Assembly (NCBI GenBank): GCA_964558575.1
Contig: CAZLEQ010000004.1
Coordinates: 28,156 to 92,155, forward strand
DNA: 64,000 nt
Source of the DNA: an uncultured Acidimicrobiaceae bacterium
Lineage (GTDB): Bacteria; Actinomycetota; Acidimicrobiia; Spongiisociales; ZC4RG35
Direction of reading: 5' to 3'
In this document: piece after piece, positions 1-64,000 of the stretch
Numbering within the stretch: the first letter of the stretch is position 1
Layout: each line of letters begins with the position of its first letter
The notes under the pieces: model-generated
Seen by the model: only the letters and a program-made list of their open reading frames with translations
Database searches by the model: none
Told to the model about the DNA's origin: nothing
Position numbers and translations under genes: made by a program

Positions 1-28
1 TCGAAGGGCCCGTGTCGACCTCTCCCGG

Positions 29-724
29 CTAGAAACGCACACCGGTGGCCTCACACAGGAATCGGGTATAGGGCGCCGCCGTCTCGAACCGCTTCAGCAA
101 CTCATCGGCGAATCCCGCCGAGGTGACCAACGTCTGGGGCACCCGGGTCGCAGCGGTGAAGCTCCTGAGTCGGAGATCCTCGGAGTAGGGATGACCTGGT
201 TCGCTGAGCTCCTTGGGAACCCGTCGCAGCCGTTGGTCCTCATCTCCATCGATGTTCCAGAAGTCGGTGAAGGGAGGGCCATGCGCCGCCTCATGCCACC
301 CCGACGGATCGTCGTGGATGGCCTGTCGGATCCGCCGCGCCACCGAGGCCTCGGGTCGCCACAGACCCGCCCCGGCGAACGACTTCCCCGGTTCGAGATG
401 GACGTAGAGCCCCGGGGCGTGGACGTCCTTCCCGGCTGCGTGCCTGAAAAAGATCCCCACATTCGTCTTGTAGGGGGCTGCTTTGGCGAAACGCATGTCT
501 CGATGAGGCCTCATCAGTGAGCCGCCGTTCACCCTGGTGTCGGCGGTCAGATGGGGCGAGATCCGCTCCAACTGCCCCCCCAAGTCGGCGATGAAGTCGA
601 GCGCCGGCTCACGGATGGTCGAGACGTAGCGGTCCTTGTTCCTCTCCCACCAGTCCCTGTCATTGTTGATGGCGAGCTCCCGGAGGAACGAGAAGACTGC
701 GGGGGTGAAGTACCGGGTTGCCAT
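29..724 (-). CDS. DUF2461/TIGR02453 family conserved protein
   Basis: ORF 29..928(-). Internal Met begins MATRYFTPAVFSFLRELAINNDRDWWERNKDRY, typical of DUF2461. Upstream 68 codons are Arg-rich and overlap the divergent promoter region, so the start was trimmed to codon 69. Confidence 0.65.
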   Translation of the reverse strand: MATRYFTPAVFSFLRELAINNDRDWWERNKDRYVSTIREPALDFIADLGGQLERISPHLTADTRVNGGSLMRPHRDMRFAKAAPYKTNVGIFFRHAAGKDVHAPGLYVHLEPGKSFAGAGLWRPEASVARRIRQAIHDDPSGWHEAAHGPPFTDFWNIDGDEDQRLRRVPKELSEPGHPYSEDLRLRSFTAATRVPQTLVTSAGFADELLKRFETAAPYTRFLCEATGVRF

Positions 725-846
725 CGGCGAATCCTTTCCGTGCCTCCCTCCAACATATGTCACGCGGATGGCCGATTTGAAGGGGTTGGCGGCAGCGGGC
801 GAAGAATTGCGCGTCCCAGCGATGGCCATATCATTGCGCGCAGTAA

Positions 847-1887
847 GTGATCCTCTTCCTCGCCGCTGCCGAATCCGGCACCACCAACTTCGCCCGCTTC
901 GACGTCCCTGCCTGGGCATGGATCGCACTGGTGTCCGCCATCACGATCATGCTGGTGGTCGATCTGCTCTTGGTGCACCGGACCCCTCACGAGATCAGCA
1001 TCAAGGAGGCGTCGATCGAGTCGGCGGTCTGGATCGGCATCGGGCTCGCCTTCACCGGGGTCATGTTCTGGTGGCAGGGATCCACCGCGTCGGGTGAGTA
1101 CCTGGCCGGGTATCTGATCGAGAAGAGCCTCTCGATCGACAACGTGTTCGTCTGGGCGGTGATCTTCTCCTACTTCGCCGTCCCCCGGAAATATCAGTTC
1201 AGGGTCCTGTTCTGGGGCATCTTCGGAGCCCTGGTGCTGCGGGCCATGTTCATCTTCGCCGGTGTCGCGCTGTTGGACCGGTTCGACTGGATCCTGTACG
1301 TGTTCGGCGCGTTCCTCCTGTTCACCGCGTGGCGCATCTACAGACACGATGAAGCCGAGGTCCATCCCGAGGACAACCCGATCCTGAGGTTCGTGCAGAG
1401 AGTGGTCCCCTCCACGCCGGAGCTCGACGGACAGAAGCTGTTCACCCGGAAGCACGGGCGACTCCTCGCCACACCCTTGTTCGCGGTGCTAATCCTGGTG
1501 GAGACCACCGACGTGGTGTTCGCGGTGGACTCGATCCCGGCAATACTCGCCGTGTCCCGGGAGCCATTCATCGTCTTCTCGTCGAACGCGTTCGCCATCC
1601 TCGGTCTGCGCGCCCTCTACTTCCTGCTCTCCGGGATGCAGGGCCGGTTCCGATACCTCAACGCCGGTCTGGGCGTGATCATGGCCTTCGTCGGGGTCAA
1701 GATGCTCTTGGCGGAGGTCTATCACATGCCCACCTGGCTCAGCCTCGGCGTGATAACGGTGGTGCTCTTCGTGACCATCTGGGCGTCGCTTCGCGCCGAG
1801 CGCCGGGAAGAGGAACAGACCGGTGGGGTGGCCCCGGATTCACCAGCCGGCGTTCCCGGTGACGAGCCCGAGACGGGTGAGCGATGA
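847..1887 (+). CDS. TerC family integral membrane protein
   Basis: 346 aa, multi-TM. IDNVFVWAVIF...AILGLRALYFLL motifs are typical of TerC/Alx. GTG start. Its stop overlaps the uspA ATG (ATGA). Confidence 0.8.
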   Translation: MILFLAAAESGTTNFARFDVPAWAWIALVSAITIMLVVDLLLVHRTPHEISIKEASIESAVWIGIGLAFTGVMFWWQGSTASGEYLAGYLIEKSLSIDNVFVWAVIFSYFAVPRKYQFRVLFWGIFGALVLRAMFIFAGVALLDRFDWILYVFGAFLLFTAWRIYRHDEAEVHPEDNPILRFVQRVVPSTPELDGQKLFTRKHGRLLATPLFAVLILVETTDVVFAVDSIPAILAVSREPFIVFSSNAFAILGLRALYFLLSGMQGRFRYLNAGLGVIMAFVGVKMLLAEVYHMPTWLSLGVITVVLFVTIWASLRAERREEEQTGGVAPDSPAGVPGDEPETGER

Positions 1888-2654
1888 GTCGCACGCTGGC
1901 TTTCGGAGACGACGGGTCCGACGGCGCCGCCCGCTGCTGGGAATGGATCGCCAGTCATGTCTGGGATGGTTGGGAGTTGGAGGTGGTGACCACCGAGCCG
2001 CCGGCGGACATGCACCCCGTTTCCCCCGAGGACGCAGAGCTCCAACCCTGGGAGCCGAATCAACTCCGCGACACCGCCGGCCTCGGTTTCGGCTCCGTCG
2101 AGTATCTCCGGGCCCAGATCGACCCCCGGGTAGCACTCATCGCCCGGGCTTGGGACCTGGTGGCGATCGGGTCGCGCGGATCTGGTGTGCTCAAGGCGCT
2201 CCATCTCGGGAGCACCGCCGACTGGTTGCTGCGTCAGCCCACCTCGCCGCTGCTGATCGCCCATCGGGGAGAGCCGGTGAGACGTGCCCTGGTGTGTGCC
2301 GACGGGTCTGACCACGCCCGACGGGCCATCGAGACGCTGGCCTCCCTCCCGCTGGTGGCCGGGCTGTCGGTGACGGTGTTGGCTGTCGACGACGGCCGGA
2401 TCGATGCCGGCGCAGCCGTCGAAACGGCCGGAGGTCTCCTCGCCGGCTCCCATGCGCAGATCGAGAACGTGACGCGCAAGGGAAGGCCCACCACGGTGAT
2501 CCTGGACCAGATCGCAGAGATGCAGCCTGACCTGGTGGTGATGGGGGCGCGCGGCCATGCCGGCCTGAAGCGGCTGGTCCTCGGTTCCTCCACCTCTGCG
2601 GTTGCGGGCTCTAGCGACGTGTCACTGCTGGTCGCTCACGCCGGGGTGGAGTGA
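1884..2654 (+). CDS. universal stress protein, tandem UspA domains
   Basis: 256 aa. Two Usp halves (LVAIGSRGSGVLKALHLGSTADWLL and LVVMGARGHAGLKRLVLGSSTSAVA). 4-nt ATGA overlap with terC. Confidence 0.8.
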   Translation: MSRTLAFGDDGSDGAARCWEWIASHVWDGWELEVVTTEPPADMHPVSPEDAELQPWEPNQLRDTAGLGFGSVEYLRAQIDPRVALIARAWDLVAIGSRGSGVLKALHLGSTADWLLRQPTSPLLIAHRGEPVRRALVCADGSDHARRAIETLASLPLVAGLSVTVLAVDDGRIDAGAAVETAGGLLAGSHAQIENVTRKGRPTTVILDQIAEMQPDLVVMGARGHAGLKRLVLGSSTSAVAGSSDVSLLVAHAGVE

Positions 2655-2670
2655 TCGCCCGGCCCGGAAA

Positions 2671-3837
2671 TCAATCGAGCACCCTCTTGCAGTTCCAGGC
2701 GTGCCAGTAGTGGTAGCCCAACTGCTGGTAGTGGTTCGCCAGCCATGCCGCGCTGGCAGTGTTGGCCTCCGGATCGAACGGACTGGCGTCCGGATAGCCG
2801 GCGGCAGGGGCGGTGGTGGCCCAGGTGGTGGGGAGAAACTGGAAGAGTCCCGCCGCCCCGGAGTAGGGGTTGACCGCGTTCGGGTCACCGTTCGACTCGC
2901 AGTTGATGATCTGGAGGGCCTCCTCGACACGGCTCGACGGGAAGAACTGCTGTACCAGCGACCGCCATTGCTCGACGGCCGGTGGATGGTTCCCGGACCC
3001 ACCACCTCCGGAGCTGGTGGTGGGTGGTGTCGACGTGGTCGTCGTGGTGGGATTCGATGGGCTCGTGCCGGGCGGGCTCGCCGCGGGTGGGGAGGTGGTG
3101 GTGGTGGAGACGTTGCGGTTCTCCTGACGCTGGCGCTCCTCTGCCTTGACCCTGGCCAATTCCACGGCGCTGAGCGTGGCCCGATACTCCCGATCCGCCT
3201 GGTCGGCGGTTCGAATGGCGGCGGCCACCTCGGCATCGGCCTGCTCGAAGAGGGAGGTGTAGTTGGCGACCTCGGCATCCACGGCCGCCTGCAGCTCTGC
3301 ATAGTGTTCCTGTTCGGTGAGGAAGGTCTCCTTGAGCGCCACCAGGTCCTTCCGCTTGGTCAACAGCTGGCTCACGCTGAGCCGTCCGTCGGCGACCACG
3401 TCCTCCACGACGGAGCTGGCCACCATCGCCCGTTCCACGGTTCCGCTGTTCACGAGAGAGACGCTGGGCGAGGCCACGACGGTCATGTACGCGTCCACTG
3501 CTTGAACCTCCAGGTCGGCCTGGATCCCGGCGAGTTCCACATCGGCGTAGCCGACTTGGGTCGCGATCCGGTCGACATCCGCCCCGACCTGGGACAGTTG
3601 GGCGGTCAGTTCGTTGAGCCGGGCGATGGAGTCGGCCAGCTGGCGTTCGATCTCCTCGCGATTCGCCACCGCCTCGTCGACCAGCCCGGACGCGGAGTTT
3701 GCTCTCTGTCGGGCCTCGTCGACCGCCTCCTCGGCATCGTCGGTGGATTGGGCGAGCGCGAGGCTGTGTCCCGTGGCCACGAGTGAGGCCAGGATGGAGA
3801 AAGCGAGAAGAGCCGTGAACTGGCGCAAGAACCGCAT
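2671..3837 (-). CDS. secreted coiled-coil protein with C-terminal transglycosylase-like (Rpf/SLT-like) domain
   Basis: ORF 2671..3951(-), trimmed to MRFLRQFTALLAFSILASLVATGHSLALA (signal peptide). Long heptad-like central region. C-terminus NCESNGDPNAVNPYSGAAGLFQFLPTTW resembles the transglycosylase-like domain of Rpf-type muralytic proteins. Confidence 0.7.
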   Translation of the reverse strand: MRFLRQFTALLAFSILASLVATGHSLALAQSTDDAEEAVDEARQRANSASGLVDEAVANREEIERQLADSIARLNELTAQLSQVGADVDRIATQVGYADVELAGIQADLEVQAVDAYMTVVASPSVSLVNSGTVERAMVASSVVEDVVADGRLSVSQLLTKRKDLVALKETFLTEQEHYAELQAAVDAEVANYTSLFEQADAEVAAAIRTADQADREYRATLSAVELARVKAEERQRQENRNVSTTTTSPPAASPPGTSPSNPTTTTTSTPPTTSSGGGGSGNHPPAVEQWRSLVQQFFPSSRVEEALQIINCESNGDPNAVNPYSGAAGLFQFLPTTWATTAPAAGYPDASPFDPEANTASAAWLANHYQQLGYHYWHAWNCKRVLD

Positions 3838-3955
3838 CGGGTACCAACGAGGGTAACCAAACGGGAACGGTGCGAGAAGTGGATGGGCCGTCTTGGGCTG
3901 TCCCCTGCAGTTGCCCGTCCCCTCGGGCAGGGCGTTTCCCATAGGCTGCACCCCT

Positions 3956-4339
3956 ATGTCGCGTCAGAGAGTCTCCTCAGGATCCCCGTATGAGCCCCGG
4001 TACGGCTTCTCACGAGCGATCCGGGTGGGTGATCGCGTCATCGTTGCCGGGACCGCCCCGATCTGGGCGGACGACTTCGTCGATCCCGATCCCAGAGCTC
4101 AGGCACGCCGCTGTCTCGAGATCATGCTCGCGGCTCTAGACGAGGCCGGGGGGAAGCCTTCCGATGTGGTCCGCACCCGCATGTTCATCACCGATGCGGG
4201 CCATGCCGACGTCATCGGAGAGGCTCATGGAGAGGTGTTCGGCGAAATAAGACCGGCAGCGACGATGGTTGTAGTCGGTGGGCTCAACGATCCGCGTTGG
4301 CATGTCGAGATGGAACTGGAAGCCGTGATAGGCGGTTGA
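3956..4339 (+). CDS. RidA/YjgF/L-PSP family protein
   Basis: 127 aa from internal Met. RVGDRVIVAGT...RTRMFITD...PAATMVVVGGL is characteristic of the RidA family. Confidence 0.75.
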   Translation: MSRQRVSSGSPYEPRYGFSRAIRVGDRVIVAGTAPIWADDFVDPDPRAQARRCLEIMLAALDEAGGKPSDVVRTRMFITDAGHADVIGEAHGEVFGEIRPAATMVVVGGLNDPRWHVEMELEAVIGG

Positions 4340-4354
4340 GCCGAGGAGGATGTG

Positions 4355-4993
4355 ATGTTTGGCAGGAAGTCGAGAGAGATGCCCGTCGCCGGTGAAGCGC
4401 TCTTCGGCCGGAGCGAGCCGGTGGAGGTGCCCGAGCAGCATTTCGTGAATGGCAATTCCCTGATGGGCCCGTTCCCGGACGACACCGAGTTCGCCGTGTT
4501 CGGGATGGGATGCTTCTGGGGAGCCGAGCGTCGTTTCTGGCAGCTTCCCGGTGTGTACACCACCTCCGCCGGATATGCGGGCGGTGCCACGCCTAACCCG
4601 ACCTACGAAGAGGTCTGCTCGGGGATGACCGGTCACGCCGAAGTCGTGATGGTGGTCTATCGGCCGACGGAGATCTCATACGACGAACTGCTCCGGGTGT
4701 TTTGGGAGACGCACGATCCCACCCAGGGCTATCGGCAGGGCAACGATATCGGCACCCAGTACCGGTCGGCGATCTACACCACCACCGACCGCCAGCTCGA
4801 CCGAGCCAAGAGGTCGAAGGACGTCTACCAGGCCGTGCTGTCCGAGCGAGGTTTCGGGGAGATCACCACCGAGATCGAGCCGCTTGCCGATTACTACTAC
4901 GCGGAGGACTATCACCAGCAGTACCTGGGCAAGAACCCCCACGGCTACGACTGCCATGCCAACACCGGCATCGCCTACCCTGGTCTCGGCTGA
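4355..4993 (+). CDS. msrA: peptide methionine sulfoxide reductase MsrA
   Basis: GMGCFWGAE active-site motif, [22 protein letters not shown] and YHQQYL motifs. GAGGAGGA Shine-Dalgarno 5-8 nt upstream of the ATG at 4355. Confidence 0.9.
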
Positions 4994-5009
4994 GACCCGA
5001 GGAGCCGAG

Positions 5010-5408
5010 ATGCACCACAAGGTCCTGTGGGCCCTTCAATGGCTCTTCGGCTTGTACTTCATCTCCATCGGCATCCTGCATCTGGTGGTGCCAGATGGCC
5101 TGCCGGAGCCGCTCGCCTGGATGTACGACCTGGGCGACACCGTCCACGTCATGGCCGGCGTGGCCGAAATCCTCGGCGGGTTAGGTCTCATCCTGCCGGC
5201 TTTGACCCGGACACTCCCCGTCCTGACGCCGATCGCGGCCGTCGGTCTCGGGGTGGTGATGATCGGGGCCGCGGTCTGGCATGCGCCACGCGGCGAGTTC
5301 CAGAGCATGGCGGTCAACCTGATCAACATGGCCGTGCTCGCCTATGTCGCCTACGGGCGCTGGCGTCTAGCGCCGATCAGGGCGAGGTCCGCCGACTCAG
5401 CCGGCTGA
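5010..5408 (+). CDS. DoxX family membrane protein
   Basis: 132 aa from MHHKVLWALQWLFGLYFISIGILHLVVPDG. 3-4 TM helices typical of DoxX. The upstream part of the ORF is Thr/Pro-rich read-through of the msrA 3' region. Confidence 0.65.
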   Translation: MHHKVLWALQWLFGLYFISIGILHLVVPDGLPEPLAWMYDLGDTVHVMAGVAEILGGLGLILPALTRTLPVLTPIAAVGLGVVMIGAAVWHAPRGEFQSMAVNLINMAVLAYVAYGRWRLAPIRARSADSAG

Positions 5409-6803
5409 CGTGACCGCTGACACCAGCTGTTCGACCGAGAGACCGTCCACTTCGAGCCTGATGTCGGGCTCGACACCGATGCCGCCGAAGTCCTGGCCGT
5501 TGGGAGTGAGCCAGCGAGCGATGGTGAGCTTGAGCGCACCTCCGTTGGAGAGGCTGAACCGCTGCTGGACCGTGTTCTTGCCGAAGGTGTTCTCACCGAC
5601 GATCACGGCACGTTCCGCCTCCTGCACGGCAGCGGCCACGACTTCAGACGCCGAGGCGCTGCCTGCGTTGACCACGATGTAGACGTTGATGTTCTCGGGC
5701 ACGATGGCGTTGCCGTTCACCGGGTACCTGGTGGACTCGTCCGGGCCCTCGGTGACCACGACGTCGCCGTCGTCGACGAACACCGAGGTGACCTCGATCG
5801 CCGTAGTGAGAAACCCTCCAGGGTTGTTCCTGAAGTCGATGACCAACTCGTCGACGCCGTCGGAGAGACGATCGACGATTGCTTGCTCGAAGAGTGAGCC
5901 GGCGTTGCCCGTGAAGTTGGCGAGGCTGATGTAGCCGACGGGGCCGATGGTCTCGGTGTCGATCGTCGGCACCTGGACGGAGGCGCGGGTGATGGTGACG
6001 TCGAACTCCTCGCCTTCCCTCTCCATGGTGAGGGCCACGTCGGTCCCTGCCCGGCCCCGCACCGCCGCGGTGACTTCGTCGACCGTCCACCCCAGAATCG
6101 AATCGCCGTCCACAGCGACGATGATGTCATCGGTCATCAGGCCGGCAGCCTCGGCAGGGGCGCCGGTGATAGTCGACACGATGCGAATCCGGCAGGTCTC
6201 GGAGACCACCCCACACTGCTTGTTGTCCCCGGGGATGGTGTCGTCTTCGGGTGAGACCAGGGCGCCGATGCCCTCGATCTGGCCGTCCTGGTCGTCCTGC
6301 AGCAGTGCCAGGGCCCGGGGGTCGAGATATGCCGAATTGGGGTCGAGACCGTACGTCACCATCCCGGTGACCATGGCTTCGGCCGCCTCGACACTGTCAT
6401 CGGCAGCTCGGGCTGCCACATCGCAAGTCGATTGAAAGGCCGGAACCGGTGTGGCGCAAACCAGCAGTTCGTCGGAGTCGGCCCCGTCGAGCATCTCGAG
6501 CCCGAGGACGGCCGCATCGGCGAGGTATTCCACGTCCACCTCGTCGACATAGTGCTCCAAGACGAGGTCGAAGGCCTCGCAGACGATGGCGACGTCCTCA
6601 TCGGCCTGGTCACATGCGACGAGAGCCAGCTCGCGGTCGAAGGTGACGGGGCCCGGGTCAGCGGTGCTGGTGGTGGTGGCGAGCGTGGTGGTGGTGGTCA
6701 CTGCCGCCGACGTGGTGGTGGATCCCTCCTCTCCGGTCGACGAGCAGGCGGCTGTGATCAACGCCACGGCGACCAGTGCAGAGAGGATCTTCTTGGATGT
6801 CAT
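5397..6803 (-). CDS. S41 family C-terminal processing peptidase, lipoprotein
   Basis: 468 aa. Lipobox LITAAC, Thr-rich linker, PDZ region (IVSTITGAPAEAAGLMTDDIIVAVDG), catalytic region IDFRNNPGGFL...VVNAGSASASEVVAAAV...TFGKNTVQ typical of Ctp/Prc S41. Confidence 0.8.
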   Translation of the reverse strand: MTSKKILSALVAVALITAACSSTGEEGSTTTSAAVTTTTTLATTTSTADPGPVTFDRELALVACDQADEDVAIVCEAFDLVLEHYVDEVDVEYLADAAVLGLEMLDGADSDELLVCATPVPAFQSTCDVAARAADDSVEAAEAMVTGMVTYGLDPNSAYLDPRALALLQDDQDGQIEGIGALVSPEDDTIPGDNKQCGVVSETCRIRIVSTITGAPAEAAGLMTDDIIVAVDGDSILGWTVDEVTAAVRGRAGTDVALTMEREGEEFDVTITRASVQVPTIDTETIGPVGYISLANFTGNAGSLFEQAIVDRLSDGVDELVIDFRNNPGGFLTTAIEVTSVFVDDGDVVVTEGPDESTRYPVNGNAIVPENINVYIVVNAGSASASEVVAAAVQEAERAVIVGENTFGKNTVQQRFSLSNGGALKLTIARWLTPNGQDFGGIGVEPDIRLEVDGLSVEQLVSAVTSAG

Positions 6804-8188
6804 GGGGTCGCTTCCAGCGCAAGCTCGACGATCTCCTCGACGGTGGCTCCCGAGGGCCAGCTGACCTCGATGTCTGGGGTCAGCCCGCCTTCTGCGACGG
6901 TGTCGCCCGACGGTGTCGACCAGCGGGCGACGGCCACATAGAACTCGCCGCCGTTGCGCAGGGTGAAGGTTATCTGCACCGCGTCTTTACCGAATGTGTC
7001 GCTGCCCACGACCACGGCGTTGCGCCTTTCCCTCAGCGCCCCGGCGAGTATCTCGGCGGCCGAGGCCGTTCCCTGGTTCACCAGGACGAGGAGACGCTGT
7101 GAGGTGGCGAGACCTCCCGCCGTGGCCGGGTAGTCATAGGGGCCGGACGGAGAGTCGCTGGACATGACGATCCCACCGTCGATGAACAGGTCGGCGACCG
7201 CGACGACCGCGTCGATATATCCCCCCGGGTTGTCACGGAGGTCGACGACGATGGTCCCCGGGCCCTCGGAGAGGATGTCTTCGATGCTGTCGGCGACGAG
7301 ACTCGGGACGTCGAGCTCGAAGTCGGGGATCCTGATGTAGCCGACCCCGCTGTGAGGCACGCCGAAATGGACCGTCGGTATAGTCAGCTCGCGGCGCTCG
7401 ATCGTGTGGGACGACTCCACCCCCTCTCGCTCGATGGTGATGTCGACCGGGCCCGACTCGTCGCCCGAGATGAGCGACACGACCTCGGTGAAACCCTTCC
7501 CCTCGACGCGCTCTCCATCGATCGCCGTGATGAGGTCGCCGGGCGCGAGGCCGGCGTTCGAGGCAGGGTTGTCCTCCAGGACCGTGACGATCTCCAGCGC
7601 ACAGACCGCGGTGATGCGGGTGCACTTCGATCCGGCGGCGTCCCGGGCATCGAGCAGGATGCCTATGCCTTCCACGATCCCGTTGAGGCGCACCGATCCG
7701 GCCTGGCTGGGTGGGAGGTAGTAGGTGAAAGGATCGAGCCCGAAGTCGATCATATGAGCCATGGCCGCTTCCACGGCAGGTCCCACAGGTAAGTGTTCCG
7801 AGTCGACTCGGGAGACCAATGCCTCGCACAAGGGCATGAAGGCCCGATGGGGGATGGCGCAGAAGAGAGTGCGTGGTGGATCCTCGATCTCGGTGGTGGT
7901 GAACCCCTCGAGACCTTCGATCGCCTCTCGGGCGAGCAGCTCGGCGTCCACCGGGGCATCCACGTACCAGTCCTCGAGCAACTCGAAGATCTCACAGAGC
8001 GGGCTGAAGGTCACCGGGGGCGAGTTGCATCCCCGGATCTCCATCTCGGTCGTCCCGGTGGTCGTGGCGACGGGTGGCGACGGAACGGTCTCCAGCGGAG
8101 GATTGGTCGTGGTGGTGACAGCCTCCATGCCCGCGCATGCCGGGACGAACATCAGGAGAACGACGAGAAGCCGGATCATTGACGCCAT
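6800..8188 (-). CDS. S41 family C-terminal processing peptidase, lipoprotein (paralog)
   Basis: ORF 6800..8695(-), trimmed to MASMIRLLVVLLMFVPACAG (signal/lipobox). VDLRDNPGGYI...LVNQGTASAAEILAGAL...TFGKDAVQ. 4-nt overlap (TCAT) with the downstream S41 gene. Confidence 0.75.
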   Translation of the reverse strand: MASMIRLLVVLLMFVPACAGMEAVTTTTNPPLETVPSPPVATTTGTTEMEIRGCNSPPVTFSPLCEIFELLEDWYVDAPVDAELLAREAIEGLEGFTTTEIEDPPRTLFCAIPHRAFMPLCEALVSRVDSEHLPVGPAVEAAMAHMIDFGLDPFTYYLPPSQAGSVRLNGIVEGIGILLDARDAAGSKCTRITAVCALEIVTVLEDNPASNAGLAPGDLITAIDGERVEGKGFTEVVSLISGDESGPVDITIEREGVESSHTIERRELTIPTVHFGVPHSGVGYIRIPDFELDVPSLVADSIEDILSEGPGTIVVDLRDNPGGYIDAVVAVADLFIDGGIVMSSDSPSGPYDYPATAGGLATSQRLLVLVNQGTASAAEILAGALRERRNAVVVGSDTFGKDAVQITFTLRNGGEFYVAVARWSTPSGDTVAEGGLTPDIEVSWPSGATVEEIVELALEATP

Positions 8189-8191
8189 TAT

Positions 8192-9286
8192 GTGGAACCG
8201 TCGCCAATTACCGTCCCAAACGTGAGTCTTCGAGTCGTCCTCAGGTCTCCCTCGGGGGAGAGCTTGGTGCGTGATGTCGTCGACGGATGCTGGGCCGAGG
8301 CTCGAGGAGATGCCGACACGACGCTGGGGGAGGATCTCTGGGCCCTTCCCGGGTTGGCCGATGCCCATGCCCACCTGGCCGCCGCGGAGCTCGACTATCA
8401 GCCCGGGGTGCTCGACGATGCCATGGAACGAGCCCGGGCCGCGCTTGGTGCGGGGGTCACCCTGGTGCTGGACAAGGGTTGGACCGACGATGTCACCATC
8501 CGACTGATCGACCAGCTGGATCCAGGAGATCGGCCCGAGATCGAGGCCGCGGCGGAGATCATCGCAAGCTTCGGCGGGTATTACCCCGGTTTCGCCCTCG
8601 AGGTCACCGAAGACCGGTTTGCCGCCACGGTGGCTGCCCAGGCCGCATCCGGGGCGGGATGGGTCAAGCTGATCGGCGACTGGCCCCGTCGCCACATCGG
8701 CCCGGTGGCCAACTTCGACGAGTCACAATTGCGCACCGCGGTCGAGATAGCCGAGTCGGCCGGAGCGCGGGTGGCGATCCACACCATGGCGCGCCAGGTT
8801 CCTTCTGCGGCGGTCGCGGCCGGTGTGCACTCCATCGAACACGGGATGTTCCTCGAAGAGGGCGATCTCGACGCCCTGGGGAGCCGGGGAGGCATGTGGG
8901 TGCCGACCGTGCTGCGCTGTGAGACGACGCTCGCCCAGCTAGGGGAGTCTTCCAGTGGCGGGAAACTCTTCGTCGAGGGCCTACAGCGGCTCCGGACGCT
9001 GCTGCCGCAGGCGCTCGAAGCCGGAGTTCGGGTCTTGGCGGGCACCGACCTGGTCGGTGCACCGGCGGATGTCGCCGCGGAGGCGATCCGGTTGGGTGAC
9101 TACGGGCTCTCCAACCGCCAGGTCGTCGAGGCAGTGTCGACCGCTGCTTTCATCGCCACCGATCGTCCGGCGGAGTTCGACGTCGGAGCACCCGCCGATG
9201 CGGTGCTCTTCGCCGCGAACCCAATCGACTCATTGGGAATTCTCAACCATCCGGCCCGGATCATCCGCCTGGGGAATCTGCGATGA
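8192..9286 (+). CDS. amidohydrolase family metal-dependent hydrolase
   Basis: 364 aa. PGLADAHAHL metal-binding HxH region, VAIHTMA and LAGTDLVG motifs of the amidohydrolase superfamily. Alternative GTG start at about 8222. ATGA overlap with maf. Confidence 0.65.
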   Translation: MEPSPITVPNVSLRVVLRSPSGESLVRDVVDGCWAEARGDADTTLGEDLWALPGLADAHAHLAAAELDYQPGVLDDAMERARAALGAGVTLVLDKGWTDDVTIRLIDQLDPGDRPEIEAAAEIIASFGGYYPGFALEVTEDRFAATVAAQAASGAGWVKLIGDWPRRHIGPVANFDESQLRTAVEIAESAGARVAIHTMARQVPSAAVAAGVHSIEHGMFLEEGDLDALGSRGGMWVPTVLRCETTLAQLGESSSGGKLFVEGLQRLRTLLPQALEAGVRVLAGTDLVGAPADVAAEAIRLGDYGLSNRQVVEAVSTAAFIATDRPAEFDVGAPADAVLFAANPIDSLGILNHPARIIRLGNLR

Positions 9287-9867
9287 GGCTGCTGCTCGCC
9301 TCGGGCTCGCCCCGGCGGGCGGCGTTGTTGACCCAGCTGGGCGTTCGATTCGACGTGGTGGCGCCGGACGTCGATGAGACCCGTCTGCCGGGCGAAGAGC
9401 CCGGGGTCTACGTGGAGCGCGTGGCCGGGGCGAAGGCGAGGGCGGTCGTCGTCGCCGATGCCGTGGTGGTGGCTGCCGACACCGCGGTGGTGCATGAGGG
9501 CCATGTCATGGGCAAGCCGGGGCATCCCCAGGAGGCGAGATCGATGCTGCAGCAGATCCAGGGCGATGTCCACGAGGTGGTGACGGGTCTGGCCGTGGCC
9601 GCAGCCGACGAGGTCCACGCGGTCGTCGACGCCACGATCGTGAGGATGCTTCCCATGACCGAGGATGAGATCGGTGAATACGTCGACACCGGCGAGCCCA
9701 TGGACAAGGCCGGTGCCTACGCCCTGCAGGGAAGGGGAGGCGTCTTCGTCGAGTCGGTGAACGGGAGCCCCTTCACCGTCGTCGGGCTGCCGATCCACCT
9801 CCTTCCCAGGTTGCTCGCCCGAGTCGGAGCCGACCTTCGCCGCTTCGATGCGGGCCGGCCGGTCTAA
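9283..9867 (+). CDS. maf: Maf family nucleoside triphosphate pyrophosphatase
   Basis: 194 aa. LLLASGSPRRAALLTQLG...VVAADTAVV...MDKAGAYALQGRGG is classic Maf/YhdE. Confidence 0.85.
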   Translation: MRLLLASGSPRRAALLTQLGVRFDVVAPDVDETRLPGEEPGVYVERVAGAKARAVVVADAVVVAADTAVVHEGHVMGKPGHPQEARSMLQQIQGDVHEVVTGLAVAAADEVHAVVDATIVRMLPMTEDEIGEYVDTGEPMDKAGAYALQGRGGVFVESVNGSPFTVVGLPIHLLPRLLARVGADLRRFDAGRPV

Positions 9868-9877
9868 CTTGTAGGCC

Positions 9878-10822
9878 ATGCGAAAGACGGCTCTGGTCAT
9901 AGCCATGCTCGCTACGGCGTGCAGTCCGGCCGACTCTGCCGACTCCACGACGGAGCCCTCCCCGACATCCACCAGTTCCACGAGCCCCGCCACCACGACG
10001 ACGGCACCGCCTCCCACCACGACCACTGCCCCGACCACGACCACGTCGCCAGGTGACACCACGACCACGACTCTGCTCGAGGGCCATTGGGCTCACGGAC
10101 CCCTGGTGACCACGGAGTTCGGTGCCCTCGGCTGGTGGGATGGCAGCGGGTGGCTGGATGCCGAGAGCGAGGGCGCGTTGCCGGTCGCCGGGGGAGAGGA
10201 CTATCAAGTGATCGTGCTCGACCGGTTGGGCCGGACCACGGGCGGCCCTCAGATCACGGTGTGTGAGCCGCTGGAGCTCATCGGCGTCGAGCTCGCCGAT
10301 CCCGAGCTGCTCGGACAGTTCCCCGGGCCCTATGGCATCGCCATATCCGCTCCATGGGACCTCCAACCCCACTTGTTCGAGACCGTCGCCGACGACGGCA
10401 CCTACGCCGGACATGCCGCACAGCTGCTCTCCGCACGTGGCCTCGACGTTGCCGAGCCCTTCATCAAGCAGCTGTTCCGAACCGACCTCGAGGGGGATGG
10501 CATCAACGAGGTGCTCGTCGTGGCCGAGGAAGTGAGCCCGGGATTCATCATGGAGGAAGGTGACTACTCCATCGCCTTCATGCGCAAGGTGGTAGGCGGT
10601 GAGGTCCAGACCGCGATCCTCGGCGAGACGACGGTCTTCGACGAGATGGACCAGTTCGGGGCGGCTCACTCCTTTGGAGGAGTGGCCGATCTCAATGGCG
10701 ACGGGAAAATGGAGGTCATCGTCAATGCGGCCTTCTTCGAGGGGTTCGCCGTGGAGGTCTGGGAGTATGTGGACGACGACCTGGGGCCCCTCCAGGTCCT
10801 GCAGATGGGATGCGGAAGCTGA
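9878..10822 (+). CDS. secreted lipoprotein of unknown function (Thr/Pro-rich linker, C-terminal beta-rich domain with GDGKMEV motif)
   Basis: Lipobox MLATAC. TTTTAPPPTTTTAPTTTT low-complexity linker. No recognisable catalytic motif. Confidence 0.5.
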   Translation: MRKTALVIAMLATACSPADSADSTTEPSPTSTSSTSPATTTTAPPPTTTTAPTTTTSPGDTTTTTLLEGHWAHGPLVTTEFGALGWWDGSGWLDAESEGALPVAGGEDYQVIVLDRLGRTTGGPQITVCEPLELIGVELADPELLGQFPGPYGIAISAPWDLQPHLFETVADDGTYAGHAAQLLSARGLDVAEPFIKQLFRTDLEGDGINEVLVVAEEVSPGFIMEEGDYSIAFMRKVVGGEVQTAILGETTVFDEMDQFGAAHSFGGVADLNGDGKMEVIVNAAFFEGFAVEVWEYVDDDLGPLQVLQMGCGS

Positions 10823-11229
10823 TGGAGAACCCGTTCGAGGGTCGCCCCACCTTTGTGACACACAGTGGCATCGAGCTCACCGATGCCTCGGTTGACCATT
10901 GCGAAGGTCGTGTCGAAGTGACCCCGACTCATCACCAGCCCTACGGGGTGGTCCACGGTGGTGTCTACTGCACCCTGATCGAGACCCTCGCCTCCACCGG
11001 CGCCGCTCTGTGGGCAATGGAACAAGGAATGGCCGGTGCGGTGGGCCTGACCAACAAGACCGACTTCCTCAAGGCGACCACCGAAGGAGTGCTGCTCGGC
11101 AGGGCTACGCCGATCCACCGCGGGCGAACCCAGCAGCTGTGGCAGGTGGACGTCACCCGGGAAGAAGACGGGAGACTGGTGGCCCAGGGCCAGGTGCGGC
11201 TGCAGAACGTGGCCGGGACCGAGTTCTGA
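10810..11229 (+). CDS. PaaI/4HBT hotdog-fold thioesterase
   Basis: 139 aa. GVVHGGVYCTLIETLAS and RGRTQQLWQVDV typical of the PaaI family. Confidence 0.75.
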   Translation: MRKLMENPFEGRPTFVTHSGIELTDASVDHCEGRVEVTPTHHQPYGVVHGGVYCTLIETLASTGAALWAMEQGMAGAVGLTNKTDFLKATTEGVLLGRATPIHRGRTQQLWQVDVTREEDGRLVAQGQVRLQNVAGTEF

Positions 11230-11236
11230 TCGGCCC

Positions 11237-12034
11237 ATGCCGGAGGGAGACTCGGTTGCCGGGCACGCCGAGAGGCTCCATCCGGTGCTGGCCGGTCGTC
11301 GCATCCAGTCCGTGGCCGGCACCGCTCCCTCGGTGCGGGCCAACTCGCGACGCATCCTCGATGCCACCGTCGACGATGTCAGGACGGTCGGCAAGCACCT
11401 GATCGTCGACCTGTCCACCGGCTATTCGATCAGGGTCCACCTCGGCATGAGCGGGCGGTGGGCGATCTCTCCGCTGGGAAAGCCGCCACACGGTTCGGCG
11501 CGGTTGGTGCTGTCCACCCCCTCCCATCATGCCGCCTGCTACGGCGCGCCGACCGTGGCGGCCGGCCGGACCCCGGTGATCGAAGCCGAGGTCGCCGAGT
11601 TGGGCCCCGATCTCCTGGGCGAATTCGACACGGAGGAGTTCGTGCGGCGAGCCCGGCTTCTCGGCGGCGACCGACCCATCGCACCACTGCTACTCGACCA
11701 GGGGGTGATCGCCGGCATCGGCAACGTGTACAAATCGGAGCTGCTCTTCATGGAAGGGATCCACCCCGACACGCCAGTGGCGGACATCGCCGCAGACGGC
11801 CTCCGCTCCCTCGCCATGCGGGCGCGGCGGCTGATGACCGCCAACGTCGGGCCCGGCCCCCGTAGCACCACTGGGGCCCGGGGCCCGGGACGCGAGCTCT
11901 GGGTCTACGGGAGGCGCGGTCGGCCCTGCCGCCGATGCGGGACCGCAATATTGCAGCGGAACATCGGGGATCGAGTGACCTACTGGTGCCCCGTGTGTCA
12001 GCCACCGGGGCCGCGGTCGATCTCGACCTCCTGA
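11237..12034 (+). CDS. Nei/Fpg family DNA glycosylase (endonuclease VIII-like)
   Basis: Starts MPEGDSV (N-terminal catalytic Pro2 and Glu3). H2TH region IAGIGNVYKSELLFMEGIHP. C-terminal zinc finger CRRCGTAI...YWCPVCQ. Confidence 0.8.
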   Translation: MPEGDSVAGHAERLHPVLAGRRIQSVAGTAPSVRANSRRILDATVDDVRTVGKHLIVDLSTGYSIRVHLGMSGRWAISPLGKPPHGSARLVLSTPSHHAACYGAPTVAAGRTPVIEAEVAELGPDLLGEFDTEEFVRRARLLGGDRPIAPLLLDQGVIAGIGNVYKSELLFMEGIHPDTPVADIAADGLRSLAMRARRLMTANVGPGPRSTTGARGPGRELWVYGRRGRPCRRCGTAILQRNIGDRVTYWCPVCQPPGPRSISTS

Positions 12035-12411
12035 CCCTCGGCGACCGCCGCCAGCCGGGGCAGGTAGTGATCCCAGCCGGTGGTGTGGACGACCACCTCG
12101 TCGTCGGGCAGGTCGCGGTGGGTGAGCGTCATCAAGGAGCCTTCGCCGTCGATCCTCATCTCGACCGTCGAGGACCCCGGGGGGATCCCGGGGTGGTCGG
12201 TCCAACCCCAGGTGAACACCGCCTTGCGATTGGGGATGGTCGATCGGAGACCGATTCCATGTGCGCTTCCCCACGACGGATGTCGTATTCGATCGTTGCT
12301 CTTCTCCCATGGCGGCTTCGCTCCAGACGACCCGATCATCGCCGTGATCACCCCGGCCTGGGTCCGCTTTCTCGACAACCTGGTGGAAGTGGCGCAGACG
12401 GGTCGGCCCAA
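11998..12411 (-). CDS. SRPBCC (Aha1/polyketide cyclase-like) domain protein
   Basis: 137 aa. VEMRIDGEGSLMTLTHRDLPDDE...HTTGWDHYLPRLAAV resembles the SRPBCC/AHSA1 C-terminal pattern. Overlaps the nei 3' end convergently by 37 bp. Confidence 0.4.
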   Translation of the reverse strand: MGRPVCATSTRLSRKRTQAGVITAMIGSSGAKPPWEKSNDRIRHPSWGSAHGIGLRSTIPNRKAVFTWGWTDHPGIPPGSSTVEMRIDGEGSLMTLTHRDLPDDEVVVHTTGWDHYLPRLAAVAEGQEVEIDRGPGG

Positions 12412-12469
12412 CCTTGCCGTCCTGAACCGAGCACCAGTGGCCTGGCCCCGTATCTAGGCTCGGTCGGAC

Positions 12470-14137
12470 ATGCTCGATCTCACCTTCCCGTTGCACGCTC
12501 CCCGTGGCGACGACCTGAACACCAAGGGCTGGCTCCAGGAGGCTGCTCTCAGGTGCCTGCTCAACAACCTCGACCCGGAGGTCGCCGAGGATCCGGAGAA
12601 TCTGGTGGTCTATGGCGGTCGGGGCAAGGCAGCGCGTGACATCGACTCGCTTCACGCCATCGTCCGCACCCTCGAGCGTCTCGAGAGCGATGAGACCCTG
12701 CTGGTCCAGTCGGGCAAGCCGGTGGGAGTCTTCACCACCCACGAGCTGGCGCCACGGGTGCTCATCGCCAACAGCCTGCTGGTCCCGAGATGGGCCACCC
12801 TCGATCACTTCTGGGAGCTCGAAGCCAAGGGCCTTATGATGTACGGGCAGATGACCGCCGGGTCGTGGATCTACATCGGGACCCAGGGCATCCTCCAGGG
12901 CACGTATCAGACGTTCGTAGCCATCGCCGAGAAGGAGTTCGGGGGAAATCTCGCCGGGACTCTCACCCTGACCGGAGGTCTCGGGGGCATGGGTGGGGCT
13001 CAGCCGTTGGCGATCACCATGAACGGCGGGGTGGCACTCTGCGTCGAGGTCGACCCGGCGCGAATCCGCCGGAGGCTGGAGACCGGGTACCTCGATGTGG
13101 AGGCCGACTCCCTCGAGCACGCCATCGAGTTGGCCGTCGAGGCGAAGAATGCCAAGAGGGCCCTCTCCATCGGTCTCCTCGGCAACGCCGCCGACCTGTT
13201 TCCCGAGCTGCTCGACATGGGTCTCGAGGCGGACATCGTCACCGACCAGACCTCGGCGCACGATCCCCTCTATGGATACATCCCCTCGGGATACACCCCC
13301 GAAGAGGCGGCGAAGTTGAGGGAGGACGACCCCGACACCTACATCAAGTCGGCCCGGGAGTCGATGGCGACCCATTGTGAGGCGATGGTCGGTTTCCAAC
13401 GAGCAGGTGCCGAGGTCTTCGACTACGGGAACAACCTGCGTGGAGAGGCCCAAACAGCCGGCTACGCCGATGCCTTCTCCTATCCCGGTTTCGTCCCGGC
13501 ATATATCAGGGATCTCTTCTCCGAAGGCTCCGGGCCCTTCCGGTGGGTGGCGCTGAGCGGAGACACGGCGGACATCGCCGCCACCGACCGAGCCATCGCC
13601 GAGCTCTTCCCCGAAAACGAGCCCCTGCTCCGCTGGCTGGAGCTGGCCGGCGAGAGGGTCCACTATCAGGGCCTCCCCGCCCGGATCTGCTGGCTCTCTT
13701 ACGGGGAGCGACATCTGGCCGGTCTCCGCTTCAACGAACTGGTGGCCTCGGGCGAGGTGTCGGCACCGATCGTCATCGGTCGTGATCACCTCGACTCCGG
13801 TTCGGTGGCCTCGCCGTACCGGGAGACCGAGGCGATGGCCGACGGCTCCGATGCCGTTGCTGACTGGCCCATCCTCAACGCCATGCTCAACGTGTCGTCC
13901 GGGGCTGCCTGGGTCGCGGTCCACCACGGAGGCGGTGTGGGGATCGGCAACTCGATCCATGCCGGTGCCCAGGTCGTGGCCGATGGGACCGACCAGGGAG
14001 CGTTTCGGGTGCAGTGCGTGCTGACCAACGACCCCGGCACGGGTGTGATGCGTCACGCCGATGCCGGCTACCCCAGGGCCCGAGAGGTGGCCCGCCAGCG
14101 CGGGGTCGACATCCCGATGCTCGACCGTGAACTCTGA
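12470..14137 (+). CDS. hutU: urocanate hydratase
   Basis: 555 aa. Full-length match to the HutU architecture ([46 protein letters not shown]). Confidence 0.92.
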
Positions 14138-15023
14138 CCCGCACTGGCCCCGGGCCAGTGTCTGGCTCGCCGGCGAGGCGCCGGTGCCCGACGTGGTCGT
14201 GGTCGGGGTGCCTTCCTCGAAGGCGAGCATCGTCGCGTCCCGGGCCGACCTCGCTCCGCTCGAAGTCCGTCTCCGTCTCGACCGTTTCTCGACCTTCCAC
14301 GGCGAGACCGGGGTCGACTTCTCCTCGGTGGCGGTGCGCGACATGGGCAACTGGCCGGTGTCGGAGCTCGACATGGGCTCTCTGATCTCTGAAGTCGAGA
14401 ATCTCGCTTCGACCCTTCCGAAGGCCACCCTGAGTCTGTTTCTCGGGGGAGACAATGCCATCACCCGTCCCCTGGTGGCGTCGCTGGGTAGCGACCTCTC
14501 CGAAGTGGGGTTGATCACCTTCGACGCCCACCACGACGTGCGCACTCTCTCCGACGGCCCCACCAACGGGACCCCGGTCCGGGGACTGATCGAGGAGCAC
14601 GGCCTCCCCGCGGGCAACGTCGTCCAGATCGGTATCCACTCGTTCTCCAACTCGGCGCAATACCGGAGCTACTGCGACCAGGCCGGTGTCACCAGCGTGA
14701 CGGTGGACCAGGTGGAGACGATGGGGATGATCGCGGCCGTGGATGCCGCCCTGGAACAGCTCAGCGCCTCCTGCTCGGCGATCTACGTCGACGTCGACAT
14801 CGACGTCCTCGACCGCGCCTTCGCCCCGGGAAGTCCCGGCGCCCGGCCCGGCGGGCTCACCGTGCGTCAGCTCGCCCAGGGGGTGTCCCGGTGCGCGGCC
14901 CACCCCGCGGTGCGAGCGATGGACTTCGTCGAGGTGGACCCCACCATCGACATCGCCCACCAGACCATCGACGTGATGGCCCACCTACTCCTCACCGCCG
15001 TCGCCGGCTACGCCACCCGATGA
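14124..15023 (+). CDS. hutG: formimidoylglutamase (arginase/agmatinase/HutG family)
   Basis: [31 protein letters not shown] are Mn-binding motifs of the arginase fold. GTG start overlapping the hutU stop (GTGA). Assignment as HutG is by hut context. Confidence 0.7.
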
Positions 15024-15054
15024 CGCTAGGCGCCCCGAAGGACGGAGAGGGCGC

Positions 15055-16170
15055 TCAGCCGCCGCTGACCACCTGCTCGGCCTCCTTGGCGAGGCCGTTG
15101 CTGGATCGAGTTTCGAGGAAGCCGTGGGGAAGCCGGACCGGGCGGGGCCCATGGCTGTGGCCGCGCACCATGCGTTGGGCGTCCTCCGGGAAGGGAACGT
15201 CGGAGTCCAATCTGCCGACCAGGTCGGCGAGCTCGGCAACCGATGACACCCGGGCGAAGGCATCGCGTAGCACCGGGCCCACCGGAAAACCCTTCAGGTA
15301 CCACGAGGGGTGCTTGCGAAACAGGTTGATGCCGAACGGGTCGCCGAAGTGATCGACCACCAGGGTGGCGTGGCGGATCATGATCCGGCCCACCTCACCG
15401 AGGTTCGGCGCATCTTGCGGGGTCCGTCCGGCGAAGACGTCGGCGAGGTCGCGAAACAGCCAGGGCCGACCCAGACAGCCCCGCCCCACGACCACCCCGT
15501 CGCACCCGGTGGACTCGATCATCTCGACGGCGTCTCCGGCGGTCCAGATGTCGCCATTACCGAGCACCGGAATCGAGGTGACCGCCTCCTTCAGCTTCCG
15601 GATCGCCTCCCAATCGGCCTCCCCCGAGTAGAGCTGGCGGGCAGTGCGGGCGTGCAGGGCGACGGCGGCTGCTCCCTCCTCCTCGGCGATCAGACCGGTC
15701 TCCAGATAGGTGAGGTGACCGTCGTCGATTCCCTTGCGGAACTTGACGGTGACCGGGACGTCGCCCGCGTTGGAGACAGCCGCCCTCACGATCGATCGGA
15801 ACAGGTCGGTTTTCCAGGGCAGAGCGGCGCCACCGCCGTGACGGGTCACCTTGCCCATCGGGCAGCCGAAGTTCATGTCGATGTGGTCGACCTCGCTCTC
15901 CGACACCAGGACACTGACCGCCTCCCCCAGAGACGCCGGGTCGGTCCCGTAGAGCTGGATCGACCGGGGCACCTCGTCGGGATCGAAGCGCGCCAGAGCC
16001 AAAGTCTTGTCGTTCCTCTCGATCAGGCCGCGCGCCCCGATCATCTCCGAGACGTACAGGCCGGCACCGAACTCCCGGCACAACCGTCGGAACGGTGCGT
16101 TGGTCACCCCCGCCATGGGGGCGAGCACGACCGCCGGGTCGACCTGAATCCGGCCGATGGTGAGAGGCAT
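15055..16170 (-). CDS. tRNA-dihydrouridine synthase
   Basis: 371 aa. LAPMAGVTNAPFRRLCREFGAGLYVSEM, DMNFGCP and TVKFRKG motifs of the Dus family. Confidence 0.85.
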   Translation of the reverse strand: MPLTIGRIQVDPAVVLAPMAGVTNAPFRRLCREFGAGLYVSEMIGARGLIERNDKTLALARFDPDEVPRSIQLYGTDPASLGEAVSVLVSESEVDHIDMNFGCPMGKVTRHGGGAALPWKTDLFRSIVRAAVSNAGDVPVTVKFRKGIDDGHLTYLETGLIAEEEGAAAVALHARTARQLYSGEADWEAIRKLKEAVTSIPVLGNGDIWTAGDAVEMIESTGCDGVVVGRGCLGRPWLFRDLADVFAGRTPQDAPNLGEVGRIMIRHATLVVDHFGDPFGINLFRKHPSWYLKGFPVGPVLRDAFARVSSVAELADLVGRLDSDVPFPEDAQRMVRGHSHGPRPVRLPHGFLETRSSNGLAKEAEQVVSGG

Positions 16171-16191
16171 GGGCTCGATGATATTGGCGGC

Positions 16192-17001
16192 CTATTTCCT
16201 CAGCATCCCGTCGAGGCGTCGGGCCGCGATCGATGCCCCCACCACCCCCATCACCACGAGGAAGGCGGCGTGCCCGAGCATGGTCCAGTCGACCATCCCG
16301 AGAGTGAATCCCCTGAGCAGCTCGGTGCCGTGGTACAGCGGTGACAGCTTGGCGATCAATTGCAACACCGGTGGGTAGACGTCGATGGGATAGAAGGTCC
16401 CTGAGAAGAGGAACAGCGGCATGGTCACCAGCGTGACCAGGTCGAAGTCCTGCCACGACTTCATCCAGGTGCAGGCGGCGAGACCGGCCGCGCCGAAGGC
16501 GAAACCGATCAAGGTCGCCGCAGGCACGGCGAATATCGCCATCCAGGACTCAGTCATACCGAGGCCCCACATCACCCCGACGAATGCCGTCGAATAGAGG
16601 ACGCCGCGCACCAGGGCCCACCCGATCTCCCCGATGGCGATGTCCATGGGCTGCATCGGAGTGGTGAGGATGCCCTCGTAGACCTTGCCGAACTGGAGCT
16701 TGAAGAAGATGTTGAACGTGGTCTCGATCACCGCCCCGTTCATCGCCGAGGCGGCCATCATCGCCGGAGCGACGAAGGCGGCGTAGGGGACGGCTTGACC
16801 GTTGGGAAGGGTGACGTCTCCCACTAGGGCCCCGACTCCGATACCCACTGCCAGCAAGTAGAACACCGGCTCGAAGAACCCGCTGAACACGACTTTCCAG
16901 AGTCGGCGGTAGGCCAGGTAGTTCTTCTCCCATATCCGCTGAGCCCGGAACGGGGTGATCTTTCCCAGCGGAGTGAGCCGGGTGGGAGCCGAGACGCTCA
17001 T
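16192..17001 (-). CDS. ABC-2 type transporter permease
   Basis: ORF 16192..17520 trimmed to MSVSAPTRLTPLG (codon 174). Six TM helices. ABC-2 family signature near FLFSGTFYPID. ATGA overlap with the upstream permease. Confidence 0.75.
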   Translation of the reverse strand: MSVSAPTRLTPLGKITPFRAQRIWEKNYLAYRRLWKVVFSGFFEPVFYLLAVGIGVGALVGDVTLPNGQAVPYAAFVAPAMMAASAMNGAVIETTFNIFFKLQFGKVYEGILTTPMQPMDIAIGEIGWALVRGVLYSTAFVGVMWGLGMTESWMAIFAVPAATLIGFAFGAAGLAACTWMKSWQDFDLVTLVTMPLFLFSGTFYPIDVYPPVLQLIAKLSPLYHGTELLRGFTLGMVDWTMLGHAAFLVVMGVVGASIAARRLDGMLRK

Positions 17002-17794
17002 TGGCGGATCCTCTTGTCGAGCAGCCGGACCGACAGGTAGACCCCGATTGCCGACATGGCCAGCAGGTAGGCGGCATGTGACCACATCGGCATAGCAGTG
17101 ACGATCGAGCCGTCGACTCCGGGCAGGGCGATCTTCCGCACCAGCTCCACGCCGTGGAAGAGCGGGGTGAAGTAGGCCACCGGCTCGATCCAATCCGGGA
17201 GTTGGCTGATGGGGAAGAAGGTCCCCGAGAACAGGAACAGCGGCACGATGAGGAAGCGAAACAGCGTGGAGAGGCTGCGCCCGTCCTTCTGGGTCAGGGT
17301 CCAAGCGGTGATCGCGGTTGTGAAGGCGACACCTGTGAGCACCGCCGGGGGGATGGCGGCCAGCGCCGGGCCGATCTCGAGCGCACCGAACAGGACCGCG
17401 ATCACGGCGAACACCAACAGTGTGAAGAGGAGCCGACCTACCCCCCAGATGAGCCGACCCCAGACGATGTCGGCCGGACCCAGCGGGGTGGTGACGGTTC
17501 CGTGGAAGTTCTTCCGCCACAGGATCCCTGCCATCACCGGGAAGGCGCCGTCACCAGCACCGTTCTGCATGGCGTTGGCCGCCATCAGGCCGCTGGCGAC
17601 GAAGGCGAGATAGGAGATCGACAGCGTCTGTCCGGAGCCTTCGTCCACCAGAGCCCCGAGACCCGCTCCCATGGCGGCGAGAAAGAACACCGGGTTGACG
17701 AAAGAGGTGATCACCGTGCCCCGCCAGGTGCGTCGATAAGCGACGACCTCCGACTCGGCGTATCGCAGCGACCGGCTGAGTGTGGTCGATGCCA

Positions 17795-17795
<1 letters not shown>
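16998..17795 (-). CDS. ABC-2 type transporter permease
   Basis: 265 aa. Paralog of the downstream permease (FLFSGTFFPISQLP). ATGA overlap with the ATPase gene. Confidence 0.75.
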
Positions 17796-18721
<926 letters not shown>

Positions 18722-18886
18722 CAGTCGGACGACGGTAGTGCCCGGAGGTGACAAGTCTCGACGTGTTTGCCGGTCGACGGTGCGGTGCGCGCGCCGAACG
18801 CGCTTCTGGGCACGTTCGATGCTGCTCTCGGTCTGAGTGTGCACCGGACACGCGCTGGCCGCGCTCTCCCCCACGCTCGATCGGCG

Positions 18887-19381
18887 TCAGTAGCTGTCGA
18901 GCTTGATCACCTCGGCGGCTCGCTTCCTCCCTCCGAATTTGCGCGGCTCGGCGTCGGCGGTGGGATAACCGAGGGCGATCGCGTAACGAGCCACCGACAT
19001 GTCCGGCACGCCGAGGAAGGCGGCGGCGGCACGGTGGCGATGCAGGGTGACCGGGCATGATGCCACGCCGATCGCCCTGGCGGCCAGCATCATGTTCTGC
19101 GCCGCCCGGCCGATGTCGAACTCGTTGCCTCCCGGCTCTTGCACCAGGACGATCGTGGCCACAGAGTCGCGTACCGGCTGGGTGAAGTCACCGTGCTCGG
19201 CGAGACCCTGGAGCCGCTCCGGGTCGGTCACCCCGATGAACGACCACGATTGTTGGTTCTTCGAGCTACCGGTCCAGCGGCCAGCCTCGAGAATCGCTCC
19301 CAGGTCGTCGTTGCTGAGGAGTTCCGCCTCGTAGTCGCGTATGGCGCGCAGGCCGAGGATGAAGTCGTAGATGTCGGACAT
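18887..19381 (-). CDS. nitroreductase family protein
   Basis: 164 aa. [13 protein letters not shown] and [18 protein letters not shown] typical of the NfsB/nitroreductase fold. Confidence 0.75.
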
Positions 19382-19403
19382 GGTTGGAGACTATGCGCCT
19401 CGG

Positions 19404-19841
19404 TCAACCGTTCGGGTAGAGGATCATCTGAGTGGCACGGAAATAAGCCAGTCTCCGGCCGGTGGCCTCTTCACTGACCTCGACGTCCCACACCTGGGTG
19501 GTACGACCACCATGGATCACGCGTGCCTCGGCGAGCATCGCCCCCTCGAGCAGCGTCCCGGTGAAGTTGGACTTCAGCTCGATGGTGGTGAAACCGGACG
19601 CACCGTCGGGGAAGTTCCCCACACAGCCGAAACCGGCGGCGGTGTCGGCCAGGGTGATGACCGAGCCGGCGTGCAGGTATCCGTTGGGGGCAAGGTGAAA
19701 GGGCTGGATCTCACAGCGCATGCGGGCGGTGCCCTCGCCGATGTCGATCAACTCGAGTCCCATGTGACCGGGCAGGGTCGCCTCGCTGGCTTGACGCAGC
19801 ATATCCGCTATCCCTTCCCGGTCGGTCTCCTGGTACATCAT
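19404..19841 (-). CDS. PaaI family hotdog thioesterase
   Basis: ORF 19404..20654 trimmed to [10 protein letters not shown] (145 aa). [17 protein letters not shown] and [13 protein letters not shown] motifs. Confidence 0.7.
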
Positions 19842-19928
19842 CGCAGCGACGTTACCGGTCGGTTTGGTAGTGCGAGGTGTCGTTCCGATAGGTTGTTCTC
19901 CGTTCAAAGACAGAGGAGAACGCGACCC

Positions 19929-20645
19929 ATGCCCACCCCACACATCTCTGCGCCAGAAGGCGGGTTCGCCCCCTCGATATTGCTCCCGGGCGACCCGCTC
20001 CGCGCCCGGCACATCGCCGAGAACTTTTTCGATGACGTGAGACAGGTAAACGAAATTCGCAACATGCTCGGCTACACCGGGTCTTACCGGGGGGTGCCCA
20101 TATCGGTGATGGGAACGGGCATGGGCATTCCGTCGGCGTCGATCTACGCCACGGAACTGGTCAACGAATACGAGGTGGAGCGACTGATCCGGGTGGGATC
20201 GTGTGGGGCCGTCACTGAGCAGGTAGAGGTGCGCGACGTCATCCTCGCGATCGGCGCCTGCACCGACTCCCTGGTCAACCGGACCCGCTACGGAGGTCTC
20301 GACTTCGCCGCGGTTGCCGACTTCTGGCTCCTCCGGGCGGCCGTCGAAGCAGCCGAGGCGAGGGGGATCGAGGTCAAGGTGGGCAACGTCCACTCGGCAG
20401 ATCTCTTCTACAACCCCGATCCGGAGGCCTTCAACCGCATGGAGGCGATGGGGGTCCTGGCCGTGGAGATGGAGGCGGCCGGTCTTTACGGGGTCGCCGC
20501 CGAGCACGGAGCGCGGGCGCTGACCATCTGCACCGTCTCCGATCACATCCGCACCGGTGAGTGGGTCACCTCCGAGGAGCGGGAGAAGACCTTCGACGAG
20601 ATGGTCGAGATCGCCCTCGAGGCGGTGCGCATCGACAGCGGCTGA
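19929..20645 (+). CDS. deoD: purine nucleoside phosphorylase, DeoD-type
   Basis: 238 aa from [56 protein letters not shown] and VEMEAAGLY match PNP/UDP family 1. Confidence 0.85.
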
Positions 20646-20708
20646 GAGCGGCACCCACTTGGTAATGGGTGTACAGACGGTTGCTCATTACGCTAAGGTG
20701 CCCCGGCC

Positions 20709-21389
20709 ATGTCCGTGGACCGTGCCATCGTCAAGAGGGCCGTCGCCGACGCGCTGCCTCTGTTCGTCCCGGCGGTGCCGTTCGCCCTGGTCATCGGGCT
20801 GGCCATCGTCGAGGCCGGCATCCACCCCTTCTCCGGGTGGTCCGGTTCGTGGCTCATCTTCGGTGGTGCCGCCCAACTCACCCTGATCTCCCTGCTCGGC
20901 TCGGGTGCGGCGGTGGTGGCTGCCGCCACCGCCGCCTTGGTAGTCAATGCCCGCCACCTCATGTACTCGGCGGCCCATGCTCCCACCTTCCAGAAACAGC
21001 CGGTCTGGTTTCGCTGGCTCGGGCCCTACTTGCTCATCGACCAGATGTTCGCCCTCACCATCATCGAGGTGGACCGCGAGCCCGAGGCATTCCGCACCTA
21101 CTACCTGGCGGCCGGCGCCACCTTCTGGACTCTCTGGCAGATCACCACCGCCCTGGGTCTCGCCCTGGGTCCGGTGGTGCCACAGGAGTGGAACCTCGCG
21201 TTCGCGGTGCCGCTGCTCTTCATCGGGCTGATCGTCTTGGGAACCGACAAATGGCCGAAGGCGGTGGCCGCCCTGGTCGGCGGAGGGGTCACCTTCCTCG
21301 TGGCAGGGCTTCCCAACCGCACAGGGCTCCTGGTCGGTGCTCTGGTCGGGATCGCCGTTGGGACCACCATCGAGTGGGTGAGGCGATGA
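20709..21389 (+). CDS. azlC: AzlC family branched-chain amino acid exporter component
   Basis: 226 aa, multi-TM. PFALVIGLAIVEAGI...VVNARHLMYSAA pattern of AzlC. Confidence 0.75.
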   Translation: MSVDRAIVKRAVADALPLFVPAVPFALVIGLAIVEAGIHPFSGWSGSWLIFGGAAQLTLISLLGSGAAVVAAATAALVVNARHLMYSAAHAPTFQKQPVWFRWLGPYLLIDQMFALTIIEVDREPEAFRTYYLAAGATFWTLWQITTALGLALGPVVPQEWNLAFAVPLLFIGLIVLGTDKWPKAVAALVGGGVTFLVAGLPNRTGLLVGALVGIAVGTTIEWVRR

Positions 21390-21694
21390 CCACGTTCCTG
21401 GTCACCGTGGTCGTCGGCATCGGGAGCTATCTGAGCCGATCGATATTCATTCTCGCCCTCGCCAGGAAGAAGATCCCCGACTCGCTGCTCCTCGCCCTCC
21501 AGTTCGTGGCTCCGGCGGTGCTCGGGGCGCTCATCGTCGCCCTGCTCATCGACGAGAACGGATCGGTGGCCATCGGCATCCCGGAGATGAGCGCTCTCGC
21601 CGTCGGCGCCTTCGTCACCCACAAGACCCGCAACCACATTCTCACGCTGATCCTCGGGATGACCGTCTACTGGGTGGTCCGCGCCCTGATCTAG
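21386..21694 (+). CDS. azlD: AzlD family branched-chain amino acid transport protein
   Basis: 102 aa small membrane protein. ATGA overlap with azlC. Confidence 0.7.
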   Translation: MTTFLVTVVVGIGSYLSRSIFILALARKKIPDSLLLALQFVAPAVLGALIVALLIDENGSVAIGIPEMSALAVGAFVTHKTRNHILTLILGMTVYWVVRALI

Positions 21695-22462
21695 CCGGGT
21701 TGGTCGTCGATGAGGATCGACATGCAGGTGAGGCCTCCGTCGGCGGCCTGTATCTCTGAGACGTCGAGGGACCGGGCTCAATCCGAATCGGCGACCAGAG
21801 CGGTGGTGTCCGGTGCGTTGGCGGTGACCAGGACCTCACCACTCCGCAATGGCAAGGCGCTGAATGCGTGACGTTCGTGGGGTGCCTCATGGATGATGTG
21901 CAGCCCGGCCAGCAGAGACTCATCGACCGTTCCCTTCGTCACCACGACGGTGTGGTCGTCGACGGGGAGCACCCCGGACTTGAGGTGCAGCACCCCCTCG
22001 ACGGGCACCGCGATCACCGACAATCCCTGTGATTCGACGATCACCCTCAGCTGGGCGATGCCCTCGTCGTTGGTGCGTTTCGACCTCCCGACGAACACGT
22101 TGTCTTCCAGAACCATCACGTCGCCACCGTCGAGCGTCCCCGGAGCCTCGATCTCGACGACCGGGACCATCCGCTCCAGACGTTCGATGACCGGCTGTAA
22201 TTCGCCTCTTCGCGCTTCCTCACCCGGTCGGGTGGCCACCGCCACCGACCCGATGACCACTGCCGTGTCCTCGATGAAGACGCAGTCGGGATGGTCGTTG
22301 TCTGCGGTGAGGATCTCGAGCTCGTTACCCCGCACCCCGGAGGGCGGCGGCGTAGCTTTCGTGTTGTCGTCGTGCTCTGGCCACGTCGGGCGGGCTCCCA
22401 CCCTCCGACACGATGGCGCGGTCGAAGGTGTCGGCTATTTCACGGAGGAGCGCAGTCGGCAT
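21691..22462 (-). pseudogene. N(G),N(G)-dimethylarginine dimethylaminohydrolase (DDAH/amidinotransferase superfamily) gene, disrupted by a +1 frameshift and an in-frame TGA
   Basis: Three collinear pieces align along the whole length of Pseudomonas DDAH: MPTALLREIADTFDRAIVSEGGSPPDVARARRQHESYAAALRGAG*, then after a shift in a GGGG run GNELEILTADNDHPDCVFIEDTAVV...VGRSKRTNDEGIAQL..., then after an in-frame TGA ARSLDVSEIQAADGGLTCMSIL with the catalytic Cys. Confidence 0.6.
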
Positions 22463-22558
22463 GAGTCGATGCTATGCGGCTCAGGCTGGAACCGCGCCAA
22501 TGTGAAAGGGGAGACCCTCGAGGTCTCCCCTTCCGACTCCGCCCGCTCTTCAGTCGGT

Positions 22559-23956
22559 TCAGCCGAAGAGTTGGTTTATCCACCCGGCCTCGAGGGCGAC
22601 GATCAAGATCGACAACACCCAGAGCACGGGGTGGATCTCTCGGATCCTCCCGCTGATGGCCATGAGGAGGGTGTGAGCCACCAGGGCCAGGCTGATGCCG
22701 AAGGTGATCGAGTAGGTGAACGGCATGCCGACGATGGCGAGAAAAGCCGGCACCGACTTCGAGTAGTCGGACCAGTCGATCTTCACCGCACCGGTCATCA
22801 TCATGGCACCGATCACGATCAATGCCGCCGAGGTGGCGACTGCGGGGATCGCCTGCGCCAGCGGGGATGCGAACATGGCGAGTAGGAACAGGCCGGCGAC
22901 CACCAGCGAGGTGAGCCCGGTCCTTCCGCCCTCCTCGACACCTGCCGCCGACTCGATGTAGGTGGTGGTGCTCGAGGTCCCGAGTGCGGCGCCGATGGCG
23001 GTGGCAGTGCCGTCTGCGGCGAATGCTGCCCTTGGCGCTTCGATGTTGCCCTCGGAATCGAGCATCCCCGCCTTCTCGGTCAGGCCGATCAGTGTCCCTG
23101 CGGTGTCGAAGAAGTCGACGAACAGGAACGTGAACACCACGGCGACGACGCCGAGCCCGAGGGCGGCTCCGAGATCCATCGCCAGGAACAAGTCGGTGGG
23201 GGCAGTGAAACCGAAGAACCCGGCTTCGAACCCGGCGAACGGTGCCAGGGTCTCGCCGCCGTAGTTGTAGGCGTCTGTTCCCATGATGATCACGAAGACG
23301 GTGACGAGCAGAATGCCGATGAGAATCGCTCCCTTGACCCTTCTTGCGAGCAGGGCCCCGGTGATGACCAGCCCGGCGAGGGCGATCCAGGGGAGCGCGT
23401 CGGTGAAATCACCCACGGTGACGAACGTTGCCGGGGAGCTCTGGATGAACCCGGCCCCTGCGAACCCGATGATGGCGAGGAAGGCGCCGATGCCCGCCGT
23501 GATGGCGTGCTTGAGATGCAAGGGTATCGAGTTGAGGACGTACTCCCGCAGGCCGGTGAGGGCCACGATGAGGAAGAGGATTCCCGAGACGAAGACGGCA
23601 CCCAGGGCAGTCTCCCAGGCGATGCCCAGACCCAGCACGACCGTGTAGGTGAAATAGGCATTGAGCCCCATCCCCGGAGCCAGGGCGAATGGCAGTTTGG
23701 CCCACAGCGCCATGATCAACGTGCCGGCGGCGGCCGCAAGGGCGGTGACCGTCAGCAGCTGGGGAAAAGCACCTTCGAAGTTGATCGCGTCGGAGAGGAT
23801 GGCTGGGTTCACGAAGACGATGTAGGCCATCGCCAGGAACGTGGTGATGCCCGCGCGTACCTCTTGACCTACCGATGACCCCCTCTCGGTGATGTGGAAG
23901 TAACGGTCGAGCCCACTGTCTCCACCCGCTACCGGCGGCGTCTCGGTGGTGGCCAT
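22559..23956 (-). CDS. NCS2 family purine permease (AzgA-like guanine/hypoxanthine permease)
   Basis: 465 aa. LDRYFHITERGSSVGQEVRAGITTFLAMAYIVFVNPAIL is the AzgA N-terminal signature. About 12 TM helices. Confidence 0.85.
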   Translation of the reverse strand: MATTETPPVAGGDSGLDRYFHITERGSSVGQEVRAGITTFLAMAYIVFVNPAILSDAINFEGAFPQLLTVTALAAAAGTLIMALWAKLPFALAPGMGLNAYFTYTVVLGLGIAWETALGAVFVSGILFLIVALTGLREYVLNSIPLHLKHAITAGIGAFLAIIGFAGAGFIQSSPATFVTVGDFTDALPWIALAGLVITGALLARRVKGAILIGILLVTVFVIIMGTDAYNYGGETLAPFAGFEAGFFGFTAPTDLFLAMDLGAALGLGVVAVVFTFLFVDFFDTAGTLIGLTEKAGMLDSEGNIEAPRAAFAADGTATAIGAALGTSSTTTYIESAAGVEEGGRTGLTSLVVAGLFLLAMFASPLAQAIPAVATSAALIVIGAMMMTGAVKIDWSDYSKSVPAFLAIVGMPFTYSITFGISLALVAHTLLMAISGRIREIHPVLWVLSILIVALEAGWINQLFG

Positions 23957-24115
23957 GTATCAGCTCCTCCCTGTCGATGGCGCCCGGGGAGTAAACCACG
24001 CGGAAGCGAGCGGTGTCGGCGGGAGGGAGCCTTTTGTCTGTCGCCGACCCCACCTGCCCGGCTAGCCGCGGCGATTGGAGTAGTTCCCCGCCGGTCGGAT
24101 ACCGTTGGGCAGGCC

Positions 24116-24496
24116 ATGACCGAATTCTTCGTCAGCGCCCACGCCTGGTGGCAGTACGTGGTGCTGCTCGCCGTCGTAGTCTCCCTTTTCTTCGCCTTCC
24201 GAAGCTCGATGATGAGCTCGTCTGCCGAGACCGTCTACCGGGTGACTGCTGTCGTGGTGGACATCCAGGTGGCCCTCGGGATCGTCATCTGGCTGGCCAA
24301 CGCTGGTTGGGCCCAGGGCCTCCTGCAGGGGTGGGTGCACCCGATCCTGGGGCTGGCTGCCCTCGGAGTGCTCCACGCCTTCATCGGTCGAGCCCGCAAA
24401 GGCCATCCCGAGGTGGCCAATCGCACGGTGCGCACCGGGCTCGTCATCGCCATCATCCTGGTGGTCGCCGCCATCGGCGTCGCCGAGATGGCCTAG
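24116..24496 (+). CDS. small membrane protein of unknown function
   Basis: 126 aa from MTEFFVSAHAWWQYVVLLAVVV. 3-4 predicted TM helices. Confidence 0.45.
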   Translation: MTEFFVSAHAWWQYVVLLAVVVSLFFAFRSSMMSSSAETVYRVTAVVVDIQVALGIVIWLANAGWAQGLLQGWVHPILGLAALGVLHAFIGRARKGHPEVANRTVRTGLVIAIILVVAAIGVAEMA

Positions 24497-24534
24497 TAGA
24501 GCCACCCGGGTGGCGGGCGCTACCGTCGCCCGTC

Positions 24535-25289
24535 GTGTTCACAACGGGCGGTCTCATCGCCGGCGGCTTGGCGGCGTTCATCGTCGGTCTCTCCAAGACG
24601 GGACTGCCCGGCGTGTCTCTCGCCGCGATTCCGCTCACATTGCGCTGGTGGTCGAGGGGAGGCTCATCCCCGGCGCTACGTTGCCCCTACTGATCGTGGC
24701 CGATCTCTTCGCTATCTATTGGTACCGGAGCTTCGCCAGATGGGACCTCCTCCGTGGTCTGACCCCCTCGATTGGAGTCGGATTCATGCTCGGCATGGCC
24801 TTCTTCATCGTGGTGGGGGCGGCGACACGCCAGTTGGAGCGGTCCATCGGGGTCATCCTCCTCGTCATCGTGCTGCTCCAGATATGGCACATGTTTCGGG
24901 AGTCCACCCCCGACGTCGGTCGGGTGGCGATAGCCGGGTTCGGTGTCGGCGGCGGGTTCACCACCTTCGTGGCCAATGCCGCCGGACCGGTCATCAACAC
25001 CTATCTCGCCGCCCTGCGGTTGCCCAAGAGCGAGCTACTGGGGACGGCGGCGTGGCTCTACTTCGTGGTCAACCTGGCCAAGATCCCCTTCTATCTGGCG
25101 CTCGGCGCCTGGTCGGTGGGAGGCGTCTTCTTCACAGGTGAGAGCCTGTTGTGGAACCTCGCTCTCGTCCCGGGGATCGTCCTTGGAGTGGCGGTCGGTC
25201 GCCAGGTCTATCACCGAATCCCCCAGCGGCAGTTCCTTCTCGCGGTGCTGGCGCTGTCGGCGGCCGGGGCGCTGGTGCTGGTGATCTGA
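24535..25289 (+). CDS. TSUP (TauE/SafE) family anion exporter, apparent -1 frameshift near 24640
   Basis: N-terminal TM1 (VFTTGGLIAGGLAAFIVGLSKTGLPGVSLAAIPLTL) lies in one frame. The remaining 219 aa (IALVVEGRLIPGATLPLLIV...GFGVGGGFTTFVANAAGPVINTYL...) lie in the frame of ORF 24510..25289. The combined length of about 255 aa fits an 8-TM TSUP protein. Confidence 0.45.
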
Positions 25290-25299
25290 TCGGCCGTCG

Positions 25300-25515
25300 C
25301 TAGGGGAGCGGTGTCCCCTGGTGAAAGCGGAGTCGCCAGCCCTCGTTGGTGTTGACCCAGACCGAAGTCTGGTGGGCGTGGCGTTCGACGCCGTCATAGG
25401 TGTCGTGGCTGATGTAGCTGACCAGGGCGACGTCCTCATCGACGAGTGCGACCCGATACGCCTCGTAAGGGAGGCGAGCCTGGAGGTCACCGGGCAGCGT
25501 GTTCAGCTCGGTCAC
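25300..25515 (-). CDS. NTF2-like (SnoaL/DUF4440-like) small protein or C-terminal fragment
   Basis: GTG start forms a GTGA overlap with the VOC stop. Sequence ...ALVDEDVALVSYISHDTYDGVERHAHQTSVWVNTNEGWRLRFHQGTP matches only the C-terminal half of an NTF2-like fold. Confidence 0.3.
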   Translation of the reverse strand: MTELNTLPGDLQARLPYEAYRVALVDEDVALVSYISHDTYDGVERHAHQTSVWVNTNEGWRLRFHQGTPLP

Positions 25516-25946
25516 CCGTTCATCTCTGCCATCCGACGGCGCACTTCCTCGTCGGAGACGTCTTCGATGTGCGTCGAGATCCACCACTGGTTTCCCTGGG
25601 CGTCCACGACGCCTCCGGTCCGGTCGCCGTAGAATTGGTTCTCGGGCTCGCGCAATGGCTTGGCGCCGTTGTCAACGGCCAGGGCGAAGGTTGCGTCCAC
25701 GTCGTCCACGTAGACATTGGCCATGATCGGGAATGCCGGGAAGCTCTCACTAGCCGCGGCGAGCATGATCCGAGAGTCGCCGATCTGCAGCTCCGAATGG
25801 ACGATCCGTTCTCCGTCCTCGTACAGCTCGAGGGGCTGGGCATCGAAGACGGTCCTCAGGAACTCGAGCGTCTCACGGGCATCGTCGGACATGATCTGCG
25901 GGGTGAGGGTGTGGTAACCCTCGGGTGGGTTCTGGGGCATTGTCAC
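25512..25946 (-). CDS. VOC (glyoxalase/bleomycin resistance/dioxygenase) family protein
   Basis: 144 aa. Paired beta-alpha-beta-beta-beta modules with metal-ligand-like H/E positions typical of VOC. Confidence 0.7.
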   Translation of the reverse strand: MTMPQNPPEGYHTLTPQIMSDDARETLEFLRTVFDAQPLELYEDGERIVHSELQIGDSRIMLAAASESFPAFPIMANVYVDDVDATFALAVDNGAKPLREPENQFYGDRTGGVVDAQGNQWWISTHIEDVSDEEVRRRMAEMNG

Positions 25947-26022
25947 CTCCTGGGACCGATCTACATACCTCGACCGGAAGGGTCCAAAACTTGACTCGGC
26001 TGGCCGGTGCCCACCGCCTTAC

Positions 26023-26334
26023 TCAGTCGTCGACCTCGACGATGGTGAGTGCGCGATCGGACGCCTCTTTGGCGATTTCGACGATGCCCTGATACTCGTC
26101 CGACTGGTATGCCTCGACGGCCCGTTCGTAGGTGGGGAAGCGGACCAGGACGTGGCGCGGATAGTCATTGCCCTCCATCTGCTGATAACGCCCGCCGCGG
26201 GCGATGAACTCACCGTCATAGGCGGCTACCACCTGACTCGAGTCTCGAATGTACTCGGCGTACTGGTCGTCGTCTTTCACGTCGACGTGGACGATCCACA
26301 TTCCTGCCATCACGTCTCCTGGTTGCTCTGACAT
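26023..26334 (-). CDS. DUF1330 domain protein
   Basis: HVDVKDDDQYAEYIRDS...FIARGGRY...VLVRFPTYERAVEAYQSDEYQ fits DUF1330. Start at MSEQPGDV (alternative MAGMWIV). Confidence 0.65.
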   Translation of the reverse strand: MSEQPGDVMAGMWIVHVDVKDDDQYAEYIRDSSQVVAAYDGEFIARGGRYQQMEGNDYPRHVLVRFPTYERAVEAYQSDEYQGIVEIAKEASDRALTIVEVDD

Positions 26335-26439
26335 GAGACGGTACCCGTGGGCGTCCCTGTTCACACCACCAGCACGTGCGGATACGGTACGGAACAAGGG
26401 GGTGTAGGGATGCCAGAGAGGCGTCCCCACCCTCACAGT

Positions 26440-26977
26440 CGCAGATCACCTCGAGCGTGGTGTCCCCCGGGACCGGGTCGGCCAGGCTGTCGCCTACAGG
26501 TGAGGTGTCCTGGAGGTATTTGGCAGAGCGCTTCGAGTTGCTCGCTCGTTTGCGTTGGGGCTCGAGACGCGGCCATTCGCCCGGATGTAGATGAGACCCG
26601 GGCGGGCGCCTTCGAGCTCGAGGGACGAGCGGATCGAGGTCTCCCTCGATCTCGTACTCATCCAGTCGATCTCGATCCCCTTGGCGGCTGCATTGGCCAC
26701 GTACCCGACGGCATAACAGAATGCCAAGCCCGGCGAAATGGTGTGCCATGTTCACCACCTCGTTTCATGGGCAGAAGGTGGCGAGACCCTCATCGACGCC
26801 CTCTGCCTTCTCTGCCGCTACCACCACAGCCAAGTTCCACCTCGGGCTGATAACCCTCGAGGATCTGGAGATCACCCCGCTTGCCGGAGCGACCCGGCGC
26901 CGGAGTACCTAGGGTGGTCACGCTTGATCGCCCCACCTCACGCCCGCTCCCCGAGATCTGGATGCCCGATCACCTGA
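26440..26977 (+). pseudogene. HNH endonuclease (DUF222-type) C-terminal remnant, multiply frameshifted
   Basis: HNH signature CHVHHLVSWAEGGETLIDALCLLCRYHH in one frame. WC... and ...AKFHLGLITLEDLEITPLAG continuations in other frames. No intact ORF longer than 80 aa. Confidence 0.4.
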
Positions 26978-27037
26978 GGACTCCTATCTCGTTCCTTGCC
27001 AGATCGGCTCTTCCCGGAATCGAGTGAAGGTGGAGTG

Positions 27038-27688
27038 ATGACATCTGGGACACGGCAGCTGTCAGTGAAAGTCCGACGCGCCGCCTTGTTCGGTTTGGCG
27101 GGTCCGCTGATCTTCGCCCTGGGGATCGTCGTGGCTGGGGCGGTCACCCCCGGTTACTCACATCTCTCCGAGCCGGTCAGCCAGCTGGCTGCTTTCGGGC
27201 AGCCATACCCGGCGATCCAGATGACTGGATTCGTGGTGTTCGGGCTCTCCATGCTGGCGGTCGCCTACGGGCTTCGGCATGTGTTGTCGTCAGCCAGATC
27301 GGCAACGATCGGCATCTCTCTCGTTGCTCTCGCAGGAGTCAGCATGGTGGGGACGGGGCTGTTCCGAGCGGACCCAATGGGCCAGCAACCGATGAGTGTG
27401 TCGGGGACCATTCATATCTCAACTGCGATGATCCTGTTCCTTGCCCTGATCGCAGCCTTCATCGTGCTCAGTCCGGCAATGAAGAAGCTCCAGCCCTGGC
27501 GCGACCTGTCACTCTTCTCACTGATAGCGGGGTTGGCGGCTCTCTTCTTCCTCGTCGCCTACAGCGTGGCCTTCGAGCTCCAGCCCCAATGGATGGGAGT
27601 GTGGCAGCGGCTGCTCGCCGCCACTCTCGTCATCTGGTTCCTGGTCGTGTCACTACGAGTGAAGAGTCTCGCCGCAGAGACCGACTGA
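27038..27688 (+). CDS. DUF998 family membrane protein
   Basis: 216 aa, six TM helices. AGAVTPGYSHLSEPVSQLAAFGQP pattern. Confidence 0.55.
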   Translation: MTSGTRQLSVKVRRAALFGLAGPLIFALGIVVAGAVTPGYSHLSEPVSQLAAFGQPYPAIQMTGFVVFGLSMLAVAYGLRHVLSSARSATIGISLVALAGVSMVGTGLFRADPMGQQPMSVSGTIHISTAMILFLALIAAFIVLSPAMKKLQPWRDLSLFSLIAGLAALFFLVAYSVAFELQPQWMGVWQRLLAATLVIWFLVVSLRVKSLAAETD

Positions 27689-27711
27689 CCGGCCACGCCG
27701 GGGACGACAGA

Positions 27712-28443
27712 TCACTCCTTCAACCACACCGAGACGTGCTGTCTGCTCTCGGCGGTGAACGGAGCCCCCTGCCAGTCGGCGTGTCGCTCGCTGAGCTGCA
27801 TCCCAGCCACCTCGGCCATCAGGTCGAGCTCGGCCGGCCACACGTAGCGAAACGGCATCGAGAACTGCGTCATCCCCTTTTCGGTTCGATCGACGTGGTG
27901 GGAGACGAGCCTTTGGTTGACCACGTCGTACTCGTCGATGCCCCAGCCCGATGCGTCGGCACGGAAGACCACGTGCGACTCGCCTGGCGGAAGCCGGCGC
28001 AGATCGGGGACCGCAACTTCGACCACGAACGCCCCGCCGGGCTCGAGATGATCGGCGGCATTGCGGAAACAGCGCACCTGCTCGGCCTGGGTGGTCAGGT
28101 TCATGATCGTGTTGAAGACCAGATAGACGAGGGAGAACGGGCCCTCAACACGGGTGGTGGCGAGATCACCCACGATGACATCGATCGTTTCGCTGCCGGG
28201 CTTCTTGGCGAGCTCGTCGAGCATGGGCCGGGAAAGGTCGATGCCGACCACCGCCACTCCCCTCCGGGCCAGGGGTAGGGCAATCCTCCCGGTTCCGATG
28301 CCGAACTCCAACAGCCGGCCGCCCCTGCTCCGTTCCACGAGGAAGTCGAGTACCGGATCGACCATGTGGCCGGCGAACATCTCCGAAGCCGACTCCTCGT
28401 AGCGAGCGGCGACTTCACGATCGAAGTAGTTCCGTTGTGACAC
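27712..28443 (-). CDS. class I SAM-dependent methyltransferase
   Basis: 243 aa. Motif I LEFGIGTGRIALPLARRG, post-I DLS, motif II-III region. Confidence 0.8.
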   Translation of the reverse strand: MSQRNYFDREVAARYEESASEMFAGHMVDPVLDFLVERSRGGRLLEFGIGTGRIALPLARRGVAVVGIDLSRPMLDELAKKPGSETIDVIVGDLATTRVEGPFSLVYLVFNTIMNLTTQAEQVRCFRNAADHLEPGGAFVVEVAVPDLRRLPPGESHVVFRADASGWGIDEYDVVNQRLVSHHVDRTEKGMTQFSMPFRYVWPAELDLMAEVAGMQLSERHADWQGAPFTAESRQHVSVWLKE

Positions 28444-28513
28444 GTCGGTGATCTAAGGACGATCCGACATTCAGTGCGGGTCAATTGCTCGGTCGATCAC
28501 TGGTCGAAGGGCA

Positions 28514-28544
28514 GGGAGGGAGCCATGCCGGCTGGCTCCCTCCC
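28514..28544. promoter_or_regulatory. perfect 12-bp inverted repeat GGGAGGGAGCCA-N7-TGGCTCCCTCCC in the divergent intergenic region
   Basis: Read directly from sequence (coordinates +/-1). Lies between the methyltransferase gene (-) and the ECF sigma operon (+). The loop contains an ATG preceded by GGGAGGGAG. Confidence 0.3.
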
Positions 28545-28690
28545 GGCGGGCGATCGGCGGCATCTCAAGGCCACCTAGGAAAGGAATGTCCACCGGAGGC
28601 ACCATCTGACGGGTCACGCTCTATAACTTTCGGTCAGAGGTCGGTCCTGGTGGACACTCTGTATTCAGGGACACCAATCGAGGTATTCCA

Positions 28691-29263
28691 TTGACTGACC
28701 GGCGACTTGGAACTACAGACGCAGAGCGGGCATTCGAAGCCCTCTACGCCGCCCATCATCGAGCGGTCCTCGCCTACTGCGCCCGGCGGGCTCCCCGCTG
28801 GGATGCTTGGGACGCTGTCGCCGAGGTGTTCCTGGTGGCTTGGCGACGCATCGACGAAGTGCCGCCAGCGGACCGCGCCCGGCCGTGGCTTTTGGGAGTT
28901 GCCTACCGGGTGTTGTCCAACCAACGTCGGTCGGCAGCCCGACGGAAGCGACTCGCCGAACGGGCCGCTTCGTCGGGAGTCGCCCCTCGATGGCCCGATG
29001 AGGTGGTGGTTCAGAGCGAGGAGGCGCGCCAGGTGACCCAGGCCTTGAAGCGGCTGCGTCCCGCCGACAGAGAGGTCCTCCAACTGACACTGTGGGAGGA
29101 GCTGTCTCCGGTTGAGATCGCAGGCGTGCTGGGGCTCTCACGAGGTGCTGTCGACCAGCGTTACTCCCGGGCAAAGCGGAGGCTCGCCCGGGAGTTGGAC
29201 ATGCATCGAAGTGTGGCAAGGCGTGCGATCCGAGTCACGACCGGAAAGCGAGGTGCGGCATGA
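28691..29263 (+). CDS. ECF (sigma-70 family group 4) RNA polymerase sigma factor
   Basis: 190 aa. Region 2 (AVLAYCARRAP...DAVAEVFLVAWRR) and region 4 (LTLWEELSPVEIAGVLGLSRGAVDQRYSRAKRRL). TTG start. Confidence 0.85.
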   Translation: MTDRRLGTTDAERAFEALYAAHHRAVLAYCARRAPRWDAWDAVAEVFLVAWRRIDEVPPADRARPWLLGVAYRVLSNQRRSAARRKRLAERAASSGVAPRWPDEVVVQSEEARQVTQALKRLRPADREVLQLTLWEELSPVEIAGVLGLSRGAVDQRYSRAKRRLARELDMHRSVARRAIRVTTGKRGAA

Positions 29264-30117
29264 GCAGGGATCTCGAAGCCCTTGTGCGGCGAGCAAACGT
29301 GCTCTCCCGGGACGAGCAGCTCGAGAAGATGTTCGGGGATGACCTGTCGCACCGGCTCCTCGGTCGTATCCGAGACCTCGAGGAGGGTCGCATGACAGAC
29401 ATGACCACAGATGAGCACTACGACGGCGGTGAGCCTCTCGTCGAGATGAAGACCAACGGAGACCGTGGCCTCACCCGCGCCCCGACGAGTTCGGCTCGTG
29501 GAGGCCCCCGGCGTCTGGCGCCGGCGGCTCTGGTAGCGGCACTCGCGCTGCTCGTGGGTGTGCCGGTCGGGCTGTTCTTCACTGACAGTCGGCCCAGTCC
29601 GGTGGAGATCGCAGAGTCCTATATCGAGGCGAGAAACGCCTCCGACGCCGATCGAGCCCGGGAGCTGGTCGCGGACGACTTCAGGACCACAGAACCACCC
29701 GATGGATTCGTTGATGCGGAGGGGATGGAGCTCGCCTTCCAGCAGCACGAGGCCTACGGGTTCCACTACGGAGACGTTGACTGCGACGTGACAGACGAGG
29801 CCGGCGGAGTCACCTGGGTGGAATGCGGATACCTGTGGACCACGGAGCTGCACCGGATCGCCAACCAGCCGGCCACACCTGAGAGTATGAGATTCGTCAT
29901 TGAGGATGATCTCATCCAGGCGGTGGCCCGGGGGCAAAGGAACTTCTCAGAGTGGTGGGATTCGTGGCTCGACTTCCTGGGCTCCGAACACCCCGAGTTC
30001 AGGAACGTCGTCGTCCGGGCCCTGCGCAACGAGCCGGAGTCGACCAGGGAACTTGTCGAGGGGCTGCCCGAGCATCTGAACCTCTACCGGGAGTGGGTGG
30101 AGAGCGAGGAGGGCTGA
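29260..30117 (+). CDS. putative anti-sigma factor (single-pass membrane protein)
   Basis: ATGA overlap with the sigma gene. One TM helix (LAPAALVAALALLVGVPVGLFF) followed by an extracytoplasmic domain. Confidence 0.55.
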   Translation: MSRDLEALVRRANVLSRDEQLEKMFGDDLSHRLLGRIRDLEEGRMTDMTTDEHYDGGEPLVEMKTNGDRGLTRAPTSSARGGPRRLAPAALVAALALLVGVPVGLFFTDSRPSPVEIAESYIEARNASDADRARELVADDFRTTEPPDGFVDAEGMELAFQQHEAYGFHYGDVDCDVTDEAGGVTWVECGYLWTTELHRIANQPATPESMRFVIEDDLIQAVARGQRNFSEWWDSWLDFLGSEHPEFRNVVVRALRNEPESTRELVEGLPEHLNLYREWVESEEG

Positions 30118-30200
30118 TCCCAAGCGAAGCGCTCCGGGAGTCTCTCAGGGCAGCACCCGAGAGCTCCCCGGGCCGTTCGCCTGGTGGGATACAGCCGGCC

Positions 30201-30386
30201 TCATCCGGGTGGGACGTCGCTGGGCGGTCCACCTCCGATCACTTCGAACAGGAGGGCGACGATCGCCCCGATCATGAGGATCCAGAAGATGGTCATGCCG
30301 ACCGACTGGCTCGGGAAGACGAGCCCCCGGGAGGTGAGCACCCACACCACGGCGGCAATCACCGTGAGCAGGATGACGACTTCCAT
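30201..30386 (-). CDS. small (61 aa) two-TM membrane protein, hypothetical
   Basis: MEVVILLTVIAAVVWVLTSRG...MTIFWILMIGAIVALLF. Short, no homology recognised. Confidence 0.25.
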   Translation of the reverse strand: MEVVILLTVIAAVVWVLTSRGLVFPSQSVGMTIFWILMIGAIVALLFEVIGGGPPSDVPPG

Positions 30387-30477
30387 GACAGCCAACCTAC
30401 CGAGGAGTTGTAACCGGAGAGGGTCGCCGGTGAGCACCCGGAGACGCTCGCGGCATCGGTGCTCTGTCGCCAACGTG

Positions 30478-30508
30478 CAGGGGGCCGCGGAATTCGAGAC
30501 CCCCTGTA
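30478..30508. terminator. candidate bidirectional terminator hairpin CAGGGGG-N15-CCCCCTG
   Basis: 7-bp GC-rich stem about 20 bp downstream of the nrdJ stop. No clear U-tract. Confidence 0.2.
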
Positions 30509-30528
30509 ATAGCGGCACTGAGTTTGGG

Positions 30529-33500
30529 CTAACTACAACCCGTGGTGTCACCACACGTCAGGCAGACGTAGCAACTTCCGTTGCGAACGGTCATGTGGCC
30601 GCAGTTGGAGCAGGCCGGGGCATCGCCCATGTTCTCTGACAGGGCGGCGTTGGCGACACTCGCATCGCCGTTGGCGGCAGCCACCGACACCTTCTCCCGC
30701 TTCGGCGCCCTGATGTCCTCGTCGGGACCGTCGAGGTACTCGACTGCCGACCTCACCGCATCGACGTCGGAGTCGGCGGCGGCGTCGTCGAGCTCGAGTT
30801 GGACTCCGGCCTCGACAGCCAAGCCCTGTGGGGGCTCGGGGAGATCGCTCTCACGGTCAGGTGGCACCTGGGCCAGCTCGTCACGTCGCAGGTACTCGAC
30901 GCCGAGGGCGCGGAACACGTAGTCGACGATCGAATTGGCCATCTTGACGTTGGGATGGCCCTCGACCATGCCTCGGGGCTCGAAGGTCTGGAAGGTGAAT
31001 GTGTCCACGAACTCCTCCAAAGGCACGCCGTACTGGAGACCCTTGGAGACGGCGATGGCGAAACAGGACAGGATCCCCTTGAGGGTCGCCCCCTCTTTGG
31101 CCAAATCGATGAAGATCTCGCCGAGAGTGCCGTCCTCATACTCGCCGGTGCGCAGGTAGACCTTGTGGCCACCCACCCGAGCCTCCTGGTTGAAGCCGGA
31201 GCGTCGGGCGGGAAGCAGGAACCGGGGAGGCTTCATCCCCTGGGCGTAGGCCTGGGTCGGGGAGATGCCGGCGGGCAGGTTCCCCCAGTGGATGGTCTTC
31301 TCCGCTTCGACGGCGGCGGTGATCGCCTCGTCCTCGTCCTCGTTGCCCTCGCCCTCGTCGGCGGTCGAATTGAGTGGCTGGGCCGCCTTCGAACCGTCTC
31401 GGTAGAGGGCCATGGCCTTGAGACCCAGCTCCCAGGAGAGGTGATAGGCACCTTCTATCTCCTCGACGGTCACCTCGTGGGGCATGTTGATCGTCTTCGA
31501 GATCGCACCAGAGATGAACGGTTGAGCCACCGCCATCATCTTGATGTGACCGTTGTGGTGGATGAATCTCGTCCCGTACTTGCCGTTCTTGTTGGCAGTG
31601 TCGAACACCGAGAGATGCTTCTCCTCGATGTGAGGAGCATCCTCGATGGTCTGCCGTCCGCAGATGTGGTCGTTGGCCTCGGTGATCTGCTGTCTGGTGA
31701 ATCCGAGTGCTCTGAGCAGGTCGAAGTCCCAACTGGTGTACTCGTCGACGGAGAAGCCGAGCCGTTGCAGGGTCTCCTCGCCGAAGGTGAACACGTTGAA
31801 GGCGTGCTTCAGCTCGAACACCGCGGGCAGGGCTGCCTGAACCTTGAGGATGTCCTCCTCGGAGAACCCTTTCTCCAGCAACGTGTCGGTGTTGATGTGG
31901 GGAGCGCCCTCGATCGAGCTGGTGCCGACGATGTAGGTGACGATGTCGGAGATCTCCTGGGGCGCGTACCCGAGACGGGTCAGCGCGGGTGCCACCGACT
32001 GGTTGACGATCTTGAAGTAACCGCCACCGGCCAGCTTCTTGAACTTGACCAGGGCGAAGTCCGGCTCGACACCGGTTGTGTCACAGTCCATGAGCAGACC
32101 GATCGTCCCGGTGGGAGCGAGCACCGTCGCCTGCGCGTTGCGGTAGCCGTTGGCTTCACCCCTCTCTAGAGCCAGGTCCCACGAGGTACGGGCCGCTGCC
32201 AACAGGTCTTCGGGGCACGACTCGGGGTCGATCCCCATGACCTTCGTGGAGATGTTGTGGTAGTCGTCGCCGTCGTAGGCGGCAACCCGGTGGTTGCGGA
32301 TCACCCGGAGCATGGCGTCGCGGTTCTCCTCGAACTTGGGGAACGGCCCGACGACTTCCGCGACCTCCGCAGAGGTGGCATACGAGTACCCGGTGAGCAC
32401 CGAGGTGATCGCCCCGGCGATGGCCCGTCCCTCGTCGGAGTCGTAGGCGATGCCTTGACGCATCAGCAGCGACCCGAGGTTGGCATAGCCGAGACCGAGG
32501 GTCCGATAGTCGTGGGAGCCCTGGGCGATCTCCTTCGAGGGGAAGTGGGCCATGGCCACCGAGACCTCGAGGACGATGGTCCAGAGACGGATGGCGTGCT
32601 GGTAGGCGTCGATGTCGAAGGTGCCGGTCTCATCGTCATAGAGCCTGACCAGATTGATCGAGGCCAGGTTGCATGCGGTGTCGTCGAGGAACATGTACTC
32701 GCTGCACGGGTTTGACGCATTGATCCGGCCACCTGCCGGGCTGGTGTGCCACTCGTTGATCGTGGTGTCGAACTGGAGGCCGGGGTCGGCGCAGGCCCAG
32801 GCGGCCTCTGCGATCTGGTTCCACAGCTCGCGGGCCGTGACCGTCCTGCGCACCGAGCCATCGGTGCGGTTGATCAGATCCCAGTCACGGTCCTCCTCGA
32901 CCGCCTTGATGAAGTCGTAGGTGACCCGGACCGAGTTGTTCGAGTTCTGCCCGGACACGGTGGCGTAGGCCTCTCCGTTGAAGTCGGCCGGGAAGCCCCC
33001 ATGTTGGATCAGGACCTTGGCCTTCTCCTCCTCGATTTTCTTCCAGTCGACGAAGGTCTCGATGTCGGGATGGTCGACGTCGAGGATCACCATCTTGGCG
33101 GCACGGCGGGTGGTCCCCCCGGACTTGATGGCACCGGCGGCGCGATCGCCGATCTTGAGGAAGGACATCACGCCCGAGGACTTGCCTCCGCCCGAGAGCA
33201 ACTCGCCCTCGGCCCGGATAGCGGAGAAGTTGGACCCGGCGCCGGAGCCGAACTTGAAGATACGGGCCTCACGAAGCCAGAGATCCATGATGCCGCCCGG
33301 GTTGACCAGATCGTCGGTGACTCCGTTGATGAAGCAGGCGTGGGGGGCGGGTCGGCTGTACGAGTCGGGAGACTCGACCAGCTCTCCGGTCTCGTCGTCG
33401 ACGTACCAGAACCCCTGAGCCGGGCCGGTGATGTCGTAGGCGTGGTTGAGGCCGGTGTTGAACCACTGTGGTGAATTGGGGGCGGCGATCTGGGCGGCGA

Positions 33501-33894
33501 GCATGTACTTGAGCTCGTCCTCGAAGGCGTCGGCGTCGTCGGTCGAGGCGAAGTAACCCTCTTTCTCGCCCCAATGACGCCAGGTGCCGGCGAGACGGTC
33601 GAAGACCTGCTTCGAGGAGCGCTCCGGCCCGGTGACGGGATTGCCGTCCTCGTCCAAGATCTGGTTGCCCTCGTCGTCGACCTGGGGGACACCGGCCTTG
33701 CGGAAGTACTTGGACACCATGATGTCCGACGCCACCTGGCTCCAGCGGGCCGGGATCTCGGCGTCGGTCATCTCGAACACGATCGAACCATCGGGGTTGG
33801 TGATGCGGGAATCTCGGTGCGACCACTCGAACTGGCTGTAGGGGTCGGTTCCGGCCTCCGTGAAGCGTCGGGTGATCCGCAGGCCTTTGCTCAT
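30529..33894 (-). CDS. nrdJ: adenosylcobalamin-dependent (class II) ribonucleoside-diphosphate reductase
   Basis: 1121 aa from MSKGLRITRRFT. RNR catalytic core (NPCSEYMFLDDTACNLASINL, thiyl Cys loop). C-terminal CxxC...CxxC zinc-ribbon (CSNCGHMTVRNGSCYVCLTCG). Confidence 0.92.
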   Translation of the reverse strand: MSKGLRITRRFTEAGTDPYSQFEWSHRDSRITNPDGSIVFEMTDAEIPARWSQVASDIMVSKYFRKAGVPQVDDEGNQILDEDGNPVTGPERSSKQVFDRLAGTWRHWGEKEGYFASTDDADAFEDELKYMLAAQIAAPNSPQWFNTGLNHAYDITGPAQGFWYVDDETGELVESPDSYSRPAPHACFINGVTDDLVNPGGIMDLWLREARIFKFGSGAGSNFSAIRAEGELLSGGGKSSGVMSFLKIGDRAAGAIKSGGTTRRAAKMVILDVDHPDIETFVDWKKIEEEKAKVLIQHGGFPADFNGEAYATVSGQNSNNSVRVTYDFIKAVEEDRDWDLINRTDGSVRRTVTARELWNQIAEAAWACADPGLQFDTTINEWHTSPAGGRINASNPCSEYMFLDDTACNLASINLVRLYDDETGTFDIDAYQHAIRLWTIVLEVSVAMAHFPSKEIAQGSHDYRTLGLGYANLGSLLMRQGIAYDSDEGRAIAGAITSVLTGYSYATSAEVAEVVGPFPKFEENRDAMLRVIRNHRVAAYDGDDYHNISTKVMGIDPESCPEDLLAAARTSWDLALERGEANGYRNAQATVLAPTGTIGLLMDCDTTGVEPDFALVKFKKLAGGGYFKIVNQSVAPALTRLGYAPQEISDIVTYIVGTSSIEGAPHINTDTLLEKGFSEEDILKVQAALPAVFELKHAFNVFTFGEETLQRLGFSVDEYTSWDFDLLRALGFTRQQITEANDHICGRQTIEDAPHIEEKHLSVFDTANKNGKYGTRFIHHNGHIKMMAVAQPFISGAISKTINMPHEVTVEEIEGAYHLSWELGLKAMALYRDGSKAAQPLNSTADEGEGNEDEDEAITAAVEAEKTIHWGNLPAGISPTQAYAQGMKPPRFLLPARRSGFNQEARVGGHKVYLRTGEYEDGTLGEIFIDLAKEGATLKGILSCFAIAVSKGLQYGVPLEEFVDTFTFQTFEPRGMVEGHPNVKMANSIVDYVFRALGVEYLRRDELAQVPPDRESDLPEPPQGLAVEAGVQLELDDAAADSDVDAVRSAVEYLDGPDEDIRAPKREKVSVAAANGDASVANAALSENMGDAPACSNCGHMTVRNGSCYVCLTCGDTTGCS

Positions 33895-33965
33895 GTATTC
33901 CTCCTCGACCGGGGTCCGCCCCTCCCTACCGGGATCTGTCAGGACGGGTTCATTCTCAACTCCAA

Positions 33966-34012
33966 CCACAAGATGTTGTGGTCTGGGGGGAAGTGACCAC
34001 TAGATCTTGTAT
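33966..34012 (-). promoter_or_regulatory. tandem NrdR boxes upstream of nrdJ
   Basis: CCACAAGATGTTGTGG (7-bp perfect arms) and CCACTAGATCTTGTAT, starts 31 bp apart. Matches the NrdR-box consensus acaCwAtATaTwGtgt and tandem spacing. Embedded in an unusually AT-rich leader. Confidence 0.5.
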
Positions 34013-34221
34013 GGACTCCAATACTGTAATTACACCAGTGTCATCCGTCAACCATCAGTTTTCCACAGGCGCGACAGACCTGTAATGGCATCGTCAGCCG
34101 GATGCCGACGGGGGAAGTAGAGGTCAGCGGCATGCACCGGGGGGAAGTGAGGCTGACGATAAACCGTCGCCGATCCAGCGGTCCACCGGTTTCGTTCCTG
34201 GCTTTTCGCGGTCTCCGCGGG

Positions 34222-34761
34222 TCAGTCCACGTCGACGTCGATGTCGAGAGCGCCATCGTCCCATCGGACCTCGACCCGGACGTCGGTATCTGCGCTCTCG
34301 AACTCCACCCGCACCCGGGGCGGGCCCGGGTCGTCGACCTCCACCGAGAAACCAGGCGCCGGAGTGGCCGCCTGAAGTTCGGCCTCGCCAGGGCGGTAGC
34401 GGACCACCACCACACCGCCGGGCGTTGTCACGGTGCGGAGGCTCCACGAGGCGGTGGCGATCGATGACGTGGAGGAGGATGTGGAAGTGACCGAGGTCGT
34501 GGATGGACCAGGCGATGTCGAACTCGACGTGGTGGCGCCGGGGATGGTCGTCGTGGTCGGAGCCGGCGCTGCTGTGGAGCTGACGTCGGCGGCGGGGGAA
34601 GTCGTGGATCCCGAGGGGTCCTGTGGCGTGTCGAGGGTAGGGGCCACCGCCACAGGCCCCTCGCCCACCTGGGAGTCGGCGAGGCCGACGATCTGCCAGG
34701 CGAGGACGGTGGCTACGACCAGGGCCACGACCCATGCGGCTGCCATGCGCCAGGAGATCAT
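34222..34761 (-). CDS. secreted/membrane-anchored Ser/Thr-rich protein with C-terminal beta-rich domain
   Basis: 179 aa. N-terminal hydrophobic anchor, S/T/P-rich linker. C-terminal ...VVVRYRPGEAELQAATPAPGFSVEVDDPGPPRVRVEFESADTDVRVEVRWDDG. Confidence 0.5.
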   Translation of the reverse strand: MISWRMAAAWVVALVVATVLAWQIVGLADSQVGEGPVAVAPTLDTPQDPSGSTTSPAADVSSTAAPAPTTTTIPGATTSSSTSPGPSTTSVTSTSSSTSSIATASWSLRTVTTPGGVVVVRYRPGEAELQAATPAPGFSVEVDDPGPPRVRVEFESADTDVRVEVRWDDGALDIDVDVD

Positions 34762-34862
34762 GCGTCGATTGTCCCAGGCTCACCAGCAACGAGGAGTCAA
34801 CGGAGTCTCAAGGTTCCCTCAAGACGACGATGCGGAGACGACGGTGGTCGTAATCTCACACC

Positions 34863-35546
34863 GTGCCACGGATCGTCCTCATCGAAGACGACGTCGAGAT
34901 CAGACGACTCGCCGCCGGCGCTCTCGCCGAGCAGGGCCATGACGTCGAGAGCGCCGACCGTGCCCTCGAGGGTCTGGAGCTGGCGGTCAAGGGCAATCCC
35001 GACCTGGTGGTGCTCGACCTCGGACTTCCCGATATCGACGGGACCGAGCTCCTGGCGATGATCCGCGCCGTCAGCCAGGTCCCGGTGATCGTGATCACCG
35101 CCCGGGGAGCCGACGAGACGGTGGTCGCCACCCTGGACTCCGGCGCTGACGACTATCTGGTGAAACCCTTTTCGATGACCCAGCTGGAAGCCCGGGTGAG
35201 AGCTGTGCTCCGCCGCCGCGGCGGTGGGGTGCAGGAGAGCAGGATCTCAGTCGGAGAGTTGGTGGTCGACGTCCCCGCCCGCACCGCCACCCTCGGCGGC
35301 GAGACCCTCGACCTCAGCCCCAAGGAGTTCGACACGCTGCGAACTCTGGTCGAGCATGCCGGCGAGGTGATGACCAAACGCGAGCTGCTCGCCGAGGTGT
35401 GGCGCGAGCCATACGGCGGGTCCGACCACACCGTCGACGTTCACATCTCCTGGCTGCGCAAGAAGCTCGGTGAGACCGCCCAGCAGCCCCGATACATCCA
35501 CACGGTCCATGGCGTCGGGGTGAAGCTGGTCGACCCCGATCAGTGA
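34863..35546 (+). CDS. OmpR/PhoB family response regulator
   Basis: Receiver (IVLIEDD...LDLGLPDIDG...DDYLVKPF) plus winged-helix output. GTG start. Confidence 0.9.
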   Translation: MPRIVLIEDDVEIRRLAAGALAEQGHDVESADRALEGLELAVKGNPDLVVLDLGLPDIDGTELLAMIRAVSQVPVIVITARGADETVVATLDSGADDYLVKPFSMTQLEARVRAVLRRRGGGVQESRISVGELVVDVPARTATLGGETLDLSPKEFDTLRTLVEHAGEVMTKRELLAEVWREPYGGSDHTVDVHISWLRKKLGETAQQPRYIHTVHGVGVKLVDPDQ

Positions 35547-36805
35547 GACGCAGACTCGTCCTGCTCAGCTTGGCCACGACGGTGCTGGTCGTGGTGGCCT
35601 TCGTCGTGCCGCTCGGGCTCTTGGTTCGGAGACAGGCCGCGGACAGCGCCAAGGTGGCCGCAGAGCGGGACGCCCAGTCGGTGGCAGGGCTGGTCGCTCT
35701 CGCCTCGGGAGTCGGTGCCGGCTCCGCTGCGGTGGCCTCGGCCCTCGGGGACCTTCCCGAAGGGACCATCGTCGTTCTCGACGGCGACGTCCTCGGCGAG
35801 CCGCGTCAGGGGCAGGGCTCACTGGCAGCGGTGGCGGCCCAGTCCCGGAGCACCGTGGTCGACGAGGTGGACGGCGGCTGGGAGATCGCTCTCCCCGTGG
35901 TGAGTGTGTCCGGTGTCGCCGTGGTCGACTCGTTCGTCACCAGCGCCGAGCTCACTTCGGGGGTGATGACGGCGTGGGCCCTGCTCGGGCTGCTCGGCTT
36001 GGTCCTCATCGGCTTGGCGGTCTGGATCGCTGACCGTCTCGGCGGGAGCCTCACCAGCCCCATCGCCGACCTGGCCAGGTCCGCCCATCGGCTGGCAGAG
36101 GGCGACCTGAGCGTCCGGGTCGAGCCGTCCGACCCCGAGGAGCTGCGAGAGACCGGGGAGGCGTTCAACTACCTCGCCGAACGTCTCGACCAGCTGTTGG
36201 CCGAGGAGAGGGAGAGCGTCGCCGACCTCTCCCATCGCTTGCGCACACCCCTCACCTCATTGCGTCTCCAAGCCGAGGCCCTGGGCTACGAGGAGGAGCG
36301 CAAGGCGATGATCGGCCAGGTCGATCGTCTCGAGCACGCCATGAACCAGGTGATCGACCTGGCACGGTCGCGGGCGGCGCAGGAGCCCGGCGAGTGCGAC
36401 CTCGACCGGGTGGTCTCCGAGCGTGTCACCTTCTGGAGCGTCCTCGCCGAGGAGCAGGACCGCGACCTGACTTCCGAGCTGGCAGCCGCCGGGGCCAAGG
36501 TCCCGCTGAGCTCCGAAGACCTGGGAGTAGTGATCGACACCGTCGTCGGAAACGTCTTCGCCCATACCTCGCCCGGCACGGCATTCACCGTCCATAGCGG
36601 GGCGACTCCGGCTCCATGGTTCGAAGTCGCCGATCGGGGGCCGGGGTTCGGAGGGCAGCCGCTGGTCGAACGCGGCGCCAGTGGGTCGGGCTCGACCGGG
36701 CTCGGCCTCGACATCGTGCGCAAGACCGTCCAGGCGGCCGGGGGAACCGTGGATGCCCACGACCGCCCCGGGGGAGGGGCGGTCGTGAGGGTCAGCTTCG
36801 GCTGA
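35543..36805 (+). CDS. sensor histidine kinase (HAMP-HisKA-HATPase)
   Basis: Two TM helices. HAMP. H-box HRLRTPLTSLRL. G-boxes GLGLDIV. Overlaps the RR stop. Confidence 0.85.
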   Translation: MRRRLVLLSLATTVLVVVAFVVPLGLLVRRQAADSAKVAAERDAQSVAGLVALASGVGAGSAAVASALGDLPEGTIVVLDGDVLGEPRQGQGSLAAVAAQSRSTVVDEVDGGWEIALPVVSVSGVAVVDSFVTSAELTSGVMTAWALLGLLGLVLIGLAVWIADRLGGSLTSPIADLARSAHRLAEGDLSVRVEPSDPEELRETGEAFNYLAERLDQLLAEERESVADLSHRLRTPLTSLRLQAEALGYEEERKAMIGQVDRLEHAMNQVIDLARSRAAQEPGECDLDRVVSERVTFWSVLAEEQDRDLTSELAAAGAKVPLSSEDLGVVIDTVVGNVFAHTSPGTAFTVHSGATPAPWFEVADRGPGFGGQPLVERGASGSGSTGLGLDIVRKTVQAAGGTVDAHDRPGGGAVVRVSFG

Positions 36806-36808
36806 GAG

Positions 36809-37384
36809 TCAGCGCAGGTCGACTTCGATCTCCACCTCGACCCGGCCGTTCTTCAGCCGGGCCTCGAACTCGGCCTCGGCCTCGAGCCCTGAGGTGAGCT
36901 CGAGCTCGATGCGGTCGGGCTCGATCTTGTTGCGCTTCACCTTCCAGCCGGGAGCCGAGACGGAGACCAAGATGAGCTGGCCGGATCTCACCTCCAGGGT
37001 GACGGTCCCGACCCCAGGGATCAGGTGGGTGGTCACACCATCTGGAACCTGCCTGGCGTCACTGTCGGCGAAGCTGGTCGAAGTCGAGGAGGCGACGGAG
37101 GTCGACGTCGTCGAACTGAGACTCGTCGAGGTCGTTCCAGCGATGCTGGTCGAGGTCGAAGCATTGGCGCTCGTCGAGGTCGATGCCGGCATGCTCGTAG
37201 ACGGGGACGAGTTGGGGACGGTCACCTCGGTCGACGGTGTGGACACATCAGCCGAGACTCTGGCAGAAGTGTCGCTCTCAGCCGTGACCGACGTCGACGT
37301 CGCATCGCCACCGGCCCAGGCCACACCGACCACCGCCATCCCGGCGACGACCGCCGTGAACATGGCGAACATCTTCTTGACCAT
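36809..37384 (-). CDS. secreted Ser/Thr-rich protein, paralog of 34222..34761
   Basis: Signal peptide MVKKMFAMFTAVVAGMAVVGVAWA. TSTS low-complexity. C-terminal ...GTVTLEVRSGQLILVSVSAPGWKVKRNKIEPDRIELELTSG...VEVEIEVD shows the same architecture as the upstream paralog. Confidence 0.55.
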   Translation of the reverse strand: MVKKMFAMFTAVVAGMAVVGVAWAGGDATSTSVTAESDTSARVSADVSTPSTEVTVPNSSPSTSMPASTSTSANASTSTSIAGTTSTSLSSTTSTSVASSTSTSFADSDARQVPDGVTTHLIPGVGTVTLEVRSGQLILVSVSAPGWKVKRNKIEPDRIELELTSGLEAEAEFEARLKNGRVEVEIEVDLR

Positions 37385-37483
37385 CAGTTACCTCCTTTGG
37401 TGAACCGTGAGCACCACTGTGCGTCGCTCCACGTCAGGAGGTCTTCAGACAGTGCTCAAGGAGTCCTCAAGATCCCGCTTCGA

Positions 37484-37536
37484 CCGTTCTGTGCGGGTTT
37501 ACCACCGACAGGTGCAAGTCAACCCGCACAGAACGG
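37484..37536. repeat. palindromic element CCGTTCTGTGCGGGTT-N21-AACCCGCACAGAACGG (copy 1)
   Basis: 16-bp perfect stem. Its left arm (TTCTGTGCGGGTTYACCRCC) recurs at about 52180..52199 with a degenerate right arm at about 52220..52229. Confidence 0.4.
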
Positions 37537-37542
37537 CTCCGG

Positions 37543-38139
37543 TTACCGGGCCGGGTGGTCCCAGGCGTCCTCCGGCCGGCCGGTGTCGATGCTCCAGCGG
37601 GGGAGGAAGAACTGGACGATGGGACCGATGAACACGGCGAAGGCGATGGTCCCGACGCCGAACGTTCCGCCCAACAGGATTCCCGCGATCAACACCAGGA
37701 TCTCGAGGCCCCATCGGGTGACCCGGATCGACGGACCGCGTCGGGCGATGGCGGTCATCACCCCGTCGCGTGGTCCGGGCCCGAGATTCGCACCGATGTA
37801 CATGCCCGATGCCAACCCGATGAGGATGATCCCTGCTGCCAGCATGACCGTCTCGAGCCAGACGTTGGGCGGGCGAGGGATGACCAGGACCCCGAGGTCG
37901 ATGACCACCCCGATGACTATGGCGTTGAGGACCGTGCCGATCCCGTAGCGCTCGCGAAGCGGTAGCCACAGGAGGAGGACGACGAAGGAGATGATGATCG
38001 ACCAGATCCCCACGGTGAGACCGAACTGCTCGGTGAGCCCCTGGTGGAGGACGTCCCAGGGAGGCAGCCCCAACTCGGACTGCAACATCAAGGCGATGCC
38101 CAACCCGAACAACACCAGACCGACGTTTAGTTGGATCAT
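37543..38139 (-). CDS. YczE/COG2364-like membrane protein
   Basis: VGLVLFGLGIALMLQSELGLPPWDVLHQGLTEQFGLTVGIWSIIISFVVLLLWLPLRERYGIGTVLNAIVIG pattern of the YczE family. Confidence 0.55.
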   Translation of the reverse strand: MIQLNVGLVLFGLGIALMLQSELGLPPWDVLHQGLTEQFGLTVGIWSIIISFVVLLLWLPLRERYGIGTVLNAIVIGVVIDLGVLVIPRPPNVWLETVMLAAGIILIGLASGMYIGANLGPGPRDGVMTAIARRGPSIRVTRWGLEILVLIAGILLGGTFGVGTIAFAVFIGPIVQFFLPRWSIDTGRPEDAWDHPAR

Positions 38140-38225
38140 GCGGCGGCGCAGGTTCCTGCCGCTCACGGAGATGAACATGGCCGCGGCACGCTAACAATGA
38201 CCTCGACGAACCGACAGGAGACCTC

Positions 38226-38900
38226 ATGGCAATCGATTTCACCGTCAGCGACGCGGCCGGGGAGCCTTGGGCCCTCTCCCAGCACCTCGATGCCGCGGTG
38301 GTGCTCACATTCCAGCGGGGAGATTTCTGAAGCTACTGTCACGGCCAGTTGGCCGTCATGGCGCAGCGGCACGGTGAGTTCCTGGAGCGGGGGGCGCGCG
38401 TCTTCGCCATCAGCGCCGACACTGCACCGATGAACGCCGCCATCGTCGAGAAACTCGCCCTCCCCTTCCCCATCCTCGCCGACCCGGGGCGGGACCTCCT
38501 GATCACACCGCTCGGGTTCGCCGACGAGACCGATCCCCGGGAGATCGCCCGTCCGGGGGCGGCCGTCTTCTCTCCCGAGGGCGACCTGATCTACTCCATG
38601 GTCGGACGCGACTACGCCGATCGTCCCGAGGAGGATGTCCTCCTGGAGCAAGTGACGTCGTTGGGACTGTCCCCGACCAGCCAGGGCCCTCCGAAGGTGG
38701 GCGTGGTGGAGCCCGGGGAGAAGGCGGTGCCCTTCGAAGGTCTCCCTCACTACTTCCGTGGGGCCAAGTTCACCGCCCTCGCCATCCGGCGACGTCATCG
38801 CGACCTCGGCGAAGACTTCGCTGACGACACCACGGCCTATCTGGCGATGGTCGAGCGCTATCTCGATGCATTGACCGAGGTGGAGGAGCGCAGGGAATAA
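38226..38900 (+). CDS. candidate selenoprotein: redoxin/Prx-like thiol peroxidase with in-frame UGA (Sec) in an FUSYC motif
   Basis: Continuous reading frame MAIDFTVSDAAGEPWALSQHLDAAVVLTFQRGDF-TGA-SYCHGQLAVMAQRHGEFLERGARVFAISAD...LALPFPILADPG...AAVFSPEGDL. Thioredoxin-fold AhpC/TSA family homology on both sides of the TGA. The TGA sits at the T/C position of the T/CxxC peroxidatic motif. Hairpin ACGGCC-AGUU-GGCCGU 11 nt downstream. Confidence 0.55.
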
Positions 38901-38909
38901 CCTCGCCCC

Positions 38910-39632
38910 ATGGAGGGGCCAAAGGTCCAGTTGTTCGTCACCTGCCTGGTCGACTCCCTCGCACCCGAGGTCGGCCGGGCCACGGTCGACGCGCTCGAGA
39001 AGGGCGGTTGCGTCGTGGAGTTCCCTCTCGACCAGGGATGCTGCGGCCAGCCCGCCTTCAACGTCGGGCTCGTCGATCATGCCCGGTCGATGGCCGCCCA
39101 CACCCTCGAAGTGCTCGACGCGACCGAAGGCCCGATCGTGGTCCCGTCGGGATCATGTGCGGCGATGATCGCTCGTCACTACCGCGGGCTCTTCAACGAC
39201 GCCGACCGGGCCCAACAGGTGATCCGGATCTCCTCGAGGATCCGCGAGCTGACCCAGTTCCTCGTCGATGATCTCGAAGCAGAGATCACCGCCTCTTGCC
39301 AAGGCTGCACCATCGCATACCACTACTCCTGTCACGGTCTGCGTGAGATGGGCCTGGACCATCAGGCAGACCGGCTGCTCCAAGATGTGGAGCGCGTCGA
39401 CCTCGAAGGGGCGACCGAATGCTGCGGATTCGGCGGCCTCTTCTCGGTGGAGATGCCTGCGGTCTCCGAAGCGATCATGGACGTCAAACTCGACCAGATC
39501 GAGGCGTCGGGGGCGAATACCGTGGTGGGCTCGGACATCTCCTGTCTGCTGCACATCGAGGGAGGGCTTCGCCGTCGCGGCTCCCCAGTGGCGGTCAAGC
39601 ACATCGCGCAACTCATCGGCGACGACTCGTGA
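38910..39632 (+). CDS. lutA: lactate utilization protein A, (Fe-S)-binding CCG-domain oxidoreductase subunit
   Basis: Two CCG motifs (CLVD...CCGQP and YHYSCH...CCGFGG). Confidence 0.85.
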   Translation: MEGPKVQLFVTCLVDSLAPEVGRATVDALEKGGCVVEFPLDQGCCGQPAFNVGLVDHARSMAAHTLEVLDATEGPIVVPSGSCAAMIARHYRGLFNDADRAQQVIRISSRIRELTQFLVDDLEAEITASCQGCTIAYHYSCHGLREMGLDHQADRLLQDVERVDLEGATECCGFGGLFSVEMPAVSEAIMDVKLDQIEASGANTVVGSDISCLLHIEGGLRRRGSPVAVKHIAQLIGDDS

Positions 39633-41029
39633 GCCAGCCCGTCACCTTCCTCTCCCGGGCCGAGGCCCTGATCGGCACCCATGAAGCCGACGCAGTGGCC
39701 CGAGGCGTCCGCAACTTCGTCGCTCTGCGTGAGCAGTCGATGGATGAGTTCCCGCAGATCGAGAAGCTGCGCCACCGGGCCCGGGCAGTCCGGCTCCATT
39801 CGCTCAAGCACCTCGACCGTCTCCTCGCCCGATTCGCCGACCAGTTGGAGGAAGCCGGCGGGCGGGTCCACTGGGCCGGTGACGCCGCCGAGGCGCGTGA
39901 GATCACGGCCCGGATACTCGCCGCGGCGAACGCCCGCCTCGTGGTCAAGTCGAAGTCGATGGTCTCCGAAGAGATCGAGATCAACCGTCATCTCGAATCC
40001 CTCGGCCTCGAGGTCCTCGAGACCGACCTCGGCGAGTTCATCGCCCAACTCGCCGGCGACACTCCCTCGCACATCATCGCCCCGGTCCTCCACATGACCA
40101 GGGAGGACGTGGGTCTGCTGTTCACCGAGAAACTGGGAGTCTCCTACACCAGTGACCCGTTCGAGCTGAATCGGATCGCGCGCTTCCACCTCCGTGACGT
40201 CTTCCTGCGCGCTGACGCCGGCATATCCGGGGTCAACATGGCGGTGGCCGAGTCAGGCTCGATCGTGCTGGTGACCAACGAAGGCAACGGCCGGCTCACC
40301 ACCACGGCCCCGCGGCTGCACATCGCCCTCATGGGCATGGAGCGAATCGTCTCCGGGTGGTCAGACGCCGCCGTCGTCCTCGAGACCCTGGCCCGATCGG
40401 CAACTGGACAACGTCTCTCGGTCTACACCAGCGTGATCACCGGGCCGCGACGCGAGGGGGATCCCGATGGCCCCGAGGAGGTCCACGTGATCGTCATCGA
40501 CAACGGACGCTCCCGGATACTCGCCGGGGAGACCGCCGAGATACTCGCCTGCATCCGATGCGGGGCCTGTCTCAACGTGTGCCCGGTGTTCCGCACCGCG
40601 GGAGGGCACGCCTACGGCACCGTCTATTCGGGTCCGGTGGGGTCGATCGTCACCCCGGGACTGCATGGCATGGACCCCTGGTGGGATCTTCCCTACGCCT
40701 CGACACTCTGCGGTGCCTGCGAGGAGGTCTGCCCGGTGCGCATCCAGATCCCGAAGATGCTGCTCGGGCTCAGGGAGCAGGCCGCCGCGGAAGGACGTCT
40801 TCCCGGATGGCTCGACAAGGGCATGTCTCGTTATGCCCGGACCAGCGCGGATCCGAGGCAATGGTCGAGGGCCAAGAAGTGGGCGTCACGGCTCGGCGGC
40901 CTCATCTCCACGCGGGGCTGGATACGGCGCTTGCCCGGGCCGGGGCGTGGCTGGACCCGGGGGCGTGACATGAGGCGTCCCGCCCGGGAGTCCTTCAACG
41001 ACTGGTGGAGATCACACCGTGGAACGTGA
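39629..41029 (+). CDS. lutB: lactate utilization protein B, 4Fe-4S subunit
   Basis: GTGA overlap with lutA. LUD/DUF162 domain plus CIRCGACLNVCPV and CGACEEVCPV clusters. Confidence 0.85.
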   Translation: MSQPVTFLSRAEALIGTHEADAVARGVRNFVALREQSMDEFPQIEKLRHRARAVRLHSLKHLDRLLARFADQLEEAGGRVHWAGDAAEAREITARILAAANARLVVKSKSMVSEEIEINRHLESLGLEVLETDLGEFIAQLAGDTPSHIIAPVLHMTREDVGLLFTEKLGVSYTSDPFELNRIARFHLRDVFLRADAGISGVNMAVAESGSIVLVTNEGNGRLTTTAPRLHIALMGMERIVSGWSDAAVVLETLARSATGQRLSVYTSVITGPRREGDPDGPEEVHVIVIDNGRSRILAGETAEILACIRCGACLNVCPVFRTAGGHAYGTVYSGPVGSIVTPGLHGMDPWWDLPYASTLCGACEEVCPVRIQIPKMLLGLREQAAAEGRLPGWLDKGMSRYARTSADPRQWSRAKKWASRLGGLISTRGWIRRLPGPGRGWTRGRDMRRPARESFNDWWRSHRGT

Positions 41030-41672
41030 CGCCTTCCTCACCCGTGTCGGCCGGGCATCCTTGACCTCGGTGCTGCCCGACCCTCCCCGCGTCGCCGGCT
41101 CGCTCAGGGAGCCCGATGGCATCGACCTGCTCGAATTGTTCCGGGCGCGGGCCCAGGCGGTCAACGCCGTCATCCACGGGCCGGTCAGCCGTCATGGCGT
41201 TCCCCGCGCGGTGGCCGCCATCGCCGGAGGACATGACGCAGAGACCTTCGTGACGTGGGACGACCTCCCGGTCAGCGGTGTGGCGGCCACGCTGCAGTCG
41301 GCCGGGGTGAGGCGAGTCGACCATTGGGTCCCCGACAAGGACCGGGCCGAGCACAACCTGTCCTACCGCGACCTCGACATGGGCGTCACCGGGGCGCATG
41401 CCGCCCTGGCCGAGAGTGGCAGCCTGGTGCTCATGCACGGCGAGGGGAGACCTCGCATGGCCAGTCTCATCCCTGACGTCCACATCGCTCTGCTCGAGGT
41501 GGCTGCCGTCGAGTGGACGTTGGCCTCCTGGGCGGAGAAAAACCCCGATTTGGTGGCGGAGACGACGAATCTGGTGGTCGTCACCGGTCCGAGCCGGACC
41601 GGAGACATCGAACTTCAGCTCAATCTCGGTGTTCACGGGCCGAGACATGTCCACATCGTGATGATCAGATGA
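41019..41672 (+). CDS. lutC: lactate utilization protein C (LUD domain)
   Basis: 217 aa. LUD-domain pattern (GVTGAHAALAESGSLVL). Confidence 0.8.
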   Translation: MERDAFLTRVGRASLTSVLPDPPRVAGSLREPDGIDLLELFRARAQAVNAVIHGPVSRHGVPRAVAAIAGGHDAETFVTWDDLPVSGVAATLQSAGVRRVDHWVPDKDRAEHNLSYRDLDMGVTGAHAALAESGSLVLMHGEGRPRMASLIPDVHIALLEVAAVEWTLASWAEKNPDLVAETTNLVVVTGPSRTGDIELQLNLGVHGPRHVHIVMIR

Positions 41673-42643
41673 GAGGCCTCCAACCACCACCGAAGACCGA
41701 CAAGCCCAGCCGGCTGGCGGCTCGCTTCATGACGTTGCTTGTCTTCGCCGCTGGAGCAGGGATAGCCGTGTACACCGCGGCAACCAACCAAGCCGCCGAT
41801 CTCAGCGAGGATCTGCGCCCGGTGACCCTCGAGCTCGAAGACTCCACCGACATTGGGGGGTTCGTCACCAGCGCCCGGGTCGACGAAGGCGGGCCCGATC
41901 CGGTTGTGATCCTCCACGACGACGACATCACCGGAGGGTTGATCCTCGACGGTGTCGCCGCAAGTCTCGGCGATGCCTACCACGGTGTCCGCATCGATCT
42001 CCCCGGCTTCGGTTACTCGACCCGCATGCCCCTCGAAGGCACCCACCACACGGTGACCGGCATCGCCGACCGCCTCGCCCAGGTGCTCGAGGAGCGTTTC
42101 GGTGGCCCGGTGCCCGTCGTCGGTGTCGGCCTGGGAGGAGAGGTCGGTGCCGAGCTGGCCCACACCTACCCCGATCTCGTCGAGGCCCTGGTGATGGTGG
42201 ATGTCGACTTCTGGTCCCCTCCATCGTTTGCGGCCGGGCTGCAGAGTCTTCCCTGGCTGGGAAAGGCGGCCACCTACACCTGGGAGACCGGGGGTAGGTT
42301 CGCTCTTCGCAATTGGGCTCCGTACTGCGATGAGGGAGGGTGGTGCCCGACGGGGGACCACGTCGCGGAGCGTTTGGTGATCATCGAACTGGAGCGGACC
42401 ACGGACTCGCTCCATGCCTTCCGGAGCACCAGGGAGGCCGCCCTCGCCTCGGCCAACCTCGATCAGATCACCGTGCCGACCGTCTATGTGTGGAGCACCC
42501 AGGGCGAGGTCGACGAAGACATCGTCGACCGGCTCACCGAGGAGATGTCAGCCTTGAGGATCGTCGAGTCGGCCACGTTCCAGGCCCATCTCGAGGATCC
42601 GGCCACGGTGGCCGAGGCTCTGACGTTGGCCACCGGTCGATAG
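41669..42643 (+). CDS. alpha/beta-hydrolase fold protein with N-terminal membrane anchor, nucleophile Ser apparently replaced (GVGLGGEVG)
   Basis: ATGA overlap with lutC. Single TM. Alpha/beta-hydrolase fold, but the GxSxG elbow reads GLGGE. Confidence 0.6.
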   Translation: MRGLQPPPKTDKPSRLAARFMTLLVFAAGAGIAVYTAATNQAADLSEDLRPVTLELEDSTDIGGFVTSARVDEGGPDPVVILHDDDITGGLILDGVAASLGDAYHGVRIDLPGFGYSTRMPLEGTHHTVTGIADRLAQVLEERFGGPVPVVGVGLGGEVGAELAHTYPDLVEALVMVDVDFWSPPSFAAGLQSLPWLGKAATYTWETGGRFALRNWAPYCDEGGWCPTGDHVAERLVIIELERTTDSLHAFRSTREAALASANLDQITVPTVYVWSTQGEVDEDIVDRLTEEMSALRIVESATFQAHLEDPATVAEALTLATGR

Positions 42644-42649
42644 CTGCGT

Positions 42650-43400
42650 TCACGGACGGTGGGCGAGGAACACGATCTCTTGGTCAGGCCGGTCGGGAGC
42701 ATCACGCACTTCGTCGAGAACGAAGCCGGTTGCCGCAAGGGAGTCTTCGATGGCCGGCAAGTTGTGAAACCGCAGCGTCGAGGACGACTCGAAGGTGGAG
42801 CCGTCCGATTCGAAGATGATCTTCCACTGGAAAGTGACCAACTCCCCGACGACGTCCGTCACCTGATTCCAGGTGCGGACCATGCCCACCTCCGGGATGT
42901 CCTCGACCTGGGTGGTCTTCTCTATCGTCCAATGTTCCCAGGCTCGTCGAGTCGGGTCCCTGGTCTCGAACACCAGGTGACCGCCCGGTCGTAGCGATGC
43001 GTGGAGCAGCTCTCAGGGTCTCGATCCACTCACGGTCGGTGAGGAACACCTGGGCGACGTTGGCGGTCATGAAGACGGCATCGACCCGGAGCGGGGGAAG
43101 GTCGACGACGTAGCCATGGATCCAATGCACACGATCGCCCCCTGGTTTGGAGCGGGCGATGTCGAGTGACCCTCGGGCCGGATCCAGTGCGGTGACTTCG
43201 ACACCACGTCGGGCGAGCATGCAGGCAAAGGTTCCGGTGCCACAACCTATGTCGAGCACCGCCCGAGCTCCGAGGTCGTCCACCATGGCGTCATAGACAT
43301 CCAAATCGCCCCGATCGGGATCGAGGGGGTCGTACACCGCGGCGAGCCGTGGGTCGTCGAAGATGGGGTCGGGCACTGCCCGGTGACGATACGGCCTCAC
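42650..43400 (-). pseudogene. class I SAM-dependent methyltransferase with apparent +1 frameshift
   Basis: N-terminal 150 aa (DIGCGTGTFACMLARRG...DAVFMTANVAQVF...REWIETLRAA) are in frame A. The continuation (SLRPGGHLVFETRDPTRRAWEHW...TLRFHNLPAIEDSLAATGFVLDEVRDAP) is in frame B. Junction near 42975-42990. Confidence 0.5.
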
Positions 43401-43419
43401 CGCGCGCCGAGGAGCCAGG

Positions 43420-44406
43420 TCAGGGGTGGAGCAGCACTTTCCCGGTGGTGGCGCGCCCTTCCAACGCCCGATGCGCCTCGGCCGCCTGTTCCAGCGGGTA
43501 TGTCGCGCCGATGCGGACGTCGAGGCTCCCCTCCACGATCCAGTCGTAGAGATCGCTCACCCGCCCCATCAACTCGTCGCGGGTGCTCATGTAGTGCGCC
43601 ATGGTCGGTCGGGTGAGAAAGATCGAGCCCTTCTGGGCGAGCAGCAAAGGTGAGACCGCCGGGACCGGGCCCGATGCGTTCCCGAACGTGACCATCATGC
43701 CGCGGGGGCGGAGCAGATCGATCCCGTCGTCGAAGGTGGTTGCCCCGACCCCGTCGTAGACGACGTCGAGGGGATTCGGCCCGTAACGGGTCTCGATCTC
43801 TTCCTTGAAGTCCGCCTCGGTGTAGATGATCACATCATCGGCCCCGGCCCGGCGACTCAATTCCGCTTTCTCCTCCGAGCCGACGGTGGTGATGACATGA
43901 GCACCCCGCTTCTTGGCGATCTGGGTGAGCAACAACCCGACTCCACCGGCTCCGGCGTGAATCAGACAGTGGTCACCTTCGGTGAGGGGGAACGTGGAGT
44001 TGGCCAGATAGTGGGCGGTGGTCCCCTGGAGCAGCACTGCCGCGGCGATGTCGGTCTCCACGCCATCGGGGATCGGGATCGCCTTCTCGGCGGGGACCAG
44101 GTGCCGTTCGCGGTAGCTTCCCAGGACGTTCGTCCAGGCCACCCGGTCCCCGACCTCGAAACCGCCGACACCGTCACCCACCGAATCGACCGTGCCGGCT
44201 CCTTCCAGGCCCGGGGTGAAGGGCAGGTCGAGCGGGTAGAGCCCTTCGCGGTGGTAGGTGTCGATGAAGTTGACCCCGGCAGTCTCCACGTCGACCAGTA
44301 GTTCCTCAGCACTCGGAGTGGGATCGTCCACCTCCTCGACGAGGAGTCTGTCGGCTCCACCGGTTTCACGGACCAGTATCGCCCTCACGCTTTCTCCACC
44401 CTCCAT
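43420..44406 (-). CDS. NADPH:quinone oxidoreductase (zinc-type ADH/MDR superfamily)
   Basis: 328 aa. AGVNFIDTY and GAGGVGLLLTQIAKKRGA Rossmann motifs. Confidence 0.8.
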   Translation of the reverse strand: MEGGESVRAILVRETGGADRLLVEEVDDPTPSAEELLVDVETAGVNFIDTYHREGLYPLDLPFTPGLEGAGTVDSVGDGVGGFEVGDRVAWTNVLGSYRERHLVPAEKAIPIPDGVETDIAAAVLLQGTTAHYLANSTFPLTEGDHCLIHAGAGGVGLLLTQIAKKRGAHVITTVGSEEKAELSRRAGADDVIIYTEADFKEEIETRYGPNPLDVVYDGVGATTFDDGIDLLRPRGMMVTFGNASGPVPAVSPLLLAQKGSIFLTRPTMAHYMSTRDELMGRVSDLYDWIVEGSLDVRIGATYPLEQAAEAHRALEGRATTGKVLLHP

Positions 44407-44804
44407 CCTCTCTTCTCGAGCTCATCGGCCAGGATCGAGTCGGGTAGATGGGAGAGATCCAGCCGGTCCCTCTCCGTCCCGAGCAGACGTTCGATCGGGT
44501 CGCGCACCGTCCGCGCCCAGGCCGATCCCTTCGCCTCGGCCTCCAGGGTCAGCGTGGCGTCGGCGTTGACGGTGTACACCTTCGCCATGCTCTGCGGGTT
44601 TCCCCGGGATCCTCTCTCTCCGTACACCAGTAGCACCGACCCCGCCGGCACGTCCTGGATGCCCCCGGCGGCGACGAACGAACCGTCGAATGCCCATCCC
44701 GAAGACTTGGATGTGTCGACGTTGACGACCACTTTCGCCCAGTTCTTGTGTCTCTCGTCACCCGCCAGAGGTATGTCGACGGCGACGATCACCGATCCGT
44801 CCAT
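44385..44804 (-). CDS. hypothetical protein
   Basis: 139 aa from MDGSVIVAVDIPLAGDERHKNW. No family recognised. Confidence 0.35.
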   Translation of the reverse strand: MDGSVIVAVDIPLAGDERHKNWAKVVVNVDTSKSSGWAFDGSFVAAGGIQDVPAGSVLLVYGERGSRGNPQSMAKVYTVNADATLTLEAEAKGSAWARTVRDPIERLLGTERDRLDLSHLPDSILADELEKRGWRVEKA

Positions 44805-44863
44805 CGATAGGTAGCGTAGGCCAGACACCGCACCGAGGGCCCCTGACGATTTACCCTGGGCCC

Positions 44864-45859
44864 ATGGCCAAGCTCCGATTGTTCGCCAGCCTCCGTGAGA
44901 TCGCCGGAACCTCGCGGCTGGACGTGCCTGCCGAGACGGTCGGTGGGGTGGTGGAGGCTGCCAGCGACAAGTTCGGTCCCGACTTCGCTCGTGCCACCGA
45001 GACCGCACGGGTTTGGCTCAACGGACAGGAAGCCGAGGCTTCGGAACGAGTCGGCGACGACGACGAGGTCGTCATCCTTCCCCCGGTGTCGGGTGGGAGC
45101 CAGCCGGCCGCCATCGCTCCATCGGATTTGGCCGGTTTCCTCCCGCTGGTCGTCGCCGTCGTCGCCGTGCTGGCCAACCTGCAGGAGCAGCCGATCTGGG
45201 CCGCGGCCCTGGTGGCAGTGCTGTCGGGTTGGGCGGTCGACGTTGGTAACTCCTTCATGTCACGCCGGCGCGCCTTCGCTCCCCTCGCGGTGGCGACCGC
45301 GGTGGCCACTTCGACCCTGGCCGCCCACATCCTCGGACCCACCGGCTACGGCCTCTCGGTAGCCCTGGCGGTGGCCGTCGTGCTGGGCTGGGCCGTGGCC
45401 TTCCCCGCCTACCGGCAGGCGGAGGTGTTCGCCCCGACCTTCTTGGTCGGGCTGCTGGGTGCGCTCGCGGCCGCTTCGCTGATCCTGACCCGCTCGTCGT
45501 TCACCCCGGACCCCCAGGCGATCGACGTCTTCCTGGTTGCGGTCATCGCCGGGGTGGCCCTGGGGGCTCTGGTGGGTCGTCTCCCGGCGATCCCTTTCCT
45601 CGACCGGTTCTCGACCACCGCGATCGCCTCGGTGCTGGCAGCCCTGGCGGTGGCATCGCTGTGGGATCTCGACGTCGTCGGCTACCTGCTCGTCGGGGTT
45701 GGGATCGCGGTGGCTCTCGTCGCCGGCCAGGGTCTGTCCTCGATGCTGCGGACCGGCGGTGTCATGCTCACTGAGCGCCCCCCCGGCTTCTTCCCCTCGC
45801 TCGACGGTGTGGTCCTGGCCGCTGCCGTCTACTTCCCTTTGATCCGCCTCGTCCTCTGA
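44864..45859 (+). CDS. MoaD/ThiS-like sulfur-carrier domain ending in Gly-Gly, fused in frame to a polytopic membrane domain
   Basis: N-terminal 84 aa (MAKLRLFASLREIAGTSRLDVPAETVGGVVEAASDKFGPDF...DDDEVVILPPVSGG) align end-to-end with MoaD including the terminal GG. No stop follows. About 245 aa of Ala/Leu-rich TM helices continue in the same frame. Confidence 0.5.
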   Translation: MAKLRLFASLREIAGTSRLDVPAETVGGVVEAASDKFGPDFARATETARVWLNGQEAEASERVGDDDEVVILPPVSGGSQPAAIAPSDLAGFLPLVVAVVAVLANLQEQPIWAAALVAVLSGWAVDVGNSFMSRRRAFAPLAVATAVATSTLAAHILGPTGYGLSVALAVAVVLGWAVAFPAYRQAEVFAPTFLVGLLGALAAASLILTRSSFTPDPQAIDVFLVAVIAGVALGALVGRLPAIPFLDRFSTTAIASVLAALAVASLWDLDVVGYLLVGVGIAVALVAGQGLSSMLRTGGVMLTERPPGFFPSLDGVVLAAAVYFPLIRLVL

Positions 45860-46009
45860 GGCGCGATAGTGGTGCCCCGGCCGGGATGTGAGGGTCCATA
45901 GAGCGGGGGTGGGAGCAGGGGAGCGGTACCGGCTCCTGCGAGGGAGGGCACGACGTCACGTCCTCACTGACTTCAACAACACCCGAGCCCTGGTTAGCAT
46001 TTCGGGCCA

Positions 46010-47095
46010 ATGGCTGCCTCGAAGACGCCAGCACGCGTCTTGATCGTCATCTTCCTCGTGGCACTGGTCGGATCCCTATTTCCCATGGTCTCCGGTGCGG
46101 TCACGAGATCCCAAGTGGATGAGGCCTGTCGAGACTCCCAGGATCAGCTGGCTGCCTATCGGGTCGCCCGGACGGCATTCGAGGAGGCAGCGCTCGACTA
46201 CGAGGCGGCTCTCAACGAGGTGGCGCGTCTCGAGTACAAGCAGGGCCGGATCCAGGCATCGGTGGACTCTCACTCGGAGGGCTACGAACGGGTTCAGGAC
46301 CAGCTCGAAGAGCAGGCCGTCCAGATGTACATGATGGGAGGGTTCAACAACCCGGGGATCATCCTCTCGGCGTCCTCGGTGGATCAGGTGATGACCACCT
46401 CGGAGTTCCTCAACTCAGCCACCTTGGGTGGACAACAATCGATCAACGACATCGTGGCCGCCAAGGGAGAGCTGACCCGGTACCAGGGCGAGCTCGACAC
46501 CGTCCACGACGAGCTCAGCGCAGCCGAGGCCGAGTCCCTCGGCATCCTCAACCGCCAGCAGGATGCCATGGAGGCGGAACAGGCCGCATACGCGCGGCTC
46601 AGTGACCGCTGTAAGCAACTGACCGCCCAGTACGAGCGGGAACAGGAGGAGCGTCGGCAGAGGGAAGCGCAGCGGAGGGCCGGATCGGTCCAGGTGGGTT
46701 CGTTCATCTGCCCGTTCACCCCGGGGCGGACCTCGTTCATCGACTCCTGGGGCTTCCCCCGCCCCGGTGGCCGCACCCACAAAGGCGTCGACATGTTCGC
46801 CGCCCGCGGCGAGCCGATGTACGCGGTCCAGGCCGGGACCGCCGGGACATCGAGCAACCGGCTCGGGGGGTTGACCGTTCACCTGCGGGCCGACACCGGC
46901 TTCACCTACTACTACGCCCACCTCGACAGCTTCGCCTTCTCGGGAAGCAAGCGGGTGGCCCAGGGTGAGGTCCTCGGCTACAACGGCAGCTCGGGGAACG
47001 CCCGGGGGATCAGCCCCCACCTCCACTTCGAGATCAGACCCGGCGGCGGAGGGCCGGTCAACCCTTATCCCACGGTGCGGGCAGCCTGTTACTAA
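46010..47095 (+). CDS. M23 family metallopeptidase with N-terminal signal peptide and coiled-coil region
   Basis: [20 protein letters not shown] and [19 protein letters not shown] (LytM HxxxD/HxH motifs). Confidence 0.8.
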
Positions 47096-47105
47096 CCTGG
47101 CCGGC

Positions 47106-47636
47106 GTGACCGACAAGCGCCGCCGTATCGACATCGTCCTCGAGCCCGAGTATCTGGACGGGCTCCCGGAGCTGGATCTGGCCGAGGTGCGAAGTCGCCG
47201 TGACACCGCAACCGACGTGGAAGCCCAGATCTCGTACTACCGGCGCCTGCTCCACGGGCGCATGGATCTCCTCGACTTCGAGCAGAGGAGACGTCGGGGC
47301 CAGGAGGAGCGTTCGATCCTGGAGGCACTTCCCGACATCCTCGCCAAGGGGATGGTCCTCGGGACCGAGCCTGTCCTGAAGCACATCGAGACCATGCCGC
47401 CCCTTCCCTCCGTGACGGGTCGGCGGCTCATCGACAAGATCATGGACGACGGTGTCCTCGCCAATCTCCCCGAGCTCAGCGACGACGAGATCTCCGAGGC
47501 GATCGAGCGTCTCCGTGAGGTGGAGACCCAGCTGTCCGGTCAGCGCAGACAGCTCCATCAGGTCATCGACACGCTCCAGGACGAGATGGTCTCCAGGTAC
47601 AGGAGCCAGCAGGACGGGGCGCAGGTCAGCGGCTGA
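47106..47636 (+). CDS. hypothetical coiled-coil protein
   Basis: 176 aa from a GTG start. Charged helical repeats. No family recognised. Confidence 0.4.
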   Translation: MTDKRRRIDIVLEPEYLDGLPELDLAEVRSRRDTATDVEAQISYYRRLLHGRMDLLDFEQRRRRGQEERSILEALPDILAKGMVLGTEPVLKHIETMPPLPSVTGRRLIDKIMDDGVLANLPELSDDEISEAIERLREVETQLSGQRRQLHQVIDTLQDEMVSRYRSQQDGAQVSG

Positions 47637-47638
47637 CC

Positions 47639-48586
47639 TTGCTTGCTGAGCAGGTCAGATCGGGGCTCGTCGAGACCTCACATGAAGGTGCCGTGGCCGT
47701 GGTGGGCCGTGACGGCGCCCTGGTCGCATCCTCGGGCGACATCGACCGGCCCTTCTACATCCGCTCTTCCGCCAAGCCGTTCCAGGCAACGATCTCCCAG
47801 GAGGCAGGGGCCGGGCTCAGCCCTCTGGAGATGGCGATGGCCTGCGCTTCGCATCGAGGATTCCCGGCCCACATCGCTTTGGTCGAGTCGATGCTCGGGC
47901 GGGCGGGTCTCGACGAGTCGGCTCTGGGATGCCCTCCCGACTGGCCGCTGGGAAGCGCCGCCCGGGAGATGGCCATTGCCTCTGGGCCCTCGGGCAAGCG
48001 GAGGATATGGCACAACTGCTCGGGCAAGCACGCCGCATTCCTGCGGGCATGTGTCGCATCGGGGTGGCCGACGGAGTCGTACTTGTCACCAGGTCACCCG
48101 TTGCAGAGACAAGTCATCGATCTCGTCTCCGAATTGGGTGAGTACCCCTCCGAGCCGGTGGGGATCGACGGATGCGGCGCCCCGGTCCTGCGGACGACGG
48201 TCAGGGCGATGGGACTGCTTTTCGCCCGGTTGGCGACCGAACCCCGGTTGCAGGGGGCCTTCACGGCGATGCACCGCTATCCAGCCCTCGTCGGCGGGAA
48301 CGGTGCCAGCGATACCGAGATCGCCATCGTGACCAATTCGGCGGCGAAGGGTGGTGCCGCCGGCTGTCTTGGCATCGCAGTCGAGAACCGCCTCGGCATG
48401 GCGGTCAAGAGCTGGGACGGACTCGGCATCGTCACCGGGGTGGCGGCGGTGGCCGCCCTGGAGGAGCTCGGCTGTCTGACGGCAGTGGCTCTCGACGCTC
48501 TCCAGCCCGTGCTGCATCCCCCGGTCTCCGGCGGTGGAGTCACCGTCGGTCGCTACGAGCCGCGCCTCAGACTGGAGCCGGCATGA
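47639..48586 (+). CDS. asparaginase (Asparaginase_II family)
   Basis: 315 aa. IRSSAKPFQA, NCSGKHAAFL and DGCGAPV motifs. Confidence 0.65.
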   Translation: MLAEQVRSGLVETSHEGAVAVVGRDGALVASSGDIDRPFYIRSSAKPFQATISQEAGAGLSPLEMAMACASHRGFPAHIALVESMLGRAGLDESALGCPPDWPLGSAAREMAIASGPSGKRRIWHNCSGKHAAFLRACVASGWPTESYLSPGHPLQRQVIDLVSELGEYPSEPVGIDGCGAPVLRTTVRAMGLLFARLATEPRLQGAFTAMHRYPALVGGNGASDTEIAIVTNSAAKGGAAGCLGIAVENRLGMAVKSWDGLGIVTGVAAVAALEELGCLTAVALDALQPVLHPPVSGGGVTVGRYEPRLRLEPA

Positions 48587-49002
48587 GAGCTGTGCTCGAG
48601 GAGCGGATCCGGCTCTGGTTGGAGGACGAGGAGAGCTCGGTCGAGTACGCCGAGGAGGTCGAGGGACGCTGGGCGGTTCGGATGCGCCAGGAGACCCGGG
48701 ATGCCACGACGGTCTGGTTCGACATCGGAGAGCGGAGCCTCCAGTTCGAGGCGTACGTCCTGCCCGAGCCCAACGCTCCGGCCGAGGTCCATCGGCAGGC
48801 CCTGGTGCGCAATGCCCGCGCCTGGCGCTGCTACTTCGCCCTCGATGCCGAGAACGCCGTCGTCCTCCGGGGACGCATCGCCGCCGAGTCGGTAACCATC
48901 GAAGAGCTCGACCGTGTGCTCGGTGAGGTTTATGACACCATCGAGCTGGCGTTCCGTCCCATGGTTCGCGCCGCCTTTCCGGGTCGCGAAAAATCGCCCT
49001 AG
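48583..49002 (+). CDS. YbjN domain protein
   Basis: 139 aa. ATGA overlap with the asparaginase gene. YbjN-like pattern. Confidence 0.5.
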   Translation: MRAVLEERIRLWLEDEESSVEYAEEVEGRWAVRMRQETRDATTVWFDIGERSLQFEAYVLPEPNAPAEVHRQALVRNARAWRCYFALDAENAVVLRGRIAAESVTIEELDRVLGEVYDTIELAFRPMVRAAFPGREKSP

Positions 49003-49109
49003 AAACTTGTGAACATGCCCATGTGGACAAACCCTGTGGAAAACCCCGAATGCTGTTGGTAACCGACCGATCCGAGTTTGTCTGCGATATATGGTGATAG
49101 GAGACGCTC

Positions 49110-49316
49110 ATGAAGTCTCCTGACGAGGTCGTTGATCTCGGTCTGGCAGCGGCGTACATTCCGACCAGGCAAGCGCCCCAGAGGCAGGCCGGAGAAGCGT
49201 CCGTTCGGGGAAGTGCGGAGGAGGCTCCGGAAGGTCACTGGGGCGTTTTGCTGTGTTCTTCGGTCAGCCGACTTCCACTGCGAGTCTCCGAGACCGGGGC
49301 CGTTCCCGCGCGGTAG
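49110..49316 (+). CDS. candidate small ORF (68 aa) with strong Shine-Dalgarno
   Basis: AGGAGA 5 nt upstream of the ATG inside the 570-bp convergent intergenic region. No homology recognised. Confidence 0.2.
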   Translation: MKSPDEVVDLGLAAAYIPTRQAPQRQAGEASVRGSAEEAPEGHWGVLLCSSVSRLPLRVSETGAVPAR

Positions 49317-49574
49317 AGGAATCACCCTCACTGCTCGGACGGCAAGTGAGGATCCCCAGTGGAACAGACGCCTGTCGGCTGACTGCTCCCGCTCCGCGGC
49401 TGGGGCTTCGCTCCGCGCGTCCCGCGAATGTCCAGTCTCTGACGGGCGCGGTAGCTGCGGCGGACCGGCGTCTGTGGAGGTATGAGTCAGTCAGCAGTGA
49501 TGTGGTGAGGGTGATCCCCGGAGGTGCGACTCAGGTCCAGCGCCAGGAGGCACGCGCCCAAAGTCCGCCGCCGT

Positions 49575-50237
49575 TCAATCGTGGCACATCCACCAGAGGC
49601 GGGTGGCGGCGAAGCACGACCCGCCGGGGGTGACCGGCTTGTCGGGGCCGACGATGAGTGTGGTGGTGGTCGTCGGGGGGATCGTGGTCGTGGTCGGAGC
49701 CTGAGTGGTGGTCGTGGTCTTGGGGGGAGAGGACTGGGTGGTCGGCGAGCTCTTTGGTGCCGCGGTGGTCGTTGTAGTGGGGGTGGCAGTGCTCCCCTTC
49801 TTCATGAACACCACGGTGACGTAGAGGATCCCGGAGGCGGTGTCGGTGCCGATGCCCGCGTAGTTGTAGTCACCGAGGATGTTGGCCCGATGACCGGGAG
49901 ACTTCATGAAGGCGTCGTGGAGGCTCGACACGCTCCCGCCCCTTCCCACGTTCTCACCGAGCTTCGACCAACCGCTCCCGGCCGCAGCTTGCAGTTCGGC
50001 ACTGGTGGAGTGGTAGATCTCGCCCTTGGCGATCATGTCGGCGGTGTGCTTGCGGGCGTGCGACTGGAGCCCGCCGTCCATCGTCAACGGGGGGAGCCCC
50101 GCGGAGCTCCGGCTGGAGTTGATGGCGGAGAGGAATGACTGCTCGGACCCGGAGTCGGCGCCTGCCGACGCAGCGAGGCCGAAAGTGGCCAGTGCAACCA
50201 CCAGGAGGATGTGTAGCCAGCGGGTCCTTCCCAACAT
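49575..50237 (-). CDS. CAP (SCP/PR1-like) domain secreted protein with Thr/Pro-rich tail
   Basis: Signal peptide. CAP motifs (HSTSAELQAA...GENVGRGG...SPGHRANIL...YAGIG). Confidence 0.75.
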   Translation of the reverse strand: MLGRTRWLHILLVVALATFGLAASAGADSGSEQSFLSAINSSRSSAGLPPLTMDGGLQSHARKHTADMIAKGEIYHSTSAELQAAAGSGWSKLGENVGRGGSVSSLHDAFMKSPGHRANILGDYNYAGIGTDTASGILYVTVVFMKKGSTATPTTTTTAAPKSSPTTQSSPPKTTTTTQAPTTTTIPPTTTTTLIVGPDKPVTPGGSCFAATRLWWMCHD

Positions 50238-50310
50238 GTGGGGAGATATCGGCCACGGAGAGTGGCTCCTTTAGAGTTCGGTGCACCCGGCGTGATTGTG
50301 CCTCTGACCT

Positions 50311-51192
50311 TCAAATGCCGAACATCAGCTCCCGGAGGTCGATCACCGTGCCCTCGTAGGTGTCGGGATCGATCCGGATCGAGCCCAGTCGGAGCCCCGT
50401 CATTCCTTCACCGACGTTGGTCATGACGCGGAGCGTCTCGTCCTCGACCTGGAGGATCCCCAGACCGAGACAACCTCCCGCGCTGTCCTGCACCCCGACC
50501 AGCACCTTGTCGAGACGACCCAGGTTCAACCCCACCGGGAGGGTGGGAGCGAACACCGTCGGGCGGACCTTCCACCGTTCCAGCGGTGGCCGCAACGCCT
50601 TGGCGAAGGCCTCGGTCCGGCGACGGGCCCGATCGTCGGGACCGAGGGGGATCAGGGAGGGGTCGGTGGGAGCGGTCACCACGTCGACGTCCAGGAACCG
50701 TCTCAGCATCCCCACCACCGGCTCCATCTCCTCGCCACGTTGGAGTGCGATGACGAGGTCGGGTCGGCACAGCTCTGCCTTGTGGTACTTGAGGGTCTCG
50801 CCAGACACGCCAGAGGCGATGGCAGTGGTGTCGACCACGATGACGTTGCCGAGACGGCGAGCCCGTTCGACCATGACCGCAGTCGCCACTACCTGTTGCA
50901 GCACGAGCCGGGAGGAGCTGATCGCACCGACGAAGTGGAGAGCGTCCGGTTCGTGGGCGTTGGCAAGATCCGACTCGGAGTCGAAGACCTTCAATCCGAC
51001 GCAGGCGGGAGGGCCCACCGTCGATATGCCGATGTCGGCGTCGACGAGCACCGGCCGATGCCCGGCAGCGAGCGCGTGACGGACCGCATCCATCGCCACC
51101 GTGGTCTTGCCGGTGTCCAGCCCACCGATGAGCATGGTGACGCCGGGCGACGCCGCCTGGCGGGCGAGGGCCTCGTGTGCTGGATCGGCCAT
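50311..51192 (-). CDS. Clp1/Grc3-like P-loop polynucleotide kinase family protein
   Basis: Walker A MLIGGLDTGKTTV. VLVDADIG. Clp1-like central region (NVIVVDTTAIASGVSG...RPDLVIALQR). Confidence 0.55.
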   Translation of the reverse strand: MADPAHEALARQAASPGVTMLIGGLDTGKTTVAMDAVRHALAAGHRPVLVDADIGISTVGPPACVGLKVFDSESDLANAHEPDALHFVGAISSSRLVLQQVVATAVMVERARRLGNVIVVDTTAIASGVSGETLKYHKAELCRPDLVIALQRGEEMEPVVGMLRRFLDVDVVTAPTDPSLIPLGPDDRARRRTEAFAKALRPPLERWKVRPTVFAPTLPVGLNLGRLDKVLVGVQDSAGGCLGLGILQVEDETLRVMTNVGEGMTGLRLGSIRIDPDTYEGTVIDLRELMFGI

Positions 51193-51257
51193 ACGCGCAA
51201 TATAGGTACTCCTTGGGGTTGGGCCTTCGGCCGGCCCGCGGGGTAGCGTCGCTACCG

Positions 51258-52082
51258 ATGTCCCGCCCGATCAGTTTCTTGTCGGACTTCGGCCACCACG
51301 ACGAGTTCGTCGGGGTGGTTCACGGCGTACTGGCCAAGCTCGCCCCCACCTCACGGGTCATCGACGTCGGCCATGGTTTTCCGCGCGGCAACGTCAAGGC
51401 GGCGGCCCTCGCCCTGACCCGTGCCGTGCAGTATCTGCCCGAAGGTGTGTGCCTGGCGGTGGTCGACCCGGGAGTGGGCACCGATCGCAAGGCGATCGCC
51501 GCCGATACCGCTTGGGGGGTGTTCGTCGGCCCCGACAATGGCCTCCTCTCGCCGGCGGTGGCGATGGTCGGGGGCGCCACCAGGATCGTCTCGATCGAGA
51601 ACCCGGAGGCGATGATCCCCTCTCCGGGCGAGACCTTCCATGGACGTGACGTCTTCGCCCCTGCCGCTGCCGTGCTGGCCTCAGGTGAGGCGGAGATCGA
51701 CGAGTTGGGGCCTGAAGTGTCCGGGGAAGAGATCATGCCACTGCTGTTGCCTCTCACCGAGCTGGAGGGGTCCTCGGTCTCAGGCGAGGCCTGGTGGGTG
51801 GACACCTTCGGAAATGTTCAGACCAATATCGCCCCGGATGACGCTGCGGCGCTCGGTCTCAGTCCCGGGGACACGGTGACGGTGAAGGTGGGCTCCACTC
51901 TCCACTCGGTGCCGTGGGTCACCTCCTACGGGGACGTCGTTGAGGGCGAGACGCTCATCCACGTCGACTCGGTGGGTCTGCTCGCCCTGGCGGTTCGGGC
52001 CGGGCGGGCCGACGAGGAGCTCAATCTCGCCGAGGGGGTGGCGGTGACCCTCACGTCGAATAGAGCAGCCACAGCTGGATGA
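51258..52082 (+). CDS. SAM hydroxide adenosyltransferase (DUF62, chlorinase/fluorinase-related)
   Basis: 274 aa from MSRPISFLSDFGHHDEFVGVVHGV. VDPGVGTDR and ETFHGRDVFAPAAA motifs. Confidence 0.7.
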   Translation: MSRPISFLSDFGHHDEFVGVVHGVLAKLAPTSRVIDVGHGFPRGNVKAAALALTRAVQYLPEGVCLAVVDPGVGTDRKAIAADTAWGVFVGPDNGLLSPAVAMVGGATRIVSIENPEAMIPSPGETFHGRDVFAPAAAVLASGEAEIDELGPEVSGEEIMPLLLPLTELEGSSVSGEAWWVDTFGNVQTNIAPDDAAALGLSPGDTVTVKVGSTLHSVPWVTSYGDVVEGETLIHVDSVGLLALAVRAGRADEELNLAEGVAVTLTSNRAATAG

Positions 52083-52424
52083 CGCCGGCGATGGCGATGA
52101 TCGCCAGCAGAGCGAGGATGACGACGGCGGTCGCTGGTCGCACCACCCGATCGTATGCCTCACCCGGCTCATTTCCCCATTCTGTGCGGGTTCACCGCCA
52201 TGGAGTGCGCAGAGCCCCTCAGAGAACGGTTGTAGGAAGGGTCCCCAGAAAAATGTCGGGGCCCCCGAATGGTGGCGGGGGCCCCGACTACATGAAGGAG
52301 GGTTCTCCACCGTGGGGCGGGCTGGGAGGCTATCCGTTCACATCTTGGGAACGTGCCCTAGATGTGAGGGGAGGAACCACTCCTTCCTGCATGCACCGCC
52401 ATATCGGCCACGGAGAGTGAAATC

Positions 52425-52685
52425 TTGAGAAGTTTATCTGTGAAATTCTTGACCAGAGAAGGCTGCCATCTCTGCGACGAGGCGAGACCGGTCCTGGAGA
52501 AGGTGGCCAGGAGCATGAACGTGACCATCGAGGAGGTCGACATCGACGGCGACGACGAGCTCACCAAGCTCTACGGGCTCAGGGTTCCGGTGGTCCTGGG
52601 CACCCACGATCGGGTCCTCGCCGAAGGGGTCATCGACGATCGCAAGCTGCTGAAGGACGCGCTGAGGGGGGAAGTCGACCTCTAG
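52425..52685 (+). CDS. glutaredoxin-like (DUF836/thioredoxin-fold) small protein
   Basis: FLTREGCHLCDEARPVLE CxxC motif. GGAGAG 7 nt upstream of a TTG start (alternative GTG at 52440). Confidence 0.6.
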   Translation: MRSLSVKFLTREGCHLCDEARPVLEKVARSMNVTIEEVDIDGDDELTKLYGLRVPVVLGTHDRVLAEGVIDDRKLLKDALRGEVDL

Positions 52686-52690
52686 GCCGG

Positions 52691-53815
52691 CTATCCGGAG
52701 AGCCCGACCGAGGCGTCGGCGTCACCCTCGGGTGGCGCCTCTCCGTTCTCGGGGGCTTCCCCGTTTTCGGGTGTCTCCCCGTCTTCGGGTGTCTCCCCGT
52801 CTTCGGTTGGCTCCCCGTCTTCGGGTGTCTCCCCGTCTTCGGGTGTCTCCCCGTCGTCACCGTCGCCCGCGTCCGCGAGACCACAATCGACCAGCGTCTC
52901 GTCTGCGTTCGCACCTCCGAAGCGGACCCGTTCGAAGGCGACCACCGCCCGCAGTTGCTCGTCGGTGAGGGCCTGGTGTCCCGGCATGCCACCGGCCACC
53001 GGCTTGTTGGTGTCTCCGTAGGTGGCTTCGAACCCGGCCGATCCCAGGAGGACCCACTCGACATGGTCCTCACAGGCCCCGAAGGTGGTGAGCACGCCGG
53101 TCATCGCCGGGAAGCTTCCCACCCCTTGCCCATCGCCGCCATGGCAGCCGGCACAGGTCGAAGCCGCGGTCACCGCCCCCGCGTAGAGATCGCCTCCCAG
53201 AGCGATGAAGTCGGTGGTGCCTGGGCCGACTCCTCCGCCGGTGAACTCGGAGCCGTCGCAGTTGACGATCTCCCCGGAGATGATGTCGACTCTCAACTCG
53301 GTTCCCTCGCCACAGGCCCCCGTCGCCGAGCCGCCCAATGTGAACAGAGCGAACAACGGTGCGACCAGGAGCAGTCCCACCAGCCAGCGGGGGAGGTCGA
53401 AATTGGTCCTCTCCCTGATGCCGGCGGTGGGGACGGTCACCACCTCCGGCAGGTGGGCCGCCTCTGCGGCGGTGACCTCCGCTGGGGTTGGGGCCCGGGT
53501 GGGGGCTGTAGCGGCAGCGGCGGCAGGGGCAGGGGCCTCCGCCGGCTCCGGGGTCTCGATGACCGGCTCGGGTGCCGCCGGCTCCTCGGCGGCGTCCGGC
53601 TCCTCGGCTCTGGCCGTGTCCTCCGTCTCTATCTGCGGCTGATCTGCCTCCCCCGGACTCGCCTCGCTCGAAGGGGAGGAGACCGCCTCGCCTCCGGCCC
53701 AGGCGGCGAGGATCTCGTCCACGTTCGCCCCGGTCTCGGCGGCGCGCGCCTCCGCCGAGCGCTGTACCAGCGTCTCGGGCAGACCCATCGCCTCGGCTGC
53801 GGCGCTGAGGCTCAC
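52691..53815 (-). CDS. membrane-anchored monoheme c-type cytochrome, CcoO-like, with long cytoplasmic N-terminal extension and acidic C-terminal repeats
   Basis: 374 aa. N-terminus MSLSAAAEAMGLPETLVQRSAEARAAETGANVDEILAAWAGG. One TM. CAGCH heme motif. C-terminal (DGETPE)n tail. Confidence 0.7.
   Translation of the reverse strand: MSLSAAAEAMGLPETLVQRSAEARAAETGANVDEILAAWAGGEAVSSPSSEASPGEADQPQIETEDTARAEEPDAAEEPAAPEPVIETPEPAEAPAPAAAAATAPTRAPTPAEVTAAEAAHLPEVVTVPTAGIRERTNFDLPRWLVGLLLVAPLFALFTLGGSATGACGEGTELRVDIISGEIVNCDGSEFTGGGVGPGTTDFIALGGDLYAGAVTAASTCAGCHGGDGQGVGSFPAMTGVLTTFGACEDHVEWVLLGSAGFEATYGDTNKPVAGGMPGHQALTDEQLRAVVAFERVRFGGANADETLVDCGLADAGDGDDGETPEDGETPEDGEPTEDGETPEDGETPENGEAPENGEAPPEGDADASVGLSG
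52741..52866. repeat. 18-bp tandem repeat (about 7 units, CCCCGTCTTCGGGTGTCT) inside the cytochrome c gene
   Basis: Read directly from sequence. Encodes DGETPEDGETPEDGEPTEDGETPEDGETPENGEAPENGEAP. Confidence 0.7.
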
Positions 53816-54591
53816 GATCCTCCTCCAGGAGCAGATTCGCTGAGATAGGCGACGAGGTCGTCGAGGTCCTCGGCGCTGAGATCGTGCCCCGGGTGCCCAC
53901 CGAACCCCCCGATGATGGCCTCGAATTGCGAAGTGGTGACTCTCGAGCCCACATCGGAGAGGTCAGGGCCGAGTCGCCTCGTGCCGAGGATCTGGTTGGT
54001 GTCGTTGAGTGTCACAGGGCCCAGTCCCACATCGGCTACCACCGGTCGCACCATCTGGGTGTGGCACGCCACACAGCCGGTGACGGCATAGACTTCCTGG
54101 CCACGGAGGGCTCCAGCCGAGAAGGCGATCTCCGAAGTGCGGGCTCCAGGGTTGTCGGTGGGGATCGATGGCCCCACCAGTCCCACCATGACGACGATGA
54201 TGAAGAGCCCGACGATGCCGGCGAGCACCGCCATCGGGTTGTCCTCGACTCCCACCAGCACGGGTGGCTTGTAGGGACCTGCGGGGACAGTCGGAGTGGG
54301 TGCTTCGGCCCGCTTCTCGGGGGTCTCGATCGCTACCTCCGGGGGCTTCGGCTCCTCGGCGGTGCCCGGTTCCTCGGCGACGGGCGTCTCCTCCGTCTCG
54401 GCCTGCGGCTGATCGACCACCTCCGGACTCGCCTCGCTCGAAGGGGAGGAGATCGCCTCGCCTCCGGCCCAGGCGGCGAGGATGTCGTCCACGTTCGCCC
54501 CGGTCTCGGCGGCGCGGGCCTCTGCCGAGCGCTGCACCAGCGTCTCGGGCAGACCCATGGCCTGGGCGGCGGCGGAGAGCTGGTCACTCAT
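53812..54591 (-). CDS. membrane-anchored monoheme c-type cytochrome, CcoO-like (paralog)
   Basis: 259 aa from MSDQLSAAAQAMGLPETLVQRSAEARAAETGANVDDILAAWAGG. One TM. CVACH heme motif. GTRRLGPDLSDVGSR and LVAYL CcoO-like elements. ATGA overlaps on both sides. Confidence 0.7.
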   Translation of the reverse strand: MSDQLSAAAQAMGLPETLVQRSAEARAAETGANVDDILAAWAGGEAISSPSSEASPEVVDQPQAETEETPVAEEPGTAEEPKPPEVAIETPEKRAEAPTPTVPAGPYKPPVLVGVEDNPMAVLAGIVGLFIIVVMVGLVGPSIPTDNPGARTSEIAFSAGALRGQEVYAVTGCVACHTQMVRPVVADVGLGPVTLNDTNQILGTRRLGPDLSDVGSRVTTSQFEAIIGGFGGHPGHDLSAEDLDDLVAYLSESAPGGGS

Positions 54592-56066
54592 CGGGCTCCT
54601 CCGACCTCTCGGCTCACCAGCACCTCCTGGGGGATCGCCCTCCCCCGGACGACGGTTCCGAAGATGATCCCCACATAGCCGAGGATCCCCAAGAACAGGA
54701 CGATCCCGAAGAGCACGCCGATCAGGACCAGAGTGTCGTAGGTGGCGCCGACGCCGCTCGCCCACCCCTCGCCGGTGTCAACATAGGCGGCGCTGTTGGA
54801 CCCGGCGATCCACGAATAGCCGGAGAGTATTCCGGCTGCACCGAGCGAGATGAGCAGACCCACGGCGCCCGAGATGGTTAGACGCTGGAATCTGCGTGCC
54901 TTGGCCTTGGTCTCCAGTTCCTTACCCACCATGCGGGGAAGGGCGGCGAAGCTGACACTCGACACGAGAAGGGCCCCGATGCCGGTGAGGGAGACGTATT
55001 CGACGGCCTCCCAGAAGGCGGTCAACGACGTCACCGAGCCCACTGACCGGAATCCGGCGAGGGCGGCTACGGCGGCGACACCGAACGTCAGGTAGAGACC
55101 GAGGACTCCGGAGAGCACTCCCGGCTTCTCACCCAGTCGAGACCACGATCCCTCCAGTGTCATCGAGACGTTGGCGGCATTGGCCAGTGCTCCGATCGGC
55201 CAGGCGAGGCCGAGGGCCGCGGCCACACCGGCGACCCAGCCGGGGCCGGGCCCGAAGAGCAACTGGGCGGCTCCCCACCAGACCGCTGCGAAACCCAGCG
55301 ACCAGAACCCGACCAGGGCGAGCTGACGGCTGGCCAAGGGGATGTCCAGCTCCTTGACCGTCGTGTAGTACACGAGACCCGAGCCCACCGTGACCAGGAA
55401 CATGGTCACGAACCCGGCGAGGAAGAACGTCTCGGCATACGCGATGGTCACCGCCGAAGCAGCCGGCACCTCGGAGGCCAGGTGGGCGACATAGAGGAGG
55501 GGCAGCCAAATGACACCACCGAGCACGAACCACAGAGTCACGAAGCTGCGCTGCTCCTCGCGTCTGCGAATGGTGTTGACCGTCACCAGGGCGGGCACGA
55601 ACAGCACCGCAGCCAGAGGTAGGTCGAGCCACCAGGCGAGACCGAGCGGCTGACGGCCGTTGCCGAGGCCGAAGGAGATGGCGAGCACGCCCAGGGCGGT
55701 GAGGCCGGCCATTCCGAGGAGGCCGAGCCCGGCGATGCCGGCCCCCCAAAGCCGCGCCCCGGTGAGTCGGGGAAGCACGTAGTAGATCCCGCCGACCAGC
55801 GAAACGGCACCGAAGCCGATCATGAGGGTCAGGTTGGCGGCGCTCTCCAAGCGCCCGTACGGGAGGGGCAAGAGCGATCCAAAGCGGAGGGCGATCAAGG
55901 AGAGGAGCTGGAGGGCGCCTCCCAGGACCAGGAAGACCCCACCCACCAGCAAATGGGTGACTGCGAGGCGGTCTTCGACGCTTCCGCCGCCGAGCAGGGC
56001 TCGCATGTCTGCTGTTCGGGTGTCAGTCAACCGTCTTCCTCGCACCAGAAGGGACGGCGGGAGCAT
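54588..56066 (-). CDS. cbb3-type cytochrome oxidase subunit I (CcoN) homologue lacking the canonical His ligand set
   Basis: 492 aa, 12 TM. GAVSLVGGIYYVLPRLTGARLW aligns with CcoN [23 protein letters not shown], but the TM2 heme His is Asn. Only two His residues occur in the whole protein. Confidence 0.6.
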   Translation of the reverse strand: MLPPSLLVRGRRLTDTRTADMRALLGGGSVEDRLAVTHLLVGGVFLVLGGALQLLSLIALRFGSLLPLPYGRLESAANLTLMIGFGAVSLVGGIYYVLPRLTGARLWGAGIAGLGLLGMAGLTALGVLAISFGLGNGRQPLGLAWWLDLPLAAVLFVPALVTVNTIRRREEQRSFVTLWFVLGGVIWLPLLYVAHLASEVPAASAVTIAYAETFFLAGFVTMFLVTVGSGLVYYTTVKELDIPLASRQLALVGFWSLGFAAVWWGAAQLLFGPGPGWVAGVAAALGLAWPIGALANAANVSMTLEGSWSRLGEKPGVLSGVLGLYLTFGVAAVAALAGFRSVGSVTSLTAFWEAVEYVSLTGIGALLVSSVSFAALPRMVGKELETKAKARRFQRLTISGAVGLLISLGAAGILSGYSWIAGSNSAAYVDTGEGWASGVGATYDTLVLIGVLFGIVLFLGILGYVGIIFGTVVRGRAIPQEVLVSREVGGAR

Positions 56067-56204
56067 AACTACTTCGTGGATTCAGTCCGTCACTGCATTG
56101 GGGACTGTCGGTGTCACGACCGCCGGGTTCTCGAACCAGGACCCACCTGTGGTAGAAACGAACCGACAAACGTCTTTTCCGCGTCTGGGATCTACGTAAA
56201 GAAC

Positions 56205-56834
56205 ATGTATCGCCTCGCAGAATTAAGCGACCTCCGCCGCAGGAGGATCGGCGGCGGCCTGCTCTTCCTCGGTTTGGCGGGCCTCGTACTCGGGGTCATC
56301 TGGATTCACTGGTCGTCGATCCCCGAGACCGAGTCGGTCAACGGTGTCGAGGTCCCGGTCGTCGTCGACTACCTCAACTGGTGGCCGCGCGGGATCCTCT
56401 GGAAGGGGGTCGGGTATCTGGTAGTGCTCGGAGCGACCACCATGACCTTGGTCGGGGCCACCTTCCTCTGGGTGCTCAATCAGAGAATGACCTGGGCCCG
56501 TGCCACCGTGGCCGCCATCATCGCCTGGGTAGCCCTGGTGTTCTACTTCGGGATGGTTCCCTCGGAGTGGCTCAACTACGCCCAGACCGACCTCGATTGG
56601 TCCTCGCAGCGGGCCGCCATCACCATTCCCCCGTTCCTGGTCCTGGGCAACACCGTCGACATCAGTTGGGCCGTGATCAAAGACTCCATCCAGATGGGCT
56701 ACAGCCTCGGCTTGCTCGGTTTCGCCGCCGTCCTCGCCATCCAGATGCAGAAGATGAAGGAGGGGCGGCCCCCCAGCGCCGCACCCGCCGAGAAGAAGTC
56801 GCCATACGGCCGCCCGCTGGTGAGGGGGAACTGA
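56205..56834 (+). CDS. 4-TM membrane protein, first gene of the Rieske/cytochrome b operon
   Basis: 209 aa from MYRLAELSDLRRRRIGGGLLFLGL. No family recognised. Its stop overlaps the ferredoxin ATG. Confidence 0.45.
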   Translation: MYRLAELSDLRRRRIGGGLLFLGLAGLVLGVIWIHWSSIPETESVNGVEVPVVVDYLNWWPRGILWKGVGYLVVLGATTMTLVGATFLWVLNQRMTWARATVAAIIAWVALVFYFGMVPSEWLNYAQTDLDWSSQRAAITIPPFLVLGNTVDISWAVIKDSIQMGYSLGLLGFAAVLAIQMQKMKEGRPPSAAPAEKKSPYGRPLVRGN

Positions 56835-57283
56835 TGCCCAAGGGAGTCATCGACGAGACCCCGCCGATCAGGGACGACTACCAGCTCGCGGTGGTCGAGG
56901 GTGACTACTTCGCCGACAAATTGCGCCCCAAGCAGTTCCTGCACATCGACCAGTCGGAGTGCATCCTGTGTGAAGGATGTGTCGACATCTGCCCGTGGAA
57001 GTGCATCCACTACCTGTCGCTCGACGCCATCGCCGAGGCGGTCAACGTGGACCACCCCGGGGAGGACACCCAGAACATGGGTTTCTTCATCGTCGACGAG
57101 GACGAGTGCACCCGGTGCGCGCTGTGTATCGACAGATGCCCGACCAACGTCATCACCTTGGGCAAGTTCGAAGGCTCGCTCGCCGAACAGGCGCAAGAGC
57201 TGGGTCTCGACCGTCGTCCCTGGGACTTGGACACCGGGCAGCGTGACTTCAAGAATGGTTACTCGTACGGGATGCGCTGGTAG
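56834..57283 (+). CDS. 2x[4Fe-4S] ferredoxin-like protein
   Basis: CILCEGCVDICP and CTRCALCIDRCP cluster motifs. Confidence 0.75.
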   Translation: MPKGVIDETPPIRDDYQLAVVEGDYFADKLRPKQFLHIDQSECILCEGCVDICPWKCIHYLSLDAIAEAVNVDHPGEDTQNMGFFIVDEDECTRCALCIDRCPTNVITLGKFEGSLAEQAQELGLDRRPWDLDTGQRDFKNGYSYGMRW

Positions 57284-57299
57284 GGAGGCGTAGGGATCC

Positions 57300-58076
57300 A
57301 TGGCCAACGGAAACGGCAGAGTCGGACTGAGAGAGCGAGTAAGGGAGGGCGCGGAGAAGGTCTGGAACTCACAGGTCGCCGAGTCGATCATGCGTCCCGG
57401 CTCACCGTTCAAACAGGGATACTCGGACAGCCCGAGGAACCGCTCCTACGTGGTGATGAACAACGTGCTCTATCACCTCCACCCGGTGAAGGTGAAGCGG
57501 CACGGGGTGAAGCTCTCCTACACCCTGTGCCTCGGGGGCTTGAGCTTCTTTCTCTTCATCCTGCTCACCATCACCGGCATCTTCCTGATGTTCTATTACA
57601 CCCCGACCGCGGAACTCGCCTACTCGGACATGGAGGCCCTGTCGACGGACGTGGCCTTCGGGTCGCTGGTGAGGAACATGCATCGGTGGGGAGCCCACCT
57701 GATGGTGTTGTCGGTTTTCCTCCACATGAGCCGGGTGTTCTATCACGGGGCCTACAAACCGCCGCGTGAGTTCAACTGGGTGGTGGGCGTGGTCCTTCTC
57801 TTCCTCACCCTGTTCCTCTCGTTCTCCGGCTATCTGCTGCCCTGGGACCAGCTGGCGCTGTGGGCGGTCACCGTGGGCTCCAACATGGCCGGTTTCTCAC
57901 CGGTGATCGGTGAGCAGGTCAAGTTCGCCCTCCTCGCCGGGGTGGAGGTGACCGGGGCGACGTTGCTCCGCTTCTATGTGCTCCATGTGCTCGCCTTCCC
58001 GTTCATCCTGGTCATCTTCCTGGCGGTCCACTTCTGGCGGGTCCGCAAGGACGGCGGAATCTCGGGGCCCTTGTAA
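57300..58076 (+). CDS. cytochrome b6-type (split cytochrome b, N-terminal heme-binding half)
   Basis: 258 aa, four TM. Bis-His pairs ([12 protein letters not shown] and [22 protein letters not shown]). PetB/QcrB N-domain pattern. Confidence 0.85.
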
Positions 58077-58085
58077 GGAGTATCG

Positions 58086-59147
58086 ATGGTGGAGATCCCA
58101 GAGAGCCTGCTGAGACGATCGGCCGAAGCCAAGGCCAAGGCCTTGGGCGTGCCGGTCGAACAGGTCCTCGCCGAGATGAAGGGTGAGGGCCCGCCGGTCG
58201 AGCCGCCCCAATTCGAACCCGAGGGCCCGGACACCGAGGACGTGGCCCTCGAGGACGATGCCGCCGAGCCCGTGGAAGAGGTGCCCGCCGACGACGAGGC
58301 AGAAGCCCAGTCGCCCGAGGTCTCCTCGGACATCGAACAGGACGTCTTGCCCACCGAACCCAAGGAAGCCACCGCCCCGCCGGAGGAGACGCCGCGGGCG
58401 ATGGTCGCCGAGGCGGGAGCGGTCGCAGTCGCCGAAGCCGATGAGACCGAGGAAGCCGAGCAGGACGATGACGGTGACGACGGCGAGGAGTCCCCGGAAG
58501 TGGACGTCGAGGACCTGGAGGAAGGCTCCCCGGGGAACGGCTCAGGAAACGGCGCCGGCGACGGCAAGGTGGCCGCGATGGTCAGCCCCCGGCCCTCGGT
58601 ACCTCCGACCGGGCTTCCCGAGGGAGTCCGCACCCAGCGTCTCCTCACGGTGGTCAAGGCCAGGGCGATCCAGAATGTCAAGGCGGAGCCGACCGACAAG
58701 GTGAACACCTGGCCCCATCTCATGCTCATGGAGTTCGGTGCCCTGCTCGCCATCACCGGCCTGCTGGTGATCATGTCGGTGGTGATCCACTCGCCGTTGC
58801 TGGAGCCGGCCAACTTCAACGCCACTCCCAACCCCTCCAAGGCGCCGTGGTACTTCCTCGGGCTCCAGGAACTGCTCAGCTACTTCGATCCGCAGATCGC
58901 CGGGGTCATGGTCCCGCTGTTCATCGGGATGATCGGGTTCATGCTGATTCCCTACGTCGACAAGAATCCCTCCACCCGGCCCACCGACCGCAAGTTCGCC
59001 ATCATGCTCTACTCGTTCTTCCTGGCGGGATCGGCGACCCTGACCATCATCGGCGTTCTGTTCCGGGGTCAAGGGTTCAATTTCACCTTTCCGTGGCGGG
59101 ACGGAGTGTTCTTCGACGACCTGAAAGACTGGGTGCACTTCGAATGA
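58086..59147 (+). CDS. cytochrome bc complex subunit IV (PetD-like) with long acidic N-terminal extension
   Basis: AAGGAG SD. C-terminal 3-TM PetD-like domain (NTWPHLMLMEFG...KAPWYFLGLQELL). N-terminus MVEIPESLLRRSAEAKAKALGVPVEQVLAEMKG followed by an E/D/P-rich region. Confidence 0.8.
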   Translation: MVEIPESLLRRSAEAKAKALGVPVEQVLAEMKGEGPPVEPPQFEPEGPDTEDVALEDDAAEPVEEVPADDEAEAQSPEVSSDIEQDVLPTEPKEATAPPEETPRAMVAEAGAVAVAEADETEEAEQDDDGDDGEESPEVDVEDLEEGSPGNGSGNGAGDGKVAAMVSPRPSVPPTGLPEGVRTQRLLTVVKARAIQNVKAEPTDKVNTWPHLMLMEFGALLAITGLLVIMSVVIHSPLLEPANFNATPNPSKAPWYFLGLQELLSYFDPQIAGVMVPLFIGMIGFMLIPYVDKNPSTRPTDRKFAIMLYSFFLAGSATLTIIGVLFRGQGFNFTFPWRDGVFFDDLKDWVHFE

Positions 59148-60037
59148 CGTTCGCCAACTGGATTCTCGTCGCCGTCGCGGTATTCGCCATCCTCGGAGCG
59201 GTTGGCGCCTTCACCATCGCCTTTCGTCGCACCAGGGCCGAGCGGCCCGATCCCACGGCGGGGGTCTCCGATGAGACCCGACGGGCCGACCGGTCGATGA
59301 TTGGGGTGCGCGTCGACCCGATCCCCGTGCCCGAGGCGGAACCAGATGAAGTCGACGAGACCCCTGAAGTCGGAGAAGCCGCCGAGGGGGAGCCGTCCGA
59401 GGGCAAGGAGGAGAGGGAACTGGTTGGCGCCGGGGCCGCGGTCGAGGTCGTCGAGGCCCAGCGTGTCGTCGAAGTCAGCCCCGAGGAGTCCGGTGTCAGC
59501 CGGCGTCAGTTCTTCAACCGCGCCATCGGCGCCACCTTCGGGTTGTTTCTCGGTCTGCAAGGTGTCTACTACCTGGCCTTCTTCTGGCCGAAGCTGAGCG
59601 GCGGCTTCGGCACCGACGTCGATGCCGGGTCCCTCGAGGCTCTCTCTGCCCAGACCGTCAATCCCGATGGTTCGGTGGTGCCGGTCTTCGTTCCCGAGGC
59701 GCGGGCCTACATCGTCCCCGCCCCCGACACCCTCTCCAGTCAGTACGAAGGGCGCGACGTCGCCGCCGGCGGTTTCATGGCCCTTTTCCAGCGATGCGTC
59801 CACCTGGGATGCCGGGTGCCGTGGTGCTCCACCTCGATCGGGTTCGAATGCCCCTGCCATGGGTCCCGGTACAACTCCATCGGCGAATACTTCTCGGGCC
59901 CGGCGCCGAGGAACCTCGACCGTTTCGTGGTCGAGGTCAGAGAGGATCGCTTCATAGTCCGCACTGGCACCATCATCGAGACGCCCCGCGCTCCCCGAGC
60001 GAGTGTCTCGTATCCACAGGGCCCGAGTTGCATCTGA
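59144..60037 (+). CDS. Rieske [2Fe-2S] iron-sulfur protein (Tat substrate)
   Basis: ATGA overlap with subunit IV. TM/Tat motif SRRQFFNRAIG. CVHLGC...CPCHGS cluster boxes. Confidence 0.85.
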   Translation: MTFANWILVAVAVFAILGAVGAFTIAFRRTRAERPDPTAGVSDETRRADRSMIGVRVDPIPVPEAEPDEVDETPEVGEAAEGEPSEGKEERELVGAGAAVEVVEAQRVVEVSPEESGVSRRQFFNRAIGATFGLFLGLQGVYYLAFFWPKLSGGFGTDVDAGSLEALSAQTVNPDGSVVPVFVPEARAYIVPAPDTLSSQYEGRDVAAGGFMALFQRCVHLGCRVPWCSTSIGFECPCHGSRYNSIGEYFSGPAPRNLDRFVVEVREDRFIVRTGTIIETPRAPRASVSYPQGPSCI

Positions 60038-60059
60038 TGGTCGAGATGGAGGCCGGGAA

Positions 60060-61766
60060 GTGACCGCCGACGTAGTCATCGTCCTCGCCGTCGTCGCCGG
60101 GATCATCTGGCTCGGTTTGATGCTGGTCTCGGCGCTGAGGAACCGGGGTGGGGTGGAGGAAGTCGCTCCCAACCTCAAGCCCGGCATCGACGACCAACAG
60201 CTCGAGACCAGGCGGCTCGAGGGAGGACAGAAGGCGGCCATCGCCTTCTCCGCCTTCCTCGCCATCTCACTGCCGCTCTACTTCCTCGGCGAGAACAGCC
60301 GCCAAGAGGGGTTCGTGGAGGAGTTCGCAGAGGCCTCCGTCGAGCGGGGTGAGCATCTGGTCGAGGAGTTCGCCTGTTTCGACTGCCACGGCCCGCTCGG
60401 CTCCGGCGGCTCGGCGCCGTTCGTCGAGCAGCGATCGGGCATCAGCGTCTCGTGGGCGGCTCCCCGGCTCGATGACATCCTTTATCGATACGACGAGGAC
60501 GCGGTCAACTTCTGGATCACCTATGGCCGGGGCAATACGCCGATGCCGGCATGGGGTCTCGCCGGGGGTGGCCCGATGAACGAGAATCAGGTCGAAGACG
60601 TGGTCAACTATCTGGCGACCATCCAGATACCCCAGCAGGAGGCGGTCGACCACACCCCGCTCCTGATCGACCAGGAGCTCGGGCGGCTCGCCAATGCTGC
60701 GGGTACCGTCGAGCAGGCGATCATCAACCAGGCTCAGACGCTCGCCGAGATCGACCAGGCGCCCGAGGATCTCGCCGTCATCGGGCCTCTTGCCGACCGG
60801 GCGGTCGAGATCGTCGACAATCCGGACGACGGCATCGACACCGACGGTGACGGGCTCTCCGATGCTGCCGAGGCGGAGTTGTCGGATATCTCGGCACGGG
60901 CCGTGGAGCACTTCCGGGTGATCGAGCCCGTGACCCTCGACCCCGAGACTCCCGATGCCGAGCTGGTCGACGCAGTCCTCGCCGAGATGGAGGCAGCTCT
61001 CGACACCAATCCCGTATTCGAGATCTACATCAACCGGATCGAGGCAGCCCTCGAGGGCGACGAGATCAGTGAGGAGTCCCCAGACACCGATGGCGACGGA
61101 ATCTCGGATGCCGCGGAGGGTGCGATCAGTGGTCTGATCTCGGAGGCGAGCTCGGCCACCGTCCCCTCGGGGGTCACCCAGATCGACCTCGATCCGACCA
61201 ACCCCGAGACCACTGGTGACCCCGACCTCAGAACGGCCAATTCGATGGTCGGAGGGCTCGAGTCGATTGCCATCAACCTCAGGGTCGCCGTCGAGAACGT
61301 CGAGCGAATCCGACCCCAGCAGGAGGCCGGTCTCCAATTTCTGGTCGATTCCGCCGAGAGGGCGGCCTGGGAGGTCGATTTCGCCGGGGTCGCCGCGGCG
61401 ATGGGCGGTTCCGAGGACGACGCCCGGCGGGCGGTTGCGCTATTCAACGCCTACTGCGCCCGGTGCCACACCGCAGGTTTCTCCGCCGGCATGGCCTACA
61501 CCCAGGAGATCGGCTCCGGCGGATTCGGCCCCGCTCTCTGGGACGGGAGACCGGTGGTCCAGTTCGGCGACGAACCGGCAGACCCGGATCAGACCGACCT
61601 GCTCGTCGACTTCATAATCAATGGATCTCAACCCGAGACGCCCTACGGGCTCAACGGGTTCGGGTCGGGTCGGATGCCCGCGTTCGGCGCCGTCCTCGAC
61701 CAGGACGACATCGACCTCCTCGCCCGCTATCTCCGCGCCGGCAATCTGAACGGAATGGAGGACTAG
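60060..61766 (+). CDS. membrane-anchored diheme c-type cytochrome with an inserted domain of about 330 aa carrying thrombospondin-type-3-like Ca-binding repeats
   Basis: GTG start with GGAGG SD. N-terminal TM. Heme motifs CFDCH and CARCH. DTDGDGLSDAAE and DTDGDGISDAAE (DxDxDGxxD) loops between them. Confidence 0.7.
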   Translation: MTADVVIVLAVVAGIIWLGLMLVSALRNRGGVEEVAPNLKPGIDDQQLETRRLEGGQKAAIAFSAFLAISLPLYFLGENSRQEGFVEEFAEASVERGEHLVEEFACFDCHGPLGSGGSAPFVEQRSGISVSWAAPRLDDILYRYDEDAVNFWITYGRGNTPMPAWGLAGGGPMNENQVEDVVNYLATIQIPQQEAVDHTPLLIDQELGRLANAAGTVEQAIINQAQTLAEIDQAPEDLAVIGPLADRAVEIVDNPDDGIDTDGDGLSDAAEAELSDISARAVEHFRVIEPVTLDPETPDAELVDAVLAEMEAALDTNPVFEIYINRIEAALEGDEISEESPDTDGDGISDAAEGAISGLISEASSATVPSGVTQIDLDPTNPETTGDPDLRTANSMVGGLESIAINLRVAVENVERIRPQQEAGLQFLVDSAERAAWEVDFAGVAAAMGGSEDDARRAVALFNAYCARCHTAGFSAGMAYTQEIGSGGFGPALWDGRPVVQFGDEPADPDQTDLLVDFIINGSQPETPYGLNGFGSGRMPAFGAVLDQDDIDLLARYLRAGNLNGMED

Positions 61767-61769
61767 GCG

Positions 61770-62129
61770 ATGTTTCGTGAGCTCTTCAGATCGCTTCTCT
61801 CGGCCAACGTGTTCGTCACCGGCATCATCCTGACCGCGGTCTCGGTGTTGCTCTTCTTCGGCTCCATCTATCTCTTCAACCACACGAACCTGGGCCGACG
61901 TCTCGGATTCCTGGTCACCGGTGCGGCCGTCTTCGGCTGGTTGGCCCTCAACTCGATGCTGTTCGTCGTCTACGCGCCACGCGGCCCGATCCCCGAGAGC
62001 ATCGAAGGTCTCAACGCCTTCGAGATCCGCATCATCCCCATCACCTACCTGATGGTGTCCCTGGTGTTGTTCCTGGTGTTCCTGGTCGCCCTCCACCAAT
62101 ACGAGGAGACCAAGGAAGCCGGGGGGTAG
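61770..62129 (+). CDS. small 3-TM membrane protein, last gene of the Rieske/cytochrome b operon
   Basis: 119 aa. Starts 3 nt after the cytochrome c stop. No family recognised. Confidence 0.4.
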   Translation: MFRELFRSLLSANVFVTGIILTAVSVLLFFGSIYLFNHTNLGRRLGFLVTGAAVFGWLALNSMLFVVYAPRGPIPESIEGLNAFEIRIIPITYLMVSLVLFLVFLVALHQYEETKEAGG

Positions 62130-62219
62130 CCCAGACGCGAACCCTGGGTTCGGGGCCCCGTTCAGCGAAGTCCAGCGCCCTCAGTTCGGGGGCCCATCCC
62201 CGTTGGAGGTAGATGGCCG

Positions 62220-62828
62220 TTACCCGTAGTAGGAGAGGATCTGCAGCTCGGTGCTCAGGTCGACCTGACGGACCGGGACCTCGTCGGGCACGGACACCCG
62301 GACCGGGGCGAAGTTGAGGATCGACGAGATCCCCGCCGCCACCAGCCCATCGGCCACTCTCTGCGCCGCGCTGGCCGGGACCGCCAGTATGGCCATGTCG
62401 AACAGACCTCGGCGGCAGTCGCCGTCGATGCGATTCGAATCTCTCACCTCCAGCTCGCCGACGTGTCGACCGATCCGCTTCGGGTCGACGTCGTACATGG
62501 CCACCACGTCGAAACCCCGCTGACTCAGGCCGTGGTATCGGGCGAGAGCCGTCCCGAGGTTTCCGGCCCCGACGATTGCCACCCGTCGCCTCCCTTCGAT
62601 ACCCAGCTCCTTCTGGATCCGGGAGCGGAGATCGGAGACCGAGTATCCGACACCTCTGGTCCCCTGGAAACCGAGGTCCGAGAGGTCGCGTCGCACGTTT
62701 GCCGGGTTGACACCGGCGGCGTCGGCGAGCTCACCCGAGCTGATGGTTCGCTGCGACTCGCGGATGTCGTCGAGGAGCCGGAGGTATCTCGGCATCCGGG
62801 AGACGGTGGCGCGTGAGAGCCCGCTCAT
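62220..62828 (-). CDS. rex: redox-sensing transcriptional repressor Rex
   Basis: SRATVSRMPRYLRLL winged-helix, SSGELADAAGVNPANVRRDLSDLGFQGTRGVGYSV, NAD(H) Rossmann VAIVGAGNLGTALARY. Alternative start at 62867. Confidence 0.8.
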   Translation of the reverse strand: MSGLSRATVSRMPRYLRLLDDIRESQRTISSGELADAAGVNPANVRRDLSDLGFQGTRGVGYSVSDLRSRIQKELGIEGRRRVAIVGAGNLGTALARYHGLSQRGFDVVAMYDVDPKRIGRHVGELEVRDSNRIDGDCRRGLFDMAILAVPASAAQRVADGLVAAGISSILNFAPVRVSVPDEVPVRQVDLSTELQILSYYG

Positions 62829-62891
62829 CTCGAGGAACGTTACAGCCGCACTTCCTCGTTTCCCCATTCCGCAGATACCATCCGGAGCTCC

Positions 62892-64000
62892 ATGTCCTCT
62901 CCCCGAGTCCTCGTCGTCGGTGGCGGCCCCGCCGGGTCGGCCGCCGCCTACTGGATGGCGCGGGACGGACTCGACGTCACCCTCGTAGAGAAGAAGGAAT
63001 ACCCCAGGGAGAAGACATGCGGCGACGGGCTCACCCCGAGGGCGATCCTGCAGCTCCAGGACATCGGCTTCGACTTCGACGTCCCCGAGTTCCACCGCAT
63101 CACCGGGTTGCGCTCCTACGCCGGCGACGACTTGATGATCGAAATGCCCTGGCCAGACCACAGTCGCTTCCCCAATTGGGGTGGTGTCATCAGGCGGCGG
63201 GACCTCGATCAGCAGGTGGCCCGCTTGGCGGAGAAGGAAGGGGTTCGAATCCGCGAGAAGACCACCGCCACCCCGGTGATCGAAGACGGCCGGCTCGTCT
63301 CGGTGACCCTGACCAACGGCGGTGGTGAGGAGATGGTCACCCCCGACATCACCATCATCGCCGATGGTTCGATGAACCGGTTCGGCCGCGATCTGGGGAC
63401 CAGCAGACGCCGTGACTACCCCATGGGCATGGCGGCACGCGGCTACTTCTCCTCTCCTCGGTCCGACGACCCGTTCCTCGAGAGCCAGCTCGACCTGCGC
63501 GACTCATCCGGGGCGACGATGCCCGGGTACGGCTGGGTCTTCCCCCTCGGTGACGGCACCGTCAACGTCGGAGTGGGACTCCTCTCCACGTTCAAGAGGT
63601 GGAAGGACGTCAACACCACCCACATGATGAACGACTACGTCGCCTCGGCACCCGACTATTGGGGTCTCAGCGAAGAGTCGAAGTTGAGCAAGCCCATGGG
63701 CGGCAAGCTCACCATGTCGTACTCGAAGAGCCCGTTGGTGGGGTCCAACTGGCTGACCATCGGAGACGCCGCCGGGGCGATCAACCCCTGGAACGGGGAA
63801 GGCATCTCGTATGCCTACGAGACCGGTCGCATCGCCGCCGGATACGTGAGCGAGTCGATGGGCAGTGAAGACCTCGGCCTGCTCCGTCGCTATCCCCGGC
63901 GTCTCGAGGACGAGTACGGGCTCTACTACAAGATGGCCCGCATCTTCGTGAAGCTGATCGGAAACCCGTCGGTTATGCGGACCCTCGCTCACACCGGCCT
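62892..64000 (+). CDS. geranylgeranyl reductase family FAD-dependent oxidoreductase (partial, runs off window end)
   Basis: VLVVGGGPAGSAAAYWMARDGLDVTLVEKK FAD-binding GxGxxG. CGDGLTP. No stop before the window end. Confidence 0.7.
   Translation, partial: MSSPRVLVVGGGPAGSAAAYWMARDGLDVTLVEKKEYPREKTCGDGLTPRAILQLQDIGFDFDVPEFHRITGLRSYAGDDLMIEMPWPDHSRFPNWGGVIRRRDLDQQVARLAEKEGVRIREKTTATPVIEDGRLVSVTLTNGGGEEMVTPDITIIADGSMNRFGRDLGTSRRRDYPMGMAARGYFSSPRSDDPFLESQLDLRDSSGATMPGYGWVFPLGDGTVNVGVGLLSTFKRWKDVNTTHMMNDYVASAPDYWGLSEESKLSKPMGGKLTMSYSKSPLVGSNWLTIGDAAGAINPWNGEGISYAYETGRIAAGYVSESMGSEDLGLLRRYPRRLEDEYGLYYKMARIFVKLIGNPSVMRTLAHTG

What the first reader, a model, noticed from the sequence alone, without database searches (positions are those of the whole stretch)
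38226..38900. Candidate selenoprotein: Prx-like redoxin with UGA at the T/CxxC position and a downstream hairpin
The reading frame is continuous across a single TGA (about 38328..38330). The translation on both sides is homologous to AhpC/TSA-family redoxins such as AhpE (VVLTFQRGDF-U-SYCHGQL vs LVFFPLAF-T-GICQGEL). The TGA falls at the Thr/Cys position of the T/CxxC motif three residues before the conserved peroxidatic Cys. This UxxC configuration is the arrangement I recall for Prx-like selenoproteins; I did not search to confirm it. A 6-bp GC stem with an AGUU loop starts 11 nt after the UGA, where a bacterial SECIS would lie. The ORF finder only reported the downstream part from an internal TTG.
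Basis: partly seen in the sequence, partly recalled or inferred. Interest (0 to 1): 0.8.

Follow-up and report, generated by a model that had tools for sequence, protein, structure and literature searches.

The report
Unannotated selenocysteine redoxin gene (UxxC)
This is a real but mis-annotated gene for a peroxiredoxin-like redox protein whose internal "stop" codon almost certainly encodes selenocysteine; the protein type is already known, so it is a solid new example and not a new kind of biology.

Summary
ORF 38226..38900 (+) has one in-frame TGA at 38328..38330. The Pfam AhpC/TSA match (E 1.3e-19) spans it. The TGA sits at the T/C position of T/CxxC, three residues before the Cys that aligns with the peroxidatic Cys.

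All 29 orthologous loci from different genomes (nearly all Acidimicrobiia MAGs, 53-70% identity) carry TGA at exactly this codon, with conserved coding sequence on both sides. So do four more distant relatives. Full-length distant homologues have Cys there (RGDW-C-xxC-NGQL against RGDF-U-xYC-HGQL).

The hairpin ACGGCC-AGUU-GGCCGU starts 11 nt after UGA. It contains the only long invariant nucleotide run in the gene (12 nt, synonymous sites frozen, rare TTG Leu). There is no covariation, and its folding energy alone is not significant.

It matches the known "Prx-like thiol:disulfide oxidoreductase" selenoprotein family (PF00578, UxxC).

Clade-specific features:
- a C-terminal two-helix extension with no Pfam match;
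- first gene of an operon with lutABC (9-12 nt gap to lutA);
- public protein entries are nearly all cut to about 180 aa.

The Sec machinery (selA/B/C/D) is not in the window and could not be checked genome-wide.

Verdict: new member of a known kind, moderate interest.

The parts
38216..38221 (+). Shine-Dalgarno-like AGGAGA, 4 nt before the start codon
   Evidence: Read directly from the sequence. In orthologues, conservation of the reading frame begins at this start position.
38226..38900 (+). Complete selenoprotein gene: 224 residues including Sec35, then a TAA stop
   Evidence: 28 orthologues have exactly 225 codons.
38229..38594 (+). AhpC/TSA (thioredoxin-fold, peroxiredoxin-like) domain, residues 2-123
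   Evidence: Pfam PF00578, E 1.3e-19. PDB sequence matches to ResA and PrxQ. Foldseek matches to PrxQ/BCP.
38328..38330 (+). UGA codon 35, read as selenocysteine; N-terminal residue of the UxxC redox motif
   Evidence: TGA in 30/30 aligned loci. Cys at this position in distant full-length homologues.
38337..38339 (+). Cys38 (TGT), second residue of UxxC; aligns with the peroxidatic Cys of Prx and the second Cys of ResA's CxxC
   Evidence: Cys in 28/28 orthologues, with TGC and TGT both used.
38341..38356 (+). SECIS-like hairpin ACGGCC-AGUU-GGCCGU; the invariant core is 38342-38355
   Evidence: - RNAalifold gives a 5-bp stem kept in 30/30 sequences, with one G-C to G-U change.
- Cells paired: 98.3%.
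- It holds the longest invariant nucleotide run of the CDS (12 nt; the next longest are 6 and then 3 or fewer).
- Codons 39-42 are each a single codon in 28/28 orthologues.
38628..38897 (+). C-terminal extension, about 90 residues. The two long helices are residues ~170-190 and ~196-223. It carries the conserved YFRGAKF..AL.R.RHR motif.
   Evidence: - AF2 model, pLDDT 91.
- No Pfam match.
- Not covered by PDB matches.
- Shared with the Cys homologues.
38910..39632 (+). lutA-like gene (two CCG cysteine-rich domains), 9 nt after the selenoprotein stop
   Evidence: Pfam CCG, E 3.8e-27. Adjacent in 28 of the 29 loci; the 29th (L033) ends inside the selenoprotein gene. The gap is 9-12 nt in 26 of the 29 sequences compared, window included.
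39629..41029 (+). lutB-like gene (LUD domain plus 4Fe-4S dicluster)
   Evidence: Pfam LUD_dom, E 1e-49, and Fer4_8. Synteny.
41019..41672 (+). lutC-like gene (LUD domain)
   Evidence: Pfam LUD_dom, E 1.1e-27. Synteny.

Best explanation
The gene 38226..38900 encodes a cytoplasmic, 224-residue peroxiredoxin-like thiol:disulfide oxidoreductase. Codon 35 (UGA) is decoded as selenocysteine, which gives a UxxC redox centre (Sec35-Ser-Tyr-Cys38) at the N-terminus of helix alpha1 of a thioredoxin fold.

Decoding (inferred). While the ribosome is at the UGA, SelB carrying Sec-tRNA(Sec) binds the small mRNA hairpin 38341-38356. The hairpin's loop, AGUU, presents G and U 18-19 nt after the UGA, and Sec is inserted instead of termination.

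Chemistry (inferred from the family). Sec35 is the exposed nucleophile. It attacks an oxidised substrate (a disulfide, or possibly a peroxide) and then forms a selenenylsulfide with Cys38, which a thiol reductant recycles. The canonical peroxiredoxin catalytic residues are not kept, so a thioredoxin/ResA-type exchange reaction is more likely than classical peroxidase catalysis.

Operon. In this Acidimicrobiia clade the gene is the first cistron of an operon with lutABC. This suggests, but does not show, a role linked to the Fe-S/CCG-domain lactate-oxidising complex.
For: Shown:
- There is a single in-frame TGA, and the AhpC/TSA match spans it.
- TGA is at the identical codon in 29 loci from different genomes and in 4 independent assemblies, with flanks F[HQ]RGDF-TGA-[ST]YCHGQLAV conserved.
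- Four more distant relatives also have TGA there, in the context RGDW-TGA-PYC.
- Full-length homologues have Cys at that column (RGDW-C-xxC-NGQL) and share the C-terminal domain.
- The annotated start, Met45, is not conserved (ATG in 21/28). The truncated ORF would therefore lack both the redox centre and a reliable start.
- TGA is the ordinary, predominant stop codon of the window's genes, so the genetic code is not reassigned.
- Hairpin. GGCCAGTTGGCC is the longest invariant run in the CDS (12 nt; the next are TTCTGA, 6 nt, and then 3 nt or fewer), against a mean third-position identity of 0.60.
- Of 86 conserved degenerate codon columns only 7 use a single codon, and 4 of those are the consecutive codons 39-42. 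These include TTG Leu, which makes up 17% of Leu codons elsewhere in the gene.
- The stem is kept in 30/30 sequences, and the only change is G-C to G-U.
- The distant Sec clade has a different hairpin at the same place: an 8-bp bulged stem with a GGUC loop. GGUC is also the loop computed for the E. coli fdhF SECIS.
- U35 aligns with the first Cys of ResA's CxxC.

From the literature:
- The Prx-like PF00578 UxxC family is an established predicted selenoprotein family (PMC1088965, PMC2398784, PMC13188914, PMC5029168).
- Sec machinery is reported in another order of the class Acidimicrobiia (bioRxiv 10.64898/2026.04.03.716425).
Against: - No selA, selB, selD or tRNA-Sec was found in the 64-kb window or in any fetched locus, and the rest of the source genome could not be searched.
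- The hairpin is invariant, so it offers no compensatory changes.
- Its energy in context is not better than shuffled sequence (z = -0.41).
- An alternative bulged pairing is also 93% maintained.
- No curated Rfam family matches. Bacterial SECIS elements are said to be poorly represented in Rfam (10.64898/2026.04.03.716425), so this is weak negative evidence.
- There is no experimental evidence of selenium incorporation.
- The substrate and the reductant are unknown.
Confidence: 0.9

Rival explanations
1. The TGA is a genuine stop. The locus would encode a 34-residue leader peptide and a separate 180-183-residue protein that starts at Met45 or Leu42, as all database annotations have it.
For: Gene callers produced this model for the window and for essentially all 120 top database hits. 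Upstream 34-38-residue ORFs are called separately.
Against: - The split would cut a thioredoxin fold just before helix alpha1, removing strands beta1-beta3 and the redox residue.
- The upstream 34 codons are conserved as protein, in the same frame, with no gaps, in 29 loci.
- Codon 45 is not a start codon in several orthologues: CTC, ATC, TCG and ACG occur.
- Cys homologues are continuous across this point.
Confidence: 0.03
2. UGA is read through, but not as selenocysteine. Either the hairpin stimulates near-cognate insertion of Trp or Cys, or there is a lineage-specific suppressor tRNA.
For: The Sec machinery was not found in the sequence available. Hairpins downstream of stop codons can stimulate read-through in other systems (general knowledge).
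Against: - The position is the nucleophilic residue of a CxxC/UxxC redox motif, where Cys occurs in homologues. This is the classic Sec/Cys pairing.
- If Cys or Trp were what is inserted, TGC, TGT or TGG would be expected in some of the 33 Sec-type loci. None occurs.
- The distant clade carries a GGUC-loop hairpin like the SelB-binding fdhF element.
- The Sec trait exists in the class (10.64898/2026.04.03.716425).
Confidence: 0.05
3. The gene is a pseudogene, or the TGA is an assembly or sequencing error.
For: None beyond the presence of an internal stop.
Against: The same TGA is in four independent Logan assemblies and in 29 different genomes. The frame, length (225 codons in 28 loci) and protein sequence are all conserved.
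Confidence: 0.01

Closest known systems
Prx-like thiol:disulfide oxidoreductase selenoprotein. This is 'Prx-like 1' of the GOS/Sargasso surveys; the example listed in PMC13188914 is WP_010940744.1.
   Same: PF00578 domain. Sec is the first residue of a thioredoxin-like UxxC motif, where true Prx have TxxC. Cys (CxxC) homologues exist. A bacterial SECIS-type hairpin lies directly downstream (PMC1088965, PMC2398784 Table 2, PMC13188914).
   Different: - This subfamily has a C-terminal two-helix extension of about 90 residues with no Pfam match.
- It is found in Acidimicrobiia.
- In that clade it heads a lutABC operon.
- I could not align it directly with the published reference sequences, so whether it belongs to the same orthologous group was not tested.
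SelL and SelL-related redox proteins (NCBIfam NF040769)
   Same: Prx-like fold with the redox motif at the same position (UxxU or CxxC). It is the best NCBIfam match.
   Different: The score is 35 bits against a cut-off of 120, covering only residues 2-91, so this is not a member. It has one Sec, not two.
Selenoperoxiredoxin PrxU (NCBIfam NF040737; TxxU)
   Same: AhpC/TSA fold and a selenoprotein.
   Different: In PrxU, Sec replaces the peroxidatic Cys (TxxU). Here Sec replaces the Thr and the Cys is kept (UxxC). The score is 25.9 against 270. The Prx Pro and Arg are not conserved.
ResA/TlpA/CcmG-type CxxC thiol-disulfide oxidoreductases
   Same: It is the best solved-structure sequence match (4nmu, E 5e-5). 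The CxxC aligns residue for residue with UxxC.
   Different: Those proteins are membrane-anchored and extracytoplasmic and use Cys. This protein starts directly at strand beta1 with no signal or anchor sequence, and scores 31 against 170 for NF002854.
E. coli fdhF bacterial SECIS
   Same: A stem-loop in the coding sequence just 3' of the UGA, with G and U in a 4-nt apical loop. The fdhF loop GGUC is at nt 22-25 counted from the U of UGA, and the window loop AGUU is at nt 20-23.
   Different: - The conserved part is much shorter (a 5-6 bp stem, 16 nt).
- No bulged U.
- The loop is AGUU rather than GGUC.
- The G and U lie 2 nt closer to the UGA.
- SelB binding is untested.

Membership tests
Bacterial selenoprotein gene (Sec-decoded UGA) | In-frame UGA conserved among orthologues, with coding conservation on both sides | tested here: met
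   TGA is present in 30/30 aligned sequences, and flanking residues are conserved upstream and downstream. 28 orthologues have exactly 225 codons.
Bacterial selenoprotein gene (Sec-decoded UGA) | Homologues with Cys aligned to the UGA position | tested here: met
   P0132, P0137, P0141, P0142, P0154, P0156, P0184, P0187 and P0191 have RGDW-C-xxC aligned to RGDF-U-xYC.
Bacterial selenoprotein gene (Sec-decoded UGA) | SECIS-type stem-loop immediately downstream of the UGA, with G/U in the apical loop | tested here: met
   The hairpin 38341-38356 is kept in 30/30 sequences and its synonymous sites are frozen. Caveats: there is no covariation, and the energy z-score of -0.41 is not significant alone. 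The criterion as I recalled it was not run through bSECISearch.
Bacterial selenoprotein gene (Sec-decoded UGA) | selA, selB, selD and tRNA-Sec present in the same genome | not testable with these tools
   They are absent from the 64-kb window and the fetched flanks. Machinery is reported in another Acidimicrobiia order (10.64898/2026.04.03.716425).
Bacterial selenoprotein gene (Sec-decoded UGA) | Selenium demonstrated in the protein | not testable with these tools
   This needs 75Se labelling or mass spectrometry.
Prx-like thiol:disulfide oxidoreductase selenoprotein (PF00578, UxxC) | AhpC/TSA (PF00578) domain above Pfam's gathering score | tested here: met
   70.8 bits against 26, residues 2-123.
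Prx-like thiol:disulfide oxidoreductase selenoprotein (PF00578, UxxC) | Sec as the first residue of UxxC, at the position of Prx TxxC / Trx-like CxxC | tested here: met
   Alignments to ResA (CxxC) and to PrxQ/BCP (TxxC). The family definition is in PMC1088965 and PMC2398784 Table 2.
Prx-like thiol:disulfide oxidoreductase selenoprotein (PF00578, UxxC) | Orthology with the published reference sequences (for example WP_010940744.1) | not tested
   The reference sequence could not be retrieved with these tools.
Catalytic peroxiredoxin (PxxxTxxC plus conserved Arg) | Pro at -7 and Thr at -3 relative to the peroxidatic Cys | tested here: not met
   Position -7 is Arg31, invariant in the RGD[FW] motif. 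Position -3 is Sec35.
Catalytic peroxiredoxin (PxxxTxxC plus conserved Arg) | Conserved active-site Arg before the beta-strand about 70 residues downstream of the peroxidatic Cys | tested here: inconclusive
   Arg108 lies next to the aligned position. It is R, K or L among orthologues and is not kept in the Cys homologues.
SelL-related redox protein (NCBIfam NF040769) | Score at or above the curated cut-off | tested here: not met
   35.1 bits against a cut-off of 120.
LutABC lactate-utilisation operon (as an accessory first gene) | Conserved adjacency and co-orientation with lutA, lutB and lutC | tested here: inconclusive
   Adjacent in 28 of the 29 main-clade loci (the 29th ends inside the gene), mostly with 9-12-nt gaps. 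In that clade the upstream genes are also syntenic. The distant Sec forms (L038, L042) and the Cys forms (L036, L037) are not next to lut genes.

The most novel reading that the evidence does not exclude
The UxxC selenoprotein could be a dedicated redox partner of the LutABC complex. The HdrB-like CCG-domain subunit LutA would reduce, or be protected by, the Sec-Cys selenenylsulfide. That would couple lactate oxidation to a selenol/thiol relay. The clade-specific C-terminal helical hairpin would serve as the docking module.

A second, smaller novelty is also possible: an unusually minimal 16-nt SECIS with an AGUU tetraloop that is sufficient for an Acidimicrobiia SelB.
Probability: 0.12. Interest if true: 0.65.

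Novelty: new member of a known kind. Interest (0 to 1): 0.38.

Why it matters
- It adds a well-supported selenoprotein to Acidimicrobiia, a widespread and mostly uncultured actinobacterial class for which selenocysteine use has only just begun to be reported.
- It exposes a systematic annotation error. Essentially all of the top 120 public entries for this family are truncated just after the UGA and so lack the redox centre.
- It supplies a very clean, short candidate SECIS that could help train bacterial SECIS and selenoprotein predictors for high-GC Actinomycetota.
- The tight operon with lutABC gives a testable hint about what a Prx-like UxxC protein does. The function of this family is still unknown.
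- It does not change current understanding of selenoprotein biology.

Tried and rejected
- Rfam at gathering thresholds on the whole window, and at E<=10 on 38200-38500, gave no relevant family.
- ARAGORN on the window and on 29 loci found no tRNA at all, and hence no tRNA-Sec.
- tblastn of E. coli SelA, SelB and SelD against the window and all loci gave no hits.
- I scanned the window for other same-frame ORF pairs split by TGA. The only candidate (17795..19390, minus strand) is two ordinary adjacent genes, a nitroreductase-like gene and an ABC ATPase.
- Single-sequence folding energy as evidence for the hairpin is not significant, so I did not rely on it.
- Covariation is absent because the element is invariant. 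An alternative bulged pairing modelled on the distant clade is less well kept (93% against 98%).
The representative search, alignment A3 and the AF2 model therefore cover only residues 36-224.
- The afdb50 fold library was unavailable.
- The cluster look-up gave no accession for the source genome.
- A general functional link to lutABC was rejected as a family-wide property, because distant Sec and Cys relatives lie in other contexts.
- Classification as a true peroxiredoxin, as SelL-related, as PrxU or as ResA was rejected on catalytic residues and on curated cut-offs.

Full report
**1. The observation**

The window reads ATG at 38226, preceded by AGGAGA at 38216-38221. A single frame then runs to TAA at 38898-38900. 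It is interrupted only by TGA at 38328-38330, which is codon 35. With Cys substituted at codon 35, Pfam AhpC-TSA matches residues 2-123, across the TGA, at 70.8 bits against a cut-off of 26. Redoxin also matches.

In sequence alignments to solved structures, residue 35 aligns with the first Cys of the CxxC of ResA (4nmu) and with the Thr of TxxC in archaeal PrxQ/BCP (2ywn, 2cx3). Cys38 aligns with the peroxidatic Cys. The hairpin is ACGGCC (38341-38346), AGUU (38347-38350) and GGCCGU (38351-38356). Its first base is the 11th nucleotide after the UGA. The one small correction is that the stem has five G-C pairs plus one A-U pair.

**2. Is it more than chance? Comparative evidence**

A search of 5.8 billion proteins returned 193 relatives. 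Essentially all of the best 120 (58-100% identity) are about 180 aa long and cover only the C-terminal 80% of the query. They start at Met45, just after the TGA. That pattern is what gene callers produce when a whole family carries an internal UGA.

The identical protein fragment lies on four independent metagenome assemblies, all with the same TGA. This excludes a sequencing error. A scan of one genome per species found 29 loci, nearly all labelled Acidimicrobiia MAGs, at 53-70% identity.

All 29 loci share the following:
- the codon is TGA;
- the upstream 34 codons are conserved in the same frame without gaps;
- the motif reads F[HQ]RGDF-TGA-[ST]YCHGQLAV;
- 28 of them have exactly 225 codons.

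The annotated start, codon 45, is ATG in only 21 of 28. Elsewhere it is a non-start codon. TGA is the usual terminator of the window's genes, so the genetic code is not reassigned.

An exhaustive HMMER search with residues 36-224 found 300 relatives at the 50%-cluster level. Among them are full-length proteins of 213-257 aa. These have Cys exactly where the window has TGA (RGDW-C-[PAS][YFW]-C-NGQL) and share the C-terminal region. More distant truncated relatives were traced to their DNA (L038-L042). They again have TGA at this column, in the context RGDW-TGA-PYC. A conserved UGA, conserved flanks and Cys homologues together are the standard bioinformatic signature of a selenoprotein.

**3. 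The RNA element**

Across the 28 full-length orthologues the mean third-position identity is 0.60. The longest fully invariant nucleotide run in the whole CDS is the 12-nt GGCCAGTTGGCC, or 16 nt at 27/28 or better. The next longest is TTCTGA (6 nt), and everything else is 3 nt or shorter.

Of 86 conserved, degenerate codon columns only 7 use a single codon. Four of those are the consecutive codons 39-42 (CAC GGC CAG TTG), followed by GCC at 96%. Elsewhere in these genes GGC makes up 36% of Gly codons and TTG 17% of Leu codons. Selection therefore acts on the nucleotides, not only on the protein.

RNAalifold gives a 5-bp stem, CGGCC/GGCCG, with loop AGUU, kept in 30/30 sequences. The single substitution turns G-C into G-U, which preserves pairing. 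The sixth pair, A-U, is present in 27/30.

Limits on this evidence:
- There are no compensatory changes, because the element is invariant.
- Folding energy in context is not better than shuffles (z = -0.41).
- A bulged alternative pairing is also 93% kept.
- Rfam has no matching family.

The distant Sec clade gives independent support. At the same place it has a different hairpin, an 8-bp bulged stem GCCAGCU/AGC(N)UGGC with a GGUC loop. GGUC is also the apical loop I computed for the E. coli fdhF SECIS, at nt 22-25 from the U of UGA. The corresponding positions are nt 20-23 in the window and nt 24-27 in the distant clade.

**4. What the protein is**

The AF2 model of residues 36-224 is confident (pLDDT 91.2, pTM 0.85). 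It shows the Prx/Trx core followed by two long helices. Foldseek against the PDB matches PrxQ/BCP over only about 100-115 columns, and the last 90 residues have no Pfam match. The C-terminal helical hairpin, with its conserved YFRGAKF...AL.R.RHR motif, is therefore a subfamily-specific addition. The Cys homologues share it.

The classical peroxiredoxin catalytic set is not kept. The Pro at -7 is an invariant Arg, the Thr is Sec, and the downstream Arg varies (R/K/L). Curated NCBIfam models are all far below their cut-offs: SelL-related 35 against 120, ResA 31 against 170, PrxU 26 against 270.

The best-fitting known category is the 'Prx-like thiol:disulfide oxidoreductase' selenoprotein. [quoted passage not shown] It is listed as 'Prx-like 1, pfam00578, UxxC' in the GOS survey, with 225 selenoproteins (PMC2398784 Table 2). 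It remains 'predicted with high confidence' in a 2026 review (PMC13188914) and was counted in 28 sequenced bacteria (PMC5029168).

The mechanism is inferred by analogy with CxxC oxidoreductases. Sec35, at the N-terminus of helix alpha1, is the attacking nucleophile. Cys38 resolves the intermediate to a selenenylsulfide, and a cellular thiol system reduces it again.

**5. Context**

Upstream lie a response regulator and histidine kinase (34854-36805), a Ser/Thr-rich protein and a divergent DUF6198 membrane protein. Downstream are lutA (CCG domains), lutB (LUD plus 4Fe-4S) and lutC (LUD).

The arrangement DUF6198(-) | selenoprotein(+) | lutABC(+) is found in all 29 loci wherever the DNA extends far enough. 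The gap from the selenoprotein stop to the lutA start is 9-12 nt in 26 of the 29 sequences compared (window plus 28 loci), and the genes overlap in one. The selenoprotein gene is therefore very likely the first cistron of a four-gene operon.

However, the whole neighbourhood is syntenic in this clade. The distant Sec forms (L038, L042) and the Cys forms (L036, L037) sit in unrelated contexts. The lut link is clade-specific, and it is only a hint to function.

**6. What could not be shown**

No tRNA gene of any kind (so no tRNA-Sec), and no selA, selB or selD, occur in the window or the fetched loci. A 2026 preprint reports complete Sec machinery in all 84 closed genomes of Actinomarina, which belongs to the order Actinomarinales in the class Acidimicrobiia (10.64898/2026.04.03.716425). 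That shows the trait exists in the class, but not in this lineage. No other selenoprotein candidate was found in the window.

**7. Verdict**

This is an unannotated selenoprotein of the known Prx-like UxxC type, with a short, strictly conserved SECIS-like hairpin.

The novelty is modest:
- a new lineage and subfamily, with a C-terminal helical extension and a lutABC operon;
- a clear case of systematic mis-annotation.

The most novel reading still open is a functional coupling to the CCG-domain LutABC complex, at about 0.12.

Noticed in passing
window 38898-38900 and the orthologous stops in L005-L032: The genuine terminator of the selenoprotein gene is TAA in 27 of the 29 sequences compared (window plus 28 loci). 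About 85% of the long high-GC3 ORFs in the window end in TGA. This may be avoidance of a second UGA in a Sec-decoded mRNA, or a constraint from coupling to lutA.
   Followed up: partly
window 38325-38331: The codon before the UGA is TTC in 28/28 orthologues, although TTT is used for 17% of Phe codons elsewhere. The base after the UGA is A in 29/30. This suggests selection on the immediate context of the recoded stop.
   Followed up: partly
window 38871-38873 (codon 216, Leu TTG): This is a second near-frozen rare TTG Leu codon (96%), close to the 3' end of the gene and 37 nt before the lutA start. The cause is unknown. It may be part of the lutA translation-initiation region.
   Followed up: no
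L038:3965-4012, L040:1295-1342, L041:171-218, L042:2125-2172: Distant Sec-containing relatives (RGDW-U-PYC) carry a different downstream hairpin: an 8-bp bulged stem with a GGUC loop. L042 instead has a 7-bp stem with a CGUGC loop. They are not linked to lutABC.
   Followed up: partly
window 38900-38910 and the orthologous junctions: The selenoprotein stop and the lutA start are 9-12 nt apart in 26 of the 29 sequences compared, and overlap (ATGA) in L023. This implies co-transcription and probably translational coupling.
   Followed up: yes
window 17795-19390 (minus strand): Two high-GC3 segments lie in the same frame, joined by TGA at 18887-18889. They look superficially like a second recoding candidate. 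They are simply a nitroreductase-like gene followed by an ABC-transporter ATPase that has its own start.
   Followed up: yes
window 36809-37384 (minus strand): A 191-aa protein with a hydrophobic N-terminus and a long Ser/Thr-rich stretch. It has no Pfam match and is conserved next to the two-component system in some related genomes.
   Followed up: no
protein P0159: A 7691-aa protein matches residues 151-189 of the query in 30 separate stretches. This is probably a coiled-coil or low-complexity resemblance to the C-terminal helix and not homology.
   Followed up: no
database entries P0001-P0120: Essentially all of the top 120 public protein entries for this family are N-terminally truncated at or near Met45, and are labelled 'hypothetical protein' or 'AhpC/TSA family' where they carry a name at all. 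The upstream 34-38-aa fragments are called as separate tiny ORFs.
   Followed up: yes

What the first reader, a model, noticed from the sequence alone, without database searches (positions are those of the whole stretch)
44864..45859. MoaD/ThiS-like domain with terminal Gly-Gly fused to a polytopic membrane protein
The first 84 residues are an end-to-end MoaD match that finishes with the activating GG dipeptide. The frame then continues without a stop into about 245 aa of TM helices. A free GG carboxylate is needed for adenylation/thiocarboxylation. This therefore implies a precursor cleaved by a JAMM/Mec-type protease (as for CysO), a membrane-tethered ubiquitin-like modifier, or a lost stop codon. 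No moeB/moaE/JAMM gene is adjacent.
Basis: partly seen in the sequence, partly recalled or inferred. Interest (0 to 1): 0.55.

Follow-up and report, generated by a model that had tools for sequence, protein, structure and literature searches.

The report
MoaD fused to neighbouring membrane protein
A small sulfur-carrier protein (MoaD) is fused in one reading frame to the membrane protein normally encoded by the gene next door; the fusion is real and conserved in a group of Acidimicrobiia, and the carrier is probably cut free after its Gly-Gly, as in a known mycobacterial MoaD fusion.

Summary
Window 44864-45859 (+) is a 331-aa ORF. Residues 1-78 are a full-length MoaD/ThiS beta-grasp domain ending PPVSGG; the GG is at 77-78, not 83-84. 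A short flexible linker and nine TM helices follow.

It is not an assembly error. Hundreds of independent assemblies carry the same fusion, and about 50 representatives go down to 30% identity. All 345 fused proteins in hand keep the GG.

The TM part is homologous (hhalign 96%, E 1e-9) to a separate membrane protein. In other Acidimicrobiia that protein is encoded directly downstream of a stand-alone, GG-terminated MoaD. The family is a degenerate CdsA-like (Pfam CTP_transf_1) group. All of this lies in a conserved block: moaD-like, membrane gene, rsiG (c-di-GMP anti-sigma), ybjN.

One related lineage has the split state (MoaD ending GGDR, stop, then the TM gene). Another has lost MoaD but kept the TM gene. 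MoaD-RsiG fusions also occur.

The best reading is an ancient fusion of adjacent genes that yields a precursor cut after Gly78 by a peptidase encoded elsewhere, as for M. tuberculosis MoaX (Gly82|Ser83). Cleavage is inferred, not shown. The main rival is an uncleaved, membrane-tethered beta-grasp adaptor linked to RsiG. No E1, MoaE or JAMM gene lies in the window.

The parts
44864..45859 (+). Whole fused ORF (331 aa plus stop): MoaD domain, linker and 9-TM domain
   Evidence: ORF list and sequence. Coding-type GC3 of 0.85. 100% identical protein P0001 and more than 450 homologous clusters.
44864..45097 (+). MoaD/ThiS-type beta-grasp domain, residues 1-78, ending LPPVSGG (GG codons 45092-45097)
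   Evidence: Pfam PF02597 35.7 bits over the full profile. NCBIfam moaD, moaD_arch and SAMP1 all match to the last profile position. The AF2 model matches E. coli MoaD 1fm0_D with TM-score 0.79 (normalised to the target), plus SAMP1, mycobacterial MoaD and CysO. 32% identical to E. coli MoaD. PPVSGG is 100% conserved in 47 diverse family members.
45098..45118 (+). Flexible linker, residues 79-85 (SQPAAIA); proposed cleavage site lies between G78 and S79
   Evidence: Residues 76-84 have pLDDT below 50. The sequence and the length of the linker vary across the family (8-25 aa here, up to about 450 aa in the related fused family). The residue after GG is S, A, D, T, G, Q, E or N in all 345 fused proteins.
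45119..45856 (+). Nine-helix membrane domain, residues 86-331; a degenerate relative of a CdsA-like (CTP_transf_1) membrane protein family
   Evidence: AF2 TM-only model has pLDDT 93.3 and pTM 0.90 with nine long helices. K+R count is 8 cytoplasmic versus 2 outside for an N-in topology. hhalign to the separately encoded membrane family gives Prob 96.4, E 1.2e-9 over 214 columns; reversed and shuffled controls give E 0.2-0.7. 18 of 32 members of that family hit PF01148. The window protein has no Pfam hit for this part and no PDB fold match.
44385..44804 (-). Divergently transcribed 139-aa hypothetical gene (context only)
   Evidence: Called and conserved in L001-L007 and L091. No Pfam family.
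46010..47095 (+). M23 peptidase with N-terminal membrane anchor and coiled coil; always the next gene after the fused MoaD-TM gene
   Evidence: PF01551 in orthologous loci. Present directly downstream in all 16 fused-TM loci, and also in the split locus L092 and the MoaD-less locus L091.
47106..47636 (+). RsiG-like anti-sigma factor (176 aa) with two E-x3-S-x2-R-x3-H-x3-D motifs
   Evidence: PF22802 in orthologous loci. Motifs at aa 39 and 140. An RsiG homologue lies downstream of the MoaD-like gene in 62 of the 87 related loci and is fused to it in L056, P0230 and a 12-member cluster.
47639..48586 (+). Asparaginase II family gene (context)
   Evidence: PF06089 in orthologous loci; synteny.
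48583..49002 (+). YbjN-like gene; conserved downstream member of the block
   Evidence: PF10722 in orthologous loci. Found 1.5-7 kb downstream of the MoaD-like gene in 63 of 87 loci.

Best explanation
The gene is an ancient, conserved fusion of two neighbouring genes from an Acidimicrobiia-wide gene block.

The first gene is a MoaD-type sulfur-carrier protein. Its closest relatives are stand-alone 75-80-aa proteins that end in ...LPPVSGG, and a few of those sit inside canonical moaE-moeA-moaA-moaD-moaB-moaC clusters.

The second is the membrane protein normally encoded directly downstream. It is a nine-helix, probably non-catalytic, highly diverged relative of CDP-diglyceride synthase (the CTP_transf_1 superfamily).

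Proposed mechanism:
- The fused product inserts with the MoaD domain in the cytoplasm, joined to the first TM helix by an unstructured linker of about 8 residues.
- It is then most likely cut between Gly78 and Ser79 by a trans-acting peptidase encoded elsewhere in the genome: a JAMM/MPN+ enzyme, or the still unidentified protease that cuts M. tuberculosis MoaX.
- Cleavage frees a 78-aa MoaD whose Gly-Gly carboxylate can be adenylated and thiocarboxylated, and it leaves an independent membrane protein.

Shown: the fusion is real and conserved; the two halves are neighbours elsewhere; the GG is invariant; the linker is flexible; the two halves can exist apart.

Inferred: the cleavage, the identity of the protease, and the use of the released MoaD (molybdopterin synthesis being the default).
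For: 1. The fusion is real and old. The fused architecture at about 330 aa runs from 100% down to about 30% identity. It occurs in 16 fetched loci with the same downstream order: M23, RsiG, asparaginase II, YbjN.

2. It arose from neighbours.
- hhalign of the TM domain against the separately encoded membrane protein found directly downstream of stand-alone MoaD gives Prob 96.4, E 1.2e-9, end to end; controls give E 0.2-0.7.
- Within the window-type clade itself, L092 has the split state: MoaD ...PPVSGGDR, stop, then GTG starting the TM gene.
- Independent fusions of the same MoaD to the CdsA-like protein occur with linkers of 40-450 aa, including in Iamia majanohamensis.
- It is also fused to RsiG where RsiG is the immediate neighbour.

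3. The GG is under selection although it is internal.
- PPVSGG is the most conserved block, 100% in 47 representatives.
- All 345 fused proteins keep GG, always followed by a small or polar residue, while the linker varies freely.
- In the one lineage that lost the MoaD domain (L091), the remnant reads VTGR.

4. The domain is a true MoaD type. It is 31-43% identical to E. coli MoaD, and three related loci place it inside a moa operon. The fold matches MoaD, SAMP1 and CysO.

5. Many stand-alone relatives carry 1-2 extra residues after GG. This suggests a GG-exposing peptidase exists in these lineages.

6. The junction is accessible: residues 76-84 have pLDDT below 50, and pTM is 0.72 for the full-length model against 0.90 for the TM part alone.

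7. There is precedent. MoaX of M. tuberculosis must be cut between Gly82 and Ser83 to work (PMC4326299). D. radiodurans JAMM cuts a MoaD-MoaE fusion (PMC8832034, abstract).

8. The TM protein works without MoaD. The L091-type cluster keeps TM-M23-RsiG-asparaginase without any MoaD upstream.
Against: - No cleavage data exist.
- No JAMM, E1-like, MoaE or rhodanese gene lies in the 64-kb window or within 10 kb in orthologous loci. The rest of the genome could not be searched.
- The N-domain scores below the NCBIfam moaD equivalog cut-off.
- I could not tell whether genomes with the fusion have other moaD genes, or any Moco pathway.
- The repeated linkage and fusion of this MoaD with RsiG and with the membrane protein could reflect a shared function (the 'Rosetta stone' argument) rather than neutral fusions that cleavage makes tolerable.
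- The NJ tree of the 78-aa domain is unresolved.
- The CdsA link is weak for the window protein itself: it has no Pfam hit, and Foldseek finds no PDB match.
Confidence: 0.55

Rival explanations
1. Uncleaved membrane-tethered adaptor. The beta-grasp domain stays attached and acts as a cytoplasmic protein-binding module of the membrane protein. It would recruit or regulate the neighbouring anti-sigma factor RsiG (c-di-GMP/sigma-WhiG switch), much as the YukD-like ubiquitin domain stays attached to the polytopic EccD protein of type VII secretion systems.
For: - The MoaD-like gene is followed on the same strand by rsiG in 62 of 87 loci, often with overlapping stop and start codons.
- Natural MoaD-RsiG fusions exist in at least 12 sequences, as do MoaD-membrane fusions with linkers of 10-450 aa. 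By fusion logic this predicts physical interaction among the three proteins.
- No E1, JAMM or MoaE gene is nearby.
- EccD3 appears as a weak architecture-level Foldseek hit.
- The YukD/EccD precedent is described in PMC1779556.
Against: - An uncleaved tether gives no reason for absolute conservation of Gly-Gly when the linker right after it is free to vary.
- Most stand-alone orthologs end exactly at GG or 1-2 residues later, the hallmark of C-terminal carboxylate chemistry.
- Three related genes sit in moa operons.
- The TM protein persists with the same neighbours after losing MoaD (L091). MoaD persists next to RsiG where no membrane homologue lies within 10 kb.
- The papers on RsiG that I searched do not mention a MoaD partner.
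Confidence: 0.27
2. Ubiquitin-like conjugation. After release, the GG carboxylate is attached to proteins (SAMP/TtuB-like), or even to a lipid at the membrane with the help of the CdsA-like domain (Atg8-PE-like), rather than carrying sulfur.
For: - The fold and profile similarity to SAMP1 is as strong as to MoaD.
- The partner is a relative of a membrane lipid-nucleotidyl transferase.
- Makarova and Koonin speculated that cytidylyltransferases could act in archaeal Ubl transfer (PMC2948915).
Against: - The CdsA signature is destroyed in all 469 family proteins, and the window subfamily has also lost the acidic AY[DE]xGD motif.
- No E1 or JAMM gene is nearby.
- The TM protein and MoaD occur without each other.
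- No experimental hint exists.
Confidence: 0.08
3. Artefact or recent pseudogene: a sequencing or assembly indel, or a very recent stop-codon loss, with no biological meaning.
For: Split orthologs with a stop just after GG exist.
Against: - The identical architecture appears in hundreds of independent assemblies from four data sources. It is conserved to about 30% identity with both halves under purifying selection.
- Coding GC3 is uniform across the junction.
Confidence: 0.01

Closest known systems
MoaX of Mycobacterium tuberculosis (fused MoaD-MoaE molybdopterin synthase), and the D. radiodurans MoaD-MoaE fusion cut by DRJAMM
   Same: - An actinobacterial MoaD domain at the N-terminus with an internal Gly-Gly followed by Ser.
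- In MoaX, cleavage between Gly82 and Ser83 by a trans-acting, unidentified protease is required for function (PMC4326299).
- DRJAMM is reported to cut DRMoaD-MoaE (PMC8832034, abstract).
   Different: - The fusion partner here is not MoaE. It is a nine-helix membrane protein with no known role in Moco synthesis.
- Cleavage has not been shown.
- No moa genes are nearby.
EccD (type VII/ESX secretion): a YukD-like ubiquitin domain fused to a polytopic membrane domain in Actinobacteria
   Same: An N-terminal cytoplasmic beta-grasp domain on a multi-pass membrane protein in the same phylum (PMC1779556). It also gives a weak architecture-level Foldseek hit, 6sgz_E.
   Different: - The beta-grasp domain here is MoaD/ThiS type with an invariant GG; YukD has none and is not conjugated.
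- The membrane domain is unrelated: rmsd 12-17 A, TM-score about 0.2.
- There is no ESX gene context.
CdsA / CTP_transf_1 (PF01148) phosphatidate cytidylyltransferases
   Same: The related, separately encoded or long-linker-fused membrane proteins reach Pfam significance: 18 of 32 members, best E 7e-8, P0389 at 29.6 bits against a cut-off of 24. Their motifs align in register with E. coli CdsA.
   Different: - The window protein gives no PF01148 hit.
- The CdsA signature is absent from all 469 family proteins.
- The lysine-rich loop is deleted and one Asp of the DRxD motif is replaced.
- There is no Foldseek match to any solved structure.
- It is probably not a cytidylyltransferase.
CysO/Mec+ and archaeal SAMP/JAMM systems; eukaryotic ubiquitin-fusion precursors
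   Same: These are beta-grasp carriers or modifiers whose GG must be exposed by a peptidase. Ubiquitin is made fused to unrelated proteins and released by cleavage after GG (established knowledge).
   Different: In those bacterial and archaeal systems the JAMM and E1 genes are usually adjacent (PMC1779556). Here none is within reach.

Membership tests
MoaD/ThiS family (Pfam PF02597) | Profile match above the curated cut-off over the whole domain | tested here: met
   35.7 bits against a cut-off of 22.5; residues 5-78 match profile positions 2-76 of 76.
MoaD/ThiS family (Pfam PF02597) | Beta-grasp fold | tested here: met
   AF2 model with pLDDT about 80-86 for residues 1-70. Foldseek gives 1fm0_D MoaD with TM-score 0.79 (normalised to the target) and rmsd 2.6 A, plus SAMP1, mycobacterial MoaD and CysO.
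MoaD/ThiS family (Pfam PF02597) | Gly-Gly at the very C-terminus of the translated product (free carboxylate) | tested here: not met
   The GG is at residues 77-78 of 331. It would be free only after proteolysis. Stand-alone orthologs do end at GG or at GG plus 1-2 residues.
MoaD equivalog (NCBIfam TIGR01682, molybdopterin synthase small subunit) | Score above the equivalog cut-off | tested here: not met
   45.2 bits against a cut-off of 66.15.
MoaD equivalog (NCBIfam TIGR01682, molybdopterin synthase small subunit) | Genomic association with moaE, moaA, moaC or moeB | tested here: not met
   None in the window or in fused-type loci. Three stand-alone relatives at 46-51% identity (L040, L065, L079) do lie in moa clusters.
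MoaD equivalog (NCBIfam TIGR01682, molybdopterin synthase small subunit) | Adenylation and thiocarboxylation of the C-terminal Gly, and sulfur transfer to cPMP | not testable with these tools
   This needs biochemistry or complementation.
MoaX-type cleavable MoaD fusion | Internal GG followed by a small residue at the domain junction | tested here: met
   The junction is GG|S. In 345 fused relatives the next residue is S, A, D, T, G, Q, E or N. MoaX is cut at Gly82|Ser83.
MoaX-type cleavable MoaD fusion | Fusion partner is MoaE | tested here: not met
   The partner is a nine-helix membrane domain. There is no MoaE similarity.
MoaX-type cleavable MoaD fusion | Post-translational cleavage after GG | not testable with these tools
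   Inferred only.
CdsA / CTP_transf_1 (PF01148) | Profile match of the protein itself | tested here: not met
   No PF01148 hit at E up to 1. hhalign against the single E. coli CdsA sequence gives E 0.08.
CdsA / CTP_transf_1 (PF01148) | Homology to proteins that do match the profile (transitive link) | tested here: met
   hhalign gives Prob 96.4-96.5, E about 1e-9, to the membrane family. 18 of 32 members of that family hit PF01148, best E 7e-8. Controls are negative.
CdsA / CTP_transf_1 (PF01148) | Catalytic signature S-x-[LIVMF]-K-R-x4-K-D-...-H-G-G-x-x-D-R-x-D (pattern recalled from memory and checked on E. coli CdsA) | tested here: not met
   E. coli CdsA matches the pattern. The window protein and all 469 family proteins do not.
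CdsA / CTP_transf_1 (PF01148) | Fold similarity to a solved CdsA structure | tested here: inconclusive
EccD-like (YukD beta-grasp plus polytopic membrane domain) | YukD-family beta-grasp domain, ESX gene neighbourhood and the EccD membrane fold | tested here: not met
   Pfam assigns ThiS, not YukD. There are no ESX genes. EccD3 superposes at rmsd 12-17 A.
Ubl conjugation systems (SAMP/TtuB-like) | Adjacent E1-like and JAMM genes | tested here: not met
   None in the window or in orthologous loci.

The most novel reading that the evidence does not exclude
The MoaD-like beta-grasp protein, the degenerate CdsA-like membrane protein and RsiG would form one membrane-associated module that controls sigma-WhiG / c-di-GMP signalling in Acidimicrobiia. 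The GG tail would serve either as a regulated cleavage or release switch, or as a handle for covalent attachment. On this reading the fusion is a functional tether between a ubiquitin-like domain and an anti-sigma pathway, not a tolerated accident.
Probability: 0.15. Interest if true: 0.7.

Novelty: new variant of a known kind. Interest (0 to 1): 0.45.

Why it matters
If the MoaD domain is released after Gly78, this family extends the MoaX principle to an unrelated membrane partner: prokaryotic ubiquitin-like carriers made as cleavable fusions. The recurrent fusions to whichever gene lies downstream would then parallel eukaryotic ubiquitin-fusion genes, and would point to a still unidentified GG-specific peptidase in Actinobacteria.

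If the domain is not released, it is a second actinobacterial case, after EccD, of a beta-grasp domain serving as the cytoplasmic module of a polytopic protein. Here it would be tied to the RsiG/WhiG c-di-GMP switch.

Either way, current annotation ('MoaD/ThiS family protein', 'sulfur-carrier protein') hides a 250-aa membrane domain and a conserved moaD-membrane-rsiG gene block. The RsiG papers and the beta-grasp surveys I searched do not mention either.

Tried and rejected
- **PDB sequence search.** A profile search of PDB sequences with the CdsA-like fused family returned only a marginal SAMP1 hit and no CdsA.
- **Comparison with E. coli CdsA.** hhalign against the single sequence was in register but not significant (E 0.03-0.08).
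- **Tree of the MoaD domains.** The NJ tree, meant to separate 'moa-operon' from 'RsiG-linked' copies, was star-like and uninformative.
- **M23 peptidase as the GG-cutting enzyme.** The adjacent M23 peptidase belongs to a family of Gly-Gly endopeptidases. I rejected it on topology. It has an N-terminal membrane anchor or signal and is extracytoplasmic, whereas the MoaD domain and the junction are cytoplasmic (K+R 8 inside, 2 outside).
- **Internal translation start for the TM part.** The GGTGGGAGC at the GG codons looks like a Shine-Dalgarno sequence, but the nearest in-frame start (TTG, Leu89) is about 28 nt away, too far. Not supported.
- **TM domain as an intramembrane protease that cuts its own GG.** Rejected. 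The only near-invariant polar residues are D126, R184, D247, R296 and D314, with no His, Cys or Ser set and no known protease motif.
- **Assembly artefact.** Rejected on the breadth of conservation.
- **Genome-wide search for JAMM, E1 or other moaD genes in carriers of the fusion.** Not possible.
- **Literature.** I searched three RsiG papers (PMC8325347, PMC7005675, PMC12871210) and two beta-grasp/Ubl surveys (PMC1779556, PMC2948915). I found no mention of a MoaD-membrane or MoaD-RsiG association.
Full report
**1. Observation**

Window 44864-45859 (+) is a 331-aa ORF with an ATG start. Its GC by codon position (0.74/0.51/0.85) is typical of coding sequence in this 65.7% GC window and is the same on both sides of the junction.

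Pfam ThiS (PF02597) matches residues 5-78 over the whole 76-position profile, at 35.7 bits against a cut-off of 22.5. NCBIfam moaD, moaD_arch and SAMP1 all align to their last profile position at residue 78, but below their equivalog cut-offs. The remaining 253 residues are hydrophobic.

AlphaFold2 gives a confident model (mean pLDDT 88.7):
- a beta-grasp domain;
- a disordered stretch at residues 76-84 (pLDDT below 50);
- nine long helices.

The TM part modelled alone reaches pLDDT 93.3 and pTM 0.90. Basic residues are distributed 8 inside to 2 outside, which puts the MoaD domain and the junction in the cytoplasm. Foldseek matches the N-domain to E. coli MoaD (1fm0_D, TM-score 0.79 normalised to the target), SAMP1, mycobacterial MoaD and CysO.

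**2. Not an artefact**

A 100% identical protein and more than 450 homologous clusters from NCBI, JGI, ENA and Logan assemblies have the same ~331-aa architecture. All the named ones are Acidimicrobiia MAGs.

An exhaustive HMMER search of 1.84 billion representatives found about 50 full-length fused representatives down to about 30% identity. In an alignment of 47 of them, PPVSGG is 100% conserved and the MoaD half is far better conserved than the TM half. In the TM half only W123, D126, G161, R184, D247, G288, R296, G308 and D314 are nearly invariant.

**3. Where the fusion came from**

The same search returned many stand-alone proteins of 75-80 aa that are 45-59% identical to the N-domain. 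They end in ...LPPVSGG, or in GG plus one or two residues.

A scan of species-representative genomes gave 80 loci: 11 with the fused gene, and the rest with a stand-alone MoaD-like gene that has a stop at or just after GG. Comparing neighbours by tblastn and HMM searches showed a conserved block on one strand: MoaD-like gene, then often a membrane gene, then rsiG, then ybjN.

Tally over 87 loci:

| Arrangement | Loci |
|---|---|
| Window-type fusion, always followed by M23 peptidase (then RsiG in 11 of 16, asparaginase II in 10, YbjN in 13) | 16 |
| Stand-alone MoaD followed directly by a separate 250-320-aa polytopic membrane gene | 16 |
| MoaD fused to that membrane protein | 2 |
| MoaD followed immediately by rsiG, often with overlapping stop and start | about 33 |
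| MoaD inside a canonical moaE-moeA-moaA-moaD-moaB-moaC cluster | 3 |

The window's TM domain is homologous to the separate membrane family. hhalign gives Prob 96.4 and E 1.2e-9 over 214 columns end to end, while reversed and shuffled controls give E 0.2-0.7.

Two look-ups inside the window-type clade settle the matter.
- **L092 has the split state.** An 80-aa MoaD ends ...PPVSGGDR, followed by a stop, four bases, and a GTG that starts a 254-aa TM gene. M23, RsiG and asparaginase II follow.
- **L091 has lost the MoaD domain.** It keeps TM, M23, RsiG and asparaginase II, and the remnant at the N-terminus reads VTGR instead of VSGG.

So the window gene is an old fusion of two adjacent genes that can each exist alone.

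**4. What the membrane half is**

The window protein has no Pfam hit for this part. In the related membrane family, 18 of 32 members hit CTP_transf_1 (PF01148, the CdsA family) with best E 7e-8. P0389 scores 29.6 bits against a cut-off of 24.

Its motifs align in register with E. coli CdsA:
- AY[DE]xGD[YF] with ADSGAY;
- EGPxAG with WQGFIGG;
- ALRR[LI]DS with GILDRIDS.

I therefore describe the TM half as a degenerate, probably non-catalytic relative of CdsA-like proteins. This rests on a transitive sequence link only. Its own function is unknown. The conserved polar residues lie at the cytoplasmic ends of the helices.

**5. Is the GG used?**

Arguments for cleavage after Gly78:
- All 345 fused proteins in hand keep GG, always followed by S, A, D, T, G, Q, E or N. 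The linker that follows varies from about 8 to about 450 residues with no conserved sequence.
- The stand-alone orthologs end at GG, the hallmark of carboxylate chemistry. Many carry a 1-2-residue extension that must be trimmed, which suggests these lineages have a GG-exposing peptidase.
- The domain is a real MoaD type. It is 31-43% identical to E. coli MoaD, and some relatives lie in moa operons.
- The junction is predicted to be disordered.
- The same MoaD is fused to whichever gene happens to lie downstream: the membrane gene or rsiG. That is what one expects if fusions are tolerated because the carrier is cut off anyway.
- Each partner persists without the other.
- There is precedent. M. 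tuberculosis MoaX must be cut between Gly82 and Ser83 by an unidentified protease (PMC4326299). D. radiodurans JAMM cuts a MoaD-MoaE fusion (PMC8832034, abstract).

Arguments against:
- No cleavage data exist.
- No JAMM, E1, MoaE or rhodanese gene lies in the window or in orthologous flanks.
- The rest of the genome could not be examined.

**6. Main rival**

The tight linkage with rsiG, seen in 62 of 87 loci, could mean that the three proteins work together and that the beta-grasp domain stays attached as an adaptor, as YukD does in EccD (PMC1779556). So could the natural MoaD-RsiG and MoaD-membrane fusions.

The window's rsiG homologue (47106-47636) has two E-x3-S-x2-R-x3-H-x3-D motifs, so His stands where the published c-di-GMP motif has Gln (motif from PMC8325347). 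The RsiG papers I searched do not mention a MoaD neighbour.

This reading does not explain the invariant GG, nor the independent persistence of each partner. I give it about 0.27. I give a conjugation (SAMP-like or lipid) reading about 0.08, and an artefact about 0.01.

**7. Comparison with known systems, and novelty**

The closest known case is MoaX and the other MoaD-MoaE fusions. They share the same domain, the same GG|S junction and the same phylum, but have a different partner. EccD shares only the architecture.

Iyer et al. 2006 list fusions of ThiS/MoaD to ThiG, MoaE, sulfite reductase, AOR and ThiF. Their text mentions no membrane or CdsA-like partner. Databases name these proteins only 'MoaD/ThiS family protein' or 'sulfur-carrier protein'.

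I class this as a new variant of a known kind. Interest is moderate (0.45). The fusion itself is largely explained, but three things remain open and testable: the unidentified GG peptidase, the function of the degenerate CdsA-like protein, and the conserved MoaD-RsiG linkage.

Noticed in passing
window 47106-47636 (+): [quoted passage not shown] No WhiG-type sigma factor gene was found in the window.
   Followed up: partly
L056 4252-4977; protein P0230 and its 12-member cluster: These are natural fusions of the same MoaD-like domain (GG retained) directly to RsiG, 241-303 aa long, in Acidimicrobiia where rsiG is the immediate downstream gene.
   Followed up: partly
L091 5870-6774: A lineage 64% identical in the TM domain has lost the MoaD domain entirely but keeps TM-M23-RsiG-asparaginase II. 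The residual N-terminus reads ...PPLAGGPSVTGRSQP, possibly a remnant of PPVSGGSQP.
   Followed up: partly
L043 10001-11690: The MoaD frame stays open for 563 codons and reaches RsiG in the same frame, while the membrane homologue lies in another frame. This is probably a frameshift in that MAG assembly, or a disrupted MoaD-membrane fusion.
   Followed up: no
window 46010-47095 (+): An M23 (Gly-Gly endopeptidase family) protein with an N-terminal anchor and a long coiled coil always follows the fused gene (16 of 16 loci). It is also present in the same block in L024, L080 and L087.
   Followed up: partly
window 5397-8695 (-): Two tandem S41 (C-terminal processing, CtpB-like) peptidases with PDZ domains, 468 and 631 aa.
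   Followed up: no
window 30529-33969 (-); L091 1-4087: A class II (B12-dependent) ribonucleotide reductase of 1146 aa with a TSCPD domain. In the related contig L091 the orthologue is at least 1595 aa and carries an intein with a LAGLIDADG endonuclease.
   Followed up: no
L086, L087, L092 downstream regions: The conserved block continues with a GT4 glycosyltransferase, YbjN, P5C reductase, a small HTH_17 protein and a SAM hydroxide adenosyltransferase. From memory, this resembles the mshA-Rv0487 region of other Actinobacteria, so part of the MoaD-RsiG linkage may be inherited core-genome synteny.
   Followed up: no
window 9100-10068 (-): A 322-aa ORF that starts with a Val/Gly-rich low-complexity sequence and has no Pfam match. 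It may not be a real gene.
   Followed up: no

Follow-up and report, generated by a model that had tools for sequence, protein, structure and literature searches.

The ten-gene island described here lies in a stretch of 64,000 nucleotides (the window) from an Acidimicrobiia genome, where a minus-strand operon whose cbb3-type subunit I homologue has lost all of its haem and copper ligands stands head-to-head with a plus-strand operon for a b6-type Rieske/cytochrome b complex. All ten open reading frames are present on the strands and at the coordinates given below, and Pfam and NCBIfam matches back their assignments, so that the gene inventory of the preliminary description proved correct for both operons. 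The cluster is not peculiar to one genome but has a widely conserved layout in the Acidimicrobiia. We consider it about evenly poised whether the cbb3-derived module serves as a scaffold with one-electron carriers, acting between the b6c-type complex III and a genuine oxidase.

The ligand-less CcoN-like protein, a pseudo-subunit I of a cbb3-type oxidase (54588..56030, minus strand; Pfam COX1, E=3e-16), has 480 aa and approximately 12 TM helices, and contains two His in total. Its start was refined to a TTG at 56030, preceded by GAGGAAG, and this TTG is invariant in 14 loci. None of the six His ligands of haem b, haem b3 and CuB is kept: in a residue-by-residue alignment with solved CcoN chains RPLH is replaced by ESAA, YGHN by LAGF, GPHHLH by GAAQLL and GHVH by EAVEY, and a 99-sequence alignment agrees on all six positions, which bears out the earlier claim that the oxidase-like partner had lost its metal ligands. 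Judging from these alignments, the protein is very probably dead as an oxidase, and with all haem and copper ligands lost it would be unable to reduce O2. The score against the NCBIfam ccoN model TIGR00780 is 95.8 bits, versus a cutoff of 583.

The gene is not a pseudogene, since the fold is preserved, selection is purifying, structural residues are conserved and the family is large. The AF2 model has a pTM of 0.84, and in Foldseek it matches the CcoN of 9g83, 9g6b, 6xkw, 8smr and 3mk7 with TM scores of 0.78-0.80, while dN/dS is 0.09-0.14, on a par with the Rieske protein. Ligand-less sequences make up 63 of the 99 CcoN cluster representatives (50%-identity clusters) and fall together into a single large group in a rough neighbour-joining tree without support values. 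The positions conserved in at least 80% of the ligand-less members are structural G, P, W, R and Y residues common to real CcoN. The six ligand positions vary freely in the family (AAAQVY, FQIRTE, AARFFV, ANARQW and others), with no substitute conserved polar residues at these positions across it, and within the membrane the family has not gained any conserved polar or charged residues either. Among 37 close homologues, the segment AFWEAVEY at a former ligand site has an invariant W340 and a near-invariant E341.

Downstream lie two membrane-anchored monohaem cytochromes c. The minus-strand genes had all been described as ATGA-coupled, which is true of the junction between the CcoN-like and CcoO-like genes (54588-54591), whereas the junction between the CcoO-like and second cytochrome c genes (53812-53815) is GTGA. 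The CcoO-like protein (53812..54591, minus strand; Pfam FixO, E=3.9e-9) is composed of an N-terminal cytoplasmic motif, an acidic linker, one TM helix and a FixO-type haem domain with a single CxxCH (CVACH). It matches solved CcoO chains (E ~1e-6), with GC..CH.QM.RP and GPDL..VG.R conserved, and the distal-ligand position holds His (G.HP) in the source clade and Met (MPSY) in distant relatives. The second cytochrome c, at the CcoP position (52691..53815, minus strand; Pfam Cytochrom_C, E=1.6e-9), carries the same N-terminal motif, an acidic linker, one TM helix, CAGCH, a Met ligand in GGMPGH and a Glu/Asp/Pro-rich C-terminal tail, and is conserved in 42 loci. It had also been called CcoO-like, but its haem domain gives generic class-I matches and a weak ccoP match (E=1.6e-5) instead.

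The N-terminal 45 aa of the two cytochromes are nearly identical, and contain a motif of approximately 35 aa with the consensus [LI]PExL[VL]xRSAEA[RK]A...G..V[DE][DE][VI]LA, which has no Pfam family. A profile built from its three copies finds it, in the whole window, only at the N-termini of subunit IV of the opposite operon (58086..58187, plus strand), the CcoO-like protein (~54460-54582) and the second cytochrome c (~53690-53815, both minus strand). In other motif-bearing loci it is on the corresponding three genes, except that in L050 and L051, which have a CcoN-CcoO fusion, it is found on subunit IV and/or the second cytochrome; in L046 and L051 it is repeated two to three times in tandem on subunit IV. 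In the profile search it was absent from L048 and L076-type loci, and marginal in L052.

The plus-strand operon includes the core of the b6-type complex. Cytochrome b6 (258 aa; 57300..58076, plus strand; Pfam Cytochrome_B, E=7e-47) has the four haem-b His and a Cys in TLCLGG at the haem-ci position, and its N-terminus is extended by a conserved stretch of ~50 aa. Among solved proteins it is closest to cyanobacterial and plant b6 (E ~1e-45), to which the Cys and every His align, and it reaches 297 bits against NCBIfam ExtP (cutoff 290) but merely 111.8 bits against the actinobacterial QcrB model (cutoff 500). Subunit IV (353 aa; 58086..59147, plus strand; Pfam Cytochrom_B_C) consists of the N-terminal motif, an acidic linker of ~170 aa, three TM helices and the Qo motif KAPWYF, of the APWY type, and, being encoded by a separate gene, confirms the split cytochrome b noted before. 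The Rieske [2Fe-2S] protein (297 aa; 59144..60037, plus strand; Pfam Rieske, NCBIfam PetC-type matches) comprises an extra N-terminal TM helix, an acidic cytoplasmic loop, a twin-arginine RRQFF (residue 120) with the anchor helix, CVHLGC and CPCHGS, and among solved chains it comes nearest to b6f PetC and to Rieske proteins of the anammox type. By sequence, the haem His and haem-ci Cys alignment, the APWY Qo motif and a Rieske protein closest to PetC identify the complex as b6-type. The membrane-anchored dihaem cytochrome c (587 aa; 60003..61766, plus strand; Pfam Cytochrome_CBB3 twice, Cytochrom_C and TSP3_bac) has CxxCH at residues 125 (CFDCH) and 485 (CARCH), in two class-I domains; between these lies an insert of ~260 aa that contains TSP3-type calcium-binding repeats and is absent in distant loci such as L052 (320 aa). 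It has no solved relative by sequence, and its start codon is uncertain, with a 35-nt overlap with the Rieske gene as drawn.

A split cytochrome b in deep-branching Actinobacteria, including an Acidimicrobiia isolate with the APWY Qo motif and a CxGG haem-ci motif, was reported by Kao & Hunte 2014 (PMC4122944), who also described the APWY clade and proposed reverse operation of APWY-type complexes. The suggestion that the system might be undescribed survives in part: the split b6 with APWY has been known since 2014, whereas our literature search brought up no account of the ligand-less cbb3 partner, nor a paper characterising the ten-gene cluster under another name. The annotation 'cbb3 oxidase' in Acidimicrobiia is likely a systematic misannotation.

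Three further genes complete the plus-strand operon. For two of them, tm4 and tm3, neither Pfam nor NCBIfam gives a family, in line with the earlier remark that several subunits lack a named family. The first gene of the operon, tm4 (56205..56834, plus strand), encodes a 209-aa protein with four hydrophobic segments and a conserved C-terminal tail SPYGRPLV; its start is confirmed by homologues of 209-210 aa. It has 797 homologues, all named ones being 'hypothetical protein' from Acidimicrobiia, its AF2 model is poor (pLDDT 61), and in distant lineages its counterpart is shorter, with two TM helices. The last gene, tm3 (61770..62129, plus strand), encodes a 119-aa protein with three hydrophobic segments and is 71-97% identical in 30+ loci; in L046, L049, L051 and L052 a small gene without a Pfam match occupies its position. 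The soluble 2x[4Fe-4S] protein (149 aa; 56834..57283, plus strand; Pfam Fer4 families) has the motifs CILCEGCVDICP and CTRCALCIDRCP, and among solved chains it most resembles FwdF/polyferredoxin and NuoI-type proteins. It shows no TM helix and no signal sequence, and is therefore placed on the cytoplasmic side. With 86-98% identity across loci and a dN/dS of 0.03-0.07 it is, together with b6, the most conserved subunit. The relay model leaves this Fe-S subunit unexplained.

The ten-gene order is identical in every sufficiently long locus among 45 GTDB species loci, and also recurs in relatives whose CcoN is 31-34% identical, as well as in those where CcoN and CcoO are fused. This order is not due to chance, because it is kept in every informative related locus, and the layout is apparently vertically inherited in Acidimicrobiia. 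The flanking neighbourhood is itself syntenic across the class (Rex, SAM_HAT, CLP1_P, YbjN, glycosyltransferase, asparaginase II), and in L048, L051 and L052 the operon pairing is kept despite different flanking genes. At the gene level the two operons are thus tightly coupled, as proposed earlier, with a synteny invariant down to 31% identity and an N-terminal motif common to both.

The relatives also indicate what the dead CcoN associates with. Some forms are fusions with CcoO or with a cupredoxin, and others directly precede the genes for genuine oxidase subunits II and I; in every case a redox carrier domain (haem c or cupredoxin) accompanies the dead CcoN or is part of the same chain. In one subclade its C-terminal partner is a FixO haem domain (L052) or a type-1 copper cupredoxin (L048), and in L114, where CcoN is unfused, the cupredoxin is carried by the COX2 after it. 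In both L048 and L114 the dead CcoN gene directly precedes a COX2 gene with an intact CuA motif and then an A-type-like COX1 gene, which is truncated at the contig edge, its first haem-a His motif being the only one checkable. In a sister lineage the Fd-b6-SUIV-Rieske-cytochrome c module stands head-to-head with a real caa3 operon ending in a membrane-anchored di-cupredoxin, and the position opposite the b6c module is therefore an oxidase or acceptor slot.

We propose that the locus is the complex-III-level segment of the Acidimicrobiia respiratory chain. The product of the plus-strand operon would be a Rieske/cytochrome b complex of the b6 type, belonging to the APWY clade. It would consist of cytochrome b6, carrying haems bL and bH and probably haem ci, of subunit IV, of a Rieske protein exported by the Tat route, and of the membrane-anchored dihaem cytochrome c, which would stand in for cytochrome f or c1. 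(Mena)quinol would be oxidised and the electrons passed to c-type haems at the outer face; the 2x[4Fe-4S] protein, probably kept in place by the 4-TM protein, may sit close to the Qi/haem-ci side at the cytoplasmic face. The ancestor of the minus-strand operon would be a ccoNOP oxidase operon. Its catalytic subunit would have given up haem b, haem b3 and CuB, and the 12-helix shell of that subunit would have been kept as a membrane scaffold for the CcoO-type haem c and the second haem c, and for a cupredoxin instead in other lineages. We infer that these carriers act as a fixed one-electron relay from the b6c complex to a genuine terminal oxidase of the caa3 type, most likely inside a supercomplex. 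Solved bc1-cbb3 supercomplexes offer a precedent, and are the top fold matches of the CcoN-like model (6xkw, 8smr, 9g83). Of the electron-transfer supercomplex suggested in the preliminary description, the gene-level coupling stands, and the physical association is inferred. Because no genuine terminal oxidase is encoded in the window, nor within 10 kb of the cluster in 45 close loci, the acceptor of the relay is deduced only from the distant L048 and L114. The apparent His in place of Met at the distal-ligand position of the CcoO-like protein in the source clade would mean a lower potential, and therefore a poorer fit to a downhill relay to an aa3 oxidase.

A rather unlikely reading, which overlaps with the scaffold-relay one, is that of a bifurcating or reverse-running complex built around the 2x[4Fe-4S] subunit. 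In the bifurcating version, the APWY-type Qo site would send one electron to the dihaem c, the CcoO-like protein and the second cytochrome c, and the other via bL, bH and ci to the Fe-S clusters and a low-potential cytoplasmic acceptor; in the reverse version a cytoplasmic reductant and periplasmic donors would reduce quinone. The cbb3-derived module would then be merely a high-potential sink or an entry wire. The strong conservation of the Fe-S protein and b6 fits this reading, as do the cytoplasmic location of the former, with the haem-ci Cys and the b6 N-terminal extension on its side, and the reverse operation suggested for APWY-type complexes. There is also a precedent in anammox, where bifurcation towards NAD(P)H was proposed for Rieske/cytochrome b complexes that include an NAD(P) oxidoreductase subunit on the cytoplasmic side (PMC12954380); anammox Rieske proteins are close to the one described here. 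However, Pfam and NCBIfam reveal no gene in the cluster for an NAD(P)- or flavin-binding subunit, and the cluster, surrounded by housekeeping genes of respiration (nuo, Rex, cytochrome c biogenesis), resembles a main complex III more than a specialised module; the hosts are presumably largely aerobic heterotrophs, and sister lineages pair the b6c module with an ordinary caa3 oxidase.

It is improbable that the ligand-less CcoN has a non-redox job, as an ion or proton channel, a chaperone for b6c assembly or stability, or a factor that assists the handling of haem or cytochrome c. A 12-helix bundle without cofactor ligands is under purifying selection, and in three lineages the gene is directly downstream of the resB/ccsA cytochrome c biogenesis genes, but this adjacency is more simply viewed as a maturation need of the many c-type cytochromes of the cluster. 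The membrane helices show no newly conserved polar or charged position that would mark a channel, and the ever-present carrier domain would be superfluous for a pure channel or chaperone.

Functional independence of the two operons, with their head-to-head position as inherited synteny, is also quite improbable. The syntenic Acidimicrobiia neighbourhood means that adjacency could be passive, and in L115 a ligand-less CcoN/CcoO pair is found beside a multihaem cytochrome, a polyferredoxin and a flavoprotein, with no b6c operon there, so that the CcoN/b6c partnership is not universal. Against this, the N-terminal motif is confined to subunit IV and the two minus-strand cytochromes, the pairing survives changed flanks, and both operons rely on c-type haem transfer at the same membrane face. 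It is highly improbable that the CcoN-like protein has remained catalytic as a haem-copper enzyme by using non-His ligands, such as the conserved acidic and aromatic residues at former sites in the source clade (W340, E341), as unrelated residues occupy the six positions across the family and the ccoN model score is far below its cutoff; we know of no haem-copper oxidase in which all six His are missing.

The divergent intergenic region between the operons (56031..56204) has no Rfam match, and no Rex-operator-like site was found in it. An alignment of 14 orthologous intergenic regions revealed two conserved elements, each an invariant block: CCACCTGTGGTAGAAAC on the plus strand (~56133-56150), and the reverse complement of GTTATGCTCCCGCCG (~56056-56070). 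These are probably two core promoters placed back-to-back.

The region 52691–62129 contains ten real genes organized in two divergent operons, and all the named gene assignments are backed by both Pfam and NCBIfam. On the minus strand, a CcoN-like gene (54588–56030) is followed by genes for a CcoO-like cytochrome c (53812–54591) and a second monohaem cytochrome c (52691–53815). The plus-strand operon encodes a 4-TM protein (tm4, 56205–56834), a 2x[4Fe-4S] protein (56834–57283), cytochrome b6 (57300–58076), subunit IV (58086–59147), a Rieske protein (59144–60037), a dihaem cytochrome c with TSP3 calcium-binding repeats (60003–61766), and a 3-TM protein (61770–62129). The ten genes reported in the preliminary description of this locus are confirmed, with hydropathy, CxxCH counts and the RRQFF twin-arginine motif all matching, but some of its details had to be amended. 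The minus-operon genes were described as all ATGA-coupled, which holds for the CcoN-like/CcoO-like junction, whereas the CcoO-like/second cytochrome junction is a GTGA overlap; and the second cytochrome is CcoO-like only in its N-terminal 45 residues, its haem domain being of a different kind. The CcoN-like gene starts with a TTG preceded by GAGGAAG, which is invariant in an alignment of 14 orthologous upstream regions. This TTG lies eight codons 5' of the first ATG, and the eight extra residues are present in homologues. For the 4-TM and 3-TM proteins there was no Pfam or NCBIfam match at E-values up to 10, and the AF2 model of tm4 is poor (pLDDT 61, pTM 0.41) despite a 26-sequence alignment.

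The six ligand columns of the CcoN-like protein hold A, A, A, Q, V, and Y, so that the histidines binding haem b (two), haem b3 (one), and CuB (three) are all missing. Relative to solved CcoN chains, RPLH is replaced by ESAA, YGHN by LAGF, GPHHLH by GAAQLL, and GHVH by EAVEY, and the whole protein has two histidines in total. The 12-TM fold of a C-family subunit I is retained: the AlphaFold/AF2 model (pTM 0.84, 37 homologues) gave Foldseek TM-scores of 0.78–0.80 to CcoN at ~20% identity, 0.74–0.76 to NorB, and 0.63–0.73 to A/B-type subunit I. The protein is very probably unable to act as a haem-copper oxidase. Its dN/dS against four orthologues is 0.09–0.14, similar to the values for the Rieske protein and subunit IV, and on the strength of this value, the intact open reading frames and the class-wide conservation we rejected a pseudogene or a gene in decay.

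Searching 1.84 billion cluster representatives retrieved 551 relatives of the CcoN-like protein. Ninety-nine of them are near full length; in 63 of these every one of the six ligand columns lacks histidine, and in 20 all six columns have it. The former ligand sites vary by subgroup (AAAQVY, FQIRTE, AARFFV, ANARQW), with no shared substitute ligand, and conservation in 80% or more of the family falls on structural Gly, Pro, Trp, Arg and Tyr residues common to true CcoN. In a rough neighbour-joining tree without support, nearly all ligand-less sequences group together and away from the six-histidine sequences, which would fit the loss of the ligands in one old event. Many members of the family are CcoN-CcoO fusions of ~640–680 amino acids with one CxxCH.

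As in the cbb3 oxidase (ccoNOP; PDB 3mk7, 6xkw, 8smr, 9g83), the minus operon has an N-O-(P-like) gene order with stop/start overlaps, and the 12-helix subunit-I fold is shared (TM ~0.8, ~20% identity). The CcoO-type haem c motifs are also kept, in that the monohaem CcoO subunit, encoded directly after the CcoN-like protein with ATGA coupling, has a FixO domain, a CVACH site, and conserved QMVRP and GPDL motifs. Unlike in the cbb3 oxidase, the haem b, haem b3 and CuB ligands are absent, both cytochromes carry an extra cytoplasmic motif and an acidic linker, and the curated cutoffs are missed widely for both ccoN (NCBIfam TIGR00780, 95.8 bits versus 583.15) and ccoO (33.6 versus 200.65). The dihaem CcoP is also absent, and the third gene encodes instead a protein with a single CxxCH, which scores 24.4 bits against a ccoP cutoff of 179.95; ccoQ was not recognised, and ccoGHIS were not seen among the neighbours examined. 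A further difference concerns the distal Met ligand site of CcoO (MPSY), which is a conserved His (G.HP) in the window protein and in its orthologues from the close loci L001–L045, and Met in the more distant loci L046, L051, and L052. Judged by this substitution, the CcoO-like haem of this clade may be bis-His ligated and of lower potential.

The plus operon can be assigned with high confidence to a b6-type Rieske/cytochrome b complex. Its cytochrome b is made as two proteins, a 4-TM b6 with both His pairs (the four haem-b histidines) and a 3-TM subunit IV, with Pfam Cytochrome_B and Cytochrom_B_C on adjacent genes, and the best solved-structure matches of b6 are cyanobacterial and plant b6 proteins (E ~1e-45). 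The cysteine expected to attach haem ci covalently is present in b6, in a TLCLGG motif that aligns to YCLGG of solved b6 and is kept in the distant locus L048 and in L076, a locus of a sister lineage. The Qo motif on subunit IV is of the APWY type (NPSKAPWYFLGLQELL). The Rieske protein has CVHLGC and CPCHGS boxes besides its RRQFF Tat motif, and is closest to PetC (E ~1e-14) and to anammox Rieske proteins (9rk3, 9rk4). For the dihaem cytochrome c, sequence comparison gave no relative among solved structures. The Fe–S protein has no signal sequence and no TM helix; it and b6 are the most conserved products of the cluster (86–98% identity, dN/dS 0.03–0.07).

The b6 protein scores 297 against a cutoff of 290 with the NCBIfam equivalog ExtP ('selenite/tellurite reduction operon b-type cytochrome ExtP'), i.e., it passes by 7 bits without any ext context. 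The Geobacter ext cluster includes the multihaem cytochromes ExtKLMNS, of which ExtM has 12 haems, the porin ExtI and the rhodanese ExtH (PMC5877670). As the ExtQ model fails (55.8 versus 150) and no other ext genes (ExtKLMNS, ExtI, ExtH) are found, we rejected ExtP as a functional label, and automatic pipelines may misname Acidimicrobiia b6 genes in this way. An exact-sequence look-up of the window's b6 gave no match.

Split cytochromes b with a CxGG motif form the 'APWY clade' of Kao & Hunte 2014, with members from Deltaproteobacteria, Chloroflexi, Nitrospirales, Planctomycetes, two deep Firmicutes, and Actinobacteria (PMC4122944). The Actinobacteria listed there with a split cytochrome b are three Rubrobacteridae strains and Ilumatobacter coccineum, with their representative sequences placed in one of two clades, PEWY-cyt c or APWY (PMC4122944). 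The contrast first drawn with the 'normal' actinobacterial qcrCAB is therefore correct, but at the level of cytochrome b it was already on record (PMC4122944). The complex shares with the APWY-clade complexes (e.g., Geobacter ExtOPQ and those of Planctomycetes/anammox bacteria, Nitrospirales, Chloroflexi, Rubrobacteridae, and Ilumatobacter) the b6/subunit IV split, the APWY motif, the CxGG cysteine, and a b6f-like Rieske protein, but differs in its haem-ci motif (LCLGG instead of the usual WCMGG), and in having a 2x[4Fe-4S] subunit, two membrane subunits of no named family, a dihaem cytochrome c with a calcium-binding insert, and an obligate dead-cbb3 partner. The multihaem, porin and rhodanese context of the Geobacter ext genes (PMC5877670) is absent here.

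The cyanobacterial and chloroplast b6f complexes share the four haem histidines, the haem-ci cysteine, the 3-TM subunit IV and a ferredoxin-facing n-side. Here, however, no cytochrome f or PetG/L/M/N was found by Pfam and NCBIfam, and a dihaem class-I cytochrome c replaces cytochrome f; the Qo motif is APWY and not PEWY; and the Fe–S protein is encoded as a subunit, in a non-photosynthetic organism, whereas b6f has a soluble ferredoxin/FNR partner. With the bcc-aa3 system of the same phylum (QcrCAB-CtaCDEF; PDB 7q21, 6adq) the cluster has in common a dihaem c as built-in carrier in place of a soluble cytochrome c, a Tat-exported Rieske protein with extra N-terminal TM helices, and the logic of a hard-wired electron path between complexes III and IV. 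In contrast, b6 and subunit IV are separate here instead of forming a long QcrB, the gene order is different, the actinobacterial NCBIfam models are not passed (bc1_QcrB_actin, 111.8 versus 500; bc1_QcrA_actin, 26.6 versus 275), and the adjacent 'oxidase' is a cofactor-less C-family shell and not an aa3 enzyme. The anammox R/b-2 and R/b-3 complexes of Kuenenia (PMC12954380) are also of the split b6 type, with an extra redox subunit proposed on the cytoplasmic side, but the additional subunit in the present cluster is a small 2x[4Fe-4S] protein lacking any NAD(P) or flavin domain, multihaem or HAO-like partners are missing, and the genomic setting is one of aerobic respiration.

A scan of one genome per GTDB species retrieved 45 loci, all from MAGs and most labelled Acidimicrobiia; some have broader labels (Actinomycetota, actinobacterium, 'bacterium') and some apparently wrong ones (Acidobacteriota, Boseongicola). 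Nearly every named CcoN homologue likewise comes from an 'Acidimicrobiia bacterium' MAG, and is annotated 'cbb3-type cytochrome c oxidase subunit I'. As to the taxonomic distribution of the whole gene order, proposed beforehand as a check, the same ten genes occur in identical order in each of the 45 loci long enough to show them. The layout is also kept in L046 and L049, with 31–34% CcoN identity, and in the CcoN-CcoO fusion forms L051 and L052. The flanks of these four distant loci contain, in various combinations, Rex, the nuo operon, resB/ccsA, SAM hydroxide adenosyltransferase, and CLP1_P, and the window neighbours are likewise Rex, SAM_HAT, and CLP1_P, with CAP and asparaginase II. This conservation of the gene order, down to such low CcoN identity, indicates a feature widely conserved in the Acidimicrobiia, apparently vertically inherited, and not something confined to this genome. 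Between the dead-cbb3 and nuo operons, a FAD_binding_3 (geranylgeranyl-reductase-like) gene is present in L051 (12882–14144), L052 (12915–14138), and the distant locus L115 (11004–12344), and its product may be a menaquinone side-chain reductase.

The arrangements found in more distant relatives bear on the position that the minus operon may occupy. In one subclade, CcoN is fused to the FixO haem domain (L052), joined via extra helices to a type-1 copper cupredoxin (L048), or unfused (L114). In L048 the next genes downstream are a COX2 with intact CuA and a CxxCH and the beginning of an A-type-like COX1, and in L114 a COX2 with its own cupredoxin is followed by the beginning of a COX1; both COX1 genes run into the contig end, limiting the check to the first haem-a histidine motif. 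A sister lineage (L076, L077, L081, L087, L096, and L098), found by chance in cupredoxin-domain matches, has a small-TM/Fe-S/b6/subunit IV(APWY)/Rieske/cytochrome c operon head-to-head with a complete caa3 operon (COX2, COX1, COX3, a small gene, CtaG, and a membrane-anchored di-cupredoxin). A dead CcoN is absent both from the 5–6 kb separating these operons and from the caa3 operon itself. The lineage has 67–73% GC, and in L076 the arrangement lies at 58–10960. The caa3 pairing and the L048 and L114 arrangements indicate that what faces the b6c operon is a slot for an oxidase or electron acceptor, and the FixO or cupredoxin attached to the dead CcoN in relatives points to an interchangeable one-electron carrier. 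A metagenome scan with the CcoN-cupredoxin fusion protein (P0157) matched only the generic cupredoxin domain and revealed no further fusions. In the window and near the 45 close loci there are no oxidase genes, and the search for cta genes and extra cytochrome b paralogues in the window and L001–L052 found cta genes only in L048.

Two further loci deserve mention in their own right. L115 (1104–10886) has a ligand-less CcoN and a short CcoO, still followed by the nuo operon, with the b6c operon absent; its neighbours encode a multihaem cytochrome (871 aa), a polyferredoxin that has a cNMP-binding domain (596 aa), a flavoprotein that has FHA domains (867 aa), and CcmE. Locus L054 encodes a second, independent degenerate subunit I (2480–4162, plus strand), which is A-type COX1-like and keeps the FTMHG haem-a histidine, with GHPEVY, HH, and HFH lost. 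It is followed by a COX3-like gene (4206–4865) and a multi-TM cupredoxin protein (~4850–5872), beyond which lie a genuine COX2 and a COX1-like gene.

Three proteins, the plus-strand subunit IV and the two minus-strand cytochromes, have a common start of ~35 residues, [LI]PExL[VL]xRSAEA[RK]A..G..V[DE][DE][VI]LA, followed by a long Asp/Glu/Pro-rich linker and only then by the first TM helix, a topology that places the motif in the cytoplasm. A profile of the motif has only three sites in the 64-kb window, and it matches the same three genes in other motif-bearing loci. In L050 and L051, where CcoO is fused to CcoN, it is found on subunit IV and/or the second cytochrome instead, and in L046 and L051 subunit IV carries two or three tandem copies; L048 and the L076-type loci have none, and the match in L052 is marginal (E 7.5e-5). 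The motif has no Pfam family, and in a set of 5.8 billion proteins the profile retrieved only short gene fragments (42–84 aa), the named ones nearly all from Acidimicrobiia. A shared docking or tethering role would be our guess. Asp/Glu/Pro-rich low-complexity cytoplasmic segments of 60–170 aa are also present in the Rieske protein, in addition to subunit IV and both minus-strand cytochromes (window 52691–60037), and these four subunits would surround the complex with an unusually acidic cytoplasmic 'brush'.

Menaquinone is the quinone used in the Acidimicrobiia, according to their chemotaxonomy, and the plus operon would thus encode a b6c-type menaquinol:cytochrome c oxidoreductase. The minus operon would be a former cbb3 oxidase, cut down to a scaffold that holds c-type haems as a fixed relay to the true oxidase, probably inside a supercomplex. 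The top fold matches of the CcoN-like model are the structurally established proteobacterial bc1-cbb3 supercomplexes, which provide a precedent for docking to a Rieske/cytochrome b complex. The motifs, the ligand loss, the retained fold, the purifying selection, the synteny and the domain fusions are all shown by the analysis. We infer the physical association, the direction of electron flow, the final acceptor in this genome, and any role of the Fe–S subunit, and regard the whole chain, from the b6c complex through the dead-cbb3 relay scaffold to a true oxidase, as evenly poised between right and wrong. The weak points of the relay are the lack of nearby oxidase genes in the window and the 45 close loci, the apparent distal His of the CcoO-like protein, and L115, which lacks the b6c operon.

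The main rival is centred on the Fe–S protein, with electrons entering or leaving on the cytoplasmic side via haem ci, in a bifurcating or reverse-running complex, and it overlaps with the relay scheme. Reverse running was proposed for APWY complexes generally in 2014, when none had been characterised (PMC4122944), and bifurcation for the anammox complexes with NAD(P) oxidoreductase subunits (PMC12954380). However, no flavin or NAD(P) subunit is encoded here, and the genomic setting is that of ordinary aerobic respiration. We consider it less likely that the dead CcoN has a non-redox job (in relatives it bears FixO or cupredoxin domains), or that the two operons are independent (subunits of both share the N-terminal motif, although L115 has only one of the two). 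The same applies to a cryptically active CcoN-like enzyme, whose former ligand sites differ between subgroups.

Returning to the relay scaffold, a broader proposal can be put forward tentatively, as a possibility short of a probable one: across the Acidimicrobiia, a cofactor-less cbb3 subunit I may form the core of a previously undescribed supercomplex. This shell, bearing interchangeable carriers of single electrons (a haem c of the CcoO type, another haem c, or a cupredoxin), would link a b6c-type complex III to a true aa3-type oxidase, the built-in cytoplasmic 2x[4Fe-4S] subunit of complex III being able to exchange electrons at Qi/haem ci, and the new ~35-aa N-terminal domain would help to tether subunits of both operons. 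If true, this would be a clear example of a respiratory enzyme put to new use, as a structural or electron-wiring subunit: a haem-copper oxidase shell that has lost all its cofactors across the class but is still maintained by purifying selection. In spirit it resembles the inactive peptidase 'core' proteins found in mitochondrial complex III.

No description of the ligand-less CcoN family or of the paired cluster was found in the full-text literature, a coverage outside which most subscription journals lie. What appears to be new is the cbb3 partner that lacks cofactors throughout the class, together with its fusions and the N-terminal motif common to subunits of both operons; the b6/APWY part adds a new member to a known, uncharacterised clade. 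Actinobacteriota/Acidimicrobiia genomes have been credited with cbb3 oxidases in metagenome work (e.g., PMC8357290), and such calls may rest on the ligand-less family, in which case inferences of high-affinity microaerobic respiration would be unfounded for a lineage abundant in marine, soil, sludge, and mine-water environments. A b6-type complex with an encoded Fe–S subunit also offers an aerobic system in which to study APWY-clade complexes, potentially in cultured relatives if the cluster is present there, and could serve to test for electron entry or exit at the cytoplasmic face of a b6-type complex.

Some observations concern the surroundings of the genes. The divergent intergenic region (56031–56204) contains two blocks that are invariant across 14 species, CCACCTGTGGTAGAAAC and, on the minus strand, GTTATGCTCCCGCCG, which are probably two core promoters; a promoter/terminator scan gave no information, the organism being high-GC, and an Rfam scan of 52300–62400 gave nothing meaningful. 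A possible CCGTC...GACGG hairpin surrounds the CcoN Shine-Dalgarno sequence, with some compensatory changes (CCGAC...GTCGG in L003 and L009). Just past the 3-TM gene lies a Rex-type redox-sensing repressor (Put_DNA-bind_N and CoA_binding; 62220–62900, minus strand), which is also a neighbour in L046, L049, and L051. Direct Rex control of the cluster is unsupported, as the divergent intergenic region has no Rex-operator-like inverted repeat (TGTGAA-N6-TTCACA, with up to three mismatches), and window-wide counts are at chance level. At the other end, a glutaredoxin-like DUF836 protein with a CxxC (52425–52685, plus strand) converges on the minus operon, and in L046 a small unannotated 82-aa gene occupies the same place. 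Elsewhere in the window, two tandem S41 peptidases with PDZ domains (5397–8695, minus strand) and a 1146-aa class II ribonucleotide reductase with a TSCPD domain (30529–33969, minus strand) look like ordinary housekeeping content.
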